A program made the translations under genes and the position numbers. A DNA stretch of 59,021 nucleotides from an uncultured virus (IMG/VR IMGVR_UViG_3300021446_000194) (taxonomy: Varidnaviria; Helvetiavirae; Dividoviricota; Laserviricetes; Halopanivirales): IMG/VR virus record IMGVR_UViG_3300021446_000194. One strand, written 5' to 3'. Under the pieces are notes generated by a model that was given only the letters and a program-made list of their open reading frames with translations, had not been told where the DNA came from and did not search any database. Of this stretch, positions 1-59,021 are shown one piece after another (positions within the stretch are counted from its first letter, which is position 1; every line of letters starts with the position of its first letter).

Positions 1-55
1 AAAAAAAAAATCTGGGGTGAGTGGGGCTACCGTATTACGGCTACGGAGCACAGGT
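1..55. repeat. Terminal direct repeat (identical to 58967-59021); circular-assembly overlap
   Basis: The first and last 55 nt are identical; 55 is a common assembler k-mer size. Confidence 0.95.
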
Positions 56-243
56 TCGATTCGTGGTGTCTGTTTTATTCTTTCATCCCGCTACAGTTGT
101 CTGTCTTCAATGTGTCTCACCGTCAGACCAGTCTGTCAGTCTGCGTTGACTGTCGCTCCCGATGAAGATGCTGATGGAACCCTCGCCCGGAGCTTGAACG
201 CATCACCCTTCGATGCTCCGGTTATCACCGATATCGAGGCGGT

Positions 244-1302
244 TTACACGAGTCGCCCGGCGTAGGCAGTTGCGTCGCGCCCCCCAACAAACCACCCGTC
301 AACGATAGTTCCGACTGTGTGCTCATCATCAACAAAGTTATCAATTGTTCTAGGGAAGTCCCAAACGACAGGGTGATCCGAGTATAATCCCGGTCGTCGG
401 TTTGCGAAACCAATACGATAGTCACTAGTTCTAGCAACAACCACTGTGCCTTGTGTGATGTGGACCGGTGCAGGGCTGTAGCCGTCAAATTCAAAAGTGC
501 TAACCCTGTATGATGTCAATGATCCGTCTCCATCAACTTTCCACTCTGCAAGTGGTAGGTAGGATGAATCATATAGAGCGATCACGGTGTTTCTACTCGA
601 CACCTTGACAAAGGTAGCACCGTAGCCATCGTATGTTTCTTTCACCTCAACAAGAGTGATTGTGTTTGGAAGGTCGACATCAAGTGTTTGAAGTCCGTAG
701 GAGGTGGGAGTGACGAGGTAGCCGTCTTCAGTGATTGACATATCTCCATGAACATTATTAGCTGTTGTGGAGCTCAGTTCGTTTTCTAAAGTGACATTAG
801 CGGGATCAGAGACATCGAAGATAGAAAAGTCATTGTTATCCGCTCGGATAAGCCACTTTTCTGAGAATGTCGGGGTATAGGCTAATCCGTCTGTGCCTTC
901 TGAATTAGGCGCACTTATCTCTTTCACCTTGTTGAAGTTACCTGACTCATCGACATTCCATACTTCCAGCCACTCAGTGGTGTAGTTGTCTTTCTGAGTC
1001 GTGGGGATGAAGTACCCATCCCCGATCTTGATACCGTCGACCGAGCGATACCTGTTCGTGAAGTTCTGTGAGTTCTGTACTTCCGGACCGCTGTCCGTAA
1101 TCTTTACCGAGGCCAGTGCCATTTCTGTGGAACTATTTGTAGACTCTCCGATCAGGACAGCTTGGTCTTCTCTCACTTTTATTGCACCCATTCTGTCGTC
1201 GAACTCACTCAGGGATTGGGACCAGTTATCGACCACACCTGTAACTCGGCTACCGTCGTATTGTTCCATAGGTGTCTTACAGTACGCAAGGGAATAAAGC
1301 AT
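244..1302 (-). CDS. Beta-propeller-like protein, candidate receptor-binding or virion protein
   Basis: Repeated beta-blade patterns (LEVWNVDESGNF, FSIFDVSDPANV, LQTLDVDLPNTI); AT-richer than the genome core. Confidence 0.55.
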   Translation of the reverse strand: MLYSLAYCKTPMEQYDGSRVTGVVDNWSQSLSEFDDRMGAIKVREDQAVLIGESTNSSTEMALASVKITDSGPEVQNSQNFTNRYRSVDGIKIGDGYFIPTTQKDNYTTEWLEVWNVDESGNFNKVKEISAPNSEGTDGLAYTPTFSEKWLIRADNNDFSIFDVSDPANVTLENELSSTTANNVHGDMSITEDGYLVTPTSYGLQTLDVDLPNTITLVEVKETYDGYGATFVKVSSRNTVIALYDSSYLPLAEWKVDGDGSLTSYRVSTFEFDGYSPAPVHITQGTVVVARTSDYRIGFANRRPGLYSDHPVVWDFPRTIDNFVDDEHTVGTIVDGWFVGGRDATAYAGRLV

Positions 1303-1321
1303 GAGGTCGCTGCGTGCTCGA

Positions 1322-1720
1322 TCAGGATTCGAGATTAAAGATGCCGATATATGGGTACCACGCAGCTTGTGTGCCGTCGACGCCGTTGGTAGTGTCGAAG
1401 TTGGTTATCTCCAGGTTCTTCTTCTCGTTGCGTAGGTCGACCATCCAGTTATCGGAGTCGAAGCCAGACAGCTCCGAGACGATAGGCGAGTCGCCTGGAG
1501 GTCGAATGTCGAAGTCGGTTTCACCGAATACCGTCCGAAAGACGGCGACAGGATGGTCGAATGAGCGGGTGTACTCGGTGAGATTGAACTCAATAGCGTC
1601 ATCCGAGTTTCCGATCTGGTACATTGCGACGCTGCCGTTTCCTGATTCGTCTTGCTCTACGAAGGTCGCCCCCGAGTGGTCAAGGTATGCTGCATCGTCT
1701 GGGCGGATTCCTACAAGCAT
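1322..1720 (-). CDS. Hypothetical virion protein, paralog of 1770-2213
   Basis: Shares SGFDSDNW and NGVDGTQAAWYPY with its neighbour; TATA-like CCTTTTAC about 25-30 nt upstream. Confidence 0.7.
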   Translation of the reverse strand: MLVGIRPDDAAYLDHSGATFVEQDESGNGSVAMYQIGNSDDAIEFNLTEYTRSFDHPVAVFRTVFGETDFDIRPPGDSPIVSELSGFDSDNWMVDLRNEKKNLEITNFDTTNGVDGTQAAWYPYIGIFNLES

Positions 1721-1769
1721 GGCTGCGTGTTGTTCGGCGTGGGGTAAAAGGTTCAGGGTGCTCAGCGGG

Positions 1770-2213
1770 CTAGTATTCGGTAGGTTCGTGGATGAACACG
1801 TAGGGATACCACGCGGCCTGTGTACCGTCGACGCCGTTAGCGGTGTTAAAGTCAGTCAGTTTGACTTGCTTGTTGTTGGTCGTGAGGGTGATGATCCAGT
1901 TGTCTGAGTCGAACCCGGATTGTTCGCTCACCATCTCTTTCCCGGCAGAGTACGCGGAGAAGTCCGTCGAGCCGAAGATGCTGCTGAACGACATCTTGAC
2001 TTCGTCGTACTCTTCCATGGCTTCCGGTGGTAGCTTGAAGATGATCTCGTCGGTGGGGTCATTGATCTCGTATAGTGCGACGTTACCGTTGTCGTTGTCG
2101 TTCTGGGGGGTATATGTCGCACCGTTGTGGTTGACATAATGTTGGTCGCCTGGGCGGACCCCAAGAAGGCGGCTCACCTCGATTCCGTCGATGATTCCTT
2201 GTCCAAGTCCCAT
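1770..2213 (-). CDS. Hypothetical virion protein, paralog of 1322-1720
   Basis: Acidic beta-rich ORF with the shared C-terminal motifs. Confidence 0.75.
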   Translation of the reverse strand: MGLGQGIIDGIEVSRLLGVRPGDQHYVNHNGATYTPQNDNDNGNVALYEINDPTDEIIFKLPPEAMEEYDEVKMSFSSIFGSTDFSAYSAGKEMVSEQSGFDSDNWIITLTTNNKQVKLTDFNTANGVDGTQAAWYPYVFIHEPTEY

Positions 2214-2215
2214 GG

Positions 2216-3130
2216 TTAGATTTTCTGCTTGAGTGCTTCGAGCCCGGCTGTCAGTCCGGTGTAGCTGTTTTTGCCGCTCGTTTCTTCCATTTCGAGCCGA
2301 ACATCGTCGTCTACGAGCATGTACCCGTCAGGGACCACTTCACGTTGATCCGGAGGAGTTGCGAGTGGCGTCTGCCCGGATAGGTCTTCATCGGGGTCTT
2401 GCGCGCCGTCGATGTAGTAGTTGTACCGGACCGTGTTTGCGGCGCTGGCGGATGTGTACTTCAGGAGCAGGAACTCGTCTGATGCCACCTTGATACGGGC
2501 GAACGTTTTGCTCTCCCCAGCGCCGAGGTCGGCGTCGACGGTGGTGTACTCGCCGTCGACATATAGCTGGTTTTCGACCTTAATGTCTTGCTCTTCGGTT
2601 ACGACGCGAGGCGGGGCCCGAACGTCTCCTTCGTAGATAAACGTGTCTGGGTCCCCTGAGCCGAAGAGGTCTGCGACGCCCCCAGCCGAGCCTGCTGGTT
2701 TGACTCTGTTCTCTTGACCAACGACTTTCAGCGGATCGTTCTGGGAAACGTCAGTTTGGGGCGTCACTTCGGCGACGAACCGGCCGCCGTCGAGGAAGAA
2801 GACGGCTGTCCCATTGTAGCCTCCTTGGATGTCTTCGGCCGCAATTCCAAGCGCGTCGATGGGGAGTGAGCGGCCCCCCAGTTCAGCGAGTTCCCCACCA
2901 ACGTCCCCCGGGGCGAGGCCCCCGCGATACTGCCCCTGCTGGAGCATCATCAGCAGTTGGATCTGCTGTCCGCTGAGTATTGCACGCATCAGTTCGTCGT
3001 CGTCGCTCAGGGCGTTGTCGATCTGCTCGATGATGTTCAACTGCTCATTCACATCATCGAGTGAGAGAACCTTCTTGCGGATGTCCTCAGCAGAGTCGAG
3101 ATCCTGAAGCTCTGGGTTTCCACTCGGCAT
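2216..3130 (-). CDS. Putative structural protein (helical N-terminus, jelly-roll-like C-terminal domain)
   Basis: Alternating beta-strand pattern over the last about 110 aa; lies in the structural cluster. Confidence 0.5.
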   Translation of the reverse strand: MPSGNPELQDLDSAEDIRKKVLSLDDVNEQLNIIEQIDNALSDDDELMRAILSGQQIQLLMMLQQGQYRGGLAPGDVGGELAELGGRSLPIDALGIAAEDIQGGYNGTAVFFLDGGRFVAEVTPQTDVSQNDPLKVVGQENRVKPAGSAGGVADLFGSGDPDTFIYEGDVRAPPRVVTEEQDIKVENQLYVDGEYTTVDADLGAGESKTFARIKVASDEFLLLKYTSASAANTVRYNYYIDGAQDPDEDLSGQTPLATPPDQREVVPDGYMLVDDDVRLEMEETSGKNSYTGLTAGLEALKQKI

Positions 3131-3179
3131 AGGAGTGACTATTCGGTCGAGAGTACAAAAGGCTATGCCGAGCGGACGT

Positions 3180-3998
3180 TTAAGCGAAGTCTACGTCCGC
3201 GACGCTGACCCGTTTGAGCGCGTCTGTCCAGCCCCTCGGTAGGTTCGGGCTTGAGTTGGTGAACCCACCCCACGTCACGACACGGGCAGGGATACCGCCT
3301 TTGCCGATCATCTCCATGACTGTATCCCGGTCGGTAACCGGCTGGATCTGGTACGTCTGTCCGGTCGCCTTCACGTCGACGTTGACGTTGTTGTTCTGGA
3401 GGTTGGAGAACGCGAACCGGAAGCGGTTCAGGCCGTTCTCGTCGGAGTCGACGCGGAAGAGTCCCTGTCGGCGCGACCCAGATAGCGCAGTAGTGGCGAC
3501 TTCGTCATCATCGCCCGTCGTGGTACGGGTGAGCTCAGATGGGACGGACCCACGCTCCTCGAAGTCGCCGGGGCCGAACCCGCGTCCGCGGTCGGACCCT
3601 TCTCGGAGGCCGAAGATGGTTGATCCATCAGCGGTTTGGACGCCGACCCGGACGTTGTCGGGTTCGACGTTGAACCCGTATTCGATGATGGTGCTGGCTC
3701 GCTCGTTGTCGACGCGGAATACTTCGTCTCCAGGGCTGGTTACGTTGGCGCTGTGACCGTTTTCCCCGAAGTAGCCGAAGTCGAGCGTGTCGCCCTGATT
3801 GCCGTCGGCTTGGAGAGTCACCGGGTTGGGGATTTCCTCTCGACGGCGACCGGTGCGAAGGACACGGAAAGCGAGGACGCGGATAGATCTGCTGTCCGGG
3901 CCTTGGTGCACGAGAACGATGTTGTCGAACTCTCGGGACGTTACGTCTTGAATCGCCGGGAATGGCGCGTCGTAGGTGTTTTCGTATTCGACTGACAT
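3180..3998 (-). CDS. Putative capsid protein (single jelly-roll-like), start MSVEYENT
   Basis: 272-aa beta-rich ORF (TIIEYGFNV, VRVGVQT, FRFAFSN, VDVKATGQTY); the fold is inferred. Confidence 0.45.
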   Translation of the reverse strand: MSVEYENTYDAPFPAIQDVTSREFDNIVLVHQGPDSRSIRVLAFRVLRTGRRREEIPNPVTLQADGNQGDTLDFGYFGENGHSANVTSPGDEVFRVDNERASTIIEYGFNVEPDNVRVGVQTADGSTIFGLREGSDRGRGFGPGDFEERGSVPSELTRTTTGDDDEVATTALSGSRRQGLFRVDSDENGLNRFRFAFSNLQNNNVNVDVKATGQTYQIQPVTDRDTVMEMIGKGGIPARVVTWGGFTNSSPNLPRGWTDALKRVSVADVDFA

Positions 3999-4120
3999 AG
4001 TTGCCCGCTCTGTGTTTTTGTTTGGAGCGAGCGGGAAGCTCACACCCCGACGTATGCACACGGCTCCCTAAAAGGTTGCCCGTAGGGGTTACACCGATAG
4101 TGAGGCGCGAGCCCACCCGA

Positions 4121-4291
4121 TCAGAGCTGGCTCACAACGAGCGCGCCGAGAGCACCGCCAGCAGCAAGCGCACGCGGGTTGTCTGCTGTAAGGGGTCCGA
4201 TGCCTGGAAGCCGAGGGGCGTCACTGTCGCCGCTCTCAGACCGGTCATTGGACTCTTCTGTAATGGTCACAGTACCGCATTGTGTAGACAT
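4121..4291 (-). CDS. Small 56-aa tail-anchored membrane protein (MSTQCGTVTITEE...ALAAGGALGALVVSQL)
   Basis: Translated by hand, below the ORF-track cutoff; hydrophobic Gly/Ala C-terminus. Confidence 0.6.
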   Translation of the reverse strand: MSTQCGTVTITEESNDRSESGDSDAPRLPGIGPLTADNPRALAAGGALGALVVSQL

Positions 4292-4299
4292 GGGTGCGA

Positions 4300-4602
4300 T
4301 CAGTCCTCCGTTTCGTATCCGCCCTCAATCACTTCGCCCTCAGCGTTGTAGGGAATGTTCGTTGCGGCGGACAGGAGCGCGTCCTGGCTCGTCTTGGTAA
4401 ACTCCCCCTCATGCCCATCCACGACGACGAGGACTGAACCATCGTCGGCTGATCGGACACCGGCTTCGGGAGCGCCGTCGCTCACGGGGGAACTGACACT
4501 CAGGTCTTCCTCTCGAACCATGCGGACGTGCCGACGAACAGCACCCACCGGGATGGACTCTCTATCGGTGGGTGTCACTTTGATAGTGATTTTCGACGCC
4601 AT
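4300..4602 (-). CDS. Hypothetical protein
   Basis: Acidic ORF with a TTTTTG TATA-like box upstream. Confidence 0.7.
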   Translation of the reverse strand: MASKITIKVTPTDRESIPVGAVRRHVRMVREEDLSVSSPVSDGAPEAGVRSADDGSVLVVVDGHEGEFTKTSQDALLSAATNIPYNAEGEVIEGGYETED

Positions 4603-4662
4603 AGGTGTCCATTACCGCGCTGCGTCAAAAAGTTACGGGGCTGTTCTGCCCGGACAGCCGCC

Positions 4663-5094
4663 TCAGCGGTTTTCTTCGGACTGGATGTCGACATCCACGT
4701 CCGTGGTCGCGCCGCCCGTGGCCGACGCCGAGGTGACTTCGATCTCGACAGTCGGCGACTCCCCGCGGAAGAACGCGGCGTCTTCTGCGGGGTTGACGTG
4801 GAACGTTTCTTCGGCAGCCGCAGACGGCGACTGCGCGCTGCTGAAGACGGATGTGCCGTTAACGAGGACCTGAAAGCTGAAGTCCGCAGCCGTCGGGGTG
4901 ACGGTGACAGACTGGACTTCACCTTCGATCTCGTCCGGAGTGCCGATGGTGGTTGTTCCGGTCGCGTCGACGGCGACGCCTGCCGCAGCGACCGTGGTGA
5001 CAGCCGCGAAGGCAGCCAGGGGCGTATCCGAGCCCAGGGTTGACCGGCCTGGAGTACGGAGGCCGGGAGTAGTTGCACCCGGAGTTTTAGCCAT
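4663..5094 (-). CDS. Small beta-sandwich or jelly-roll-like structural protein
   Basis: Thr/Val-rich strands; N-terminal TPG repeats; directly downstream of the candidate major capsid gene. Confidence 0.5.
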   Translation of the reverse strand: MAKTPGATTPGLRTPGRSTLGSDTPLAAFAAVTTVAAAGVAVDATGTTTIGTPDEIEGEVQSVTVTPTAADFSFQVLVNGTSVFSSAQSPSAAAEETFHVNPAEDAAFFRGESPTVEIEVTSASATGGATTDVDVDIQSEENR

Positions 5095-5104
5095 TCAGAC
5101 CACC

Positions 5105-5917
5105 TCAGACCAGATCGGGCGCTTTGCTCCCGGGTGCCATGTAGAACGCCACCGGGACGACTTCCGCGTCGCCGTCGTCGTAGACCTTCGCGTCGATGTC
5201 CACAGTAGCGGTGGCGTAGGTGCCCTGCGTGGTCAGGATGTGCGTTCCGGACAGACGCGAGGAGAACAGGCCGTTGACCGGGCCGAAGTCTTCCCCGTCT
5301 ACGTCTGCCAGTTCCGTCGCAGTGACGACCGACTTGCCTTCGCTCAGGTCGATGAAGTCCCCAGTGAAGAACAGGTACTCGTCGGGGTCCAACTGGAGCG
5401 AGTTGCCCGCTGTGTTGGCCCCCTCGTCCACGCCAGCGTCACCGACGACATCCAGCCGGTTGCCAGCGGTGAGGCCGGTCTGGAGGAAGTCGTTGACCTG
5501 CGTGCCCGAGATCTCCGAGTACACTTCCGGGGTAGCGAAAGTGAACAGGATGTCGTCGGTACCCGCACGGGCCACGTCCTTGATCGTGCCACTCGGGGTG
5601 TCGTTGTCGTTCTTGTACTTTGCAGCGAACTTCTGGATGAGGTTCTCTTCTCGGGAGAGACCCAGACCGGGGAACTCGATAGTTCGCTCCGGAGTGATGA
5701 ACTGGGTGAGCCACCCCTCGACCACCGAGTCGATGACGTTTGACTCGGTCAGCGTGGAGGAGCTCCCCGAAACGGAGAACTCGTCCACGGTGTCAGACAG
5801 GGTGGACTGGGGGTCGACCCCAGCCAGCCGACGAAGGCGGTCGGCTTCGTAGAAGGTACTCTGGAATCCAGACGGTAGTGCCTCGACTGCGCCAAGTTCG
5901 GATTCGGTTTGAGCCAT
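5105..5917 (-). CDS. Candidate major capsid protein (single jelly-roll-like C-terminal domain), start MAQTESEL
   Basis: 270 aa; strongly biased codons; beta-strand series LQLDPDEYLFFTG...VDIDAKVYDDGDAEVVPVAFYM; heads the structural transcript. Confidence 0.5.
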   Translation of the reverse strand: MAQTESELGAVEALPSGFQSTFYEADRLRRLAGVDPQSTLSDTVDEFSVSGSSSTLTESNVIDSVVEGWLTQFITPERTIEFPGLGLSREENLIQKFAAKYKNDNDTPSGTIKDVARAGTDDILFTFATPEVYSEISGTQVNDFLQTGLTAGNRLDVVGDAGVDEGANTAGNSLQLDPDEYLFFTGDFIDLSEGKSVVTATELADVDGEDFGPVNGLFSSRLSGTHILTTQGTYATATVDIDAKVYDDGDAEVVPVAFYMAPGSKAPDLV

Positions 5918-5981
5918 GATCCATCTCAACCTGGGAGCGTTCCCCACTTAGTTTTTGTTTGCGGAACGTGAGCTAACGGAT

Positions 5982-6161
5982 ATGGGAGACCTACGGATAG
6001 ACGACTGCGACGACGTGAAAGAGGACTTTGAACGCTTCAAGCTTGACGAAGGAATCGACACACACGAGGAGGGCCTGCGAAAGCTCGTGAAGTTCTACAA
6101 CCTCAAGCAAGAGGAGTTTCGTGACATTGACCTGGACCGCGGGCGAGCACGGTCACGCTGA
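5982..6161 (+). CDS. Small putative DNA-binding protein (ribbon-helix-helix-like)
   Basis: Short beta strand then two helices (LRIDD...FERFK...THEEGLRKLV). Confidence 0.4.
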   Translation: MGDLRIDDCDDVKEDFERFKLDEGIDTHEEGLRKLVKFYNLKQEEFRDIDLDRGRARSR

Positions 6162-6212
6162 CTCCAGCCCATCGCCGCCGGGGCTAAGGTGGGTGAACAT
6201 CTATCGGGGGAT

Positions 6213-6821
6213 ATGGGACCAGTAAAGTTCACCCTTCACTCCCACGAACAGTCTGCATCCGGCGACTCTTCAACCAGCATGGAGGGAATGTTGGAAGAGT
6301 ACGAAAAGCAAGGGTTCGATGTCGTCGGGTTTGTCGGCCATGACTCCCGACCGTCGCCGCCGAGGGAAAGCGGCAGTATCGACGTTCTGACCGGGGTTGA
6401 ACACGAACTACAAAAGGAACCGACGCGACTGCACATGATTGAGTTTCCCGATCAGAACCTACGCATTTTGGCTCATCCCAAACCGACGTTCCCAGACCGG
6501 ACTGAGGAGAGGGCGATCAGCATGGCTGACAAACTCGGCGTCGACGCCGTCGAGATGTTCAACCGTGGGGATAAGCAGATGCCGGAGCCTGTGATGGACT
6601 CCTACCCGCGTGTGGCCTCCGACGACGCTCACAACACACACCAAGTGGGCTCGTCGTACATGACTGCGGACACAGAAAACAGCGTCAGCGGGGTGGTACA
6701 AGCGGTGAAGACGGGGAAACTATCTCTACACAATCCGGGTGTCACCGCCACGGGACATGTCGCTGGACGGATGCACCAAGGAATCTCGATGATGAAATTC
6801 TACGCCGCAGGAGGAAAGTAG
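6213..6821 (+). CDS. PHP-family metallophosphoesterase
   Basis: LHSH..S.D, GHD, GVEH, AHP and SDDAH metal-binding motifs. Confidence 0.85.
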   Translation: MGPVKFTLHSHEQSASGDSSTSMEGMLEEYEKQGFDVVGFVGHDSRPSPPRESGSIDVLTGVEHELQKEPTRLHMIEFPDQNLRILAHPKPTFPDRTEERAISMADKLGVDAVEMFNRGDKQMPEPVMDSYPRVASDDAHNTHQVGSSYMTADTENSVSGVVQAVKTGKLSLHNPGVTATGHVAGRMHQGISMMKFYAAGGK

Positions 6822-6830
6822 GCGCTTCTC

Positions 6831-7244
6831 TTATCGGGACCGAGTGCGCGTGCCGGTACGGACCTGCTCGGCCGTGCCACCGCCGTTGGTGCCGCCGTTG
6901 CTGCCGGAGCCGCCAGACGGGTTGCGGCCCCGACTGGGTCCGTCACTGAAGAGCTGTTCTCGGATTCGCTCAGCGGCCGGTGTCCCAGCCGTCTTGGGGA
7001 AAAGGACGGACACCATGCCTGCTGGGATGCTAGTGATCGCGTGAGACGCCCAGAAGTCGTCAGCGAGGAGCGGCACGTCGATGTCGACGTACCACATTCC
7101 CAGCGCGAGCGCACCTGTGCCGAGCCCGAAGAGGGCAGAGGGTTGTGTGAAGCGGCTGTTGCCCGGTTCGTCCACGAACTGTCGGGCAGCAAGCGTTCCT
7201 CCAAGGCCGAAGCCACCGCCTGCGACTCGTTGTAGTGTCGCCAT
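6831..7244 (-). CDS. Membrane protein
   Basis: Three Gly-rich hydrophobic segments; TTTTAAG promoter upstream. Confidence 0.75.
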   Translation of the reverse strand: MATLQRVAGGGFGLGGTLAARQFVDEPGNSRFTQPSALFGLGTGALALGMWYVDIDVPLLADDFWASHAITSIPAGMVSVLFPKTAGTPAAERIREQLFSDGPSRGRNPSGGSGSNGGTNGGGTAEQVRTGTRTRSR

Positions 7245-7300
7245 ACAAGCCTGTGGACGTTCTGATTCCTTAAAACCTCGCCCGCAGGTTGTTTCCGTGG

Positions 7301-7609
7301 TTAGACCGAGGGGAGCCCAGGTTTGGAAGTTCCTTTTGGGACGAAAGCGGAGAACAGGCCGGTGAGCAGGGCCGAGTAGCCAAGGGTGTAGACCATGTCG
7401 GTGTACCCACGACGGCTTCCTACCGGCGCGCCGATGGTCCCGTTGTTCACGAGCATTGCGCTTGCGAGGGCTGCACCGCCAACTCCAACGCCAACCAGGA
7501 CTGATGGTCGGAGTATGGAGTCATTACCCTGCTGATCGAGGACGGTTCGTGCGCCGAGCGTGCTGAGCGCGCCGAGGCCGATTGTCCCGGCTTCTTTCAG
7601 TTGCGCCAT
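7301..7609 (-). CDS. Membrane protein, probable paralog of 6831-7244
   Basis: Similar layout (GLG.L....AR...D...N......PS.L.G.G.G, ending PK). Confidence 0.75.
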   Translation of the reverse strand: MAQLKEAGTIGLGALSTLGARTVLDQQGNDSILRPSVLVGVGVGGAALASAMLVNNGTIGAPVGSRRGYTDMVYTLGYSALLTGLFSAFVPKGTSKPGLPSV

Positions 7610-7673
7610 ACACCCCGTTTCTCACTCGCCCGTAAAAACAGTTTGCACGGCAACCCGTTTCCGTACTTTCTGC

Positions 7674-8549
7674 TTACCCGCTGGGGAGTCGAGGAAGGGA
7701 GCTTCCCGAGCCACCACTCCCACTCTCCACAGCTTGACGTGCAGTGTCAATCGCTGACCCTGCGGCCTCACCCGCCGGGGCCAGCACATCAGCAACGCCC
7801 GTCTGGTTGAGAAGGAGGACTATGGAGAGTGCTGCACCCCCGGCGACAGCAACCTCCTGCGTGGGGAAGCTCGGGAAGCTGATCCCCGTCGTCTGTCCCA
7901 GGACGACTTTTGACCCTGCCCCGACTGCGCCCCCAGCCAGGGCAAGCCTGCCAGCGTTTTGTCCCGTAAGTGAGGCAAGCGCCCCACCGACGCCGGCCCC
8001 ACCCAACACGTACGGAGCGTACTCCTTCGCGTTTGCCCGCCGTTGCTGTTCCCGCGTGTTGATGTTCACCCGGAATGGACCCTCTGTCTCGGTAGTATTC
8101 CACGTCCCGACTTTTGATTGCGCCTTCACAGTCAGCGCCATCTTCTCCCCGGCGTCTGTCGGAGTCGGAATATCAACCGAGAACGGCCGTGTCTGACAGT
8201 GAGACAACGAGTCCGTTTCCACGATTCGAGGCTCATTCAACGATGGGCCATTGACTTTCACCCGTAGTGCGCGCTTCCCGATTTGGACACCAACGTTGTC
8301 GAGATGAATCACTCCAGTGATAGTGAGAGTGTCCCCGCGAAGTGCGTTTGATGGGACGTTAAGCTCTCGGAAGTGGGCTCCCTTGAACACCTCACCAACG
8401 TAGTCTTGCGGGTTATCTGCTACGTCGCCTCTTTCTAACCCGGCAATTCGGAGGGGTTCACCTCCCGGAAGTCGTAGTGTCCCTGTATTCCCAGATTCAC
8501 GCTCCTGGCGTTGAGGCCGGATCGTGCTGGGGGTCCGGTTACGTGCCAT
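7674..8549 (-). CDS. Ig-like domain protein with C-terminal membrane segments
   Basis: Beta-sandwich pattern (LNVPSNALRGDTLTITG) followed by Gly/Ala hydrophobic helices. Confidence 0.6.
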   Translation of the reverse strand: MARNRTPSTIRPQRQERESGNTGTLRLPGGEPLRIAGLERGDVADNPQDYVGEVFKGAHFRELNVPSNALRGDTLTITGVIHLDNVGVQIGKRALRVKVNGPSLNEPRIVETDSLSHCQTRPFSVDIPTPTDAGEKMALTVKAQSKVGTWNTTETEGPFRVNINTREQQRRANAKEYAPYVLGGAGVGGALASLTGQNAGRLALAGGAVGAGSKVVLGQTTGISFPSFPTQEVAVAGGAALSIVLLLNQTGVADVLAPAGEAAGSAIDTARQAVESGSGGSGSSLPRLPSG

Positions 8550-8588
8550 GCAACAGAGTATCGTGTGGAGGCCCGTTAAAGTACGGGG

Positions 8589-9323
8589 CTACTCTTCATT
8601 CAGAGACGCAACGGTCTGATCTTTCACTCGGCCGAAAGCACTCTTGATCGCACTTGTCGCAATGGATGTGAAAACGCCAGCAGCAACCGACGCCCCAATG
8701 GTCTTAAGGCCCTTTTGCTGCCGGGTCGTTGGAACGTCCTTCATAACCGGCTGGTCACGCATCCGCGAGATCTCTCCGAACTGCCGAAGGGTCTGCCGAA
8801 CGGTCCGGTCTTCCCCGCGGTTGGGGACCGGGTAGCATTGGTCGCCGCCGTCCGTGATGCAGTTAGCACGAGGGTACATCAGGTAGTGTGTTCCGAGGTC
8901 AGACGGGTTGAGCCGATCAAGGCTCGCCACCATCTTGGCCGTTGGCTTCTCGGTCATGGGAAGGAGCACGCCGCCAGCACCCGAGACTTCCGGTCGTGAA
9001 AGCTCCTCGATAGCCCGCTCTGTGTAGTCGTCACGGATCAGTATGGCGTCAGCATCCATCTCCATAACGTAGTCCGTGTTGGCGTTCTCAACACCAAGTT
9101 GACGCGCGTCTCCGATTCCCAGCCCGGGTTCTCTCACAACCCGGGTGTTCAATTCACTGTGGTCAACTTCCACAGGCGGCTCCGACGCATCAACCACGAT
9201 GACCTCGTCCGGGGGCTTATTCTGCTCCGCGAGCCTGTCCATCGTCCACGCAAGGTATGACGGGTTGGGGTCCTTCACCGTCAGTACCGCGGTTACGCTC
9301 GGGTCGTCGCCGTCCCCCGACAT
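8589..9323 (-). CDS. Family 2 glycosyltransferase with C-terminal hydrophobic tail
   Basis: EVIVVDAS, GIGDARQLG, MEMDADA (DxD) and GEDR motifs. Confidence 0.85.
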   Translation of the reverse strand: MSGDGDDPSVTAVLTVKDPNPSYLAWTMDRLAEQNKPPDEVIVVDASEPPVEVDHSELNTRVVREPGLGIGDARQLGVENANTDYVMEMDADAILIRDDYTERAIEELSRPEVSGAGGVLLPMTEKPTAKMVASLDRLNPSDLGTHYLMYPRANCITDGGDQCYPVPNRGEDRTVRQTLRQFGEISRMRDQPVMKDVPTTRQQKGLKTIGASVAAGVFTSIATSAIKSAFGRVKDQTVASLNEE

Positions 9324-10001
9324 TTACTCACCTCCACTAAGCACGAAGTACGCAAGACTCGCACTCCCTCCAGCAACAGCGAGTTTTTCCGTCTGGTCGA
9401 GAGAGGCCCAGAACTCACGGATCGAGCCCTCCTCGTCGCCGTTTTCTTCGTCGTCTTCGTCGTCACCATCGTCGTCGTCCTTCTCGTCGTCATCCCCGCC
9501 GCCGTCGTCACCACTACTGTTGTCGTCGCCTCCGTCTTCGTTGCGGTCTTCCGCTGGTAGAACGTCGACGGCCCTCTGCTTACTGCCGAGGGGCTTCTCG
9601 CTTTCTGCACCACGGACACTGACCGTGATGGGGAGCGTCCCGCTCTGTTCAATCGGGCCAACTGACAGGATAAACGTGTCTACACCCGCTCCACCACGCA
9701 CGCACCGGGTTGCTTGTGCGGTCGTTGAGCCCGTCGATGCTTCCACAGTCAGTGAGTACCCACCAACAGCGACTGATGTGATACAATGATCCGGGTCCGT
9801 AGGAAGGATAACCGCAGCATTGTTCTTCACATCAACCTCGATCTCGACTATGTCACCGACGCGAACGAAGTCCGGCAGGGAAGTAGTTTTGATACTAACG
9901 AGATCTTTCTTGGATGCTTCTGTATCAAAGCGTGACTCGGTTGGGTCACGCCCGTTGAACTGCTGATCTTTCCCACGCTGTCGCATTCTGTCCCGAGCCA
10001 T
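9324..10001 (-). CDS. Ig-like domain protein with Asp-rich linker and C-terminal membrane anchor
   Basis: LPDFVRVGDIVEIEVDVKN pattern, poly-D/G linker, hydrophobic C-terminus. Confidence 0.65.
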   Translation of the reverse strand: MARDRMRQRGKDQQFNGRDPTESRFDTEASKKDLVSIKTTSLPDFVRVGDIVEIEVDVKNNAAVILPTDPDHCITSVAVGGYSLTVEASTGSTTAQATRCVRGGAGVDTFILSVGPIEQSGTLPITVSVRGAESEKPLGSKQRAVDVLPAEDRNEDGGDDNSSGDDGGGDDDEKDDDDGDDEDDEENGDEEGSIREFWASLDQTEKLAVAGGSASLAYFVLSGGE

Positions 10002-10034
10002 ACGCTTTAGTGGCGGTCGAAGAAATGTAAACGT

Positions 10035-11138
10035 ATGCCTGCACCACTAAGCAGAGACCTTCAGCGGGTGATCGAAGGTCGGAACCCGAAAAAAGTCGAT
10101 GTGCTGATCGAAGCCCTACCCGGACGAGCCTCGCAAATCCGTAGGTACCTGCAAAGCGAGAATGTGCAGTACGCTGAGGCGACGGTGGGCAACAAAACAG
10201 TTTTCGAGGCTACAATCTCGACGGACCGCCTTGACGCAATCCAACGGCAGGAGTCGGTAGGCCTCATTGACCACTCCCCGACTTTCTCAACCCTCGGGGC
10301 TGCTGCCCCAACCAACCCGGGGAGGGAAGCGAATCAGCTAGGTCAGGAAATAAACCGGACGACCCTCTATCAGACAACGAAAGAGATGGGGGTCGAGGAA
10401 GCGTGGGAAGAGATCGGGAGCCGCGGGGAAGGTGCAAAGATCGGTATTGTAGACACACCGGTCGATCAGACCCATGACGCAATTGAATCCTCCATTGCAG
10501 ATGTCGGGGGGCCAGACGAACCGGAAGATCATGGGACGTGGGTCGCCGGTGCAGCCGTCGCAGACGACACAGTTACCGACCGCGGACGGGTCCGTGGCGT
10601 TGCGCCTGAAGCAGACCTGTATCATTACGGCGCGCTCGCAGGGGGGAAGGCATCCACCCTGTCGATTCTCAAAGGCGTCAACTTCTGCATCGAGAACGAC
10701 TGCGACGTGATTAATCTCTCGCTGGGCGGGCCTCACTCAGACGTTCTCCAACGAGCCGTCACCGAAGCGACGAAGCAAGGGGCCCTCGTAGTTAGCTCCG
10801 CAGGCAACTCCGGCCCGGCCTCAAACACCATCTCCTGTCCGGCGCACCACGATGAACCGCTGGCCGTCGGTGCAGAAGAGATCGACGGGTCCGTGGCTGC
10901 ATTTTCTTCCCGGGGCCCCGGATTCAGGGATACTACACAGAAGCCGGAGGTAATGGCCTACGGAGGCGGAGCAAACGTAGGCGACATCAACCTGACCATC
11001 ACCGAAGTCGTCCTCGGTCCAGCCAGAAACAACGGATACCGCTACCTGTTGGGTACCTCGATGGCATCACCCCAGGTTGCGGGGATTGCAGCACTCCGAG
11101 CGGCCGCTGATAAAGACGGAGACACGGGAGACCAATGA
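10035..11138 (+). CDS. Subtilisin-like S8 serine protease with prodomain; lacks the final C-terminal segment
   Basis: IGIVDT (Asp), DHGTWVAG (His), SAGNSG (oxyanion Asn), GTSMASPQVAG (Ser). Confidence 0.95.
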   Translation: MPAPLSRDLQRVIEGRNPKKVDVLIEALPGRASQIRRYLQSENVQYAEATVGNKTVFEATISTDRLDAIQRQESVGLIDHSPTFSTLGAAAPTNPGREANQLGQEINRTTLYQTTKEMGVEEAWEEIGSRGEGAKIGIVDTPVDQTHDAIESSIADVGGPDEPEDHGTWVAGAAVADDTVTDRGRVRGVAPEADLYHYGALAGGKASTLSILKGVNFCIENDCDVINLSLGGPHSDVLQRAVTEATKQGALVVSSAGNSGPASNTISCPAHHDEPLAVGAEEIDGSVAAFSSRGPGFRDTTQKPEVMAYGGGANVGDINLTITEVVLGPARNNGYRYLLGTSMASPQVAGIAALRAAADKDGDTGDQ

Positions 11139-11419
11139 CACTGGATAACGTCGAGGAAGTGAAGTCGGACATCGTCAACACGACCAACGGCATCCCTGGA
11201 GCCGACACCATCGTAACCGGAAAGCGGGTGAGTGCAGCGAGCAACCTCACTCGCGGCTACGGACGAGTCAACGCTGCGCGGGCTGTCTCCGGGGCCGAAA
11301 CAACCACAGCAGACGCCGGGCTGGTCCTGTCCAGCGGGGTAGGGCTCGCATCCTTCGGCTTCCTGCTGGCCTCAGACAGACCCATCGACTCAATTCTCGG
11401 GGTCGGTAAGCAAAGGTGA
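11135..11419 (+). CDS. Detached C-terminal segment of the subtilisin plus membrane anchor
   Basis: VEEVKSDIVNT helix and GYGRVNAARAV, the typical S8 C-terminal motif; ATGA overlap with the protease gene. Confidence 0.75.
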   Translation: MTLDNVEEVKSDIVNTTNGIPGADTIVTGKRVSAASNLTRGYGRVNAARAVSGAETTTADAGLVLSSGVGLASFGFLLASDRPIDSILGVGKQR

Positions 11420-11537
11420 AAGCGGTTTTGCGACGACGAAAGTAACGCCGTGGAGTCGGTGAAAAAGATGCTGTAGACGGTGATTAACTGGCTAAAGCTG
11501 CACAAACCATTTCACGTAGCGTTCTGTATTAGGTAGT

Positions 11538-12071
11538 ATGGCGGAAGCCAAATGCATCAACGACGACTGTGACAAAGAAGAAACGTGGACACTCAGGAAG
11601 CCCGTGCCAGAGTACAGCGGCGGGGTAACCTGCCCCGAGTGCGGGTCAACCCGCACAGAGATTCACGGTGAAGAGACGGCCAACATCACCGAGGTACAGA
11701 CGGCCAACGTCCAGCAGGCACAGACACCCGCGCAGAGGGGCGGTGAAGGCCGGATGTCTGGGGCTGAAGCGACGCTCGCTCTCTTGGACGGGGACCTGGA
11801 CAGGCGCAAGCGAGCTGAAGGGGCAAGCAAGGTGCTTTCCTTCGGTCAAAACCTCCTCCAGACGGCAGCCGAGTACGCGGAACAAAAGGACGAGGCAAAA
11901 AGGCAGCAGGCACAGCGGGCGAGCGTCGAAGCTGAGACCAACTACCCGGACTGTCCCGAGTGTGGGTTCACGTTGACCGAGGACGAGATCCCCCTGGGCG
12001 AAGAAAAGGTCCGCTGTCCCGAGTGTAAGGCCGTACTCCGTGTTAACCTTCCTGAGCAACAGGAACCGTAG
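11538..12071 (+). CDS. Zinc-ribbon protein
   Basis: CxxxxC, CPECG, CPECG and CPECK. Confidence 0.8.
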   Translation: MAEAKCINDDCDKEETWTLRKPVPEYSGGVTCPECGSTRTEIHGEETANITEVQTANVQQAQTPAQRGGEGRMSGAEATLALLDGDLDRRKRAEGASKVLSFGQNLLQTAAEYAEQKDEAKRQQAQRASVEAETNYPDCPECGFTLTEDEIPLGEEKVRCPECKAVLRVNLPEQQEP

Positions 12072-12498
12072 TCGGACCGAGGCGAGATAGCTCGACCCAA
12101 CTGGGGTCGTCCAACACTTCACCCTTATCAACCCGCAAGCTTTTCTCCGTCTCGTGAGCCAACTCTGGCGATCCGAAATACACACCCTCGCAGTCCTCGC
12201 CGTAGCAAGGGTCGCCGTTTTGGGTGTCAAAGTCCACTCCAAGAAGAGCAGTAGCGCCAAACTTTGACGCCCAATACCGTAGGTGCTCCACCTCTTCCTT
12301 CGTGAAGTATACTCTTCGCTCCCCCGGACATTTCAACTCCCCGGCGATCTGCACTTCTCCAAGGCCTGCGAAAACATCAGGACTCTCACGGTCAGTCCCT
12401 CCACCGGACGCTGGCGCTCGAAGGACAGCCCACCCCTCCGAGTCGAGTTTGTTCGCAACTTTCCGCTCCGACCGATTTCCCTTTTTGTTACTCGGCAT
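12043..12498 (-). CDS. hjc: Archaeal-type Holliday junction resolvase
   Basis: KGNRSERKVA..L...GWAVLRAPASG...PDVFAG...GELK, a PD-(D/E)xK Hjc signature. Confidence 0.9.
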   Translation of the reverse strand: MPSNKKGNRSERKVANKLDSEGWAVLRAPASGGGTDRESPDVFAGLGEVQIAGELKCPGERRVYFTKEEVEHLRYWASKFGATALLGVDFDTQNGDPCYGEDCEGVYFGSPELAHETEKSLRVDKGEVLDDPSWVELSRLGPTTVPVAQEG

Positions 12499-12593
12499 AG
12501 TATTGTGCAGGCAGCCTCTCGGCCGACTATATTAGACGGACTAACGTCATGTGTTGGGTAAAGCTTTTCGCAACGGGGACAAATAGACCGGAT

Positions 12594-13088
12594 ATGACCA
12601 AACGGAAGGTTGTTACTCACAAGAGTAGAGACCACACGTACAAGTCAATGTACGACGGCGAGGTCTACCAAAGCACAGTCACCGAGCAATCGCTCGAAGT
12701 TCACTTACTCCGCGGCGTCTGCGACGGGTGTATCGACGAAGATCAAGACCAACCCTGCGTGTTCCAAGCACAACACCGAATCATGCGCGGGCAAGGCGTC
12801 GAAGACTACTGTGGCTACCACGGTCCGGAAAAACCCCACGAACGGTTCTCAGGCCCACGCGAAGACGGCCACACCATCATCGACTTCGATACAGAGTGCG
12901 GGAAGACTGTGAAGAAAGACGAAAGCGAACTTGATGAAGAGGAAGCGGAGGATGTCCAACACGGTCACTGGCCCTGTGGCGATCAGGGGTTCATTATGAT
13001 CGTCCGCGAGGACGAGGACCCGCGTGTATACTGTCGTACGCACTCTAGAGAAGCATGGACGGACATCCTCAGAAGAAACGAAAAGTGA
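12594..13088 (+). CDS. Cys/His-rich zinc-binding protein
   Basis: Two C...C...YCxxH units. Confidence 0.7.
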   Translation: MTKRKVVTHKSRDHTYKSMYDGEVYQSTVTEQSLEVHLLRGVCDGCIDEDQDQPCVFQAQHRIMRGQGVEDYCGYHGPEKPHERFSGPREDGHTIIDFDTECGKTVKKDESELDEEEAEDVQHGHWPCGDQGFIMIVREDEDPRVYCRTHSREAWTDILRRNEK

Positions 13089-13261
13089 CGGGGTCTCAAG
13101 CGGTATTAGGACCTCCCTAATAGAACCTCGGTTACCAAAGATTATAAGCGATATCCAGTAGGATGTCTCTAACAGACGAGTGGGTTCGCTCGAAGAAAGG
13201 GGACGCCTGAACACCCCTTTCTACCGCCCGAACCCACTTAAAACCACCGCAGTACGAGCCA

Positions 13262-13546
13262 ATGAACCCGGACACATCTGATGAATCCAACGAAGCCGAC
13301 CGTCGTAGCGTAGTAACCCAACAATTTCGTGTGAACGACGCCGTTGTTAGTGGCTGTCCTCTCTGTGAAGCAGAGGTTAATGTATGGATACCCTTCTCAA
13401 CAGAGTATTACCCAGAGGGGGATAATCGAGACTACCTCGGCCTGAAACGCGCTCTTTCTGATGAGCACGGACTGTCAGTCTCGGTTACGGAAGTGAAGAA
13501 CCACATCGACGGCCACGTCGGATTTAGTTTTGGGGTGCAGCAATGA
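13262..13546 (+). CDS. Small zinc-finger protein
   Basis: CPLC and HxxxH; ATGA overlap with the next gene; CTTAAAA upstream. Confidence 0.7.
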   Translation: MNPDTSDESNEADRRSVVTQQFRVNDAVVSGCPLCEAEVNVWIPFSTEYYPEGDNRDYLGLKRALSDEHGLSVSVTEVKNHIDGHVGFSFGVQQ

Positions 13547-16338
13547 GCATCTTTGACAAGATCGGCTCTCTTACCGAACGGCTACTTGATCGGGTCGGAC
13601 GAGATTACGGTAACTGTCTCAGTTGCGGAAAGCCGACACGGTCACACAGTGTCGGTGGGGGGGTCGAATGTCACGCCTGCCACACCTCCGACGAGGGGGT
13701 TCTCGTAACCGACGGAGGAGAGAACTTCACCCAGATCGCCGACGATCCCGATGCAACACGGCAAATTCGCGCATTGGCTGACATCCCCGAGTTTATGGGG
13801 ACCGACTTGGAGGACTACGATCTTTTCGAGGGCGACGTAGCCGACGTGCCCGAGATGAACGCCGAGGTGCTGATCCATCAGGGCCTTGCCGAGATCGTAG
13901 AAGACGACGACGATGATGAAGAACTGGGCGATCTCGGACTCGAACAGTTCATGGGTAGCGGACCGGGTGAGGGCGAAACGAATCCAGACCCGCATCCGAC
14001 GAACACCATGAGCCACCAGGGCAATGTGTCCCGTCAGAAGAGCCTGATACCGACTGGACAGCTCAACGCTCAGACCCACACTGAGCGAAGGGTGAACGCC
14101 CGGGAGTACGGACGCAACCCGCCGAGTACCGATGAAGTTCGTGACCGGCTTGAAGACGCGATAATGCGGGTCATGCGCGAGGAAGACAAACGTGTAGTCG
14201 AGTCGCCAACAAGCTCGGGGAAGACCCACACCGTCGCCGGCACGAGGTGGGGGGCCAGAGAGGAAATCACCGGTGGGAACCAAGTCGTTCAACTGATGCC
14301 GACCCGAGACGCGAGAGACGATGCAGCCAATACGGCAGAAGAGTACGGTGGTGACCACCTCCTTCTCTACTCCCGGGACGAGTTATGCCCGGTTGTCGCT
14401 GGTGAAGAAGACCCCGAGGAAGACGAGGACGGCAACATGGAGGGTGGGATCGTCATGGACGGCATACCGGCCTCAGAGTGGATTGAACACGTCTGTAACG
14501 ACAAAGGTGTCCACTTCTCCGTTGCCCACGACTACCTCAACAAGCACAATGACCGAGGCCTTGATCTACCCTGTACCCACGACGGCGACTGCCCCGCGAT
14601 CAAGCAGCACGAGAAACGCCGCGAGGGGGACCACCCGCTAATCATCGCTACGCACAACTTCGCCCACGTCCCAGGGCTACGCCACGGTCGGCACGTCGTG
14701 ATGGACGAGGAACCGGACTTTAGCGTCGATCTCGACACCGACCGTATCCGCCGGGCTGCCAACGCTTTTCTTACCGAAGTCGGGGCTCCGGTCCGGTCGT
14801 GGGAGTCGTTCCTCCGTTTGGCCGACTACGACGGCTTCGGCGACGACGCCTTCCGCGAGGCCGAGGAGACTGAGAAGGCAATACGCAAGACCCCGGATTA
14901 CGAGTGGTTCATCGAGGACGAAGACGCCCATACGATGATCCCCGCGATACTGCGGGCGGTTTGGACAGCCGAGGAACAGCCCAGCGGGCGTATCCGCGGG
15001 AAGACCTACCACGAGCCGCCGCGGCTGGACGCTCACGCAAACCCCGACGATGAGATGTGGAACCGCGAGTGGGTCACTGTCGTGCTCGATCAGCAGAACG
15101 AGGTGCGGAACGTCCGCTCGGTGCCGGACTTTAACTCCTGCAAGTCGCTGGTAGGGCTGGACGCTCACCCGTCAATGCCGCTCTGGCAGGTGAATACGTG
15201 GCCGGACATGCAGAAGCTCCGTATCCTCGACCCGGAAGAACGCCGCCTCTGGCGCGAGCACGAGCGAGGGCTCCGTATCGTGCAAGTCGGCGATGCTACC
15301 CGCCCACTCGGGAAGTCGAATTACTACGACAGCCGGGGGATCACCTGCCTGATGGAGCACCTCCGCGACGAGTACGGCGAGAAGTTCCGTACCGCTATCA
15401 CCACCAAGACGGTGAAGAATATGCTTCGGCAGGACATGGAGATCGCCGGTGTCGAAAGGCCCGAGTTGATGCACTTCGGGAACACGAAGTCGAAGAACGA
15501 CTTTGCCGGCGAAGAAGTCGGGTTGGTCAACGGGTGCCAGGACCCCGGAGACGGGTACGTGCTTGACCTTCTCGCGGAAGTCGGTGCCGACGCCATGCCC
15601 GAGAAGGCAGATGTGTGCTGTGAGAAGTGTGGTGACCGTGAGGAAGCCCCAGAAGAACCGGGTCCGGGCTGTCCGGCCTGTGCCGGCACGGGTATGGCTC
15701 GACAGCACGGTCGCGGGTTCACCGGCGAGGACGCCGAGACCGCTGAGGCGATCCTCAACAGCGTCCGGCAGGCCGAGACGGCGCAGGCGGCTGGCCGCTG
15801 GGCTCGTCGCGCCGATCACTCCGACGATCACGCGACCGTCTTCGTCAGAACGGACGTACTGCCCTCGCACATGGTCGACGTGGTCGTTCCGGGCGTCGTC
15901 TGGACGTTCACGGACAAGCAGCGGGAGGTGGTCGACTCCCTCCGCGAAAGCGTTGAACCGAAGCGTGCACTGAAGGTCGCCGAGGAAGCCGGTGTCTCGA
16001 AGGAGTCAGTACGCCGGACGTTCAACCGGCTCGCTCCGGACGACCCCGACGACACACCTGATGGGGTTGGTTCCCGGGGGTACATCCACGCCTTTGAGAA
16101 GGCTGGGAAACACGGTGCAACGCTGTACGCGGACAACGGAATGCCGAACAACGGTGTTGCTGACATCTCGCTGGAGGAGGAAACCGCCACGAGTCACGTT
16201 TGGGATAACTATACGTGGTCCGTGGCGATCCGCGACCCACACGACCCGCCACAGCATGTCGACAGCACCGTCGAGACTCCACAGCAGGGGGAGTCGCTGG
16301 ACGAGTGGAGTGATGCGGCGACAGAACCAGGCGGGTAA
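13543..16338 (+). CDS. Replication protein: Zn ribbon, GINS B-domain, SF2-like helicase core, C-terminal wHTH (reminiscent of haloarchaeal RepH-type proteins)
   Basis: Walker A SPTSSGKT, Walker B VVMDEEP, motif VI QAAGRWAR, HTH ALKVAEEAGVSKESVRRTF; GINS-B pattern IRALADIPEFMGTDLEDYDL.EGDV..VP..NAEVLI..GLAE. Confidence 0.75.
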   Translation: MSIFDKIGSLTERLLDRVGRDYGNCLSCGKPTRSHSVGGGVECHACHTSDEGVLVTDGGENFTQIADDPDATRQIRALADIPEFMGTDLEDYDLFEGDVADVPEMNAEVLIHQGLAEIVEDDDDDEELGDLGLEQFMGSGPGEGETNPDPHPTNTMSHQGNVSRQKSLIPTGQLNAQTHTERRVNAREYGRNPPSTDEVRDRLEDAIMRVMREEDKRVVESPTSSGKTHTVAGTRWGAREEITGGNQVVQLMPTRDARDDAANTAEEYGGDHLLLYSRDELCPVVAGEEDPEEDEDGNMEGGIVMDGIPASEWIEHVCNDKGVHFSVAHDYLNKHNDRGLDLPCTHDGDCPAIKQHEKRREGDHPLIIATHNFAHVPGLRHGRHVVMDEEPDFSVDLDTDRIRRAANAFLTEVGAPVRSWESFLRLADYDGFGDDAFREAEETEKAIRKTPDYEWFIEDEDAHTMIPAILRAVWTAEEQPSGRIRGKTYHEPPRLDAHANPDDEMWNREWVTVVLDQQNEVRNVRSVPDFNSCKSLVGLDAHPSMPLWQVNTWPDMQKLRILDPEERRLWREHERGLRIVQVGDATRPLGKSNYYDSRGITCLMEHLRDEYGEKFRTAITTKTVKNMLRQDMEIAGVERPELMHFGNTKSKNDFAGEEVGLVNGCQDPGDGYVLDLLAEVGADAMPEKADVCCEKCGDREEAPEEPGPGCPACAGTGMARQHGRGFTGEDAETAEAILNSVRQAETAQAAGRWARRADHSDDHATVFVRTDVLPSHMVDVVVPGVVWTFTDKQREVVDSLRESVEPKRALKVAEEAGVSKESVRRTFNRLAPDDPDDTPDGVGSRGYIHAFEKAGKHGATLYADNGMPNNGVADISLEEETATSHVWDNYTWSVAIRDPHDPPQHVDSTVETPQQGESLDEWSDAATEPGG

Positions 16339-16590
16339 CCCCGGTCGACACCGATAGTCGCCCGCCTCTGTTCAGCCGCGAGGCCAGCAACAGCCAAACC
16401 CAGTCTCACTCTCACGAACGGTTACTACCCTCCCCTCGGGTCAGCGGGAACCACCCTGCACTTACGCAGCCCTCACAGAAAGTGCCAAAGTACCCCCATT
16501 TCCTCTATCTACGCGAGTGTCCACAAGTGAGGGTTCGTGAGACCCGGCTGGAGGACAGCCTTAAAGTTGTAGCTACCCGAACCGGATTGT

Positions 16591-18312
16591 ATGCCGTCGC
16601 TACCAGATGAGAAGAAGCGAGCAATCCGTGATATTCGGGAGTACGGATTCTCTAAGGTCAAGACCGCTGACGCGCTGGGAGTCAGTCAGGGGAGCGTCGC
16701 CAAGTACGAACCAGACGACGTGGATGGGTACGACGAGAGCCTCGAACCCGACGCCGACGCGGCGATTGATGCACTCTCGGAAGACCTCGTCCCGGCAAAC
16801 GTGCTGGACCCCGAGTGGGTCCCGGACGACGTAGACCCGGCCACCGGAGAGAGCTTCACTGGGGACCACCCGAAGCAGACCCCGCTGGCGGACAACTCCA
16901 CCCGAAAGCTCCGGGTGCAGGACGACTACACGAACGTCACGCCCGGTGACTTTCTCCGTAAGTTCTTCGAGGAGTTCGAGGTCGGTGTCCGCGAGAGCTT
17001 CGTTCGGATGCAGTCCCGGCGAGCGGAACGGCGTGGGCAGCTCCCTGACGAAGAAAAAATGCGCTCCGACCTGAACGAGATGTCATCGGGGATCTCGAAC
17101 GACACGGAGACGCGGTATATCGCCGAGGAGTACTGGGCTGAGGCTCAGCAGTACCTTAGCGAGACCGACATCGAGGTCAACTCCCGCAGCCCCCAGCAGA
17201 ACCAGAGCGGTGGCGGGGAGGGAGACTTCGTCGGCGTCGGGGAGAACGAACAGCAGGACGGGATGTGGATGCAGATGCCCGACGGGACCTACCAGTACGG
17301 TACCTACCAGCAGGCCCCGAACGGAGCGCAGATGTTCCAGCCTATGCAGCCGCCCGCGGGCGCGTCTCCTCCGGGGCAGCAGCAGATGGGGAGGCAGATG
17401 CAGGGGCAACCTCGACAACCTCAGCAGTCCCAGCAGCAGGGTGTCCCCGACCCCCAGATCGAGGAGATCCGAAGCGAACTGCGGGACCTCCGGCGAGAGG
17501 CCCAGAGCGAGAGTGGGTCCAGTCTGAAAGACCAAGTCGAGGAGTTCGCCGAGCTACAGAGCACCATCGAGTCGCTTTCAGGCGAGGAGCAAGGTGCTGC
17601 GAACGATGAAGCTATCTCCGTGCTTCGGAACGAACTTCGAGGGCTCCGGAGTGAGATACAGAGCGACGCCGGGCAGGCGGGCCCCAGTTCGTCAAAGGAG
17701 GCGGCCATGCAGAAGGCGCTTCAGTCGGATGATGTTGACGCCAACTCCCTGCTGGAGATAGCTCAGCAAATGGACGACGACAAGGACCCAGAAGTCCGCA
17801 AGAAGGAGTTGGAACTTCAGCAGGAAAAGCAGCGGATGGAGATGAAGCGAGATCGGACTGAGAACCTACTCTCGGGGGCTGAGAAGATGGTCGAACGCCT
17901 GGGTACAGGTATCGGCGAAGCTCTCTCCGCCGGTGGCGAGGGTAAGCAGCAGGGACAGCAGCAGAACGGGAGCGGTGGCGCGAGGAAGATGGGCGGCGGC
18001 GCGCAGCAGGGCGCGACGCAGGCGGACCAAGCCCCATCGAACGCTCGCGCCAACGGTAGCGGGGGGAACAACCCGATCCAGACGATGGACTGTGGCAACT
18101 GCGGTGAAGAGACCACGGTAGATACGCGAACTCCTGGCTATGAGTGCGAGGAGTGTCAGCACGCCGTCGAGCCCTGCCCTGAGTGTCACTCGCCGATTGA
18201 CATCCCACCCCTCGATGAAGTTGATACGGAAGCCGGAGAGGGTCCTCCGACGGTTGGGTGCAGCGAGTGTGGTGAAGTGCTTGAGATCGCCCCGGCAGAA
18301 CCAACCGCATAA
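16591..18312 (+). CDS. HTH, Gln-rich, coiled-coil and Zn-ribbon protein
   Basis: SKVKTADALGVSQGSVAKY helix-turn-helix; Q/P-rich middle; heptads; four CxxC motifs at the C-terminus. Confidence 0.8.
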   Translation: MPSLPDEKKRAIRDIREYGFSKVKTADALGVSQGSVAKYEPDDVDGYDESLEPDADAAIDALSEDLVPANVLDPEWVPDDVDPATGESFTGDHPKQTPLADNSTRKLRVQDDYTNVTPGDFLRKFFEEFEVGVRESFVRMQSRRAERRGQLPDEEKMRSDLNEMSSGISNDTETRYIAEEYWAEAQQYLSETDIEVNSRSPQQNQSGGGEGDFVGVGENEQQDGMWMQMPDGTYQYGTYQQAPNGAQMFQPMQPPAGASPPGQQQMGRQMQGQPRQPQQSQQQGVPDPQIEEIRSELRDLRREAQSESGSSLKDQVEEFAELQSTIESLSGEEQGAANDEAISVLRNELRGLRSEIQSDAGQAGPSSSKEAAMQKALQSDDVDANSLLEIAQQMDDDKDPEVRKKELELQQEKQRMEMKRDRTENLLSGAEKMVERLGTGIGEALSAGGEGKQQGQQQNGSGGARKMGGGAQQGATQADQAPSNARANGSGGNNPIQTMDCGNCGEETTVDTRTPGYECEECQHAVEPCPECHSPIDIPPLDEVDTEAGEGPPTVGCSECGEVLEIAPAEPTA

Positions 18313-18314
18313 CC

Positions 18315-18776
18315 ATGTCAGGTCATAGCGGGAAGGAAGCCGAATCCGGGTGGCAAGACCGGATCAGCCAGATCACCAGGATGCTGAAGTTCGGCGGAAA
18401 AGCGGTCGCCGGGCCGATGGTCAGGAAGTTCATCCGTAACCGTGTCGTGGCAATTCTCTCGGAAAAGGAACCTCAGATCCTCCAGAACTACATCCTGACG
18501 GACTATCCTCTCGTGGAGAACAATACTCCACAGAAGGTCAGAAACGCTCTGGGAAACATCGGCCCGCAGTTCGAGGAGGAGATCCAGCAGTTAGTAACGC
18601 CTGAGAACGTTCTCGACTGGTTAGAGTACCCCGAGGAATGGCTCGACGTATCGCAAAACCCACAGCAGGCGCAGGACCTTCGGGAATGCCACCAGATCAT
18701 TAAGAATACACCCGGGGGAGTGGAGTGGCTGGAAGATCAATGCCTCGCCGTCTGGCAGATAGCTGGCGTTCTCTGA
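18315..18776 (+). CDS. Hypothetical helical protein
   Basis: Tightly coupled to the upstream ORF. Confidence 0.75.
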   Translation: MSGHSGKEAESGWQDRISQITRMLKFGGKAVAGPMVRKFIRNRVVAILSEKEPQILQNYILTDYPLVENNTPQKVRNALGNIGPQFEEEIQQLVTPENVLDWLEYPEEWLDVSQNPQQAQDLRECHQIIKNTPGGVEWLEDQCLAVWQIAGVL

Positions 18777-18819
18777 ACCAGCGACACGTTTACGTTTTCG
18801 GCGGGTTCAATCACCCTAC

Positions 18820-19062
18820 ATGGCAGTCCTCGGCTTACAGCAAGACAAACGCGGGGGCGGGTACACAATACCGACCGAAACCGCGACGACGGCATTCGGA
18901 TTGATTAGCGGGATTGGTGGAGGGCTCGCCCAGATACTTGTATCGCGCAGTCTTTCGCAACGCAGTAGTGACCGGATTACACTCCGAGACCTGGCAGTCC
19001 CATTAGGGCTGTCGATCTTGGGGACTGTGGCAGCGGCCACACTGGTCCCCGGCGGCGACTGA
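18820..19062 (+). CDS. Small two-helix membrane protein
   Basis: Two hydrophobic segments. Confidence 0.7.
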   Translation: MAVLGLQQDKRGGGYTIPTETATTAFGLISGIGGGLAQILVSRSLSQRSSDRITLRDLAVPLGLSILGTVAAATLVPGGD

Positions 19063-19075
19063 CCTACACATAGCC

Positions 19076-19621
19076 ATGAGAAACCAGACGGCAGCAGAAC
19101 TGATCGAGGGTATCGCACAGGCGGGGGTGGCGCTCACCAAGGAAGTTTACACTCGAAGGCAGGAGCGCAAGCAGATGGAGCGTGAGGCGGAGATGAGGCG
19201 GGAGATGATCGAGTTGGAGGCGGACACGTCCAAGAGTAGCGGGGAGGAGTCCGCACCGGAAACGGTGGAGTCTGTGCTCGACCAAGCGGTCGAGACCAGC
19301 GAGAGGTACGACGACCTGCTGAGGAAGGCAGAAAGCAAAGAGGACTGCCAACTCTGCCGGGCGCTGATCTCGCAAGCCCGGGAGAAGCCTCTCCCCCAGC
19401 AGCGGAAGCTGATCCCGGAGCTACGAGAGTTCATCTCGAAGATAGAGGACGACGCGCCGAAGGACGAGTTGATCGAGGCTATCAACCAGAACGCGGCCCT
19501 GAAAGGGCTTCTACAAGAGCATATGAGCGCCGTGCAGGAAGCCGCTGACCCGGGGTCCGGTGTTCCTGCCGGCGACAAGTCTTCTTCGCGCCGGCGTTCT
19601 CTCTCTCGGGGAGACGGATGA
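19076..19621 (+). CDS. Coiled-coil protein with CxxC
   Basis: Helical acidic ORF containing CQLC. Confidence 0.75.
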   Translation: MRNQTAAELIEGIAQAGVALTKEVYTRRQERKQMEREAEMRREMIELEADTSKSSGEESAPETVESVLDQAVETSERYDDLLRKAESKEDCQLCRALISQAREKPLPQQRKLIPELREFISKIEDDAPKDELIEAINQNAALKGLLQEHMSAVQEAADPGSGVPAGDKSSSRRRSLSRGDG

Positions 19622-19764
19622 AGTGGCGAATCTGGCGCTACGTAGTCGGTCGGAAAAGGGTGGAGTGTCCGTACTGCGGTAAGACAAAAACGGTGTGGTC
19701 GATCATCGGTTCGGCTTGGTGGATGTCCCACCACGTGCCGGACTGCTCTGAGAGTGTATCCTGA
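19618..19764 (+). CDS. Small zinc-finger protein (48 aa, MKWRIWRY...CPYCG...HH)
   Basis: Translated by hand; ATGA overlap. Confidence 0.5.
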   Translation: MKWRIWRYVVGRKRVECPYCGKTKTVWSIIGSAWWMSHHVPDCSESVS

Positions 19765-19802
19765 CCCGGAGAGTTTTGGGCCTCCGCCCGGTACGTAGGC
19801 CC

Positions 19803-20159
19803 ATGAGTCAGCGAACACTTACAGATCGAGGCGGGTCCAGTACGGTCGACACGGACGAAGACCGCTGTGGGGCTGCGGTAATGGCCGCAATGGAGGCGAT
19901 CTCGGACCATTGCGGGGCTGATGGTGTCCCTCGGCAGCTTTCCAACGGGATGGTCACGATGGTCCCGAAAGAAGAGATGGAGATGCTGGAAAACATGGCG
20001 CCGGGCGACATGACTGACGAGGACATCGAGATGATGATGGAGGACTCGCCGTGGCTGGATGATTGGACGCACGGAATATGCACGAGTGCGGGCCACGATG
20101 AAGGGACGGGAGCGTACCGGGAGTGCCGTATCGACTTCGCCCGCGAGGCGCTGGAGTGA
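19803..20159 (+). CDS. Hypothetical protein
   Basis: Acidic Met-rich ORF. Confidence 0.7.
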   Translation: MSQRTLTDRGGSSTVDTDEDRCGAAVMAAMEAISDHCGADGVPRQLSNGMVTMVPKEEMEMLENMAPGDMTDEDIEMMMEDSPWLDDWTHGICTSAGHDEGTGAYRECRIDFAREALE

Positions 20160-20230
20160 TCGCGCTCCGGAAATAGAAGCCACCTTTTAACATCTCCTGC
20201 CGTGTTAGAACTACGCGAGGTAGTACCACT

Positions 20231-20416
20231 ATGGTAATGGACGAATCCGAGGCAGTCTCGAAGTACGAGGACGGTATCAACGAGGTCGGGATCGACGCCT
20301 ACCGGCGTGCATCGCAGGAGAACACGGCGTCTGGCGCGGCCCAGATCCTCGAAGACGCGAAGCGCGACAGCATGGACGCTTCGTCCTTCGCAGACAACTA
20401 CCGCGACGGCTACTGA
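20231..20416 (+). CDS. Small helical protein (61 aa)
   Basis: Own CTTTTAAC promoter, biased codons, T-tract downstream. Confidence 0.75.
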   Translation: MVMDESEAVSKYEDGINEVGIDAYRRASQENTASGAAQILEDAKRDSMDASSFADNYRDGY

Positions 20417-20865
20417 AGTCGGCCTGTCGGGGTAGTCCTGCGGACCCATCCCCTCTTTTTGGGTGGGTGCTTTCAGCAGAATAGTTACAACAGAGGCGTT
20501 CTAACCGGACGTATATGTCCACCAGCGACGGCGAGGGGATGTCGATCTCACCGGAAGAGAGGGCTGTAATCCTGCGTATGCGTCAGTCACGGCGAGCGGG
20601 AAACGCAATTTTCAACTACGCGATCAAGTTCTCTGATGACGCAAAGGTCGACCCGGAGGCGTCGCCGTACCGAAGGTAACCGTCAGTCGTCCTGGTCGTC
20701 TCCGAGTGCTTCTTGGATCGCCTCGGCTGCCTCCATGCAGCCGCCCCCGTCCCCCAGCCCTTCGAGGTGGCTCCGGTCAATGTGCTCCGTTTCAGGTTCA
20801 TCAGACATGATGTATTCTGGTTGGGCGGCCCACGTTTTTAGGGTTCCCCCAATATACGGCTTTAC

Positions 20866-23800
20866 ATGGTCTTTCCCACGTTTGAAGTGAAGGTGTCAAA
20901 CCAAGTGCTCCGCCCCACCGTCTCCGCTGCCGATCAGATAACCGACGAAGCGGTGTACGAGGTGTCCGAGAAGGTTCTGAAGACGGAAGTTGTCGACGCC
21001 GGCCAGAACACGTACGCGGAGACGGTCACGGAGTTGGGGGCCGAGGAGGAAGTCAATGTTGAGATGCCGGGGCAGTTCGGAGTGTCAACCGCCAGTCTGA
21101 GCAGTGCACTGAATGACCTGAGCAAGAGACAGGATGTAATCCTGTCCGGGGAGGCGGTGAGCGCAGAGATTGAGGTGGTCGACCCTCAGAGCGGTGATGT
21201 TGTGTCATCCCTCGGGATGAAAGACCCCGAAGAGTTGCGTGACACGCCCGAGCCCCCGCAGATCAACTGGGACGCGGAAGTCGAAATGAACGGTGGCGAC
21301 TTCCGTGAGGTGCACCTCGCGGCGAAGAAGGTCTCTAACAATCTTACTCTGGGGGTCGCGGACAACCCCGAACGGGGAGAGACTGGTAAGGCTCTGCTGG
21401 CCTACGCTGACGGGGACACAGACGACATCGGATTCTACCCGGACTTCGAGTTTACCGGGATCGGGTCCCCGCCTGGGGACGTTGGTGCCATCTACAGCCT
21501 GGACCTTCTTGGGGACCTGAGAAATTCGATTGATAAGCCTTCATCGACGGCTCTACGGCTGCGTTTCAGTGGTGTTGAGTTTCCTGTTGAGGCGAGCTTT
21601 AGTATTGGCCCCGAATCTGAGACTAGCGTCCGATACATCGTCAGTCCGAGACTCAAGCAAACCGACTGGGAGCTGACCGATGACCTCGGTGCTATCGACC
21701 CCTCAAGCTACGGGTTTTCCGAGGTCGGGTTCCGGCTCGGCACCGACGGTGAGCATGGCCGCGCCTTGTTCGATCTGATGGGCATGTACGCCGACGAGTA
21801 CCGGATCATCGCCCGCGAGACGGGGATCGAGAGTGCGTCTATAGACCCAGCTAACGTCGGGCTGATCTCGACACAGGCCGACCCCAGCTACTTCGACATC
21901 TACGAGGAAGTGGCTGGGTTCCCCCAGCAGCAGGTTGGTATTGCGTCACGGAACATCGAGGAGTTGCTGAAGCGGTTTAACAAGAGGGACGACTTCGAGC
22001 TTGCGGTGTCGTCCAATCGTCGGTACGTGGCGCTCCAGCACCCATTGTTCACCGCCCGCCTCGCAACAATAGACCCGGATGCAATCAGGGCCGACCCCAG
22101 CCTGCCGGATCTGGAACTTACCTCTGAGGCGCAGGTGCCCTCGGACGAGTTGGTTAATACGCTGTCCCCGATGGTCGGCAAGGATAGAGTTGCTGGGTAC
22201 ATCGTCGGGAACGGTGAAGCGTGGTTGGTCGCCGATGCTTTCAGCGGTGGGTCCGCGTCCCAATTGCAGACAAGCTCAGTTAACGGGCGCGCGTTCACGG
22301 CGCTGTCGGGTGAATATCTTGGGAAGATGATCGACGCCATTCCAGGCATTCCCGGTGGTTCCGTGAGAATGAGAGCCGGAGTGGAGCTTCCCGTTGCGTT
22401 CGAGTACCAGACCGGCGGCGGCGATCTCACGGCTGTCTCCACAATTGCCCCACGCCAAATAACGGACGACTTCCCCGAGAAGATCCGCGATATGAAGGAG
22501 GCGATCCCAAACGGTCGGGATGTCCTGAACTGGATAGACCCGGCGAACCCCGACGACTGGGACAACCCTGATTTCTCGGTGTCCGCATTCTCGGGCGCCA
22601 AGATAGAGCCGCTTTCGGAGCGCGTTCGGGCTGAGCGTCTCCAGTCCTACCCCGTGGAGCTTGATGTCGAGTTCACCCATTTCGGGGAGTCCGACGAGGC
22701 GTGGTCCTACGAGGTGGATGAAATGGAAGTCACCGGGAACAGAGGAAGGAAGCGAGACACCACAGTCTACCTCGAACTGGAAGACGGCGAAGACTTCGGC
22801 GCTTCCGACAACGCCATCCGGAGTGCGTTGGAGGATGTGGGCGACGCCTTCGACTTCAGCCTGATCGACACGGGTGAGCGCGTCGCGCAGGCGACGTTCA
22901 GCTCTGAAGACGAGTACACAGTCGAGCTACTGAACGTCCAGCCAAATACCAATCACGCGATCACCACCTCCGACGGGTACCGGATTCGCAGTCTCACCCG
23001 GGACGACAACGAGTACATCTACACCAGCGCCCCGGACGAAACGCCCGCAGAGGGGCGGGTCGCCTTTCGGGCCGTCGAGGACCCGCAGGGGAGCACGTTC
23101 GGATTCTATCTCGACATGATCGACAACGACGATGTTGAGGCGCGAGCGAGCGTTACTGGGCTGCCTTCTATTAGCCAAGCCTACGGGGCTATGGTAGAGT
23201 GGATTAGGAACCACACGTTAGAAGATGCCGTCGAGACCGCTGGCGGCGAAGTGACCGTCTCCGACCGCGAGGTGCGCGACCAGCTATCGGAGTTGGCTGA
23301 CACGTACGTCGACTACAACATGGAGGAGCGGCCGGGGAGTGGCGTCGATGAAGGGGAGTTCTATGCAGCCCTCGTCGGGAAACTTAACGTCCTTCCTGAC
23401 GCTTCCCACCGGGCAGACATCAGCGTCCGAACCCCGACTGAGCAGCGCCCTACATACAAGGTCGACTGGACGGTATCCATCATGCCAAGTCGCCTGGGTG
23501 GGCTGGTAGACAGTCAGCACCTCGGCGATAATGACATTGGGGAGACCGACGACAAGGCTGACGTTCCCGGGATGGTGGAGGAGGCGATCCGTACCCTCAG
23601 CGGCTACAGTCCATACCTCGCTCGACGCGACAACGAGGATGTCCCGCCTCAGAACGCGCGTAACCTCCCGGGATTCCGCGAGAACGACATCCGGAGCTAC
23701 GTCGACGCATCGCTCCCGGTGCCGAAAGAAGAACTTGCTTCTGAGATCGCGGCGGACGCCGACGGTCCGCCGGTCGAACTAGAGGAGGTGTCGCAGGTGG

Positions 23801-26800
23801 GCCCATCCCGCGCGGAGGTGTTGGAAGAAGACGGTGTGTTCGACGTGATTGACGTGGCGGTCCTCCTGTCGTCCACCAAGACGAGCTTCCTCTCTACGAC
23901 GCTGGTCAATCTTCCCGAGACACCACGGGAAAGCATACAGGAGGCAGCAGCAAAAGTGTGGGCTCGGTACATCTGGCCGAAGCGTGAGCTACCCGACGGG
24001 TATGATCGTATCGGGTCAGGCGACGCGGAGCCCCCAGAAACCGACAGCGATCCCGTGCTGGAGGAAGATACGTCTCCGGAACCGCCGGACATCGACGATC
24101 TCCCCTCTGCGTTCGGCGACTGGGAAGCGACGACGATGGACGACGCAAGCCCGGTGTACGCCCGCGAGTTTGAGATCAACGGCGTCGAGGTGCAGTCTCA
24201 GGTGTCTGTTCAGCCAGCCAACGATGGTGAGACGTGGGAGGTTATCCACAGCATTGCCACGTTCGGCGATGATGGATCTGAGGTAAACTCGTTCACCGTC
24301 GACACAGGGTACGAGTCGGTGGAGATGGCTGTGCCCTTCCTCGCTACCTACCTTGGGGACGAGGCTCTCGAAGACATCGCCGAGAAGATGCCCTCGGTTG
24401 AGGCTCCCCCGGACGATGAAGATGAAGAGGAGGCTGCCATGGAACCCGACTCTGACCCTGACCCGTCTGAAACGCCTGAGCAGCCCCCGGAGCCGTCTGA
24501 CGGCGGCGGAGACGGCGGCGACAATGTGTTTCCCATCGAGGCTGAAGTGACGCTGGTTTTGGATGACGGCGAGGCGGTGGTCGACGTGGAGGCGTCGAAC
24601 CTCGACGCCGTCGATGAGGAGACGTTGGGCGACTTCTTCGACCTCATGGAGATCGTCGCCGACCCCACGTTCCGGGACCCACCGGATTTCATCGCGCGCG
24701 CTGTGTTCGAGTCGCCGATGGAGTACGACTTCGTGGAGTACAACGAAGCGACGGAAGGGCTAGACCCCGAAGACTTCGACCCGCCCGGTGGGTTCGAGAC
24801 CACTACCGACGAGGGCGTGACCAAGCCCGACATGGAGCCGCTGGAGACGTGGCGTGCTCCGGGGGGTGAGCAGGTAGAGATATATCGAACTACGGTTTAT
24901 ATCAACCCGCCCCTCAGCGACTTCACTGTCGAGGCCGACATCCCGCCGGAGACGGCGCAAGAAGTGGTCCGGAACATCGAGGGGTACACGCTGCTCAACG
25001 AGCGAGAAGAGCAAGAGCCCTCGCAACCGCAGGACCAGGACTCCCAGGAACCCCCGGAACCGTCACGCAGTGAAGGCACCGACGAGTCAGAGACTGAGGA
25101 AAGACCTACCCCGAAGGCGGACGAACCGGATGTTACTGTGAGCGAACGCGAAGACGAAAAGTCCGTTCGAGGCGTCCCGGTGAGCACGATCCCGGATGTG
25201 CTCGAACCCGTCCTTCCGGGCGTCGAGGTTGAGGTGGACGTGACAGGGAACGTCGTGGAGCTTCGGGAGAACGTTGTCCCCGACGCGCAGGACCTCTTCG
25301 ACGGAGAGCCTGCGGTCGTAACCGCCCAGACAGGCGAGGGCAGCGACCTCTTCGAGCAGGCTGTGGTAGCGTACAACGCTGCTGTCGATACTGATCCCCT
25401 CGACGTGGAGGCGGTCAACGACGCAAGACGCAACGCTGATCTCGACATCCCCCTGCTCGATGAATCCCCGGCGGTGAGTGAAAGCGAAGAGCCGGAGCCC
25501 GAACCTGTTGGCGGCGAAGACCTGCCGGTCACTGACCAGGATCGGGTTGAGCTACAGGAACTTGCTGAGGTCCTTAACAACGAGCAGATTCCGGGAGAAA
25601 CCCGGGCGGAGGAGGCCAGCGAGACCGTCGACAGCATCTTGCAGTCGGCATATCCCAACACCATCGAAGACTCGCGTGTTGATCTGGACTTCGGCCGTGG
25701 CGGCGGTCTTCGTGCGTTGGTTCTGACAGCCCAACTTACCTCTCAGAAGCGGGACGACATCGCTGGTAGGTCTATCTGGGCTGACCCCGGTCCGCAGGGA
25801 GGGACTGTCGTCCAGTTCCGGATACTCGGCGATCCCAACAACCCCGTCTCTCTGATCCAGTCTTTCGAGAAGGTGATGGACGGGCTGGATGAGACACGGC
25901 CAGGGAACCAGCGCCTCAAAGACAAGCTCGACCACATCGAGGACTTCACCACGTTCAAGTTCGTCCGAGGGAACGTCGATCTTGACAAGTCGTTCATCAG
26001 CGCCCCGGAAATGCGGGCGCTACTCCCCGAACTGGCTGAAGAGATACAGAGGAGTTTCGACGCCCACCTCCAGAACATCGACGCTGCGTACTACGCTGCT
26101 CAGAAGGTACACGAGGTAGACACGGGCGGAGACATCCGCGGCCGTTTGGAGCAGTCCGTGGGCGACTTCCCATCTCCCGGTTCGCGTGCAGAGATGCTCG
26201 AAAAGGCGTTGGGCGCGCTGGACTCTGGCGACTTCGAGCCCGGTGTGTTCTTCCGTCGGTACTACGACTCCATCGCCCGTGACACGCCTTCGGATATCTG
26301 GGAGGAGCGCGGTATCGTCACCGACGACGATGAAGAGGAAGAGTCCGAACCGGAGCCCGAACCGGAGTCGGAACCAGAACCGGACTCCACTGAACGCGAA
26401 CCTGGACCCGAACCCGAGTCCGAGCCGTCCCCGGGCGGTGAAGAGCCGACCCAGCAGGGTGTCGAGGAGAAGGATACCTCATTCTCCGAGATGTCTGAGG
26501 TGGTGACAGACCTCTCTGCTGTGGAAGAAGAGTTGGAGGAAGTGGTCGGCAACACCAGACTCGGCGACATCGGCGACCCCACAGTCGCCGACGAAGCACG
26601 GGAGGCGCTGACCGAAGTGCAGGAGATTAAGGGTGTGTTGAGTGAGAAGTCGCTGGGGGAGGTCCAGCCCTCGGATATCACGCAAGCCCGCTTCGCCGTC
26701 GATATCGGACAGGCTGCTGTCGAGAACATGGAGACCGCCGCCGAAGAGTCAGCGGACCCCGGGCCTGAACCCCAGCCTGAGCCCACTCCCGAGCCCCAAC

Positions 26801-27327
26801 CCGAGCCCACTTCGGAGCCCCAACCCGAGCCTGTTGGCGAGTTCAACACCTTCGAGCAGGCCGTCGAGGAACGCGGGCCTATCCAAGTGGAGGTGTTCGC
26901 GCTGGAGCGCGGCTTCGGTAACGTATTCGGGCTTCGGCTCCCCGACCAGCCGGAACTGACGCAGAAGGAGGGGGAGGGCGTCGCCGATCAGGTTGCCCAA
27001 GAGCTGTTCAGCGAAGTCGACCCCGACGAGTACGCCCCAGGCGAGGCTATCGGAACGGCTGTCGTCTCACCTGACCGCGTCGAGAGTATCGAAGTGGGCG
27101 GCGTCACGGACGACCAGCCAGCCCAACCTGCGACTGATCCCGAACCGCAGTCCGGTGGGTCTGCCGCGGAGCAGATGGGCCGGATGGATACCGGCGACGT
27201 GGAGATTGATGAGCTAACCATCGAGGATCTGGACATCGAGGAGGTGCGGGTCGGTGATGTCACCGCGGAGAACGTCAACACCAAAGACGTGCGGGACATT
27301 CGGTCCGACATCGAAGAAGACATCTGA
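20866..27327 (+). CDS. 2153-aa acidic protein with two tandem N-terminal PCNA domains, a central HhH motif and Pro/Glu linkers
   Basis: Domain 1: DPEELRDTPEPP, ADGDTDD, YSLDLL, EFPV, YIVSPR. Domain 2: IDPANVG, IDPDAIRADPSLPDLEL, EYLGKMIDAIP, GVELPV, IAPR. HhH: LEEVSQVGPSRAEVLEEDG. Confidence 0.85.
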   Translation: MVFPTFEVKVSNQVLRPTVSAADQITDEAVYEVSEKVLKTEVVDAGQNTYAETVTELGAEEEVNVEMPGQFGVSTASLSSALNDLSKRQDVILSGEAVSAEIEVVDPQSGDVVSSLGMKDPEELRDTPEPPQINWDAEVEMNGGDFREVHLAAKKVSNNLTLGVADNPERGETGKALLAYADGDTDDIGFYPDFEFTGIGSPPGDVGAIYSLDLLGDLRNSIDKPSSTALRLRFSGVEFPVEASFSIGPESETSVRYIVSPRLKQTDWELTDDLGAIDPSSYGFSEVGFRLGTDGEHGRALFDLMGMYADEYRIIARETGIESASIDPANVGLISTQADPSYFDIYEEVAGFPQQQVGIASRNIEELLKRFNKRDDFELAVSSNRRYVALQHPLFTARLATIDPDAIRADPSLPDLELTSEAQVPSDELVNTLSPMVGKDRVAGYIVGNGEAWLVADAFSGGSASQLQTSSVNGRAFTALSGEYLGKMIDAIPGIPGGSVRMRAGVELPVAFEYQTGGGDLTAVSTIAPRQITDDFPEKIRDMKEAIPNGRDVLNWIDPANPDDWDNPDFSVSAFSGAKIEPLSERVRAERLQSYPVELDVEFTHFGESDEAWSYEVDEMEVTGNRGRKRDTTVYLELEDGEDFGASDNAIRSALEDVGDAFDFSLIDTGERVAQATFSSEDEYTVELLNVQPNTNHAITTSDGYRIRSLTRDDNEYIYTSAPDETPAEGRVAFRAVEDPQGSTFGFYLDMIDNDDVEARASVTGLPSISQAYGAMVEWIRNHTLEDAVETAGGEVTVSDREVRDQLSELADTYVDYNMEERPGSGVDEGEFYAALVGKLNVLPDASHRADISVRTPTEQRPTYKVDWTVSIMPSRLGGLVDSQHLGDNDIGETDDKADVPGMVEEAIRTLSGYSPYLARRDNEDVPPQNARNLPGFRENDIRSYVDASLPVPKEELASEIAADADGPPVELEEVSQVGPSRAEVLEEDGVFDVIDVAVLLSSTKTSFLSTTLVNLPETPRESIQEAAAKVWARYIWPKRELPDGYDRIGSGDAEPPETDSDPVLEEDTSPEPPDIDDLPSAFGDWEATTMDDASPVYAREFEINGVEVQSQVSVQPANDGETWEVIHSIATFGDDGSEVNSFTVDTGYESVEMAVPFLATYLGDEALEDIAEKMPSVEAPPDDEDEEEAAMEPDSDPDPSETPEQPPEPSDGGGDGGDNVFPIEAEVTLVLDDGEAVVDVEASNLDAVDEETLGDFFDLMEIVADPTFRDPPDFIARAVFESPMEYDFVEYNEATEGLDPEDFDPPGGFETTTDEGVTKPDMEPLETWRAPGGEQVEIYRTTVYINPPLSDFTVEADIPPETAQEVVRNIEGYTLLNEREEQEPSQPQDQDSQEPPEPSRSEGTDESETEERPTPKADEPDVTVSEREDEKSVRGVPVSTIPDVLEPVLPGVEVEVDVTGNVVELRENVVPDAQDLFDGEPAVVTAQTGEGSDLFEQAVVAYNAAVDTDPLDVEAVNDARRNADLDIPLLDESPAVSESEEPEPEPVGGEDLPVTDQDRVELQELAEVLNNEQIPGETRAEEASETVDSILQSAYPNTIEDSRVDLDFGRGGGLRALVLTAQLTSQKRDDIAGRSIWADPGPQGGTVVQFRILGDPNNPVSLIQSFEKVMDGLDETRPGNQRLKDKLDHIEDFTTFKFVRGNVDLDKSFISAPEMRALLPELAEEIQRSFDAHLQNIDAAYYAAQKVHEVDTGGDIRGRLEQSVGDFPSPGSRAEMLEKALGALDSGDFEPGVFFRRYYDSIARDTPSDIWEERGIVTDDDEEEESEPEPEPESEPEPDSTEREPGPEPESEPSPGGEEPTQQGVEEKDTSFSEMSEVVTDLSAVEEELEEVVGNTRLGDIGDPTVADEAREALTEVQEIKGVLSEKSLGEVQPSDITQARFAVDIGQAAVENMETAAEESADPGPEPQPEPTPEPQPEPTSEPQPEPVGEFNTFEQAVEERGPIQVEVFALERGFGNVFGLRLPDQPELTQKEGEGVADQVAQELFSEVDPDEYAPGEAIGTAVVSPDRVESIEVGGVTDDQPAQPATDPEPQSGGSAAEQMGRMDTGDVEIDELTIEDLDIEEVRVGDVTAENVNTKDVRDIRSDIEEDI
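26764..26833 (+). repeat. Tandem coding repeat (PEPQPEPT)n
   Basis: About 24-nt units such as GAGCCCACTCCCGAGCCCCAACCC. Confidence 0.8.
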
Positions 27328-27406
27328 CACGTCGGTGGTTTGTTGGGGCTATGTAATCCTTTCCCATACAGCAGTTTTGTCAACCCCCGCGCCGTTGGTA
27401 TATGAT

Positions 27407-27832
27407 ATGAGGAGAACGGTCGAAGTTATTCCCCCATCGGTGGTGACTGCTCCCGTTCCTGCTGGCGACGACGCGGACTATTCGGTGTATCCGCCTCGCC
27501 TTCTCCTTCCGGGAGAGGCGGTCCGGTGGTCGTCAGACCTCCACCACGTCTGCCCCCGCTGCTGGGACGTATTCACCCTCCGAAAGCACGATTTTGATGT
27601 CTCGGAGGGTGGTGATATAACGGTGAGTTCGTCCGTCGCCTGTCCGCTGTGCGGTCTCCATACCTATATTCGAGATGGGAAGCACGAGGACCCACTCGAA
27701 GAATATGGGAGCCCAGCAGAGGACTGGGAACAAGCCCGCCGAGAACGAGTCCAGTTACTTTTGGGGTACCGCCCCACGGCCACCCAATTAGTGATTAAAC
27801 AGCACTATCCGGGGTTCTCTCCCAACGTCTGA
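27407..27832 (+). CDS. Zinc-binding protein, DUF6527-like
   Basis: CPRC...ITVSSSVACPLCGLHTYIRDG. Confidence 0.5.
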   Translation: MRRTVEVIPPSVVTAPVPAGDDADYSVYPPRLLLPGEAVRWSSDLHHVCPRCWDVFTLRKHDFDVSEGGDITVSSSVACPLCGLHTYIRDGKHEDPLEEYGSPAEDWEQARRERVQLLLGYRPTATQLVIKQHYPGFSPNV

Positions 27833-27950
27833 GTACCGCCGTATCGTAGCACCCTGTGGCGTCGACGGCCGTCGTTTTTGCGCTCCCAAATATGACCCCA
27901 CTTCGGCGCCTCCCCCGTGAGACCTAACCCAATGCGGCGGGTAGTGGCGG

Positions 27951-28223
27951 GTGGATATGAAGGGATCAGAGCCAGCAGGACATAGCGAACGGAAGGTGCA
28001 GGCCCTCGCTCTACTCCGCGCACACGGGCCGCTGACGGTGGCTGAGGTCGCCGATGCTGCTGGGGTCACTAAGACCAACATGGAGAACGTGCTCATGCGC
28101 TGTCGTCGGTCTGGATACGTCGAGAGTGAGGGTGGAGAGTTCCGGCCGGGGCAGGGTCAACAGCCCGCGGAGTACGATGTGACCAGCCGGGGCGTGGCGC
28201 GGCTCCAGTACGAGGGCCGGTGA
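27951..28223 (+). CDS. Winged-helix transcription regulator
   Basis: GPLTVAEVADAAGVTKTNMENVL...GYVE...YDVTSRG. Confidence 0.85.
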   Translation: MDMKGSEPAGHSERKVQALALLRAHGPLTVAEVADAAGVTKTNMENVLMRCRRSGYVESEGGEFRPGQGQQPAEYDVTSRGVARLQYEGR

Positions 28224-28320
28224 GGCTGGATCTGGCTTAGGGAGGTATGGGGTGGCGATGGCTGGGGAGGTGAGATCGGGGCTGAGGTGGTGTCAACTGA
28301 TCTACCGCTAAGTTGTGCAA

Positions 28321-28452
28321 GACGTTAAACGTCTTTTCGTAACTTTACTTTTCCGCGCTAAACAAAGTTGTTTTGGCGTGTTAGTCGCTCTACTCACTGT
28401 TAACCGTGAGAACAGGGTGCGGAAATATGTATTTCCGAAGGACTTAACTACC
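28321..28452 (+). promoter_or_regulatory. AT-rich control region with palindromes and a BRE/TATA-like box
   Basis: GACGTTAAACGTC (28321), CTCAC-N8-GTGAG (28393), GGAAATA-TG-TATTTCC (28421), then GAAGGACTTAAC. Confidence 0.6.
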
Positions 28453-29303
28453 ACCCGCTGCACAGACACATTGAACGCGACGCGAGACGACGCAAAGCGC
28501 GACGCGGCGACGTGGCGCGCTGCGTGGTAGTCGACGACCGGCGCTCGTCGGACGCTCCCGACGACGCTGCCGAGGCCGGACGCGGATACCCGGACCTCGG
28601 CCTGTCAGCGAACGCATGTCGGCGTTGCCGGCCGCTGCGCCGCTGTCGCCTGCACGCTCCGCCCCGCAACCCCATGACGCACGCGGGACGCCTGTGCTCC
28701 GCTGCTGGCGGCCTCACGGTCGCTCTCACGAGGCAGGCGAGCCCATCACGTCACGAACCCACCGACGAGCCGACAAGGCGCGGGCTGACGGGCCGGCGTC
28801 GCCTCACGGCGGCGCGACAAGGCCCGGGCCGACGCGCCGGGCTCCGAGGGATCGAGACAGGCATACGGCGGCTGATGTCGTCCCGTGCCGCGAGTAGAGG
28901 GGAGCGGAGCACAACGCCAAGCCGGCAGGATAACCGCGAGGTGGACCGCCCGGTGTCCGGGTTGTCGGGTTCGATCCCCGGCCGTGACCCTGACGGCGTC
29001 GGCGTTGTCGGCGGGTTTTGGACCACTAACCGCTACCCGGTGGGCACTCTCTCGGCTGCGAGGCCGACGAGCCAACGCCGGAAGACCGCACGACGACGGG
29101 AACGCAACGAGTAGGGCCGGATCGAGAGACCCGACCCGCGGGCCGACGCGAAGCCGTACCCAGAGTGCGACACTGTCCGCTGATTCCTCCGCTGCGGGTC
29201 TCTGACCCAAATGCGGGATCAACTGGTCACACACACCTAAACCGCAACAGTCCGGCCGCTCGAACCGCGGGCCGTTGGGCTGTTGTGGGGGTGTTGTTCG
29301 ATC
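28450..29303 (+). ncRNA. Candidate large structured RNA or long 5' leader
   Basis: No acidic ORF; dense nested inverted repeats; T-loop-like arm at 28965-28981; several UCAC-loop hairpins. Confidence 0.55.
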
Positions 29304-29615
29304 ATGTCTGATACCGACAAAGTCAGCCCGGACGAGCTCCGGGAGCAACTGGAGGACCGCCACGGAGTCGTTGCTGTCGACTGCTGGGAACCCATCGAGG
29401 ACCACAACGAGCGGGTCAGCGACGACTTTAAGCAGTTCCCAATCACCGTGAGGAGCGGGGATAGCGGCACGCCGCTGTTCGCGGAAGTGAGACAGGCTGG
29501 ATGGTTCGTCGCGGGAGCGTACCCGCACGCACACCCGGATAGATCGGGATGCTGCACGACGCTACTGGTCCGCGACGTGCCGCCCCAAGAGACCGTCCCC
29601 ACGGCCGAGGCGTAG
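29304..29615 (+). CDS. Hypothetical cassette-like protein
   Basis: Acidic ORF following a hairpin and GGGGGTG motif. Confidence 0.75.
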   Translation: MSDTDKVSPDELREQLEDRHGVVAVDCWEPIEDHNERVSDDFKQFPITVRSGDSGTPLFAEVRQAGWFVAGAYPHAHPDRSGCCTTLLVRDVPPQETVPTAEA

Positions 29616-29679
29616 CAACCCCGCTGTGCTGGCTCGCGCTGGCACTGCGGCCTTCCCAGCACCATGCTGGGGGTGTGCT

Positions 29680-30129
29680 ATGACTGAAGCCAACCCGCTG
29701 CCGACTGCAAGTCAGGAGGATTGGACCGAAGAGGATCGCGCGCTTGCCGCCACCGGCGACTTGTGGAAGCCCGACGGCGACGACAACCCTGCCGCCACCG
29801 GCAGTAGAGCGACGACAAACGACGGGCGAGTCTGGGATGTCGCTCCGTCGACTGTCAGCGTCGACGACAACCGGGAGGTCCGAATCTCTCCCCCCGACCG
29901 CGACGGCTGGGTCACATGCGAGCCGACACACCCAGCGTCGGGCAAATGGACTCCGAACCCCATGACCACGGTTATGACTGTCCCACGGGACGGTCACGAC
30001 TACGTCGCCGTTTTCAGGCGTCTCACCTGCGGGGCCGGGACGGTCGGGTACCGGCTCCGCTACGTCGGGCCCTACCTGCACTCCGGAGGTGCGTACTCTG
30101 AGGCGTTCCCCGTCGAGGGGGTTTACTGA
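29680..30129 (+). CDS. Hypothetical cassette-like protein
   Basis: ORF bounded by two repeat copies. Confidence 0.75.
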   Translation: MTEANPLPTASQEDWTEEDRALAATGDLWKPDGDDNPAATGSRATTNDGRVWDVAPSTVSVDDNREVRISPPDRDGWVTCEPTHPASGKWTPNPMTTVMTVPRDGHDYVAVFRRLTCGAGTVGYRLRYVGPYLHSGGAYSEAFPVEGVY

Positions 30130-30189
30130 CCGACACGCCGGCTCGTGCCGGCGTTGCGGCCTACCCCGGAACAGCCGGGGGTGTGACCT

Positions 30190-30693
30190 ATGTCCAACGA
30201 CCACGGCCTATCAGTTGGCGATGTAGTACAGAAGCAGAACGCCCAACGGCTCGACGTTATCGCGGTTTCCGACAACGACGGCGCCGTAACGCTCGTGCCC
30301 GAGGGAAAGCGCACTATCGGCTTCGGCGACCCCGAGACGTGGGGCGCTGAAACCGTTGCTGGCTTCATCGAGAACGGCGACATAAAGGTTCTCGATGGCG
30401 ACAACGACGCCGACGAGTTCGGCGGCACCGACGACCTGCCTGGACGCGCCCAAGCCCGTGAGATCGGCACGACGCTGGAGATCCGCACGAGGGAGGCCCA
30501 ACACGGCTATGTTGCAGACTTCGAGCGGGGTTCCGAGTTGGTGGGAGAGATGCTGAACATCTCCCACTCGGCGGCGTCACTCTCGCCCGGCGCAACGCTG
30601 GAGTTCGGCGGAGACCGTCGGAAGCGCGTTACCGTGCTCGATCAGGGAGCGAGCGGGAGCCTGCTTGCTGTCGAGATCGGCGACAGAGACTAA
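30190..30693 (+). CDS. Hypothetical cassette-like protein
   Basis: ORF bounded by two repeat copies. Confidence 0.8.
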   Translation: MSNDHGLSVGDVVQKQNAQRLDVIAVSDNDGAVTLVPEGKRTIGFGDPETWGAETVAGFIENGDIKVLDGDNDADEFGGTDDLPGRAQAREIGTTLEIRTREAQHGYVADFERGSELVGEMLNISHSAASLSPGATLEFGGDRRKRVTVLDQGASGSLLAVEIGDRD

Positions 30694-30756
30694 CCGCCTG
30701 CGGTACCGGCTCACGCCGGCGCTGCGGCCTTCCCAGCACCGCGCTGGGGTGTGACC

Positions 30757-31119
30757 ATGACCGAAGCCACGACGACGGACGACGACGAGGTACAGCCCGA
30801 GGACGTGATCAATGGCTCAAGGCTTGCCCGCGACTGGGAGCCCGAGGACTGGCGGCAGGCATACCGCAACGCCGGCAGTGTCGAGGAGGCTAACGACGTG
30901 GCTCAAGCCTTCAAGCTGCTGGATTCTGGCCGTTGGTGGGACATGTGCCAAGAGGTGCACAAGGTCTTTGGCTGCTCAGATAAATCCGGCCGCGAAGCGT
31001 TCGCGGAGGCCCACCCGCAGATGGTGGAGTGGGCAAGCGTTTGGGGACTCTGCGAGCATATGGCGCGCTTCCCGCGCCACACGGAGGCTAGCGAGGAGCG
31101 GCTAACCTTCCGCGACTAA
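30757..31119 (+). CDS. Hypothetical cassette-like protein
   Basis: ORF bounded by two repeat copies. Confidence 0.8.
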   Translation: MTEATTTDDDEVQPEDVINGSRLARDWEPEDWRQAYRNAGSVEEANDVAQAFKLLDSGRWWDMCQEVHKVFGCSDKSGREAFAEAHPQMVEWASVWGLCEHMARFPRHTEASEERLTFRD

Positions 31120-31183
31120 AAGCGCCGCTGGGCCGCCTCACGGCGGCGCTGCGGCTTCTCCCGGACCGCCCGGGGAGTGTGCC

Positions 31184-31402
31184 ATGAACTCGACAACAGT
31201 CCGCGAGACCGAAGAGTATGGACAGTTTGCACCGTCGGGCTACACAGTCGCCCCGCTCGGTGACAGCTACGTTCGGTTTTTCGGCGGGTTCAGAGTCGAA
31301 CCCTCCCGTCACTGACAGGCCGTCACGCATGACGTGCTCGTAGATCAGGACGGTAGCGTGCAAGTACATATCAACGGAACGCCGCTCGCAGAACTCCCGT
31401 AA
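31184..31402 (+). pseudogene. Cassette-like ORF interrupted by an in-frame TGA at 31313-31315
   Basis: The frame stays open after the TGA to a TAA that overlaps the next repeat copy. Confidence 0.6.
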
Positions 31403-31456
31403 CGCCACCTCACGGCGGCGCTACGGCCTACCCTGGCACCGTGCCGGGGGTGTGAT

Positions 31457-31777
31457 ATGACCACCGAAGCCAACGCCGACGACTTCGCGGCAGAGATGGA
31501 CAGCAACCCGTGCGGCCGCCGTGTCGGCCTCCGAGCAGTCGGGCCCTACGTGCTCGAACGCTACGACGATCTGATTACTGCCCGCCGTCGACGCAAGAAC
31601 GGCGATGAGTTACAGGAGCGGATCGGCGTTTGGGTCAAGGACCCCGACCATTGGCGGACGTACCGCAAAGTCGGATCGTTCAGGGCCGTAGCAGCCAATA
31701 TCGCCAAGATGTGGGACAGGCTGGACGACACCGATGCCGTCGCCGAGTGGGTCGAAGAGTACCCATCCGACATCTAA
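31457..31777 (+). CDS. Hypothetical cassette-like protein
   Basis: ORF bounded by two repeat copies. Confidence 0.8.
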   Translation: MTTEANADDFAAEMDSNPCGRRVGLRAVGPYVLERYDDLITARRRRKNGDELQERIGVWVKDPDHWRTYRKVGSFRAVAANIAKMWDRLDDTDAVAEWVEEYPSDI

Positions 31778-31842
31778 CCGGCCGCGGTGCCGGCTCATGC
31801 CGGCGCTGCGGCGTCCTGGGGACGGTCCCGGGGGTGTGTTCG

Positions 31843-32103
31843 ATGGTACGAGTTCGAGACCTACATTTCCGCCGACGACCCGGCTACTGCGTAGAGTTTG
31901 ATAGATTCGGGCTGTTCGTTCTCTCCGAGCAGCAGCTCGACGCGGTCGCCGAGGCCGTCGACACGATCAAAGCCGAGACCGCCGACGCTAACGAGACTGT
32001 TACCGGCAGCGTCCACGTATCCGGGGCGAACGCCCGGATCGTGTGGGACGATCCGGACCGCGACCCGCTGGGTCCGACCGATGTAACGCCGGAGGCTGTC
32101 TAA
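31843..32103 (+). CDS. Hypothetical cassette-like protein
   Basis: ATG directly after a repeat copy. Confidence 0.75.
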   Translation: MVRVRDLHFRRRPGYCVEFDRFGLFVLSEQQLDAVAEAVDTIKAETADANETVTGSVHVSGANARIVWDDPDRDPLGPTDVTPEAV

Positions 32104-32219
32104 TGTCTCTCTGGTATAACGTCTGTCGGAACTTCCGACGGGGCGACGGGCTCGGCGAAGATCGGCAGGGTGAAACGTGCTGCTCCGAGTGCGGTACGAG
32201 GCTCCGCCCGAGCGGCTGA
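32103..32219 (+). CDS. Tiny Cys-containing protein (38 aa)
   Basis: TAATG coupling; CSECG; ends at the next repeat. Confidence 0.45.
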   Translation: MSLWYNVCRNFRRGDGLGEDRQGETCCSECGTRLRPSG

Positions 32220-32282
32220 AATCCCGCGGGCCGGTTCACGCCGGCGCCGCGGCTTTCCCCCGGAGCGGTCGGGGGTGTGACC

Positions 32283-32591
32283 ATGTCCGATCAAGACACG
32301 ACCGACGACGAGTATAACCGACCCGACGACGGTCCCGCCACGGGACACGCGGCCGTTGGGTTCGTGACCGGCCAACGCTTCCCCGACGGCGAGCGTCCGG
32401 AGGAGGTCCGGATCATCTACGAGCGCGACGGGAGCGAGCACGCGGCCGTTGTTCTCCGAACATCTGGCTCCGTCGAAATCAGCCCTGGCGACTCTGTGCG
32501 GTTCCAGACCGCCCGCACAAACGTAGGGAGCACAACCGACGTTGTGTATATCGACCGGCTGCTCGGGGCCCGCCCCGTTCCCGCCGAGTGA
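32283..32591 (+). CDS. Hypothetical cassette-like protein
   Basis: ORF bounded by two repeat copies. Confidence 0.75.
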   Translation: MSDQDTTDDEYNRPDDGPATGHAAVGFVTGQRFPDGERPEEVRIIYERDGSEHAAVVLRTSGSVEISPGDSVRFQTARTNVGSTTDVVYIDRLLGARPVPAE

Positions 32592-32640
32592 CCCCCCCAC
32601 GGGCTCGCTCGGCTTCTCCCGGCTTTGCCGGGGTGTGACT

Positions 32641-32940
32641 ATGTCAGAGACCGACACCGACACCGACACGGCGACCGTCAGAGAAAAGAAGTTCAACGGG
32701 ACGGCGACGTTCGAGATCGAAACAACGTCAGCCCGGAAGGCTAAGGCTGCCGCCGAACGCTTCTTCCGCGAAAAACATGGTGAACGTCCCACTGAGACGG
32801 TCGTACAGGAACGCGACCACAACTACCACTGCATCCACGATAAAGCCGACAAAAGCGACCATTCGCTTTACGATGTGATAGTCACCGACCACAGTTCGGG
32901 GACTCATGCAGATGTTGAGACCTACGAGTTCGACCAGTAG
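32641..32940 (+). CDS. Hypothetical cassette-like protein
   Basis: ORF bounded by two repeat copies. Confidence 0.75.
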   Translation: MSETDTDTDTATVREKKFNGTATFEIETTSARKAKAAAERFFREKHGERPTETVVQERDHNYHCIHDKADKSDHSLYDVIVTDHSSGTHADVETYEFDQ

Positions 32941-32992
32941 ACCCGCCTCAAAGCGGGCTGCTGCGTACCCGGCACCGCGCCGGGCTGTGACC

Positions 32993-33274
32993 ATGTCCGG
33001 CAAGGCAACTAACAACGGATGGAAAACTGATGATCCGATCTACAACCAATGCGAGTGTGGGCGCCACGTCCGAGGCGACCGCATCTGTGGGTGCGGTCGA
33101 CGGCAGGGAAAGGGACACACCTACATGGCGAATGGGAACACTGACAGGGCAGGCAACTACGCCGTCGTGGCTGGTAACTATCAGTGGGCAAGTGACACGT
33201 CGGCATTTGATACCCCTCCTGGCGTCGTTCGTGCGTCGGTTAAGGCCACCCTCGACGCCTCGGGGCTCCGATAA
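32993..33274 (+). CDS. Small zinc-finger protein
   Basis: CECG...CGCG; ATG after a repeat copy. Confidence 0.6.
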   Translation: MSGKATNNGWKTDDPIYNQCECGRHVRGDRICGCGRRQGKGHTYMANGNTDRAGNYAVVAGNYQWASDTSAFDTPPGVVRASVKATLDASGLR

Positions 33275-33524
33275 TGCCGAGTGTGCCTTTTGCGGCAAGG
33301 TGTACGTTCACTGGACGGTCCGCTGCGTCGACTGTGGCTATCTGCACGTGCAGGAGGAGCACGCATAACTGACGGCGAGGGTCATTCCCTCCCCGTCGCT
33401 TGGGGCCTGACACGCCCCTGGGGGCTGACACGCCCCCCACACCCCCGCAGATCAACGCTTACCGGCGCTGGGCGGTCCCCCCCGCCCCGCCGGCCTTTCC
33501 GGCATCGCGCCGGGGTGTGACAAC

Positions 33525-34100
33525 ATGGACGATAACACCGAGCGAAAGCAAACTCTGAGGACGGGGATGGACCTCGCTCAGCGCAACAAGTACCAAGCTC
33601 GAATCGACCAGCGGCTCAGGGACGCTTTTGAGAACCGCGAGGAAGCGGTCAAGCAGTCCAGAGACCGCTTTGCGAGAGCCATTGAGGAGGGCTGGACAAT
33701 CCGCCACGCCGTCGCCACGTCCGGCGCCCACGGGTGGCAGATCGAAAGTGACGACGATGGCCTCCGGCTGTCGGAAGGTGCGTACCCGGGAGATGTTTCG
33801 TGGTTAGTCTTTGAGAATGGTTGGATTCACCGCACCGGCGCGCGCTGGCTCAAAGACGACGACCTTGCCGCCTGGGTCCGCCGGAAGAAAGATAGTCAGG
33901 AGGCAATCACCGAGCGGCTGCGAGAAAAAGAGCGCGAGGCGTTTGAGGCTGATGACCGTATCCGGTATGCGGTGGACACAACCGGCGAGAAGATGCCGGG
34001 GTGGTGGGTTTTCAGGCCGACTGGTTACACCGGCACTCCTCGGCATGTTGTCGCGTATGCCGCCGGGTACGACGCTCGACAGGGCGGGGAAGAAGAATAA
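33525..34100 (+). CDS. Hypothetical protein
   Basis: ATG after a repeat copy. Confidence 0.8.
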   Translation: MDDNTERKQTLRTGMDLAQRNKYQARIDQRLRDAFENREEAVKQSRDRFARAIEEGWTIRHAVATSGAHGWQIESDDDGLRLSEGAYPGDVSWLVFENGWIHRTGARWLKDDDLAAWVRRKKDSQEAITERLREKEREAFEADDRIRYAVDTTGEKMPGWWVFRPTGYTGTPRHVVAYAAGYDARQGGEEE

Positions 34101-34176
34101 GTTAGAAGAGTGAACCACGTCGACGGGCCGGACCCGTCGGCGTCCTCTCACGGTGCGGTGCCGTGTGTTATTAGCT

Positions 34177-34752
34177 ATGCCAGAATACGGGATCTACCTC
34201 GATGTAGACAGTGACGGCGTGTACCTATCCGCGCCTGACCGCTACACGGGGATAACAGCAGCACAGCACGCGACCTACGTCCTCTCCGAGATCGTGGGCA
34301 GCCGCCACGGGGGAAACGCGCCCTACGCGCGGATGCTCATGTCGGCATCCCAGTGGCTCCACGACGCCAGGCAGTACGACTCCGCCCGGGGGATCGTCTA
34401 CTCGGATGAGGGGAGTGACGAACACCCACCGGCTCGGGGGCAGGTGGCGGACGTGTTCCTGATCCTAGCGGGAGCACACGCTGCCGACACTTTCGGACGG
34501 ACTGGGACAAAAAAGATGGAGGAGGGTGTTTCCTTCGCCAACGATCTGGCCGAACGCCTTGGCGACGAGATCGGGACGACGCCGATCAACCACGGACCAG
34601 CGGTTCAAGAGCCGGAGCGTATACACCACTATAAAGGCCCGTCATCGTTCATGCAGCAGCGGTTCTGTACCGACTGTGGCGGCGAGGCGACGGGTGAGCT
34701 CCCCGAGGGGGGAAAGTGCCCGTTCTGCGAGGAGAGTGGGACGCTGATCTGA
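34177..34752 (+). CDS. Hypothetical protein with C-terminal Zn ribbon
   Basis: CTDC...CPFC. Confidence 0.75.
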   Translation: MPEYGIYLDVDSDGVYLSAPDRYTGITAAQHATYVLSEIVGSRHGGNAPYARMLMSASQWLHDARQYDSARGIVYSDEGSDEHPPARGQVADVFLILAGAHAADTFGRTGTKKMEEGVSFANDLAERLGDEIGTTPINHGPAVQEPERIHHYKGPSSFMQQRFCTDCGGEATGELPEGGKCPFCEESGTLI

Positions 34753-34802
34753 CCACCCGAGGATCACACCTTGGGAGGTTCTATCCGCCACGCGGCGGAG
34801 GT

Positions 34803-35828
34803 ATGACCATGGAATGGAACCCGTCCGCTAAGTACGAGTTGTACCTGCATTGGATAGACGACATCCTCACGGACGAGAAGCGTACCGTTCGTGACGTTTA
34901 CTACGCACTCGAATCCCGGGGCTTCCCGGACGAGTGCGCGGAGCAGGGGTACGACTTCAAGTATCGGTTTGTCAAGAGAGCGGTCAAGAAAGGCAGGAGG
35001 GCGGGGTATATCGACCCGTCGATGATCGTTGACACATCCCGGCGGGCCGTCGAAATCCCCAGCGAGGGGTACGACGACCCAGTGGAGTTCGCCGGGCGAA
35101 TAATGTCGACGGTAGCGAGCGGCTACAATGAGAACTTCTGGCGGGACCAGGACCATTACGTCGAGGTATGGCTCGAAAAGCAGTCGTTGGCGTCGGTGTT
35201 TGCGCCGATCTGCGCCGAACATAACGTCCGACTTGAAGCCACCCGCGGCGACTGGTCCGACAGCAAGGTCTATGAGGCAGCACACCGACTGCTTGACAAG
35301 CTGAACGCGGGCAAGCAGGTGCGCGTGGTCTACTGGGGGGACTTCAACCCCAGCGGGTTCCACGCACCCGTCAGCGTCCAACAGACGCTCAAGCACTACG
35401 GCCTCGATCTGGGGCCGCGGCAGCAGGACGAGCCCCCGTCGCGGTATTTCGACATCTGGCCGCAGAGTGAGCCGTCGTCGTGGAGCGGGCACGAAGGCGC
35501 CGACATCATGTTCGAGCGCGCGGGGCTAAACCTCGAACACATCAAGCGGTACAGTCTGCCTGAAAACCCCAACCCTTCGTCTTCGGACAAGGACCGCCAG
35601 CTACGCGAGCGGTTCCGGGAGCACGTTTCGGAGGGGCGAGACGTGAACGTCGAGCTTAACGCCCTCAAGGAGTTCCACCGCGACGATCTCGAAGCAGAGA
35701 TCAGGAATGGGATAACGCAGTATATCGACACCACGCAGCGCGCGACCACCGAAGAGCGTGTGGGCGAGCGCCAAGAGGCGATTCAGGAGGCGTTCAACGT
35801 GGACAGAGACGCGCTGAGCAGCCTGTAG
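34803..35828 (+). CDS. Topoisomerase VI A/Spo11-like protein (Mini-A type; WHD plus TOPRIM)
   Basis: TVRDVYY (catalytic Tyr context), VEVWLEK, YWGDFNPSG, VELNAL. Confidence 0.8.
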   Translation: MTMEWNPSAKYELYLHWIDDILTDEKRTVRDVYYALESRGFPDECAEQGYDFKYRFVKRAVKKGRRAGYIDPSMIVDTSRRAVEIPSEGYDDPVEFAGRIMSTVASGYNENFWRDQDHYVEVWLEKQSLASVFAPICAEHNVRLEATRGDWSDSKVYEAAHRLLDKLNAGKQVRVVYWGDFNPSGFHAPVSVQQTLKHYGLDLGPRQQDEPPSRYFDIWPQSEPSSWSGHEGADIMFERAGLNLEHIKRYSLPENPNPSSSDKDRQLRERFREHVSEGRDVNVELNALKEFHRDDLEAEIRNGITQYIDTTQRATTEERVGERQEAIQEAFNVDRDALSSL

Positions 35829-36005
35829 ACCGACAGCCAACATCTTCACCAGTGTTGGTGTCTTCGGGGGCAGCGAGCCCCCATTGCGCTGCCACAGGCA
35901 GCCAGCATAGAGTCGTACAAACAGTCCGTCACACCCTCGCGCATCGCCGCTGTTCGCTTATCCGCCAGCGCCTTCACCGGGGCTGGCGGTATTCCCCAAC
36001 TGGGG

Positions 36006-36290
36006 ATGATCCAGATGCCGCAGATAGACCACGACCTTCTCGAAGAACTGGAAGAGGACTACACACCCTCGGCCGCCGCCGAGGCGAACAAGGCCACGCT
36101 GGTCGCTGCGATCCTCGAACGGGCCAGCGTTAGCTACGACGAGAAAGAGTTGGAGAAGACCGACCGGGTTAAGTCCCGACACCTGCGCTCGCTTCTCCAT
36201 GCACTACAGGACGTGGAGGAGCGTTCCGATGGTGGTGAACCCAGCTCGATGTCGACCGCGACGGACAAAAAGGGCCGCCGGCGTCGGTAG
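36006..36290 (+). CDS. Hypothetical protein
   Basis: Acidic helical ORF after a hairpin leader. Confidence 0.7.
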   Translation: MIQMPQIDHDLLEELEEDYTPSAAAEANKATLVAAILERASVSYDEKELEKTDRVKSRHLRSLLHALQDVEERSDGGEPSSMSTATDKKGRRRR

Positions 36291-36295
36291 CAACG

Positions 36296-36481
36296 ATGAT
36301 CGACGCTTCTCTGTGGGTTTACCGCGGCGCGGCGACGATGGCTTTCTGCTACCTCTCCGTGACGACTCTCGTCTTCTCGGTGTATATCGGCCTCGTTGAC
36401 GGAGCGGTCACGGCTTCAGTTGTGTTGGCGTTCATCGCTGCGGCGCTCGCCCTGTTTGGGCTGATCGTTTTGCCGGAGTAG
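36296..36481 (+). CDS. Small membrane protein
   Basis: Two hydrophobic helices. Confidence 0.65.
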   Translation: MIDASLWVYRGAATMAFCYLSVTTLVFSVYIGLVDGAVTASVVLAFIAAALALFGLIVLPE

Positions 36482-36565
36482 CATTTCGAGGCTGGTCAGA
36501 CAGCTTTCGAGGGTTCTGCCCGCGGGCTCACGCGAGGGTTCGCTCGGGCGGAGGTGTGACCAATC

Positions 36566-37996
36566 ATGGCACCCCAGCAGGAGACTACCAAAGCCGACGA
36601 CGAGACGGACAGTACGCTCCGATTTGCCGGCCTCACCCGCTTCGTGGAGGGGCGTGTTCCCGAGGAGGTATTCGGACACGGCTCCTCGATGAAATGGTGG
36701 GCTAAGGAGTGGAACCGTGAGGAAATGAAGGCCGACGAGGACGATAACGTCGACCTGCCGGACAGCGGGTTCAACTCCGTGATCGACCAACTCCCCCGGG
36801 CGACGACGGCGGAGGTCCAATGGGTCCACCCGCGCACGGGCGAGACATACAAGACCGCCAAGCACAACGCCGTTATCGACCCGGACCGCGCCGAACAGAT
36901 CAACGGACCCTTCGGCTCCTACGCCGAGGTGCTCCAGCACTACGCCGATAAGGATCTTACCGACGCGGAGGCCGCGGAGGCCGTCGAGGAAACGGGGTTC
37001 GAGGACGCCGTCGACAAGTACGTGTCGGACGGCGAAACCCGTGGCCGGGCAAAGACAACGAGTCCTGGCGACGACGCCCTCTACCACATCCCTACTGACG
37101 ACTACGAGGTGGTCAACCCGTCAGAGGTGCTCCGACCGCTGGCCGAGGTACTCGGCGATCAGGGGCTCGGTGAAGATGTCTTCGGCGAGGCACGCCTCTA
37201 CCGCGCCGGCGGGAAGGTGTCGCTGGATGTGTTCTTCAACGGGAAGACCGTCGAGTGGCCCGGAAAGGACGACGACCGTAAGCCGGTCGTGGTCGGTATG
37301 CAGATCGACTACGACCACTTTGGCGGGACGAGCGTCAACATCCAGGGCATGGGGATGGACTGGGAGTGTACGAACGCGCTCCGCTCCATCACCGGTACCG
37401 AGACGGTGAAACACGCTGGCGACATCGACAGCCGCGTCGAGTGGAAAGAACTGTACGAGGACCTGCTCGAATCGCTGGACCTGAAGACCGACCAACTCTC
37501 GCAGGTGATCCACGAGGCCAGCAACGAGTTTCTGGACCTCGGCGACCTGCCGGACGATCTGACCGACGTGCTTGACCACCGCGAGGTCGACACGATCTGG
37601 CAGGCGCTCTACAAGGCCGCCGGGCTCCCGGGTTACCTCGCCAAGCACGCAGGGGACAACCTCAGTGCCGAGGCGGGCGACCCCTACGAGCCCTCATGGT
37701 GGGAGATCCACCGCGGAGCCACCTACGCGATCTCGCATTACAGCCGGTCAGAGACGCACGCGGGTAGCAGCATCGACCAGCAGAACCGGACAGCCAACGA
37801 CATGCTGCTCAACCCCGAGCAGATCATCGAGAACGTCGACGTGGCCTACCACGAAAAGCAGGAAGACACCACCCTCTCCGAAGAGGGCGGTGGCGCGGCA
37901 AGCCTCCAGCGCGTGCAGGAAGGGCTCGCCGAGAAGCGCGAGGAGTACGAGGAGCGACAGGACATGATCGAGCAGATTCAGGCCCAGGCCGAGTGA
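36566..37996 (+). CDS. DUF932-like mobile-element protein
   Basis: IPTDDYEVVNP...GGKV...DHFGGTS...CTNAL...KH pattern; strongly biased codons. Confidence 0.55.
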   Translation: MAPQQETTKADDETDSTLRFAGLTRFVEGRVPEEVFGHGSSMKWWAKEWNREEMKADEDDNVDLPDSGFNSVIDQLPRATTAEVQWVHPRTGETYKTAKHNAVIDPDRAEQINGPFGSYAEVLQHYADKDLTDAEAAEAVEETGFEDAVDKYVSDGETRGRAKTTSPGDDALYHIPTDDYEVVNPSEVLRPLAEVLGDQGLGEDVFGEARLYRAGGKVSLDVFFNGKTVEWPGKDDDRKPVVVGMQIDYDHFGGTSVNIQGMGMDWECTNALRSITGTETVKHAGDIDSRVEWKELYEDLLESLDLKTDQLSQVIHEASNEFLDLGDLPDDLTDVLDHREVDTIWQALYKAAGLPGYLAKHAGDNLSAEAGDPYEPSWWEIHRGATYAISHYSRSETHAGSSIDQQNRTANDMLLNPEQIIENVDVAYHEKQEDTTLSEEGGGAASLQRVQEGLAEKREEYEERQDMIEQIQAQAE

Positions 37997-38052
37997 CTGA
38001 ACGGGCCGACAGACCACCAGAGCGACGGTCATTCGTCAGCTCTGGTCATGCG

Positions 38053-38220
38053 ATGCCAGACTCAATTGGCTACCGATGCGACGGCTGTGGTGAACAGTTC
38101 CTCTACAAGAACCACGAGACGAACGCCGCAGTCCTCCGGGCCGTGTGGGACCACATAGATGAAGAACACGGCGGCAAAGAGACCGCCGACACGATCACCC
38201 AACAGACACAGGAAGCATGA
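38053..38220 (+). CDS. Small C2H2-like zinc-finger protein
   Basis: CDGC...H....H. Confidence 0.6.
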   Translation: MPDSIGYRCDGCGEQFLYKNHETNAAVLRAVWDHIDEEHGGKETADTITQQTQEA

Positions 38221-38528
38221 CCTCTCCCGGGGAAATCCCTCGCTCGATGGTCGCCGATGTGATCTCCAAGAGAGCGAACAAACAGGACCACTGCGGGGTT
38301 TGCGGCGGGGAGATAACGGGCAGCATCGGCCTCACCCGGGACCGGGAGTGCGTCGATTGTCGCACCTGCTACACGGTCGTCGGCCACCGCGACGATGGCG
38401 GTCCAGAATACGATGTCGAGATGGACACAACCCCGGTGGCCCGGATCAGACGCAAACTCCGAACGACCGTATGGGAGAGAGCAGTCTACGAATCCATGTC
38501 TGGAGATGATAATGAGACCGGACAGTAG
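38217..38528 (+). CDS. Zinc-ribbon protein
   Basis: CGVC...CVDC. Confidence 0.65.
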   Translation: MTSPGEIPRSMVADVISKRANKQDHCGVCGGEITGSIGLTRDRECVDCRTCYTVVGHRDDGGPEYDVEMDTTPVARIRRKLRTTVWERAVYESMSGDDNETGQ

Positions 38529-38685
38529 TGGGGTTATCTTCGTCCGGTATGGGTGTTGGGACTGCGAGTTCGGTGGTGATTCGCTAAACGGTGTCGGGCT
38601 CGCGTCCCAGCACGCCGAGGCGAACCCCGAACACGAGGTATGGGCTGAGCAGGTCACTAGCATGACGTGGAACGAAGATGGCTAA
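38512..38685 (+). CDS. Small zinc-finger protein
   Basis: CWDC...HA....HEV. Confidence 0.55.
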   Translation: MRPDSSGVIFVRYGCWDCEFGGDSLNGVGLASQHAEANPEHEVWAEQVTSMTWNEDG

Positions 38686-39028
38686 CTCCGACTCCGAAAC
38701 CCGAGTCGGCCACACGAAGGCCGACTCCACCGACACGTACGTCGGACGCGGCGACGGAGGGAAGCATCTCCACACCGCCAACATCCGCAAGCGGGGCTGG
38801 TTAGGTAATCCCTACACTCTGGAAGAGCACAGCCGCGAGGAGTCGATCCAGCAGTTCCGGGACGACTTCGAGCACCGACTCGAACACGACGGCGCATTCC
38901 GCAACGAGGTTCGGAAGCTGGCTGGCGACGTGCTTGGCTGCTGGTGCCAACGGCTCGAAAACGACGGGCCGTCCTGCCACGCCGAGGTGATTGCCGAGCA
39001 CGCCGACCGACTTGCGGAGGAAGCGTAG
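38678..39028 (+). CDS. DUF4326-family protein
   Basis: TYVGR...GWLGNPY...LAGDVLGCWC...CHAEVI. Confidence 0.8.
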   Translation: MANSDSETRVGHTKADSTDTYVGRGDGGKHLHTANIRKRGWLGNPYTLEEHSREESIQQFRDDFEHRLEHDGAFRNEVRKLAGDVLGCWCQRLENDGPSCHAEVIAEHADRLAEEA

Positions 39029-39094
39029 AGGATCGAATACACACTCTGGCGGCGGTCAGACGCCGCCGGGCATTGCGGTGACGGCCAAACCACG

Positions 39095-39640
39095 ATGGAT
39101 TATAACACTATCGCCGAAGACATGAGCGACGGAGAACTGGTAGTGAAAGTAAACGAGATAATCCGCGGCGTGAAAGAGGAGGTGGACAAAGCATACCAGT
39201 ACGCTGCTGCGGTCGATGACGCCGACGGTCTTGCGGATGAGATTCAGGACGCCCAGACCCACGTCCAGCGTGTACAGGATGTGGCGGGGGAGAGATTAGA
39301 GTACGTGGCGAAGAGAATCCACACCAACACGGGGGTGGTAACCACGTACGAGAGTCCGGGGGGAAAGACTGGCCCACAGGATGCAATAGTGGTGGTAGAC
39401 GTAGACCGTGTACAACAGCGAGTGACGTTTACTGTTGGTTTCGAGGACGAAGGACCGGCCCTCAACGCGCGGGACGTGTTGACAATGGGGGTGGCCTACG
39501 TGCAGTCGCACCACCCGAACCGGTCGGTCAGCGCAGGCGATAAGGAGGCCGCGGTTCCGTTCGCCTTCGCAACAGCCAAAGAGTATCTTGAAACGGAAGC
39601 ATTCTGGGACTTTTCCGACATCCATTACCCGTCTATTTGA
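39095..39640 (+). CDS. Hypothetical protein
   Basis: Acidic ORF within the operon. Confidence 0.75.
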   Translation: MDYNTIAEDMSDGELVVKVNEIIRGVKEEVDKAYQYAAAVDDADGLADEIQDAQTHVQRVQDVAGERLEYVAKRIHTNTGVVTTYESPGGKTGPQDAIVVVDVDRVQQRVTFTVGFEDEGPALNARDVLTMGVAYVQSHHPNRSVSAGDKEAAVPFAFATAKEYLETEAFWDFSDIHYPSI

Positions 39641-39693
39641 GTCGCGTAGTGGCGTTCACGCGCCACTCTCGCCTTCCCGAGAGGGGACTAACT

Positions 39694-39984
39694 ATGCAGC
39701 AGGGTGACCCAGTTCTGGTCAAGAACATGGATGGTGAACAGGCCCGAGCCGTGATTGCCGAAATAACCGACAAAGTTGCCGCCGAGGCGACTATCCCGAA
39801 AGGCGACGAAGAAGTGTCCGTCTCCCGCTACTGGGGAGGCAGCGTCGATCCAGACGAGGGCATTGTCGTCGTCCGGTTCCTGAAGACAGTGACACACGAT
39901 AACCGTCCGGCCGGGTACGGAGAAAAAACATACAGCTATCCCGAGTCGAAGGTTGAACCGCAGGACACGGGGCGAGAGGGGTGA
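39694..39984 (+). CDS. Small SH3-like beta-barrel protein
   Basis: GDPVLV...VVVRF...YSYPESKV pattern. Confidence 0.6.
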   Translation: MQQGDPVLVKNMDGEQARAVIAEITDKVAAEATIPKGDEEVSVSRYWGGSVDPDEGIVVVRFLKTVTHDNRPAGYGEKTYSYPESKVEPQDTGREG

Positions 39985-39991
39985 TTTGGCT

Positions 39992-40129
39992 ATGGCAAAC
40001 TGCCCGAACTGTGGGTTCGTTCTCGACACTGAGGAGGACAACGATGCCCTCGCCGCCGACGAGCAGTTCGACTACTTCTGCGCGGCCTGCGGGGAGTTGT
40101 ATGTGGAGGCTGACCTCGACGTAGACTGA
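39992..40129 (+). CDS. Small CPxCG zinc-finger protein (45 aa)
   Basis: CPNCG...CAACG; SD-like GGGGTGA upstream. Confidence 0.6.
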   Translation: MANCPNCGFVLDTEEDNDALAADEQFDYFCAACGELYVEADLDVD

Positions 40130-40141
40130 GTATGTTTAAGT

Positions 40142-40471
40142 ATGACTGAGTATGAGATATTCGAGTGCGACGGCTGCGGCGACAGGCACGGCCACAAGAC
40201 AGAGATGCAAGAGATCCTGCTGATCGCCGAGTCCGGCCACTTCGACGAGCCCGAGACGCTGACCACGCACCTCTGCACCACCTGTACGACGAAAGAGATC
40301 GACAGCGCCCTCGAAAAAGTCGAGGCGTTCGGCGTCGACAGGTTCCGTGGAGAGGTGAAGGCGGCCATCTTGAACGGTGGTGATCTTGTCGGCGTCCCGC
40401 AGATGTACGGTAATGAAACGTTCCGTGATGTGCGCGAGGCGGTGGAGCAGGTCGAACAGCGGTTGATGTAG
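40142..40471 (+). CDS. Zinc-finger protein
   Basis: CDGC...HLCTTC. Confidence 0.7.
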   Translation: MTEYEIFECDGCGDRHGHKTEMQEILLIAESGHFDEPETLTTHLCTTCTTKEIDSALEKVEAFGVDRFRGEVKAAILNGGDLVGVPQMYGNETFRDVREAVEQVEQRLM

Positions 40472-40526
40472 ACTGTACGGGCCGTTGCGGCTGTCAGAAG
40501 CCGCTTCGGCATGAGGTGAAACCTGT

Positions 40527-41087
40527 ATGGCAACACGGCTTGATTGGCCGTCGAGTATCGACCGGACTCCGCCCGAGCAGCGGAAAAGCGGGTCCAAGTT
40601 CAGCGTTATGTTCTCCGTCACTCGCGGTGACTTGACCGACGAGGTGGAACGGCTTGGAGCCGACAAATGGCGAATCGACCACATCACCGGCTCCGGCGGC
40701 GACCCTGGCGTTGTCCTCCGCTTCACCCGGGACGGGACTGACCACGCGGTCGCCTGCGACGGGTACGAGACCAAATCGGCGAATCTCCGGGAGCTGTACC
40801 TCTGGGTAGAAGAGACCCGTATGCGGGAGAAACGGAAGGCAGAGGGGGCGAGCGACGCCTTCGCTGCTGCGCGACTTCCATCTGGGGACGGCCCGAGCGA
40901 GGACGACCCGCTGGCGAACATCGACCCCTACGAGGTGCTCGGCGTGCAGCCCAGCGCCTCCGAGTCCGTCGTAGAGGCTGTTGTCAGGCAGCGCAAAGGC
41001 GAAGCGCATCCGGATAGCGGTGGGAGCCAACTGGAGCTACAGAAGGTGGAGAAGGCTGAAGAGATGATCCTCAACGGCCAGGGATGA
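40527..41087 (+). CDS. J-domain (DnaJ-like) protein
   Basis: DPYEVLGV...AHPDSGGS at the C-terminus. Confidence 0.85.
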   Translation: MATRLDWPSSIDRTPPEQRKSGSKFSVMFSVTRGDLTDEVERLGADKWRIDHITGSGGDPGVVLRFTRDGTDHAVACDGYETKSANLRELYLWVEETRMREKRKAEGASDAFAAARLPSGDGPSEDDPLANIDPYEVLGVQPSASESVVEAVVRQRKGEAHPDSGGSQLELQKVEKAEEMILNGQG

Positions 41088-41299
41088 GCGTCGAGGACCC
41101 ACGCCTGTGCCCCGAGTGCCGCGAACCACGGCAGGGGCTTGTCTGTCAATGTGGGTGCGATCTCCGCGAGGTGGATGTCGTTTACTGCGCGGAGTGTTCA
41201 AAGCCGGCGACGAAAGAAGCGGCTGACCGCCAGACGTGGCAGGGGTCGTCTGTGGCACACGCCTCGAAGAGCGGATACTTCTGTCCAAACTGTCAGTAG
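41084..41299 (+). CDS. Cys-rich zinc-finger protein
   Basis: CPEC, CQC, CAEC and CPNC. Confidence 0.65.
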   Translation: MSVEDPRLCPECREPRQGLVCQCGCDLREVDVVYCAECSKPATKEAADRQTWQGSSVAHASKSGYFCPNCQ

Positions 41300-41348
41300 A
41301 TACTGTCGGAGCGCCTTTCACTTGGCGCCCCGTCACTTGGATTCAGCG

Positions 41349-42287
41349 ATGGCTGATCGGTATGACTATCGGATTGACCGGGATGTGGCCGACACGATCA
41401 AACAGCGAGTGAATGATCCGTCGGTCAACGCGCTTGACTGGGCGTGGCAGTACGTCGCACCGACGATGTCAGAGCGACGCCGCGCCCGGACGGCTACGCT
41501 ACTCTCTTTGGCGTCCGAACCCGACAGGAATGGCGTCCGGGGACGGATTCATGCCTTGTACCCCGGACCGGGAGGAACCGGAAAGACGGTGCTTCGAGAC
41601 TGGGTGAAAAATACCTTCGACTGCGCCTACGGCGTTGGTCCCGGATCGTCGGACACCGGGCTGCGCTACAACGCGAACGTGAACAAACCCGGAAAACTCC
41701 ACATGGCCGACGGGGGAGTGCTCTGTGTTGAGGAGTTCGACAAGTTCGACCGCGACGAATGGGAAGCAACCTACGAGTCCATGTCGGACGGCTACTTCGA
41801 GGTGGATAAAGGCGGCGTCGACGCCGAGATCGACGCCGAGACGCGGATCATCGCGGTGTGCAACGAGACACGGCCGTTTTCCCAACCACTACTCTCCCGA
41901 TTCGACTTCATCGTGGAGATGGACGAGTACGATGCAGCGGAGACCATCACCGTCGGCGAGGACATCACTGACCAGTTCATTTCGGCGTTCATCAAAGACG
42001 AAGACGGTGCCGCCCGGCCGTTCCTGCCGCAATACCTCTCCTACATACAGGGGTTCCGGCCGGGGCTCACGGATGACTTCGCCGGGCAGGTGAAGCAGTG
42101 TCTCCGACGGCTGGTCCACGAGGAGGACATGGTCGGGGACATCCGCGGGAAGGAGGCGTACCTACGTATCGCATACACGGCTGCGAAGCTGGATATGCGG
42201 GACGTAGAGGTGGAGGACTGGGTCCGAGCAGTCGATCTCGTCCATCCAGACATCGACGCCGCGGGGCTCTACTCAGACTTCCTTTGA
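41349..42287 (+). CDS. MCM-family AAA+ ATPase lacking the N-terminal domain
   Basis: RGRIHALYPGPGGTGKT, GKLHMADGGVLCVEEFDK, LLSRFDF, sensor-2 helix IRGKEAYLRIA. Confidence 0.85.
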   Translation: MADRYDYRIDRDVADTIKQRVNDPSVNALDWAWQYVAPTMSERRRARTATLLSLASEPDRNGVRGRIHALYPGPGGTGKTVLRDWVKNTFDCAYGVGPGSSDTGLRYNANVNKPGKLHMADGGVLCVEEFDKFDRDEWEATYESMSDGYFEVDKGGVDAEIDAETRIIAVCNETRPFSQPLLSRFDFIVEMDEYDAAETITVGEDITDQFISAFIKDEDGAARPFLPQYLSYIQGFRPGLTDDFAGQVKQCLRRLVHEEDMVGDIRGKEAYLRIAYTAAKLDMRDVEVEDWVRAVDLVHPDIDAAGLYSDFL

Positions 42288-42293
42288 CGGTGG

Positions 42294-43080
42294 CTACTCC
42301 TCGTCGGTAGAGGTGTCCACGTCAGGTCGGTAGTAGATGGGTCCGTCATCCAATTCGGCCCCACACAGCGGACACGAAACGGTCTTCACCAGGGGTATGG
42401 GGTACTCCACATCGCACTTCTCGCAGGTGTACTGGGGGTGGTCGTCGTCCATACCGTCGAAGTACTCCTCTCGGCGGTCAGCGTCCGGGTGGTTCATCGC
42501 CGTCACCGCAAGGTTATACCCCAGCAGCAGCGCCGTGTGCGCGTGGCCGTCGTGAAGCACGTCCTCCACGACCCCCGGTCTGGACGATCCTGCCGCCGTT
42601 CCGGATGTACACCGGCTCACCGACCCAATCCGCTCCATCGACGCTGAACGCCCCCGGAATATTGATACTGAGCTCCCGGGACTCGCCGTCGATTAGGTAC
42701 GTGGCGTCATTGAGGAGGATATCCGGCCGCGCCCGCCCACCGACAATGACTTCATCGGGTTCCCTCGGTACTTGCTCGTTGATGCTGTCGATCCATTCTT
42801 TCCCGCACTCAGGCGAGCAGAAGTACTCGTTCAGCGTGTATTCGTGACCGTCTTGGGTCCCCACTCGCTCCCAATAGATCACGCCGCCCTGGTCGATAAG
42901 GTCGGCTTGCGGAGCGATCTTCCGGTCGCAGTTCCGGCACTCGGTCTCCTCGCCGGCAAGCGAGTCCAGTAGTGTCCGGAGCGTGACGAAAAACTCGGTC
43001 CACGTCTGGTCGACGGGGCGGATCTCGTCTACCTGTTCCTTCGCGTCAACCTCAACAGTCAGGGAAGTATCTTCTCCCAT
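42294..43080 (-). pseudogene. Frameshifted gene (RHH-like N-terminus plus Zn fingers), broken at a G5 run near 42572-42576
   Basis: Removing one G joins RIVQTG to VVEDVLHDGH and a C-terminal CEKC/CPLC finger. Confidence 0.6.
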
Positions 43081-43162
43081 ATGAGACAATTGCCGCAATT
43101 ACATTTAGTAATGTCGGTCCCGGGGGTTTGAGGGTATCAGAGCCTTCCCTCCGTATGAAGCC

Positions 43163-43396
43163 ATGACAGAAGACATTGACTCTACAGAAGACAAACACAC
43201 GGTGGGAGGTTCTCACCGTGCCTGGACACAGGCAGAAGCAACAGTGGAGGCTATCCCAGACGACGGTGACGGCGTCAATCTGTACGTCCGCGACCTGTCG
43301 ATGCTTGACGGCCCGTATACATGTGACTGCGGAAAGACGTTTGAGGACCGCAAAGGCGTCCGAGCACATCTCGACGAGGTGAACGATGGCGCGTGA
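43163..43396 (+). CDS. Small zinc-finger protein
   Basis: YTCDCGKTF...H. Confidence 0.65.
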   Translation: MTEDIDSTEDKHTVGGSHRAWTQAEATVEAIPDDGDGVNLYVRDLSMLDGPYTCDCGKTFEDRKGVRAHLDEVNDGA

Positions 43397-44300
43397 AGGG
43401 GATACCCCCAAGACTTCGCAGGAGAGTGAGGTAGAGACGGTGGGGCTTGGTCAGTCCACGGACGGAAGTTACCGATACGAACAGGTCCCGATCCATCTGT
43501 GCCAAGGGTGCGGGTCCAGCTTCTATCCGGGCGATGAGGTCGTTACGCTGTCTGACGGTTTCATCGAAACCGACGAATCGCATAGCCCCGACAATATCCG
43601 ATTTTTCCACGGAGACTGCTGGAAAAACAGCCGTTACATGGACACGGGAAGTGATTGCGACAGAGGTGTGCGACAGATGGGGTCGCTCGGAGCTGCGGAG
43701 GACACCGACCGCGACGACTGGAACGACCTCGAACTATCGTACCACAGTGTGCGTCCGAACAAGTGGACGTTTCAGTCCAAGAAGATCCGCCGATGGGTAG
43801 AGAGCCGGCTTGAGGGCCGCGTCTTGAACGCTTGTGCCGGAAAGACGAAACTCACCAGCGACCACGAAATCGTCCGGAACGACCTCGATGAGAACCGGGA
43901 CGCAGATCTCCACGTCGACGTGTGTGAGCTCGCGGACCACCTCGAAAGTGATTCCTTCAATACAATCGTCTATGACCCGCCGTTCTCACAGAACCAAGCA
44001 ACACAGACCTACGACATCGAAGACGGTGAGGCGGTCGTTGCGGGTAGTGACGCTATTGCGAAACGGCAGTTCGACAAACTGCTCGCGCCGGGCGGCCTCG
44101 TGGTCCAGTTCGGCTACACCACGACCTGTATGCCGACCTCGCTCGGGTACGAGCGGTTAGAGGTAGGCGTCTGGAATACCCTTGGTCGGTCCAACGATTA
44201 CCTCTCGGTAGTCGACAAAAAGCCAGGTGAAACGGAGGTCCAATCCCGGTGGTTCAGCACTGAAACGTCTGATACAACGGGTACGGAAGGATCTGACTGA
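43386..44300 (+). CDS. Putative amino-DNA methyltransferase with N-terminal Zn finger
   Basis: RVLNACAG (SAM-binding) and YDPPF (catalytic); CQGC...FHGDC. Confidence 0.75.
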   Translation: MAREGDTPKTSQESEVETVGLGQSTDGSYRYEQVPIHLCQGCGSSFYPGDEVVTLSDGFIETDESHSPDNIRFFHGDCWKNSRYMDTGSDCDRGVRQMGSLGAAEDTDRDDWNDLELSYHSVRPNKWTFQSKKIRRWVESRLEGRVLNACAGKTKLTSDHEIVRNDLDENRDADLHVDVCELADHLESDSFNTIVYDPPFSQNQATQTYDIEDGEAVVAGSDAIAKRQFDKLLAPGGLVVQFGYTTTCMPTSLGYERLEVGVWNTLGRSNDYLSVVDKKPGETEVQSRWFSTETSDTTGTEGSD

Positions 44301-44356
44301 TACCCGTACGGAACCCGAGGTTTGAGGGTGTCGCAGCCCTACCCCCGTGTGAAGTC

Positions 44357-44599
44357 ATGGCACAAGAAAGTAGTCATACAGATGGAAGAGATGGGGCTCC
44401 CGTGGTTCGGGACAGTGGCCCCGAATACCTCAGCCGCCCCGAGTTTGATACCGGGAAGGTGGTCGACTGGGACTGTCCATGTTGTGGGAAGTACGGGCAC
44501 GACGACCGACGGAGTGCCGAGTACTACCCGATATGCACGAACCTTGACTGCCCGGTGAAGATGTTCTCCGTATTCCGGGGTGAACCCGATGCCGAATGA
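44357..44599 (+). CDS. Small zinc-ribbon protein
   Basis: CPCC...CTNLDC. Confidence 0.6.
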   Translation: MAQESSHTDGRDGAPVVRDSGPEYLSRPEFDTGKVVDWDCPCCGKYGHDDRRSAEYYPICTNLDCPVKMFSVFRGEPDAE

Positions 44600-44879
44600 A
44601 CAGCAGGAAAAGTCCATCGAGATGGTATATGAGGACCGGAACCTGCTTGCCTGCGCGCTGACTCGGGCCGTCGACGCCCCAAGCGGATGGAAATGGGACC
44701 CCGCCGAACCGGGCTGGGCTGTCATGTGGATCGAGACGCCGATGGGGCAGGTGTCCTGGCACGTCCCGCGGGACATGGCGCTGGGGATGGGTCCCGACCC
44801 CGGTTGGGCAGATTACGACGGGTACGACCGTGAGGAGAAGAACGACCGTCTGCGAGAGTGGATAACGGAAGGCCTGTAA
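44589..44879 (+). CDS. WDGH-like viral protein
   Basis: Y..RN.L...GW....ETPMGQVSWH...YDGY...RL pattern. Confidence 0.55.
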   Translation: MPNEQQEKSIEMVYEDRNLLACALTRAVDAPSGWKWDPAEPGWAVMWIETPMGQVSWHVPRDMALGMGPDPGWADYDGYDREEKNDRLREWITEGL

Positions 44880-44880
44880 C

Positions 44881-45123
44881 ATGGGTTTGCCAAAGACGTT
44901 TCCCCCAGCGGCGTTCTACGTCGAATTAGAGGAGTACAACACCTCTCGGACGTGCAGCGGGACTGACTGCTCCGCTGCTGCCGACTACCACGCCTGCATC
45001 CCAACCGATCAGGAGAGAGGTTGGTTCGCGTGGGTCGGGCACGCCTGTGCCGACTGCCTTTCAGAGTGCAACTTCGTCGGCGACCCGCCGGACGATGTCA
45101 ACCGAACTCACGATTCAGCATGA
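44881..45123 (+). CDS. Small Cys/His-rich protein
   Basis: CSGTDC...HACADC. Confidence 0.55.
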   Translation: MGLPKTFPPAAFYVELEEYNTSRTCSGTDCSAAADYHACIPTDQERGWFAWVGHACADCLSECNFVGDPPDDVNRTHDSA

Positions 45124-45659
45124 GCGCCGACTTATTCAATGGCGAAAACGAACCGCTTCCTCCCCGATTCCTCCCGCGTGAACCCGGAGTATATACGCCG
45201 ACTGACCACTTCCGGAAACGCATAGACGACGATACCCGGGTGGTTACGAAGGAGATGGTTGAAGAGGCGATTCGGAAGGGGGAGGTACGTGAGGACTCCG
45301 CCGGCTGTTGGCGGTTTGTCGGCGAGGTTCCCGGGATGAAGTGCCACGTCGCTTGTGGCGTCGATGAGCGGCGCCACGTCGTCGTCGTCACAGCCTACAC
45401 GATGGTTACGGACGCCAAAGAGGCGATCATCGACAGTGGGTTCGACCGCCACGCGGTGAAGTGTTCAGCGTTCCGCGACTCCATCTGCACGGATGGGTGG
45501 TTCGGGGACGAAATACGGGACATGTCGTTTTCCCCGCCGCTGGAAGTGTACGGCCACTCGATCTACACTGAAAGTGGAAGCACAAAAGTCCGCTGCGAGC
45601 GGTGCGGCGGCGTTTTCTCTCGGAAGGCACCGTTGAAGATGGACCGCTGTCAGGCCTGA
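45120..45659 (+). CDS. DUF4258-like (RelE-fold) domain plus C-terminal Zn finger
   Basis: TDHFRKR...VEEAIRKG...VVVVTAY; CERCG. Confidence 0.55.
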   Translation: MSADLFNGENEPLPPRFLPREPGVYTPTDHFRKRIDDDTRVVTKEMVEEAIRKGEVREDSAGCWRFVGEVPGMKCHVACGVDERRHVVVVTAYTMVTDAKEAIIDSGFDRHAVKCSAFRDSICTDGWFGDEIRDMSFSPPLEVYGHSIYTESGSTKVRCERCGGVFSRKAPLKMDRCQA

Positions 45660-45668
45660 CCAAGTTTT

Positions 45669-45708
45669 GCCCCACTCTGCGTGTCGCAGCGCAGTAGTGG
45701 GGCTTTTT
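45669..45708 (+). terminator. Hairpin plus T-tract ending the long plus-strand operon
   Basis: GCCCCACT-CTGCG...CGCAG-TAGTGGGGC-TTTTT. Confidence 0.6.
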
Positions 45709-45759
45709 CTCGTGTATTGAGTGCCTATCCTTTTCACGAAGAGGGACCATACGCCGGCT

Positions 45760-46296
45760 ATGGAACAGCAGGCTGCTGCCCGACTGACGGAAATGGACGT
45801 TGAGTACCGCGACCGAGAGGAGTCAAGTGGGGACGTAAATGTCCGGTTCGTGTACCAGCCGTCTGGCGGGATGGATATGGAAGAGTTCGAGACACAGCTC
45901 CGGGAGACTTTCGAGACCCACATTGCCGGGCTTAACGGCGTCGAGGACGTGTCGAGTCTCTTCACGATCACACCGGACGCCGGGGAAATCGAGGTAGTTG
46001 CCGAGAGCGACCAAGAGCCCGGCCGCAGCACACTGGTCACAATGATGTCGTCGGTGGCTATCGACGTGATGCTCGGCGAGGCTCCGAAGGCTGTGCTCGG
46101 CTTCGAGCAGTACGTGAGCCAGCAGGCACAAATGGTCCGTCAGCAGACGGACGTGAAGGCCGCTGTTGGAGGCGCACAGCCGCCCCAGCAGAACGATGCC
46201 CAGAGTCGGACCCGGAGGCTTCGACGCCGAGGAAACGCTGATGAGGGCGGGAGAGACGGCGACGATGCTGAAGCGGGAGTCGAAGAGACAGAGTGA
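45760..46296 (+). CDS. Hypothetical protein
   Basis: Acidic ORF; CCTTTTCAC box upstream. Confidence 0.75.
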   Translation: MEQQAAARLTEMDVEYRDREESSGDVNVRFVYQPSGGMDMEEFETQLRETFETHIAGLNGVEDVSSLFTITPDAGEIEVVAESDQEPGRSTLVTMMSSVAIDVMLGEAPKAVLGFEQYVSQQAQMVRQQTDVKAAVGGAQPPQQNDAQSRTRRLRRRGNADEGGRDGDDAEAGVEETE

Positions 46297-46310
46297 CTGT
46301 TTTCCTCGGG

Positions 46311-46724
46311 TTACAAGATCTTCGACCCTGCGCCAATAGCTGCCCCGAGAAGGGCCCCAGCGGCGGTCGTGCGACGTTTCTCGGTCGGGCATGAGGTCTT
46401 AACCGTGTCACCGGGGTTCAGGATGTGACGATGGTCGTGGGAGTCGTGAGAAACGATGAGAGATCTATCCCCCGTGTTCTTGAGGTTGATCGGGCCGTCA
46501 AATACCCACACGTCCGGCTGGCCGCCGATCTCGACACGATGGGTTTTGATTCGGCCGCTACCCCCGTCAGCAGCGTTCGCAGACAGGCGTCTTGGCGGCT
46601 GCTTCAACACACCTTTCCGGATCATTGACCCGTAGCTGAGCTTGTACTTTCCTCCTCTGGGCGCGTTGATAGTGAGTCGGTGATCCGCATCTGGATCGCC
46701 GCCGCAGAAGTCACACTCTGGCAT
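46311..46724 (-). CDS. Small protein with CxxC and hydrophobic C-terminal tail
   Basis: CDFC; AAGALLGAAIGAG tail. Confidence 0.65.
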   Translation of the reverse strand: MPECDFCGGDPDADHRLTINAPRGGKYKLSYGSMIRKGVLKQPPRRLSANAADGGSGRIKTHRVEIGGQPDVWVFDGPINLKNTGDRSLIVSHDSHDHRHILNPGDTVKTSCPTEKRRTTAAGALLGAAIGAGSKIL

Positions 46725-46729
46725 GGGCT

Positions 46730-47725
46730 CTATGCTGGCCCCGTGTCACGCTTGCCTGCTGATACGGGGTAGTCGCCGGGGGTGTTCGGGAGCGAAAACC
46801 CGACCGTTTTCGACTCGCTTGATGTCCCCGATTCAATGGTGACATCCTTGGTCGTGACCTCCTCACCGTCGATATCGACGTAGAGCGTTGTCGAGGCGTC
46901 GATGTCACCCGTGTTCTCCACCTCGATGTCCATGTTGATGAAGCCGCCCGGTGACCCTTCAGACGGGAGCCCAGAACACCCGGTGACGTTCACACCATCG
47001 GGCTGGGCCGGCGCAATGTCTATCTCCCCCGCGGTCACTTTGTCCACCTTGATCTCCGTGTTTGGCGGTTGTGGCTCCGTGAAACTTCCTGTCGAGGTGA
47101 CTGTCTTCTCGGAGTTTGCAGCAACGGTCACATCATTCGTTGCGAACTCTTTCCCTCCCAGGGAGTAGTTGAGGGTCATGGTTCCTTCAGCGTCGCCCGA
47201 ATTGTTCACGGTCGTTGAAATGGTCACCTCGTCGCCCACTTCGACGTATGTCTTGTCTATGCTGGCGTCGAAGATAGCCAAATTCGGCTGCGGGTCGGGG
47301 TCTGGGTCGGGTTCGGGCCCGGGGTCGACGGGGTCATCCGGCACTTCACTATCACCACCGCCACCGCCGTCGTCGCCGTCGTCACCGCTTCCTCCGTCGC
47401 CGCCGCCCGGCGGCCCTGGATCAGCTATGGGCCCCTGTCCAGGGAGGTGTCCCGCCTCTACCCCGAAGCGGCCCCTTTCGCGGGTACTCCGCCTCTGCCG
47501 TCTTCGGCGGGAGGAGCTTGCCCCTGGAGAGGGCGGGGCGGGGTCTGGCTCTGGAGTGGGTTGCGTTTCGACATCGTCGCTGTCCGAAGTGTCAGAGTTG
47601 AAGAGGCCGCGTATTCTGCTCAGGAACCCTGCTGAACTGACGGTTTCACTCTGCTCCTCGATCTCGAACAGCGGTGTGTTCTCGCTTGGGGAGGACTCGG
47701 AAGGCTCACCACGGTTCCGTGCCAT
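46730..47725 (-). CDS. Protein with two CARDB/Ig-like domains after a low-complexity N-terminus
   Basis: VEVGDEVTISTTVNNSGDAEG and DIEVENTGD motifs. Confidence 0.75.
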   Translation of the reverse strand: MARNRGEPSESSPSENTPLFEIEEQSETVSSAGFLSRIRGLFNSDTSDSDDVETQPTPEPDPAPPSPGASSSRRRRQRRSTRERGRFGVEAGHLPGQGPIADPGPPGGGDGGSGDDGDDGGGGGDSEVPDDPVDPGPEPDPDPDPQPNLAIFDASIDKTYVEVGDEVTISTTVNNSGDAEGTMTLNYSLGGKEFATNDVTVAANSEKTVTSTGSFTEPQPPNTEIKVDKVTAGEIDIAPAQPDGVNVTGCSGLPSEGSPGGFINMDIEVENTGDIDASTTLYVDIDGEEVTTKDVTIESGTSSESKTVGFSLPNTPGDYPVSAGKRDTGPA

Positions 47726-47727
47726 CT

Positions 47728-48123
47728 TCACACACCACGTTCTCGCTGTACGTTTTCGCGGCGGTCGGGGTCGTCATCGTCGGTACTTCCACCGAGGACG
47801 CTGAGACCGCTAACGGGTTCACTCACTTCTTTGAGGGTGGCCGTGGGCGTGTAGTCGCCTGGGTTTGCAGGGAGGGTTAGGGGGACGGTGACTGTAACGC
47901 TCCCGTCGGCTGGGACGTTGAAGTCGGCACTCCCGATTGTTTGTCCGCTGGCGGTCACTTCGACCGTTCCCGCTGCTCGGGTGGCATTGTTGTTCGATAC
48001 ATCGACGTTTACGCTGGCTGAACCTCCCGGGTTTGCCTCTGACGGGAGGCCAGAGCAATTGTCCGCTGACACGCGGGCAGCAGCGAACGCCTCTCTGACA
48101 GTAATGGAGCCGCAATCAACCAT
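47728..48123 (-). CDS. Single Ig-like domain protein, paralog of the second domain of 46730-47725
   Basis: Shared CSGLPSE..PGG and LP..PGDY. Confidence 0.75.
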   Translation of the reverse strand: MVDCGSITVREAFAAARVSADNCSGLPSEANPGGSASVNVDVSNNNATRAAGTVEVTASGQTIGSADFNVPADGSVTVTVPLTLPANPGDYTPTATLKEVSEPVSGLSVLGGSTDDDDPDRRENVQRERGV

Positions 48124-48164
48124 ACCCTATACTCGTTGAGGCCGAAACTTAGAAGTTTGCCCGT

Positions 48165-48803
48165 TCACAGATCCCGCTCCACAATCGGGTCTGGAGGCTC
48201 ATAGCCGGCGAAGCTCAGTTCATTCAGCAGCGTTCGCATGTCAACCGTGTAGTTCTTGTAGTAGTTGGGGTCGGCTGATACCCGGCGCTGGGGCTGGGCG
48301 TCGTAACTGACTTCGGCGTTCTCGGGGTGACCGAGAAGGTGGGCGACCCACGCCACCTCGAAAAGATACTCCGGAGTCTCGATACCCGAGCCACCTTGCA
48401 CTTGAACGACGCCGTCGACGCGCGTATCGACCACTGCTTCGGAGAGGCCACCTCCGGACTCGGGAAGGTCGATGTAGCTTCTGTTCCCCTCGATAATCAC
48501 GCTGGCGAAGGGGACGACGTGGAGTGGTTTGGTCTGTTGGTCATGTGGCTCAATCACGTCAAAGTCGGCGTCGGTCGCTGCCATGTGGAACAGGGAGTCG
48601 TGGTGGATTCGAGAGCGGTTTGCGACGAGGGTGAGGTTCGGCTCGTCGAGATAGAGGCCGGTGACTCCTGCCGTATCGTTATACTCACCGTCCCACGTCT
48701 GGCGGATATACTCGGCATCGTCGTCGCCTATCCCGCGACCAGGGTAAGCACGGATTGTCGGCGGGGAAAAGTCTTCGGGGGTGGGATCAAGCTCTGCAAT
48801 CAT
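48165..48803 (-). CDS. Hypothetical protein
   Basis: Acidic ORF; ATGA-coupled to the upstream gene. Confidence 0.75.
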   Translation of the reverse strand: MIAELDPTPEDFSPPTIRAYPGRGIGDDDAEYIRQTWDGEYNDTAGVTGLYLDEPNLTLVANRSRIHHDSLFHMAATDADFDVIEPHDQQTKPLHVVPFASVIIEGNRSYIDLPESGGGLSEAVVDTRVDGVVQVQGGSGIETPEYLFEVAWVAHLLGHPENAEVSYDAQPQRRVSADPNYYKNYTVDMRTLLNELSFAGYEPPDPIVERDL

Positions 48804-49879
48804 CGGAGCTCTGACCCCTCGCCAACGATGTCAAAAAGGCGGGTCATAACCTCCAGGGCCCGCTTCTGGGAGTAGATGTCCGTGAGGTTGACGTGGTGGT
48901 GAGTAATCTCCTCGTCAGTTGTCGGTTGTACCGCACTCGAAAACCGGGACTGGACGAGGGAGGAGCCATGGGAGTAACTGACTCCTTCGATGCTCTCAAG
49001 ATCGGCAACTGGACTGTCGGCGTTGCTGGGGTAGGGGACGCGGACCAACCCGTCGAGGACCCCACCCTGCCCCTGTTGGTCGACCTCTACCGACATCATG
49101 GCTCCGTAACTGGTGAAGGGATAGAGGGAGAGGTTTGTCGACTCGACTGTGTTGATCTGGAACTCACGCTGGGGGTTAGCGGACGAGAAGGGGCTCTGCC
49201 CGGGCAACCCGGCGTAGGTGACCCAGTCTCGTGGCGAGTCGTATTCGCCGTCTTCCCGCCGGTACAGCTTCTTCACGCCGTTCACACCCCAATGGAGGGT
49301 GAGCGCGGCGACGTTGGCGTTGTGCTCCGGTTCCCACTTCAAAGAGTCACGGCGCATGATCTCGGACCACAGCGCGTGACCGAGTATGTGGTCTACGATG
49401 AACCCATCGCCTCCGCCCACGTCGACGCCGACAGCGCCGAGGACCTGATCGGCAGTGAGTCCGTAAATCTCGACTGCACCGTCCCGACGGACGGTTAGCC
49501 CCTGGTCGAGCGGTGGCTCGAAATCCATCGCCCCGCCCATTTGGAACACCTGCCGTACAGCAGTCTCCACATCGGCGACTTCGGCATCCAGTTGAGACAA
49601 CCGGATGTAGTCTTCGTTCCATTGGTTAGTTAGCTGCCGGGCGCGGTACTCGACGCCGTACTGCGGCTGTGGGATGTCAATATCCTCGTTCGCCCCCAGG
49701 ATCGCTGACAACACGCCGCCAGGACCGTAGTCTTCGACTGCCTCCCTAAGCGGCCCCGAAGCGCGTGGGGCGTAATTCCGCCGGCTTTTGTCGGCCATGT
49801 TGTCCAGCCGGGACTGGACGATCTGCACAATACGGTCGTCGTCCGGGTTGCGGCCGTTGTCGCCCGGTATGCCATCCAT
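48800..49879 (-). CDS. Hypothetical protein
   Basis: 359-aa acidic ORF. Confidence 0.8.
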   Translation of the reverse strand: MDGIPGDNGRNPDDDRIVQIVQSRLDNMADKSRRNYAPRASGPLREAVEDYGPGGVLSAILGANEDIDIPQPQYGVEYRARQLTNQWNEDYIRLSQLDAEVADVETAVRQVFQMGGAMDFEPPLDQGLTVRRDGAVEIYGLTADQVLGAVGVDVGGGDGFIVDHILGHALWSEIMRRDSLKWEPEHNANVAALTLHWGVNGVKKLYRREDGEYDSPRDWVTYAGLPGQSPFSSANPQREFQINTVESTNLSLYPFTSYGAMMSVEVDQQGQGGVLDGLVRVPYPSNADSPVADLESIEGVSYSHGSSLVQSRFSSAVQPTTDEEITHHHVNLTDIYSQKRALEVMTRLFDIVGEGSELR

Positions 49880-49905
49880 ACCTCAGTATGGGTTAGCCTA
49901 CCCCT

Positions 49906-50637
49906 TCAATTCCGCCCCTCGATCTTGGCTTCGATATCTTCCCGAATGGACTGCTTATCGCTCTTTCCACTCTCGGACTCGGAAAGGAGGCCAGCATCCC
50001 GAGCGAGATCACCCAGAACGCCTTGGATACGGCCGAAGGAACGGTTCTCGGGGGTAGCGTTCACTGGGACGTGAAATGTCGACACACACTCCATTGAGAA
50101 CGGCCGAAGGATCTGTTTGCTTGTTTCTGGACTCTGGGCCTGTGCGAGCTCTCGGACAATGTCGCGGCGCTCGACAGGACTTAGTTGACGCCCTTTACTG
50201 TTAGGCGTCAGCGTGCGGAGGACTGCCGTCGACGGCGTCGACGTGGCCTCAGGAGCGTCGGCCCCGATTACGGCGTACCCACGGACCCCACCAGTGTCGC
50301 TGTACGGCGCGGCACGGATGATGTGGTACCCGAACGTCTCGTAGTCAGCGGTGGAAAGCGTCGCCGCGTTCGAGGGCGGGTGCGTATGGATCTCAATGTG
50401 TTCCCGAGCGTTGTCTGGGACGGGCTGGGTCGCAACGTAGTCGCTGTTCCCGACCCGAATCCGAGTCCTCCCCCACCGACTACCGGGCGTCGAAAACACA
50501 GTCATAGAGCGTTCCTTGCCGTCGCCCACAGTCGAAATGTACATCTCCCGGAGAACGCCCTCAAAGCAACGCAGTAGGTAGTCGCAGGGTGTCTCGTCTG
50601 GACGTGGACTGGGACGGAGCGATTCGTTCTGACTCAT
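49906..50637 (-). CDS. JAB/MPN(JAMM)-like metalloprotease domain protein
   Basis: KER...IHTHPPSNAATLSTAD (E, HxH, SxxD). Confidence 0.7.
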   Translation of the reverse strand: MSQNESLRPSPRPDETPCDYLLRCFEGVLREMYISTVGDGKERSMTVFSTPGSRWGRTRIRVGNSDYVATQPVPDNAREHIEIHTHPPSNAATLSTADYETFGYHIIRAAPYSDTGGVRGYAVIGADAPEATSTPSTAVLRTLTPNSKGRQLSPVERRDIVRELAQAQSPETSKQILRPFSMECVSTFHVPVNATPENRSFGRIQGVLGDLARDAGLLSESESGKSDKQSIREDIEAKIEGRN

Positions 50638-50828
50638 GCCCACGGGTAGATACTGAGGGTGCAAAAGCCCGGTGGCAGGGTAGTATCCCCAGCCACACGA
50701 ACCCCGCTGATGCCCATGTTTGGTCGGCGACCGACTACGAGGGGGAGTGTCGAGGGTATCGCCGTTCTCGGGAGGGTACCAGGGTAGGTGCCTCCCAGCG
50801 CGTCCTGGGTGGGCGCATGTGTTAAAGC

Positions 50829-51806
50829 TTACCCACCTTGCCGCCCCTTCTGGCTAAGCACGCCGCTCATCTCGCTGTGTTTCTGCGCGTCGAAGTGGGT
50901 GTACCGGCTTGCATCCGACTCTTTCCCGAGGTAGTCGCCGATCTCGTCGGCCGTATACCCCTGCATCCCCAACCATGAACCAACCGTGTGGCGGAAAAGG
51001 TGTGGATGCAGACGGCTCCCATCAACTTCAGGGTGGTCAGCCCGTTCCCCGATGCTGGTGACCAGCCCTCGGACGTAGGACTCCCGAACGCGGTTCTGGC
51101 CTTTGTACGGCTCCGTCTGATTGACCGTATCGTTCACGAAGAGTGCGCCGTCATCGCCGTCAACACGAGCATACTCACCGATGCCCTTAATGTACGCTCG
51201 AATCGCCTCAACGTCCTCCTCGTAGAGTAACCGTCGGTCGGTGACTTCGTTCCGCCGCTTGGTCCGCTCTACACGCACGAACCCCCCGACCGTACCCGCT
51301 TCGTCAGGATGATCCGCAACAAAGTCTTCGCCGCGGTGCTCCGTCGGCGGCTCAAAGACTACGTCGCCGCGGTCGAGGGCGACAAGCTCCCCGACCCGCA
51401 TACCTGTCCGAATGAAGAGCATGACCATCGCCAGATCCCGTGCATCTTCGCAAGCAGCCTCACGGACAGCAGAGAACTCCTCTTCACTCAAGTAGTCGGG
51501 CGTCCCTCCCGATGTCACCTCGAACCGCTCGCGGAACCATTGCTTCAGCGGCATGATGTCGACAGACCGATCCTCAACGACGAGATACTTCACAAACGCG
51601 GATTTCTCGACGTTCAGGGTCGAACCGGCAAGCATCGCCCGATCCATGAGGTAGTCCTGAAACTCAGAAGTCGTCACTTCACCGTCACCTGATCGCCACT
51701 CCTCGAACCGACGCAGGGCCCCGAGGTACTTCTGCATGGTCCCCTCGGCTAACTCTCCGTTTCTCACACGGGAGTTGAGGTACTTCTCGTACCGATCAAG
51801 CTCCAT
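50829..51806 (-). CDS. Tyrosine recombinase (XerC/D-like)
   Basis: TGMRVGEL, TK, HLFRH and RYTH catalytic motifs; N-terminal core-binding domain. Confidence 0.92.
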   Translation of the reverse strand: MELDRYEKYLNSRVRNGELAEGTMQKYLGALRRFEEWRSGDGEVTTSEFQDYLMDRAMLAGSTLNVEKSAFVKYLVVEDRSVDIMPLKQWFRERFEVTSGGTPDYLSEEEFSAVREAACEDARDLAMVMLFIRTGMRVGELVALDRGDVVFEPPTEHRGEDFVADHPDEAGTVGGFVRVERTKRRNEVTDRRLLYEEDVEAIRAYIKGIGEYARVDGDDGALFVNDTVNQTEPYKGQNRVRESYVRGLVTSIGERADHPEVDGSRLHPHLFRHTVGSWLGMQGYTADEIGDYLGKESDASRYTHFDAQKHSEMSGVLSQKGRQGG

Positions 51807-51845
51807 AGCTCCGCTTCGTGGCCGCCGCAGAAAGTTGTTCCCCCG

Positions 51846-52289
51846 CTAATCGTCTCCCGTCCCATCCTCAACGTCGATATCTTTCGGCAGGATGAACGGG
51901 TCAGGTGGATAGATCTTCTCAGCGTTCTCCGGGTGGCATATCGGACAATCGCCGTTGCCACAGTCTTCCCCGTCGGCCAAAATGTCGTGTAACGCTCGGA
52001 AGTTCCGCTGAATCCGCTTCTCGTTGTTGTCTACATCCGCATGGAGACGTTCAACATCCCTGTCGACATCCTCCACCTGCTCTGAAAGTGTATCAAGACG
52101 GGTCCCATGGGTTTCAAGCGTGTCCCCAACGCGGCCGATTGCCGTCTCTTGCTCTTCCAGCTTCTCTTCACGCTGGCTCGCTGCTTCTGAGCGCCGCCCT
52201 AATCGGTAAACAATCCCACCAACGGCAATGAGCACACCAAGCAGCGTGATTAGCGACCCTATCGTACCCGAACTGACGCCGAAGGGCAT
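51846..52289 (-). CDS. Membrane-anchored coiled-coil protein with Cys cluster
   Basis: N-terminal TM, heptads, CGNGDCPIC. Confidence 0.75.
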   Translation of the reverse strand: MPFGVSSGTIGSLITLLGVLIAVGGIVYRLGRRSEAASQREEKLEEQETAIGRVGDTLETHGTRLDTLSEQVEDVDRDVERLHADVDNNEKRIQRNFRALHDILADGEDCGNGDCPICHPENAEKIYPPDPFILPKDIDVEDGTGDD

Positions 52290-52292
52290 TGT

Positions 52293-52496
52293 TTAGCTGC
52301 CTCCACCATCATCGCCTCTCTTCCGCTTGGTTTTGTGGTAACGCGAAGAAAGACCGTAGGCACTCAATACTGTGAACAATACACCGACGACGGCAGATTC
52401 TGGAACTGACCCGTAGGCGCCGCCTACGATCACTCCAATGACCACGACTGAAGCGACTAGATCCCTTCCTTCGATCTCGATTCCCTGGAGTCTCAT
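52293..52496 (-). CDS. Small two-TM protein with basic tail (holin-like layout)
   Basis: Two hydrophobic helices followed by HKTKRKR. Confidence 0.5.
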   Translation of the reverse strand: MRLQGIEIEGRDLVASVVVIGVIVGGAYGSVPESAVVGVLFTVLSAYGLSSRYHKTKRKRGDDGGGS

Positions 52497-52601
52497 GCAA
52501 CCCTATTGAACGTCCCACAGTTTCAAGATGTGGGTATATTTCCATGGCATCTCTGGCAGTAAGCCGTTCCTAATTGGACGGGACCCCTCTGAGAAAGCGT
52601 T

Positions 52602-52790
52602 TCACTCCCGAACGATTTCAGAATTGCTCACGCCGATACCAAGGTTGAATATCTGAGCCTTCTCGTCGGCAATCGAGCGGATCTCGCCATCAGACAGCGC
52701 AGTAAAATCGGTTGAGTTGTCGACGTAACTTAGCCCTTCTTCGCCATTATCCGCCGTCACGACGAGGGAGTGATTATTAACCCGGATCAT
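52602..52790 (-). CDS. Small hypothetical protein
   Basis: ATGA-coupled to the upstream gene. Confidence 0.6.
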   Translation of the reverse strand: MIRVNNHSLVVTADNGEEGLSYVDNSTDFTALSDGEIRSIADEKAQIFNLGIGVSNSEIVRE

Positions 52791-53332
52791 GTGCGGATAC
52801 CTTCTGCAACGACTGTGATATTATAGCTATCTCCATCCATAGCCATCTGAATCTGACTGCTGTTCCGACTGTAGGTTCGTCCCTGGGGTGTCCCGAGGTC
52901 GTTGATTGTACGGTCAACGATTGGTGAGGAGTTACGGGTAATCCTCAACAGATCATAGAACCGATTGTTGTTCTCGTCGTTCCCGTAGACGTGCATTCGG
53001 TAACCGCCCGCAGAGTTCGGGAGGGTGAGGATCGTCGTTGCAGTTGTCGAGACAGAATCGGTTCCCTGGGCTCGGGTCAAGGCCCCACGACCACTTGTCC
53101 CAATTTTTGACTTCTCGAACTCTAAAGTCGTGCCGGCAGCAATCTCGTCGCCGAGTATTGCACTATCCGCGCTGAGTTTGCCGATACCCGTTATGTTGAA
53201 CCCCGCAGCATCGAGGGCAGCAATGAGCTTTCCAACATCTATTTCCTCTGTACTTACCGATGCGGGAGAGATCTCTTCGCCGCCTTCCTCATCTGAACTG
53301 TGGTCGTGTCGGGAAAGTTGGTCGACGCCCAT
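52787..53332 (-). CDS. Putative spike or fibre protein
   Basis: HDHS...GG..ISPASV N-terminal motif; beta-rich head. Confidence 0.5.
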   Translation of the reverse strand: MGVDQLSRHDHSSDEEGGEEISPASVSTEEIDVGKLIAALDAAGFNITGIGKLSADSAILGDEIAAGTTLEFEKSKIGTSGRGALTRAQGTDSVSTTATTILTLPNSAGGYRMHVYGNDENNNRFYDLLRITRNSSPIVDRTINDLGTPQGRTYSRNSSQIQMAMDGDSYNITVVAEGIRT

Positions 53333-53397
53333 TGTGTACGTTACTGGTACGCAGGGAGGTAAGCGTTGGTGTCCGACCCAGACACCGCCTAACAGCC

Positions 53398-54717
53398 TCA
53401 GTAGCCCTCGGAGAGCCGTGCGCGGATGGGGTCGGCATCTGCGGCGTTGCCGCGGTGGGCTGCTGTGACCAGCCTCGTGGCCCGGTCGGGGACCGTGTTG
53501 CCCGTCCGCTCGTCGGCGAACTCGATAGCCGTTGAGTCAGAGCCTTTCAGCGGGAGCGCCTCGCGTAGCACCGCCGTTTCTGGACTGTATCCGGTTGCCT
53601 CAGTGTCTACGTCGACCTGACTCTCGTCGCCCGTGTCGTCACCATGCGGTTGACGGAAGTTCGCGCCGGTGAGCGCCGTCTCGGGGTCGTACTCGTCCCA
53701 CACGAAGACGTATATATCGTTCGTCGGTCGGATCTCGAAACTATCGGTATTCAGCGGCATCGTATCCCGTCCCCGTCGACGCACGGCAAGTAGCGGAACC
53801 CCGGGTTCGGCGAAGGGGTCGACAGTGTTGTTGTTGGACACGGTTGCTGTGTCAATAGACTGGTTTTGCGTGGTGCGCCCGGTGACGGTCCGGCGGATGT
53901 TCCGCCCAGAGCGGGTCGCCCCGAACACGGAGTATTGGACACCGCCGGTATAGAGTTGTAGGGGGTCGGCGGTGCCTTGGTTATCCACGATGAACTGAAT
54001 GGGGAGGTTCGGCGTCCCCATCGTGGGGGAGGTATCGGGCGTAAACTGGTGGACTGCTCGGAGGCGGTCGAGTTGCGCGTCGACGTACCCGATGGTGAGG
54101 GGGTTAGCGTTGTACCACGTGTAGGGCTGGTTCCACGTGAGCCCCGACGACAGCGACAGTTCACCAGCACCTTCGCCCGGGTCGAGGACGGTATCGCGGT
54201 TCCACTCAGCCTGTGCAACGGGCGAGCCGCCGACATGGGCCGATTCTTTGCGGAGGAACGCTGACAGGCCGTTGCTGTCGAGGAGGAGACCGAGGCCGTT
54301 CTCGATAGTCTTACTCGATCTATCATAGGTGAATGCTCCCCATATCATCCGACCGTGGGTGAGCTTGACCGCACCGTTGGAATCGAACTGGAGGTGCGTC
54401 TCGGGAATGCGGATGGCCTGCCCCGGCTCAGCCTGCGCGTGTGAAACGTACTCGCCGGAGATGGCCGTTCGGAGCCGGGCCGTGTCGCTGCCGGTCGCCG
54501 TCGTTGCCAGCTCTATCTCGCCGGTGCTGCCGGTGATGTTGCTTTTGTCGAAGTCGGTCCCGTTGGAAGCGTAGAACCACCGCTTTTTCGAGACGGGGTA
54601 GTCGGGGTCGATGGAGAACTGAACCGTCTGCGGAGCGGTCTTGCGTGCCCGGTACGGCGTGTCCGCCGCCTGCTCAGATGCAGGCGTTCCGACATCCGCT
54701 ACTTGGTCATAAGGCAT
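53398..54717 (-). CDS. Beta-rich (ConA/lectin-like) virion protein
   Basis: LATTATGSDTARLRT...WG.F....GLG...WY...NLPIQF pattern. Confidence 0.5.
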   Translation of the reverse strand: MPYDQVADVGTPASEQAADTPYRARKTAPQTVQFSIDPDYPVSKKRWFYASNGTDFDKSNITGSTGEIELATTATGSDTARLRTAISGEYVSHAQAEPGQAIRIPETHLQFDSNGAVKLTHGRMIWGAFTYDRSSKTIENGLGLLLDSNGLSAFLRKESAHVGGSPVAQAEWNRDTVLDPGEGAGELSLSSGLTWNQPYTWYNANPLTIGYVDAQLDRLRAVHQFTPDTSPTMGTPNLPIQFIVDNQGTADPLQLYTGGVQYSVFGATRSGRNIRRTVTGRTTQNQSIDTATVSNNNTVDPFAEPGVPLLAVRRRGRDTMPLNTDSFEIRPTNDIYVFVWDEYDPETALTGANFRQPHGDDTGDESQVDVDTEATGYSPETAVLREALPLKGSDSTAIEFADERTGNTVPDRATRLVTAAHRGNAADADPIRARLSEGY

Positions 54718-54726
54718 CGGTCAGAC

Positions 54727-55644
54727 TCACCGCTCCGTGTCCGCGTGGACGTTGATGTTGTTCTGTGCGGCACCGGACTCGTCGGTGACCGTTATCGACA
54801 CCTGCGGCGCTTTTCGGACGAGGCGGGCGTAGTCCTCTGTGATAGTGTCGAGGCCGATGTCGGTGGCGTCCTCGGTCTGAAACACGTTGCCCGAGTCGTC
54901 TTCCCACGAAACCGAGACGGAGAAGGCGTTGTTGTCGGTCGACGTGGCGGCGATTATGACGGCCGTGCCACGCTCGACCGCTCCGGGGCCGATGGCAAGG
55001 TCGCCCGAACCAACCAAGTCGTGTCCGATAGTCTGACTACCTAGGTAGTCGGTGGCAAGAGCAGGGTCGACCTGCGTGCCCGTGCTGTCTTCGACGCCGA
55101 CCGGGGACTGCTGTTCAACCCGGAGCTCGTCGTCGCCGACTGACGCCAGCGCCGCGGCGATAGCTGTCACGAGCGCCGTCTCGGTACCAGCGAGGTCGGT
55201 GTCCAACTCCTCGGCTTGGACTTCTGCGGCGTTGCCTGTATCGTCTTGGCCGTAGAGGTTTACGCCGAACTTGTCTGTTCCGTTGGACTCCAGCGCGTTC
55301 TCCAGGGCCGCTGTCGCGGGGTCAACGCCGTTCCCGTTGGTGTCGAACACGCGGGCTCGCAACTCGTCTTCTGCAACCGTCTGGAGGGCGCGAGCAGCAA
55401 ACGTAAGCAACCCCGCGTCGGTGGCGGCCGCATCTGTGTTGAGTGCCTGTTCAACTACTTCTTCCCCGTCAGAGCCGGTAATGCGGACGACTACTTCGTC
55501 CGTGTCGTTGGATTTGAGCGCCTCTTCGAGCGCGTCCGTTGCCGGATTGATCGGGTTTCCAGCACTGTCGTACAGACGGGAGCGTATCTCGTCAATCCCA
55601 ATGGACTCAAGAACGTCGTCAGGCAACCGGTTAGTTTCCTCCAT
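54727..55644 (-). CDS. Putative spike protein with internal repeats
   Basis: R..D..GN...PAT.ALE.AL.SN.TD twice; QQSPVGVEDSTGTQVDP. Confidence 0.6.
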   Translation of the reverse strand: MEETNRLPDDVLESIGIDEIRSRLYDSAGNPINPATDALEEALKSNDTDEVVVRITGSDGEEVVEQALNTDAAATDAGLLTFAARALQTVAEDELRARVFDTNGNGVDPATAALENALESNGTDKFGVNLYGQDDTGNAAEVQAEELDTDLAGTETALVTAIAAALASVGDDELRVEQQSPVGVEDSTGTQVDPALATDYLGSQTIGHDLVGSGDLAIGPGAVERGTAVIIAATSTDNNAFSVSVSWEDDSGNVFQTEDATDIGLDTITEDYARLVRKAPQVSITVTDESGAAQNNINVHADTER

Positions 55645-55804
55645 ATCCGGACAATGAGGGTCAACCCCCTAATAATCTCGCCCAAGAGAGCTCCTACAAG
55701 CTCCGACAGAGAACCAAGAAGCACCGACCTTAACCATCGAGGGGCGAGTATGACCGAACGCGGTAGGTCGGGGAAGTTCACACCCTGTAAGCACACCGAG
55801 TCGC

Positions 55805-56425
55805 TTATGGGTAGAATCCGATCTCGTCGAACCACATTTCAATGGCGGAACTGTCGGAGAACGAACCTTCGTTGAAGTGTTCAAGTTCAACTTCTGCGAC
55901 ACCTGTTGTATTAACGAGTGGGCGCCCACTGTCGGTGTACGTACTCCCTGATTGAAGATCCTCGAAGTCTACATCAAAGGTCCCAGCACCCCAGTCGAAA
56001 GTTACAGTAAACCGAACCCACCTGTCAACACCATCTCCGCCGAAAACTTGCCCGGAGCCGTTGCCGTCGATGATTACCCAGGAGGGGTTGTCGGTGGCAA
56101 GCCCAAGTACAATGTTCCCGTTCCCATCACGAACCTGCATCCCTCCCCCGTGGCCCGAGTTCGAGTCGTTCCAGAAATACTCAAGTTTCGACAGTTGGCG
56201 TTCATCTCCGTCATAAGGCTGAGCGTGCGCCTCAGGGTCTTGGCTACCTGAGATATACCCTGCGTATGATCCGTTGTGGACCCGATCTTGAACAGCAGTT
56301 AGGTTCGTATCTTGCGTCCATCGAGATGTATCTCCCGTCTCGAAGTCATAGACTACGTCCCCAGATATACTGGTCAGTGTATTAAGATCCGGAGTGGAAA
56401 TACCATCCGTTTGCAGCCCCATCAA
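55805..56425 (-). CDS. Lectin/LamG-like beta-sandwich protein
   Basis: YDFETGD...W, WVRFTVTFDW, WFDEI. Confidence 0.55.
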   Translation of the reverse strand: MMGLQTDGISTPDLNTLTSISGDVVYDFETGDTSRWTQDTNLTAVQDRVHNGSYAGYISGSQDPEAHAQPYDGDERQLSKLEYFWNDSNSGHGGGMQVRDGNGNIVLGLATDNPSWVIIDGNGSGQVFGGDGVDRWVRFTVTFDWGAGTFDVDFEDLQSGSTYTDSGRPLVNTTGVAEVELEHFNEGSFSDSSAIEMWFDEIGFYP

Positions 56426-56748
56426 TCAGTCACCTCAAAGCCGACAGCCCAGAGGTCCGCCGTCCCACCGCTGACATTCTTTAAGACGGTGCGGACGTTC
56501 TGTGATTGGCTGGCGAGGAAGTCATTATCTTGACTGTGCCACTCTCCGGTTGGGTTATCAACCAAAGTCGAAACTTCCCACGTCCCATCACCATCCGGGT
56601 CGAGTTCTTTCCGTATCTCAGCGTCCGCTCCCCCGCCAAGCTCGGTAATGTTCACCGCACCTGTACCGGCCCCACTACCGTCGATGATGACGGTCCCTCC
56701 GTCAGCAACGCCAGACTGTCCCTTTGCGTAGGATGAGTTTTCAGCCAT
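56422..56748 (-). CDS. Small beta-sandwich structural protein
   Basis: Gly-rich strands; within the structural operon. Confidence 0.6.
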   Translation of the reverse strand: MAENSSYAKGQSGVADGGTVIIDGSGAGTGAVNITELGGGADAEIRKELDPDGDGTWEVSTLVDNPTGEWHSQDNDFLASQSQNVRTVLKNVSGGTADLWAVGFEVTD

Positions 56749-56751
56749 AGG

Positions 56752-57003
56752 CTATCTTGCCTCCCCTTCGCGGCGCACAACCATTTGTGCTTCGGTGGTA
56801 CTGACCTCAGAAACGGTTTCGACTGTCTCTGCTGGATGCCCAACCCGGGCAAGCATCTGTGCACTCCCCGAGTCAGCGGTATCGTTGCTACCAGCACCTC
56901 CGCCGCCGTTAGTGACCTGCCCGCCGAGGACGCGCTGCGCTGTCACGTTTCTGTCGGGGGGCTTCGCACTACGTCTTGGGGATCGAACGCGGTCAGAGGT
57001 CAT
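56752..57003 (-). CDS. Small hypothetical protein
   Basis: ATGA-coupled within the operon. Confidence 0.55.
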   Translation of the reverse strand: MTSDRVRSPRRSAKPPDRNVTAQRVLGGQVTNGGGGAGSNDTADSGSAQMLARVGHPAETVETVSEVSTTEAQMVVRREGEAR

Positions 57004-57914
57004 GGCGCACCCCCAATTATCACGTCAGCTGTGTCACCGGCCGTCCCGGTTCCACTCACTTCGACTCGAACCCACTTTGCTGTCGCATGGGCATAGTTGG
57101 GCTGGAAATCTGTCACTCCGGTTTCTGAGTCAACCTCGAAGTAGTTATTGTCGTCCCACGACCGTTCAACGGTCACATCTGTTGCAGAATCGGCGTTAGT
57201 GAACACAACGTCGACGACGGTGTACCCGTCTATCTGGAGCTTGAAAGTGACCGTATTCTCGATATCGGCGCCGTAGTTTTCGTTGGACTTCTCCAGCGCG
57301 TCCTGTTGATCTGTCGGGACCTGAATCCCGGACGCCTGTATGTCCGTCCGCAACTCGTCGCCGCCCACGGACGAGAGCGGGGACTGATTCAGCGGGTCGA
57401 TCTGGGTTCCCGTACTGTCCTCGACACCAATCGGAGTCTGTTGTTCAACGGGGAGAGTGCCGATATTGTTGTTCTGGAGATCGACACGGACTTGATCGCC
57501 GCCTTGGCTGGCCGTCACAGCCGTTGTAAGCGGGTCGATCTGGGTACCGGCTGAGTCCGTCACCCGGGAAACAAACTCGTCCAACCCTTGCGAGTTGAGC
57601 GCCCGCGCTATGTACTGCACCTGCACAACCGTGCTCGCGTCAGCCGACTGATTCAATTGAGCAGTTGACAGCGGGGTGATCCCACCGGCGCCGTCCTCGA
57701 CGTAGATCCGCGTCCGGTTCTCGTCGTCACCGACGGTTTCGAGTACGTCCGTCAGCCGGGCGCCGTTGTCAGCAACAATCGCCGACTCGATCTTCCCGCC
57801 CGAGGTCAGTGTAATCGGAACGTACTCGCCGTTGTCCTTCCTGGCGTAGAGCCGAGCCTCTTCATTGCGGGTTATTACGTTTTGGTCAGCGTTAATCGGT
57901 CCTTCCTGTCCCAT
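57000..57914 (-). CDS. Putative spike protein, paralog of 54727-55644
   Basis: DSAGTQIDPL and QQTPIGVEDSTGTQIDPL repeats. Confidence 0.6.
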   Translation of the reverse strand: MGQEGPINADQNVITRNEEARLYARKDNGEYVPITLTSGGKIESAIVADNGARLTDVLETVGDDENRTRIYVEDGAGGITPLSTAQLNQSADASTVVQVQYIARALNSQGLDEFVSRVTDSAGTQIDPLTTAVTASQGGDQVRVDLQNNNIGTLPVEQQTPIGVEDSTGTQIDPLNQSPLSSVGGDELRTDIQASGIQVPTDQQDALEKSNENYGADIENTVTFKLQIDGYTVVDVVFTNADSATDVTVERSWDDNNYFEVDSETGVTDFQPNYAHATAKWVRVEVSGTGTAGDTADVIIGGAP

Positions 57915-57971
57915 ACGATCTCATTCAACAGCAATATACGTAAGAGTGGCGCGGATACCAAGAAAGACCGA

Positions 57972-58943
57972 CTACTTAGGAACAGCCATATCCTCCCCGT
58001 ATTCACCTTCTACCACATAACACCCACTATCGAACAGATTGAACTTCTCGATGGTTTCAACAGAAAAGCCGGTAGCCCACAGGGTAAAATCAAGAGGATC
58101 AATACTGATCGAGTGGTAATTCTTTTGTGGTTCGTAAATATCAAGAAGATTTACGTTCTTATCGTAATGAACAAACGGGCTATTGTCGTATTCAGAATAA
58201 CCATTGTCAGGTTCTATCCCCCAAAAACTACCGTCCCTGTAGTCAATACAGAAATCATCCAGATTATTGTTAGTATCTCCCGGCTCCTCTATGATTGACC
58301 AATCTGACGGGTCATAATGCACTAAGCCGTCAAAGTTAGTATGTACCCAAACAGTCCCATCAGTATCAACAGCAACAGAATTAGTAACGTTACCGTGATA
58401 GTGAGTATCTAATACGTTACCCTCCCTGTCAACTTTAGTGATGTCGTCACCACTAATAAAGTACATTAGTCCATTATTCGGATCAAAACTGAGCCCATCT
58501 GGATAGCTTATATCCATAAATTCCGTAACATTACCCTTTCTATCGTATTTTCTAATAGTGTCGTCATTAGAGTTAGGTTCCCAGAATACATTACCTGTCA
58601 GGGGGCAAATTTCCATGACAAATGAATTATCTACAGGAATATCCATAGGTGTAATTTGTTCCCATCTACTGTCTATTGTCTGGGAGATGGTTTTGCCCGC
58701 TAAATTGAGATAGCTTGGTCCACTGTAGTAATTGCCACCTTGATAATCGCCCCTAAAGAGCTTGTATGGAACAACGTCACCCTTGAGTGACTGGGCCGCG
58801 CCGACTTCGGCTGTTTTTCCATTTTGTGTGACTGACAACTCGCCACTGAACTCAAGTGCTGTTGCATCCCTAACTACCGTCTGTCCATCCTCGCCGACCT
58901 TTATATCTGATTCTGGAGTTGGGGGTACACGCTGTTGGCTCAT
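57972..58943 (-). CDS. Beta-propeller (NHL/YncE-like) protein, candidate receptor-binding protein
   Basis: Repeated blades PDGLSFDP, SVAVDTDGTVW, FCIDYRDGSFW, ISIDPLDFTLW; markedly AT-rich. Confidence 0.65.
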   Translation of the reverse strand: MSQQRVPPTPESDIKVGEDGQTVVRDATALEFSGELSVTQNGKTAEVGAAQSLKGDVVPYKLFRGDYQGGNYYSGPSYLNLAGKTISQTIDSRWEQITPMDIPVDNSFVMEICPLTGNVFWEPNSNDDTIRKYDRKGNVTEFMDISYPDGLSFDPNNGLMYFISGDDITKVDREGNVLDTHYHGNVTNSVAVDTDGTVWVHTNFDGLVHYDPSDWSIIEEPGDTNNNLDDFCIDYRDGSFWGIEPDNGYSEYDNSPFVHYDKNVNLLDIYEPQKNYHSISIDPLDFTLWATGFSVETIEKFNLFDSGCYVVEGEYGEDMAVPK

Positions 58944-58966
58944 GTAGACCTATACTCGCCCATCGA

Positions 58967-59021
58967 AAAAAAAAAATCTGGGGTGAGTGGGGCTACCGTA
59001 TTACGGCTACGGAGCACAGGT
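58967..59021. repeat. Terminal direct repeat (identical to 1-55)
   Basis: Exact identity to the window start. Confidence 0.95.

Follow-up and report, generated by a model that had tools for sequence, protein, structure and literature searches.

A tandem-hairpin unit repeated at the early-gene junctions of an uncultured haloarchaeal virus-like genome: a candidate for RNA punctuation

Introduction

Every junction of the locus described here raises the question of how haloarchaea translate an internal gene that has a leader and does not overlap the gene before it. The window (the whole 59,021-nt stretch of DNA analysed) comes from an uncultured virus and is a circular, haloarchaeal virus-like genome of 59 kb. 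It carries a 13-kb single-strand early operon, probably read as one long transcript that would start at a putative promoter near 28445 and run to about 42.3 kb. In Haloferax volcanii, translational coupling is reported to be nearly lost once genes lie about 20 nt apart (PMC10666635), and Shine-Dalgarno (SD) sequences not to be used in 5' UTRs (PMC3986360); internal genes behind longer gaps therefore need some other route. Four cultured halovirus loci make use of overlaps where the window has hairpin-filled gaps, with gaps of 10 nt or less at 11/26, 25/29, 21/27 and 15/34 junctions. An earlier note on this DNA described hairpins with a UCA-containing loop in the leader and before many operon genes, and the sequences that it quoted were all found in place.

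Architecture of the tandem-hairpin unit

The UCA hairpin opens a larger repeated unit, in which two hairpins in tandem span stop to start and of which it forms one half; the earlier note had missed this arrangement. The order is stop codon, hairpin 1 (UCA loop), short linker, hairpin 2 over an SD-like G run, and AUG. Hairpin 1 begins at the stop codon or immediately after it, and the stop-to-start gap is the length of the unit (49–66 nt at the 12 junctions measured). The loop has the consensus N-UCA-Y-N at each junction and lies 40–43 nt from the AUG in the eight core copies; in the sister genome, L009, this distance is 40–47 nt at 11 of the 13 sites listed. The SD-like run has an unpaired probability of 0.2 or less in the core copies. 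Its burial by hairpin 2 would also fit a translational switch.

A covariance model built from the eight core copies recovered two extra full copies, at 33460 (E 8e-7) and 32582 (E 3e-5), and was weak on the looser ones (E about 0.04 at 35960 and 28796, 0.14 at 39643, 1.4 at 34752, 2.5 at 28708, 3.5 at 40480 and 7 at 41304); those at 36520 and 39047 are absent from the matches listed. Hairpins with UCA loops, as previously described before later genes, are nevertheless real at 34756-34775, 35962, 39045-39070, 39648-39667, 40487-40504 and 41311-41328; the last is the weakest, and the copy to which it belongs may be due to chance. At 36520, a hairpin does carry a GGCUCA loop on a long stem, but a second hairpin just upstream (36489-36506, GUCAGA) had been overlooked. 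The features are collected in Table 1.

Table 1. Features of the early region, with positions in the window
Feature	Position	Strand	Basis
Putative TATA box of early transcript; TTAA core ending the sole AT-rich stretch	28441..28450	+	Sequence; inferred
GC-rich structured leader, about 830 nt (833), preceding first early gene	28470..29303	+	Start inferred
Leader UCAC-loop hairpin 1	28708..28723	+	Pair probabilities 0.99-1.0
Leader tandem unit: UCAC-loop hairpin 2 (28796-28815), then second hairpin (28821-28843)	28796..28843	+	Model E 0.043
Hairpin capped by a T-loop (28970-28976), resembling a tRNA T-arm; possible t-element	28955..28995	+	Local fold
Core tandem-hairpin unit, loop UCGC	29619..29682	+	Sequence, model
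Core unit, loop UCGU	30128..30192	+	Sequence, model
Core unit, loop UCAC	30696..30759	+	Sequence, model
Core unit, loop UCAC	31123..31186	+	Sequence, model
Core unit, loop UCAC	31395..31459	+	Sequence, model
Core unit, loop UCAU	31780..31845	+	Sequence, model
Core unit, loop UCAC, U-G closing pair	32221..32285	+	Sequence, model
Unit with CCCAC loop, without UCA	32582..32643	+	Covariance model E 2.6e-5
Core unit, loop CUCAAA	32933..32995	+	Sequence, model
Unit with C-rich loop, without UCA	33460..33527	+	Covariance model E 7.9e-7
Tandem hairpins without UCA loop	34115..34179	+	Model E 1.6
Loose unit, loop AUCACA, AUG at 40 nt; precedes topoisomerase-like gene (PHROG 6247)	34752..34811	+	Hairpin 34756-34775
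Loose unit, loop UUCACC	35960..36017	+	Hairpin at 35962
Loose unit: GUCAGA-loop hairpin 36489-36506, then long-stem GGCUCA-loop hairpin (36520) over SD-like run	36489..36568	+	Upstream of 476-aa gene
Loose unit, loop GUCAGA	39045..39097	+	Hairpin 39045-39070
Hybrid unit: UUCACG-loop hairpin 1 (39648-39667) and relatives' CCC-GAGA-GGG hairpin 2 (39676, its only occurrence in the window)	39643..39696	+	Sequence
Loose unit, loop GUCAGA	40480..40529	+	Hairpin 40487-40504
Weakest copy, loop UUUCACUU, 5-bp stem and 8-nt loop (41311-41328); precedes MCM-like gene (Pfam)	41304..41351	+	Model E 7

Enrichment, covariation and strand

Hairpins with a stem of at least five pairs, at most one G-U pair and TCA in the loop were found within 80 nt upstream of 11 of the 28 hand-listed operon starts and of 3 of the 52 other called genes (Fisher p = 3e-4), bearing out the expected enrichment; 159 of 2000 random 80-mers satisfy the same definition. 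In the late part of the operon, 6/16 starts have such a hairpin, against a shuffle mean of 0.63 (0/300 shuffles as high). TCA was picked post hoc, yet it is the most frequent loop trinucleotide (11, with CCG the runner-up at 9). Under looser criteria, there is no enrichment over the whole genome, with 75 hairpins on the plus strand and 74 on the minus strand, which indicates that the position of the hairpins matters. The comparison with the opposite strand, proposed earlier as a possible refutation, is uninformative as to strand, because the same hairpins are read there as TGA loops (upstream of 12/28 operon starts).

The stems of the window contain 16 cells in which both sides have changed, as against 7.1 after shuffling (0/500 shuffles as high), and those of L009 contain 26, as against 11.2 (0/500), with a structure string that took in five loop-tail pairs. 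The idea of a conserved loop on varying stems is supported: the stems covary, the distance to the AUG is fixed, and UCA is kept in L009, the anchor protein of which is only 56% identical to that of the window. These patterns do point to something that reads the UCA loop, most likely on RNA.

Seventeen further relatives have the same tandem layout, but their hairpin 2 carries an invariant GAGA loop (129 of 149 distinct hairpin-2 sites in this GAGA clade), and hairpins with GNRA or UUCG loops also occur among the relatives. Although non-independent as samples, these viruses together provide far more than a hundred naturally occurring versions of one compact junction element. At the four innermost pairs in the GAGA clade, G-U outnumbers A-C by 24 to 3, an excess that favours the sense strand. 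The bias is not significant in the window (15 and 7, p 0.13) or L009 (12 and 7, p 0.36), an automated count with stems extended into the A/C-rich spacers ran in the opposite direction in the GAGA clade (22 vs 56), and whole-segment folding energies give the sense strand no advantage in most of the relatives.

The leader and the RNase P-like RNA of relatives

The putative TATA box does not match a strict TATA pattern, and relatives have an AT-rich box at the matching place upstream of their leaders. The leader has a fold z-score of -2.2 on the plus strand and -0.9 on the minus strand (20 shuffles each); it has no match in Rfam and no similarity to the leaders of relatives in nhmmer searches, and a scan for bacterial-type terminators found no terminator-like site between it and the first gene. 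Three leader copies of the UCA-loop hairpin had been proposed, two of which are real (28708-28723 and 28796-28815), with pair probabilities of 0.98-1.0 in the whole-leader ensemble; 0/300 shuffles had as many as two UCAC tetraloop hairpins. No hairpin forms at 28723-28732, where the proposed 3-bp stem runs into the first copy and the bases concerned either pair with other positions or stay single. The tandem unit at 28796 has neither an SD-like run nor an AUG behind it. The T-loop hairpin forms locally, but its probability is 0 in the whole-leader ensemble; similar hairpins occur in the early regions of L009, L011, L015 and L025. An Arg-rich frame overlapping the leader (28512-29114), considered as a source of a lambda N-like protein, is also open in one relative, but its composition is unlike that of the virus proteins, its start is not kept and its changes are radical.

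A search on both strands of 74 sequences (2.09 Mb) found an RNase P-like P4 signature in four of them: L011, L018, L023 and L026. All four are on the sense strand and account for 4/4 of the GAGA-clade leaders covered; there is none in the other 70 sequences, and the sense strand of the window has none under either a strict or a relaxed definition. The P4 pseudoknot, with a bulged U, lies between two conserved flanking regions with motifs like those of RNase P RNA; it exists in three covarying versions, and independent folds place the helices in the order P5, P7, P15. The flanking regions, the covarying P4 with its bulged U, this helix order and a much reduced specificity domain are shared with RNase P RNA in minimal forms such as archaeal type T. 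The RNAs of the relatives differ from known RNase P RNA in being virus-borne, lying inside a 1.1-kb leader and not scoring with Rfam: none of eight loci reached the gathering score of the RNase P models, which do not score pseudoknots, and the L023 and L018 leaders gave nothing at E 10. If active, such an RNA would amount to an RNase P ribozyme encoded by a virus; searches of mainly open-access literature turned up no account of one from an archaeal virus.

Proposed punctuation of the early transcript and alternative explanations

A TATA-like word is present at 0/17 junctions (AT 23-44%) and a T run at 1/17; the unit is thus neither a promoter nor a U-tract terminator. The best explanation, which we hold tentatively and at somewhat less than even chances, is that it serves as RNA-level punctuation for cutting a long early transcript and protecting the ends. 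Cutting would take place at every junction, either within the short unpaired linker or immediately after hairpin 2; hairpin 1 would shield the message of the upstream gene at its 3' end, and that of the downstream gene, starting either at hairpin 2 or with a very short leader, would be translated independently. RNase R, apparently the sole exoribonuclease then found in H. volcanii, is reported to act poorly on structured RNA (PMC1635327). The invariant loop (UCA in the lineage of the window, GAGA in the sister clade) would be a docking mark for the cutting factor, which in the sister clade may be the virus-encoded RNase P-like RNA; candidates in the window are RNase P and tRNase Z of the host, some protein, and the leader RNA, which differs there. 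A secondary role of the repeats would be as places where early genes are exchanged. In a bolder and rather unlikely version, the early program would resemble a tRNA operon, with a tandem-hairpin code at every junction cut by a ribozyme or guide in the virus's own leader: minimal RNase P RNA reading GAGA in one clade, and another, uncatalogued leader RNA reading UCA in that of the window. Punctuation as such is favoured by the fit of the unit between stop and start, the covarying stems, the fixed spacing, the length of the gaps, and the RNase P-like signature and T-loop hairpins of the early regions. Against it, the junction hairpins are not tRNA-like, having neither a T-loop nor an adjacent CCA, the window has no RNase P-like signature on its sense strand, its leader shows no similarity to those of the relatives, and its strand bias is not significant.

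Less likely than punctuation is a structured element for internal translation initiation or coupling without cutting, in which the hairpins would join stop and start or gate the SD-like run, perhaps through a UCA-loop pseudoknot opened by the terminating ribosome. The UCA loop is complementary, like the 16S anti-SD, to the GUGA behind hairpin 2. The fixed loop-to-AUG distance, the start of hairpin 1 at or just past the stop codon and the pairing of the SD-like run would suit such an element, as would a 5-pair loop-tail helix possible in 96.9% of cells in L009 (one both-side change). The window loops, however, pair with their own tails no better than with others (39 pairs vs a mean of 42.1; 1987/2000 permutations as high), the helix holds in 59% of cells there in the register set by the alignment, no loop-tail complement exists in the GAGA clade, and the disuse of SD sequences in H. 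volcanii 5' UTRs also speaks against it. Boundaries of DNA-level cassettes, comparable to T4 PeSLs or to the attC sites of integrons and maintained chiefly so that early genes can be shuffled, seem improbable. They would account for the mosaic gene content and order of the operon across relatives (some families have 4-5 different upstream neighbours), the terminal codons common to different genes next to the repeat, the tracking of the upstream gene family by the first 20 nt of the junction (identity 0.70 vs 0.45 background), the tyrosine integrase encoded in both the window and L009, and the hybrid unit at 39643. They would not explain why compensatory changes retain structure while identity is lost, nor the sense-strand G-U pairs and GNRA/UUCG loops of relatives, and there is no promoter, unlike in PeSLs. 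The virus's own contigs contain no gene-skipping joint, a weak objection, since contigs drop rare variants. Gene-skipping joints, with short sides, were seen only in a different contig.

The earlier note proposed that an RNA-binding protein reads the UCA loops as a regulon and is titrated or loaded by the long leader, which now appears very doubtful. An invariant loop on variable stems, the two high-probability leader UCAC hairpins (apparently kept in a close relative, judging from translated sequence only), an AUCACG-loop hairpin in the partial leader of L009 and the over-representation of GAGA words in the leaders of the GAGA clade (matched by 6 to 35 of 500 shuffles) are consistent with it. 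The sponge, by contrast, would set two leader loops, the third copy not being real, against about 16 targets most likely on the same transcript, which it therefore could not titrate. UCAC words are only mildly over-represented in the leader (6 vs 2.8; 21/500 shuffles as high), and the invariant loop changes hairpin and sequence between clades, being GAGA in the second hairpin in most relatives. No RNA-binding candidate was found among the operon proteins scanned (Pfam/PHROG); the 476-aa protein shared with relatives matches no known fold and is also encoded by viruses and plasmids that do not have the element. More improbable still is an aid to antitermination, in which U-poor hairpins in untranslated gaps would keep the archaeal termination factor (FttA/aCPSF1) from loading and the leader would act like put RNA. 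The U-poor junctions and the long leader before a 13-kb one-strand operon are in keeping with this, but overlapping genes would be a simpler route, and the fixed AUG distance and lineage-specific loops would go unexplained.

Comparison with known systems

T4-type PeSL cassettes (PMC2839356) and a PeSL-like motif in halovirus HGTV-1 (PMC3950731) likewise place a repeated stem-loop element ahead of numerous small non-core genes of a hypervariable region, and in all three it probably promotes shuffling. PeSLs combine a promoter and a terminator, and the HGTV-1 motif a TATA-like region and one inverted repeat, whereas the unit of the window has neither TATA nor U-tract and consists of two hairpins with an invariant loop and fixed AUG spacing. 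The class I and II intergenic repeats of halovirus HF2, also about 60 bp long and among early genes, are AT-rich promoters rather than GC-rich tandem hairpins, and the words hairpin and stem are absent from the paper describing them (PMC8707807). Haloarchaeal t-elements, cleaved in H. volcanii by RNase P and tRNase Z, are small folded signals for tRNA-processing enzymes (PMC4946936), and T-loop hairpins also occur in leaders here; unlike t-elements, the junction units have no T-arm, acceptor-like stem or tRNA-like shape, and only the leader hairpin at 28955-28995 has a T-loop.

CsrA/CsrB and lambda N/boxB likewise show a conserved loop on variable stems. The window has no multi-site sponge (2 loop sites in 833 nt, where CsrB-type non-coding RNAs have about 5-20), no boxA-like partner near the promoter and no identified protein, and its loops are N-UCA-Y-N, at every junction, rather than GNRA-like.

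T7 early-region RNase III sites are cutting marks in polycistronic RNA, of which the unit, if a processing signal, would be an archaeal-virus counterpart; it would also supply a ready-made module for expressing several genes together in Haloferax. The intergenic stem-loops of the cip-cel operon similarly mark cutting in polycistronic RNA and set the level of each gene (PMC4423207), which is the mode proposed here. Both systems involve bacterial enzymes and single non-repeated hairpins, in contrast to a repeated tandem unit with putative cutting in an archaeal virus. The conserved intergenic stem-loop lies directly behind the stop codon, as in selective processing/stabilisation stem-loops.

Structure of the tandem-hairpin unit

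The UCA-loop hairpin forms one half of a tandem-hairpin unit, present as a nine-copy direct repeat at 29.6–33.5 kb of the window. The unit consists, in order, of a stop codon, hairpin 1 (up to 14 bp, with the loop N-UCR-Y-N), a linker of 3–4 nt, hairpin 2 (a C run, a variable loop and a G run), a further 7–9 nt and an AUG. Across the eight core copies, paired cells account for 82% of hairpin 1 and 93% of hairpin 2, and two-sided changes in the stems number 16, versus 7.1 in shuffles, although the kinship of these copies (n = 8) inflates such counts. The SD-like G run is base-paired in the core copies, and the end of the loop lies 40–43 nt from the AUG in all eight, this distance shrinking from 40 to 26 nt in the later copies.

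Eight of the UCA hairpins listed in an earlier note on this DNA are real, but the one at 36520 has a different loop from that quoted, and 28723–28732 does not fold. The expected enrichment was borne out: UCA hairpins precede 11 of 28 operon starts (hand-listed from the ORF table), versus 3 of 52 other genes (from a simple gene caller) and 159 of 2000 random 80-mers. Under loose criteria, the hairpin count over the whole genome is flat (75 versus 74 on the two strands). The opposite-strand comparison is uninformative, because the reverse complement of a UCA loop is a UGA loop.

A TGA at codon 44 breaks the gene behind the 31123 unit (31184–31402); beyond it, the frame continues for 28 further codons to a stop adjoining the next unit. 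The longer gap ahead of the 33460 unit contains additional hairpins and a short direct repeat (33377–33460).

Distribution in related genomes

The sister genome L009 has at least 13 units, with the loop CUCACC or close variants, most of them 40–47 nt from the AUG. Its stems covary (26 two-sided changes versus 11.2), a UUCG loop is frequent in its hairpin 2, and three of its units are matched by a covariance model built from those of the window (E 5e-4 to 5e-3). In a tree of 19 sequences of the anchor protein (the 476-aa product of 36566–37996; the partial L027 was left out), the window groups with L009 in one clade (support 0.98, 56% identity). Pattern scans of IMG/VR and GTDB returned only scattered single matches, taken as chance (L032–L072 were not checked individually). 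The matches in L001 and L002 were rejected because both look like coding sequence, and L074 was rejected as a relative as it has no protein in common. Another, more abundant contig in metagenome runs X2 and X3 matches leader positions 28771–28844 and the repeats at 30700 and 31125; it is another UCA-type virus from the same habitat.

The layout of stop codon, two hairpins and AUG is found in all 17 other loci examined (L010–L026), in which hairpin 2 is the invariant part: a GAGA loop on a CCC/GGG stem occurs at 129 of 149 distinct hairpin-2 sites, mostly 7–11 nt before the AUG. This motif is present in none of ten further loci (eight more distant halovirus loci, L009 and one plasmid locus); the window has a single copy, at 39676, which follows a UCA hairpin. 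Operon gene order is mosaic across the relatives. In this GAGA clade, G-U outnumbers A-C by 24 to 3 in the four innermost pairs and by 10 to 3 (p 0.09) in the inner three. The strand call is not clean, because the bias is not significant in the window (15 versus 7) or L009 (12 versus 7) and reverses in the GAGA clade (22 versus 56) when stems are extended into the spacers.

The GAGA clade also has a third intergenic hairpin that recurs before hairpin 2; its internal loop is conserved and its outer stem variable. Immediately ahead of the early promoter region, L018 (3032–3190) and L023 (2805–2957) have short tandem repeats, with units of 9–12 nt and 10–21 nt, respectively; they are possibly an origin.

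Non-coding leaders

The leader upstream of the units in the window is 830 nt long, GC-rich (fold z −2.2) and preceded by the only AT-rich stretch. It carries two UCAC hairpins, the second of which has a partner hairpin behind it, without a start codon. The leader is retained in a close relative, with a translated frame that shares 73% identity across 89% of the query. The amino-acid changes are radical for a protein. Judging from the amino acids, the codons across the two UCAC loops have stayed the same, both in-stem changes are what a shift from G-U to G-C or A-U would give, and the copy at 28723–28732 is altered. The Arg-rich frame across the leader is most likely non-coding, although about 170 codons pass without a frameshift. 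Rfam gave no match at gathering score in the window and eight relatives, and only chance-level matches when relaxed to E 5–10; the early region and the L023 leader have no DNA match in cultured phages.

A C/A-rich stretch of the window leader (29226–29240) is the complement of the pre-start motif GUGUGAC, and the L009 leader has an 8-nt complement to its own pre-start motif; these post hoc matches (equalled in 36 of 500 and 5 of 500 shuffles, respectively) are weak.

Non-coding leaders of 1.1–1.2 kb are present in L018, L023 and L026, and L011 has the last 0.9 kb of one, with a core common to all. The 3' end of each holds an RNA of about 200 nt with motifs like those of RNase P. GAGGAA is followed by a strand of two bases, a bulged U and another five bases, which pairs as P4 with the seven bases behind a downstream ACAGAA; the pairing covaries, with three different compensated versions among the four leaders. 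When the enclosed part was folded independently, the helices came out nested as P5, P7, a reduced specificity domain and P15. In bacterial RNase P, a GGU in the P15 loop pairs with the 3' CCA of the substrate; this GGU is present in L011 and L018 and absent from L023 and L026. The strict signature is confined to these four sequences (0 of 70 others, 2.09 Mb searched) and was not found in the window, the leader of which has no detectable similarity to those of the relatives. The RNase P-like RNAs received no Rfam score. The anchor proteins of L018 and L023 are 97% identical, whereas their RNase P-like versions differ; the module has therefore been swapped.

A second conserved non-coding core of several hundred bases (L023 ~3180–3870 and the matching parts of L011, L018 and L026) lies upstream of the RNase P-like part. 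It is hairpin-rich, with many GNRA loops, and matches nothing in Rfam or among cultured phages. Five early regions contain T-loop hairpins; that of the window is one of them, although its hairpin is absent when the leader is folded as a whole ensemble.

Features located in the window and in related loci
Feature	Sequence	Position	Strand	Remark
RNase P-like RNA	L011	~670–880
RNase P-like RNA	L018	~4205–4410
RNase P-like RNA	L023	~3880–4125
RNase P-like RNA	L026	~3235–3460
T-loop hairpin or tRNA-like fold	L009	115–155		early region
T-loop hairpin or tRNA-like fold	L011	1190–1240		early region
T-loop hairpin or tRNA-like fold	L015	7255–7325		early region
T-loop hairpin or tRNA-like fold	L025	2340–2375		early region
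Third intergenic hairpin	L010	~1170–1215		also in L012, L014, L024, L026
Third intergenic hairpin	L023	~9390–9435
Arg-rich open frame across leader	window	28512–29114	+	open in one relative (P0097) too
Capsid candidate	window	5105–5917	−	conserved 270-aa protein, beta-sandwich model

Possible functions of the unit

In H. volcanii, termination-reinitiation is reported to be almost lost once the distance reaches about 20 nt (PMC10666635). The junction gaps here measure 49–66 nt and are filled with stable stems, and are therefore not ordinary coupled junctions. Nor are they separate transcription units, because they lack promoters: a TATA-like word is found at none of the 17 junctions (a T run is found at one). 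The simplest account, which we hold tentatively and at rather less than even chances, is that the early transcript would be cut at the junctions and its ends protected by the hairpins. It is favoured by the presence of a hairpin at each stop and of a second at a fixed distance before each AUG, and by the lineage-specific loop mark and the RNA-processing elements in leaders. H. volcanii RNase R is described as poor on structured RNA (PMC1635327), and intergenic stem-loops do a processing and end-protection job in the cip-cel operon (PMC4423207). The main rival, a translational switch without cutting, seems unlikely; its pseudoknot version is possible in L009, but a per-copy test for a loop–SD pseudoknot gave no support in the window, and 5' UTR translation in H. 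volcanii is reportedly not driven by SD pairing (PMC3986360).

Recombination between units surely happens. The joints at 28844/31125 and 31155/30700 belong to a single different contig, present in two runs, and have sides of 31 letters; no deletion joint was seen in the virus's own contigs. That recombination is what selection keeps is less probable still, the compensated stems arguing against it. More doubtful again is the regulon with a sponge proposed in the earlier note, in which the loops are recognised and the leader titrates a factor: the core idea of loop recognition is kept, but leader loops are too few, the leader probably lies in cis to its targets and the operon proteins scanned include no candidate binder.

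The unit is not of the HF2 type, in which the repeats are promoters (PMC8707807), is neither a PeSL (PMC2839356) nor a t-element (PMC4946936), and is unlike the HGTV-1 motif, which contains TATA (PMC3950731). Its mode of action is probably that of processing and stabilisation stem-loops. The mainly open-access literature that was searched yielded no description of the unit and no report of RNase P RNA in archaeal viruses. The unit is real; its role in cutting is putative.

Genomic context

The window spans the full length of a circular element, 58,966 bp, after which the opening 50 bases are repeated at 58967. Its proteins are acidic, and it is treated as an uncultured haloarchaeal virus or virus-like element. 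Its DNA is present in four halite-metagenome runs, all from one study. Named proteins comprise an MCM-like ATPase, a tyrosine integrase, a methyltransferase, a topoisomerase-like protein, a subtilase and one PHROG virion protein; a search for tRNA genes found none. The anchor protein has distant relatives in cultured haloviruses (26–37%) and on haloarchaeal plasmids (about 30%), closer ones (43–52%) on 19 metagenome contigs (L009–L027) and none in GTDB genomes; its structure model is confident, yet has no fold match. The top structural match of the capsid candidate is the SPV1 capsid protein (Z 5.4, rmsd 3.8 over 137 residues), a score level with unrelated folds, so that the match does not settle the virus or capsid type. 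A 2153-aa acidic protein is encoded at 20866–27327, and its first 550 residues resemble two tandem PCNA units: the best stretch, residues 301–422, matches H. volcanii PCNA with an E of 2e-16, and a weaker match spans residues 19–263.

Follow-up and report, generated by a model that had tools for sequence, protein, structure and literature searches.

A repeated two-hairpin spacer between small genes of a haloarchaeal virus is most likely an RNA signal that sets gene ends and starts and permits gene swaps

Cassettes that control and reshuffle ORFans are known in T4-type phages, where promoter-early stem-loop (PeSL) cassettes of phages phi1 and RB49 have been described (Arbiol et al., 2010; PMC2839356). 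A similar role has been proposed in a single haloarchaeal virus, HGTV-1, which has a conserved intergenic motif (Sencilo et al., 2013, as described in PMC3950731). NC_021328 contains at least 21 copies of this motif.

Bacterial REP/BIME elements are imperfect, G+C-rich palindromes that lie just past stop codons in operons, stabilize the upstream mRNA segment, and show compensatory evolution; REPs number hundreds per chromosome and are tied to RAYT (Y1/HUH) transposases. In the early transcript of phage T7, RNase III processing hairpins separate genes, so that the upstream mRNA keeps a protective hairpin at its 3' end and the downstream one gains a fresh 5' end. In integron attC sites, R/L boxes are paired and the GTTRRRY crossover core is conserved, the crossover region of tyrosine recombinases being 6–8 bp.

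The window (the whole 59,021-nucleotide stretch analyzed) is the ~59 kb, circular or terminally redundant genome of an uncultivated haloarchaeal virus, in which a spacer of ~65 nt with two hairpins separates ten small genes. Its parts follow the order stop codon, hairpin 1, linker GGCNT, hairpin 2, Shine-Dalgarno (SD)-like GGGGTG, and ATG. A covariance model (R1), a check put forward with the original prediction, recovered exactly ten strong copies, all on the + strand between 29610 and 33530 (48–89 bits, E 1e-12 to 4e-25); 34 of the 44 matches listed at E ≤ 10 score at most 17.9 bits. The predicted ten-copy array is therefore confirmed at its place, each copy ending at the ATG of the next gene. 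Two diverged extra copies lie outside the range given for it, 29621..33527 (29242–29306 and 39641–39696), and the element is confined to 29.2–33.5 kb plus one copy at 39.6 kb. Letters invariant across the ten copies are C, G, G, and T of the linker, GGG, and the ATG. The string GGGGTGTG-N2-6-ATG occurs eight times, always on the + strand within 29670–33527, against 0.19 expected, and eight was reached in none of 100 shuffles. A stop codon lies 0–5 nt before hairpin 1, or within it, in 9 of 10 copies; placement of the element between a stop and the next ATG thus holds generally but not for c5, c8, and c9, where the stop is inside the 5' arm of hairpin 1. Rfam gave no match at gathering score in the window and, at E ≤ 1 within 28200–34300, only two weak, unrelated minus-strand matches.

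Table 1. Copies of the spacer element (c0–c11), the genes that they precede, and associated features of the window
Feature	Position	Strand	Evidence
c1: stop of g0, hairpin 1 (loop TCGC), linker, hairpin 2, GGGGGTGTG, ATG of g1 (29680)	29616..29682	+	R1 75.3 bits; fold
c2: loop TCGT, ATG of g2 (30190)	30130..30192	+	R1 75.1 bits; fold
c3: loop TCAC, ATG of g3 (30757); nearest to family consensus	30694..30759	+	R1 89.3 bits
c4: loop TCAC, inner stem GCCGCC/GGCGGC, ATG of g4 (31184)	31120..31186	+	R1 74.9 bits
c5: TAA at 31400–31402 within hairpin 1 5' arm, 3' arm compensating (CCGT/ACGG), ATG of g5 (31457)	31397..31459	+	R1 72.7 bits
c6: loop TCAT, 14 contiguous pairs, ATG of g6 (31843)	31778..31845	+	R1 68.7 bits
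c7: loop TCAC, ATG of g7 (32283)	32220..32285	+	R1 72.3 bits
c8: diverged hairpin 1, TGA stop within its 5' arm, ATG of g8 (32641)	32584..32643	+	R1 48.0 bits
c9: diverged hairpin 1, TAG stop within its 5' arm, ATG of g9 (32993)	32935..32995	+	R1 68.9 bits
c10: hairpin 1 diverged, with C-rich loop; hairpin 2 and SD typical; ATG of g10 (33525)	33466..33527	+	R1 59.7 bits
c0: variant before first gene g0, ATG 29304; one long hairpin (-46 kcal/mol, z -5.1), 3' arm covering SD-like GGGGGTG	29242..29306	+	fold
c11: diverged outlier; stop, 8-bp hairpin (loop TCAC), GCCTTCCC, short hairpin 2, GGGG, ATG 39694	39641..39696	+	R1 12.6 bits
Solitary hairpin-1-like hairpin, 8 bp, loop TCAC, in non-coding leader; stretch also matched by a relative's contig	28796..28815	+	R1 partial match 14.2 bits
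Second solitary leader hairpin	28707..28724		
AT-rich, promoter-like stretch, the sole one upstream of the array	28290..28450	+	AT-rich 8-mers cluster at 28340–28427
Operon body (g0 to g10), with 13 small ORFs in one orientation	29304..34100	+	coding GC signature; no Pfam/PHROG family above threshold

In 9 of 10 copies, the minimum free energy or centroid fold contains both hairpins; the exception, c10, takes another fold. Pairing holds in 91.4% of 175 pair cells, compared with 79.2 ± 1.8 in shuffles (0 of 500) and 33.5–51.1% when partners were slid. Double changes affect 8 of 18 pairs (equalled by 8 of 500 shuffles) and 19 cells (equalled by none of 500), although these shuffle controls overstate independence, the ten copies being paralogues of one genome. 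The arms of hairpin 1 vary with compensation (GCCGGC/GCCGGC, GCCGCC/GGCGGC, GCTGGC/GCTGGC), so the compensatory changes first proposed are real. Within stems, G:U pairs outnumber A:C mismatches 17 to 5 (one-sided binomial p 0.008, with copies that are not independent), and 4 of the 17 are contributed by a single basal pair position of hairpin 2. This excess, predicted as a bias toward the top strand, indicates that the folding molecule is the coding-strand transcript; the same stretches fold about as stably on the minus strand, so energy alone gives no choice of strand, and the G:U bias is the sole evidence that does. Pairing and covariation above both controls, together with the G:U bias, support the view that structure is selected over sequence. 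Details of hairpin 1 fared less evenly: instead of a stem of ~13 bp the model has 11 pairs with bulges, c6 alone having an unbroken longer one, and the TCRY tetraloop is found in 7 of 10 copies (c1–c7) but is replaced by other loops in c8–c10.

The 3' arm of hairpin 2 holds the first 3–4 bases of GGGGTG, ~5 nt before the AUG. In the predicted fold the SD window is mostly paired (probability unpaired 0.01–0.26) and the AUG mostly free (0.42–0.98). Partial burial of the SD in hairpin 2, as predicted, thus extends to all copies, with half of the motif buried, but the spacer from GGGGTGTG to ATG is 2–6 nt rather than 3–6. GGAGGTG or GAGGTGA stands at an equal distance from the ATG in other + strand genes of the window, and GGGGTG thus occupies the usual SD position of this genome. 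When the 5' arm of hairpin 1 was blocked in silico, the SD stayed buried, and a simple termination-coupled switch is therefore unsupported.

The genes between copies are small (43–167 aa), co-oriented, and mutually unrelated (best E 1e-3 in all-versus-all blastp), just as first described, and are coding by GC position. They are near-ORFans: g2 has 1 homologue and g1 has 8 at E ≤ 1e-3 among 1.84 billion representatives, compared with 36 for the flanking conserved gene g10 and about 170 for a topoisomerase-like gene. No TATA-like AT-rich stretch was found within the array; only three AT-rich 8-mers lie between 28430 and 34090, each inside a gene, and none falls within any of the ten copies. A sigma-70 scan, whose model is irrelevant for archaea, gave no sites on the + strand of the scanned region. 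None of the ten copies is among the 18 terminator-like sites (hairpin plus T-run) in 27500–47000, and linkers contain 1–3 T; the + strand gene block is closed by a hairpin followed by TTTTT past the stop at 45659, as seen in the intergenic fold. Given unrelated near-ORFans and the lack of TATA-like stretches and terminators, the array reads as one promoterless operon, and its single transcript would probably start in the AT-rich stretch upstream (Table 1). An invariant T, 26–29 nt before every ATG, occupies the position where the TATA box of a leaderless gene would sit, which would count against a promoterless reading.

The two halves of the element have unlinked genealogies (Mantel r = -0.20). 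Between c3 and c6, the difference is 10% for hairpin 1 but 59% for hairpin 2; between c3 and c9 or c10, it is 17% for hairpin 2 but 37–50% for hairpin 1. Copies have therefore recombined in the linker. By analogy with PeSLs, general recombination is a sufficient explanation of these separate histories without a site-specific enzyme; of the original cassette idea, recombination between copies stands, and an integron-like enzyme is not needed. A related contig from the same halite study also bears look-alike elements. The relative's contigs of 14.5 kb (run X2) and 4 kb (run X4), compared only as pieces at least 80% alike, match the window in three places: 28771–28844, 31125–31155 (hairpin 1 of c4, 2 differences in 31), and 30700–30751 (c3, 8 in 52). 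Past the c3-like SD, the start region is unlike that of g3, and elements seen at that likeness stand at other spacings; the sequence between them may represent diverged orthologues instead of different genes. The element is restricted to this virus lineage: look-alikes were absent from 13 loci belonging to more distant relatives, another provirus locus, the genomes of 151 haloarchaea, IMG/VR, and a metagenome contig collection. Contigs of the probable source run are colinear with the window, and no recombination junctions were seen among contigs.

An RNA element at gene junctions fits all of the sequence evidence: a top-strand fold, a stop at or in hairpin 1, a half-buried SD, and no promoter- or terminator-like signal. 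We consider the spacer most likely to be an RNA signal that sets the end and start of each gene and also permits gene swaps, rather than an integron-like site. More specifically, at roughly an even chance, it is an intercistronic signal of two modules, particular to this lineage and acting in the + strand RNA of a promoterless ORFan operon, and its copies also recombine. Its putative roles are in processing, stability, and translation control. Hairpin 1, which starts 0–5 nt past the upstream stop or contains it, would mark the 3' boundary of the upstream cistron and might block 3'–5' decay after a cut in the linker, or insulate the cistron from run-on ribosomes. Hairpin 2 would give the downstream cistron a translation start that is structured by design, throttled or gated. 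Since ~65 nt recur ten times within 4 kb, copies also recombine with one another, and exchange between the two hairpins would reshuffle units of hairpin 2-SD-ORF-hairpin 1, probably as an evolutionary by-product as in the PeSL cassettes of T4-type phages.

Translational switching is familiar from the T4 RegA and coat-protein operators. On this model, a virus or host protein would read the UCAC-type loop, GGCNU, and the A-rich start of loop 2, and would switch the ten ORFans together in translation. Conservation of unpaired letters does exceed the demands of the fold (TCRY in 7 of 10 copies; linker G, C, and T invariant; GTGTGAC past hairpin 2), solitary TCAC-loop hairpins occur twice in the leader and once at 39648–39667, and the SD is half buried in all copies. 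Yet no candidate RNA-binding protein was found with Pfam, PHROGs, or NCBIfam, the loop motif is missing in c8–c10, and loop conservation may reflect a recent common origin and gene conversion. We regard such an operator as unlikely.

Quite improbable, in our estimate, is a true archaeal-virus gene-cassette system, in which the invariant GGCNT linker between one-strand hairpins would be the point where units of hairpin 2-SD-ORF-hairpin 1 are cut and joined, with integron-like logic, unrelated parts, and a putative recombinase. It predicts unlinked genealogies of the halves and, in a relative, a c4-type hairpin 1 followed by another second half, both as seen; if true, it would be a generator of ORFan diversity in the early region.

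Mycobacteriophage stoperators provide a model for operators in double-stranded DNA. Here a dimeric regulator, for instance the product of the small wHTH gene just upstream (27951–28223; PHROG and NCBIfam matches), would bind the inverted repeat of hairpin 1 and block or tune transcription through the array. The sites are intergenic and in a single orientation, and hairpin-1-like repeats occur in the leader too. However, co-varying arms leave no fixed sequence for a protein, a bias of G:U over A:C is meaningless in duplex DNA, and hairpin 2 with its tie to the SD stays unexplained, which makes this reading very doubtful.

The original prediction also offered an integron-like system served by the tyrosine recombinase at 50829–51806, with the top strand folding as single-stranded DNA and units excised or inserted at the inter-hairpin linker. 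A co-oriented, promoterless array of unrelated small ORFs with structured, sequence-variable sites between them is consistent with this, as are the past exchange between the hairpins and the presence of a tyrosine recombinase and an Hjc resolvase. The enzyme, however, is a generic Xer-like recombinase: its best NCBIfam match is archaeal XerA (63 bits where the cut-off is 220), then come XerC and XerD, all far below cut-off, and no integron-integrase (IntI) model is among its six NCBIfam matches. Its gene lies 17 kb from the array on the opposite strand, and the adjacent gene has a PHROG match to a virion structural protein, a setting typical of ordinary integration enzymes. Neither a conserved GTT triplet, as in the attC core, nor an R/L box pattern is present in the ten copies, and a 4-nt loop is too short for the crossover region. 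The folded strand is the coding strand, an SD and an abutting stop codon at each site point to RNA, and contigs of the probable source run are colinear. The proposal is not supported, and we see only a slim chance that it is correct.

Equally slim is the chance that the copies are promoter cassettes for leaderless mRNA, with the invariant T as a degenerate TATA box for a special TBP/TFB pair; the analogous PeSL (PMC2839356) and HGTV-1 elements do contain promoters, but the linkers have only 1–3 A/T letters (CCTTCC, CCTACC, GCGTCC) where HGTV-1 copies bear TTTATATA-type boxes, there are no A/T letters at about -10, and an SD-like motif would be pointless on leaderless mRNA.

If the two-module RNA signal is real, it would offer a compact, testable model of internal cistron delimitation and translation of haloarchaeal polycistronic mRNAs at molar salt, and of the turnover of virus ORFan regions in haloarchaea. 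Its split into 3' and 5' modules with separate histories predicts exact exchange sites.

To call the array an undescribed system was too strong, as T4-type phages and HGTV-1 are known to have repeated intergenic regulatory cassettes in front of ORFans. Ours would be a version without promoters, based purely on RNA structure and contained in one operon. As described in PMC2839356, PeSLs share with our element a repeated composite motif that fills the gap from a stop to the next SD and start, a stem-loop with G-T pairs, clustering before ORFans in a variable region, and recombination between copies. PeSLs, however, have a strong promoter and a terminating stem-loop, and their mini-circles have been demonstrated; our element has neither promoter-like signals, by archaeal promoter rules, nor terminator-like ones, and has two hairpins, the second overlapping the SD. 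The HGTV-1 motif likewise belongs to a haloarchaeal virus, occurs in many copies in front of small, functionally uncharacterized ORFs, and has an inverted repeat, but is AT-rich, with TATA-like boxes flanking a 7-bp inverted repeat (CTCCTCG..CGAGGAG); neither these boxes nor this repeat sequence is in our element. R1 gave a single 15-bit match in the 61 kb of HGTV-1 searched, and the two have no sequence relation. REP/BIME elements resemble the spacer as G+C-rich palindromes after stop codons with compensatory changes; here, in contrast, ten copies lie within 4 kb of a virus, and no Y1/HUH transposase was found among 78 ORFs scanned with Pfam. T7 RNase III hairpins are also intercistronic in a long transcript, but cleavage here is putative and would require another nuclease, haloarchaea having, to our knowledge, no known RNase III. 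Integron attC sites are similarly structured, sequence-variable sites between promoterless, co-oriented cassettes, and differ in their IntI, conserved core, other folded strand, and lack of ties to stop and start codons. The best reading is a promoterless, RNA-level variant of the repeated intergenic regulatory cassette of PeSL and HGTV-1 type.

A covariance model built from the ten copies of the element (R1, scores in bits) was used to scan both strands of the window. The ten copies (c1–c10), each about 65 nt long and located at 29.6–33.5 kb, scored 48–89 bits; everything else scored 17.9 bits or less. Every copy occupies the gap between the stop codon of one gene and the ATG of the next (c1 precedes gene g1, c2 precedes g2, and so on). 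The Shine-Dalgarno (SD)-like string GGGGTGTG, followed after 2–6 nt by ATG, occurs eight times in the window, always in the array, against 0.19 occurrences expected. The presence of a repeated element at these gene junctions, as put forward in the original prediction, is therefore confirmed, far above chance.

The upstream stop codon lies 0–5 nt 5′ of hairpin 1 or within its 5′ arm (c5, c8, and c9), except at c10, which is preceded by a 152-nt spacer. In the model, hairpin 1 comprises 11 pairs interrupted by small bulges (c6 reaches 14 in an unbroken run), and its loop is TCAC, TCGC, TCGT, or TCAT in seven of the ten copies. A linker with an invariant GC-N-T leads to hairpin 2, which consists of 6–7 pairs and a loop of 3–7 nt (mostly 5 nt). 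The SD-like GGGGTG lies 3′ of hairpin 2, its first three or four G residues forming the end of the hairpin-2 3′ arm, and is followed by a spacer and the ATG. The intergenic lengths are, in order, 64, 60, 63, 64, 54, 65, 63, 49, 52, and 152 nt; stop-codon readthrough into the next gene was dropped as an explanation, since these lengths (49–152 nt) follow no frame rule. Rfam contained no family matching the element. Two diverged copies, both beyond the range originally given, and the solitary hairpins are listed in the table. The long spacer before c10 also contains a tandem pair of 18–19-nt units, GGGGCCTGACACGCCCCT and GGGGGCTGACACGCCCCCC (33402–33438).

Features of the window and places matched by the contigs of a relative
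Feature	Position	Strand	Remarks
Hjc resolvase	12043–12498	minus	
Solitary hairpins	28707–28724 and 28796–28815		same TCAC loop
Diverged copy before first gene	29242–29306	+	single long hairpin over SD; −46 kcal/mol, z −5.1
Topoisomerase-like gene	34809–35828		
Diverged two-hairpin copy	39641–39696	+	still recognisable
MCM-type helicase	41139–42287		
Tyrosine recombinase	50829–51806	minus	
PHROG "virion structural protein"	53398–54717	minus	
Gins51/DEAD protein			in window
Methyltransferase-like gene			in window
Relative match: leader with solitary TCAC hairpin	28771–28844		
Relative match: c3	30700–30751		8 differences in 52
Relative match: hairpin 1 of c4	31125–31155		2 differences in 31

Most + strand junctions downstream of the array combine a hairpin with an SD, yet fall outside the repeat family: at 34101–34176, 34753–34808, 36482–36565, 39029–39094, and 40472–40526 a hairpin lies past the stop and an SD (GGAGGTG, GAGGTGA) before the ATG. 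The stretch 36520–36565 has GGCTCACGC and GGTGTGACC in common with the element. Punctuating junctions with hairpins seems to be habitual in this operon. Another, two-copy intergenic repeat (43115–43188 and 44309–44382, 72% identical), unrelated to the ten-copy element, precedes two + strand genes, with an AT-rich stretch 5′ of its first copy.

The window (G+C about 60%) ends in an identical 55-base direct repeat (1–55 = 58967–59021) that starts with A10; it is hence a complete genome of about 58,966 bp, either circular or terminally redundant. Its gene content points to a haloarchaeal virus or provirus-like element. In the phage collection, the sole match was Haloarcula californiae icosahedral virus 1 (HCIV-1), with 69% DNA identity over the topoisomerase-like gene; the plasmid collection gave no match to the window. 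Four runs of one halite-metagenome study contain the window, and the run holding 92% of sampled words is probably its source. Joints are absent from the contigs of that run, which are colinear with the window; this absence says little about circles or deletions, as contigs lose rare variants. A 2,153-aa ORF at 20866–27327 has no Pfam or PHROG match.

The ORFs between the copies carry the genome's coding signature (GC2 about 0.45, GC3 about 0.77). They are co-oriented, 43–167 aa long, and mutually unrelated (the best all-versus-all blastp E value, 1e-3, reflects an acidic N terminus), with no Pfam match above the gathering score and no PHROG match. With few homologues, they count as near-ORFans: a single one is known for g2 (65%), and a search of 1.84 billion representatives gave eight for g1 at E ≤ 1e-3, of which the closest reaches 45%. 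At the downstream edge lie conserved genes: g10, with 36 homologues (46–66%), and the topoisomerase-like gene, with about 170. Two of the array genes are irregular. In g4 (31184–31402), an in-frame TGA at 31313–31315 is followed by 29 open codons up to a TAA within hairpin 1 of c5; readthrough, a nonsense mutation, or an error in sequencing might account for this. Gene g9 (32993–33274) overlaps an open frame at 33030–33368, whose end codes for a CxxC...CxxC zinc ribbon, and the overlap (region 32993–33372) may be a frameshift, programmed or erroneous. A comparable small zinc-ribbon ORF (32103–32219) follows g6 with a stop/start overlap and no element between.

Just three AT-rich 8-mers occur at 28430–34090, each within a gene; such 8-mers cluster upstream, at 28340–28427. 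None of the ten copies combines a hairpin with a T-run. At the end of the + strand gene block, a hairpin and then TTTTT follow the stop at 45659 (intergenic fold). Other + strand genes of the window have GGAGGTG or GAGGTGA at an equal distance from the ATG, so GGGGTG occupies the genome's usual Shine-Dalgarno site; presumably it matches the haloarchaeal 16S 3′ end. The simplest reading would be one long transcript that begins near 28.35–28.46 kb and runs through a G+C-rich stretch of ~840 nt into the array, with internal cistrons started at the SD sequences. The G+C-rich stretch (28460–29300, 72% G+C) separates the promoter-like AT-rich region from the first gene of the array. It lacks a codon-position signature in any frame, contains both solitary TCAC-loop hairpins, and may serve as an origin, a non-coding RNA, or a long structured leader. 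A T-arm-like hairpin near 28960 was considered as a tRNA or attP remnant and rejected, as ARAGORN finds no tRNA. Short matches occurred in 28 of 301 genomes (21–49 nt, query positions 72–138), and we read them as probable chance matches of G+C-rich sequence. The AT-rich region also contains a perfect palindrome, GGAAATATGTATTTCC (28421–28436), which closely follows a wHTH gene (27951–28223) and is a possible candidate for an operator at the array promoter.

Of the 175 pair cells in the model-guided alignment, 91.4% are standard pairs. Pairing fell to 79.2 ± 1.8% when 3′ letters were shuffled within columns (0 of 500 shuffles reached the observed value) and to 33.5–51.1% when partners were slid by 1–3 columns; the copies being paralogues of one genome, both controls overstate independence, but the slid control preserves relatedness among them and its result is still clear. 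Two-sided changes affect 8 of 18 pairs (equalled in 8 of 500 shuffles) and 19 cells (equalled in none of the 500). The compensatory changes claimed for the stems are supported. The stems contain 17 G:U pairs, four of them at one position at the hairpin-2 base, versus five A:C mismatches (one-sided binomial p = 0.008). A transition in a G:C pair yields G:U or A:C with equal chance, and the excess of G:U therefore means that the + strand, i.e., the mRNA strand, must fold. A choice of strand by fold energy was abandoned, since + and minus strand MFE values do not discriminate.

Among the readings considered, the RNA element of the original prediction appears best supported by these sequence data, and we give about an even chance to a two-module intercistronic signal acting at the RNA level. 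Since hairpin 1 directly adjoins the stop codon, every ribosome that terminates there would have to melt it. Hairpin 1 would mark the 3′ boundary of the upstream cistron, and may guard it against 3′–5′ decay once the linker has been cut, or insulate against run-on ribosomes. The SD is predicted to be mostly paired via hairpin 2 (P unpaired 0.01–0.26), with the AUG open; hairpin 2 might provide a throttled or gated translation start for the downstream cistron. A termination-coupled switch was not supported: the SD stays paired when the hairpin-1 5′ arm is removed in silico. Conservation of loop and linker letters argues for an RNA operator gated by a protein, which we consider unlikely and which is really a sub-case of the two-module RNA signal.

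Distances between copies were also taken for each half of the element on its own, one comprising hairpin 1 and the other hairpin 2 plus the SD, and the two sets show no positive correlation (Mantel r = −0.20). Copy c3 differs from c6 in 10% of hairpin-1 columns and 59% of hairpin-2 columns, and from c9 and c10 in 17% of hairpin-2 columns and 37–50% of hairpin-1 columns. Simple duplication would leave one genealogy; since the halves are uncorrelated, we conclude that parts were exchanged among copies, with the break between the hairpins. This mosaic fits two functional modules, one belonging to the upstream gene's 3′ end and one to the downstream gene's 5′ end. General recombination accounts for the mosaic halves: ten almost identical stretches packed into 4 kb would double as substrates for it. 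The boldest reading, a genuine cassette system with cutting and joining in the linker that separates the hairpins, is distinctly improbable.

That the element is an operator in double-stranded DNA, bound by the upstream wHTH protein, is contradicted by both the covariation and the G:U bias, and is very unlikely. An invariant T 26–29 nt before each ATG would suit a cassette supplying promoters for leaderless mRNAs, but A/T letters number just 1–3 in the linker and an SD would be pointless on such an mRNA, leaving this reading a slight chance. Equally slim is the chance of an integron-like system served by the tyrosine recombinase, the other possibility originally raised. Recombination between copies stands, given the mosaic halves; the integron is not supported, as the recombinase is generic Xer-like, scores far under the family cut-offs with matches that include no integron-integrase model, and is encoded 17 kb away on the other strand, while the sites lack an attC-type conserved core, fold on the coding strand, and are each locked to a stop and a start codon.

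One relative contains the element, in contigs of 14,473 nt and 3,988 nt from two sequencing runs (X2 and X4, respectively) of the same study as the window. These contigs match the window at ≥80% identity in just three short places; hence the element is better conserved than the surrounding DNA. On the relative's contig, the matched places are 785 and 1352 nt apart, in an order unlike that of the window, and the SD of the c3-like copy is followed four bases on by an ATG and then by codons unlike those of g3. The sequence between the relative's elements may represent diverged orthologues, not new genes. That g2 has a 65% homologue hints at the existence of some orthologues, though the contig of this homologue may differ from the relative's.

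Thirteen loci around topoisomerase-like homologues (51–61% identity; eight genomes and five IMG/VR contigs) lacked the element (best R1 score, 18.6 bits) and had no repeat family of their own. Likewise, the sole genome with a g10 homologue among 401 haloarchaeal genomes gave no R1 match and no repeat family. In 151 Halobacteria genomes, R1 found three single matches of 26–31 bits and no genome with several. Four genomes with topoisomerase-like relatives yielded one single 31-bit match; it lies in a metagenome-assembled archaeal genome (L115, 1501–1583, minus strand), comprises two hairpins, AGGTGG, and GTG, occurs just once, and is probably no more than a look-alike gene junction. Pattern scans of IMG/VR returned 28 and 73 single-match loci, which are due to chance, as R1 gives them at most 16.8 and 22.7 bits, respectively; a gapped pattern of roughly 40 bits found four loci in a metagenome contig collection (R1 ≤10.3 bits). 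IMG/VR yielded no g10 relatives and, with a single-protein query, no close topoisomerase-like relatives. So far, the element is known in one virus lineage, from halite.

Bacterial REP elements and T7 RNase III sites are akin to hairpin 1 in position and likely RNA role; the element differs from the former in lacking REP spread and a transposase, and from the latter in having no known nuclease. The closest known things are the PeSL cassettes of T4-type phages (PMC2839356). As described there, PeSL is a repeated motif that extends from the upstream stop as far as the SD and start of the gene that follows, and contains a promoter and a stem-loop with G-T pairs; PeSLs cluster before ORFans in variable regions, recombine mutually, and form mini-circles. 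In HGTV-1 (NC_021328), we directly observed at least 21 copies of the intergenic motif of Sencilo et al. (2013), which is AT-rich, unrelated in sequence to the element, and without an R1 match. Our literature search, which most subscription journals lay outside, returned no archaeal virus described as having a two-hairpin intercistronic repeat without a promoter. Our element matches in place, ORFan context, and recombination signature; it has no promoter and has two hairpins, the second tied to the SD. We conclude that the element is a variant of known viral intergenic regulatory cassettes, in a promoterless, two-hairpin form.
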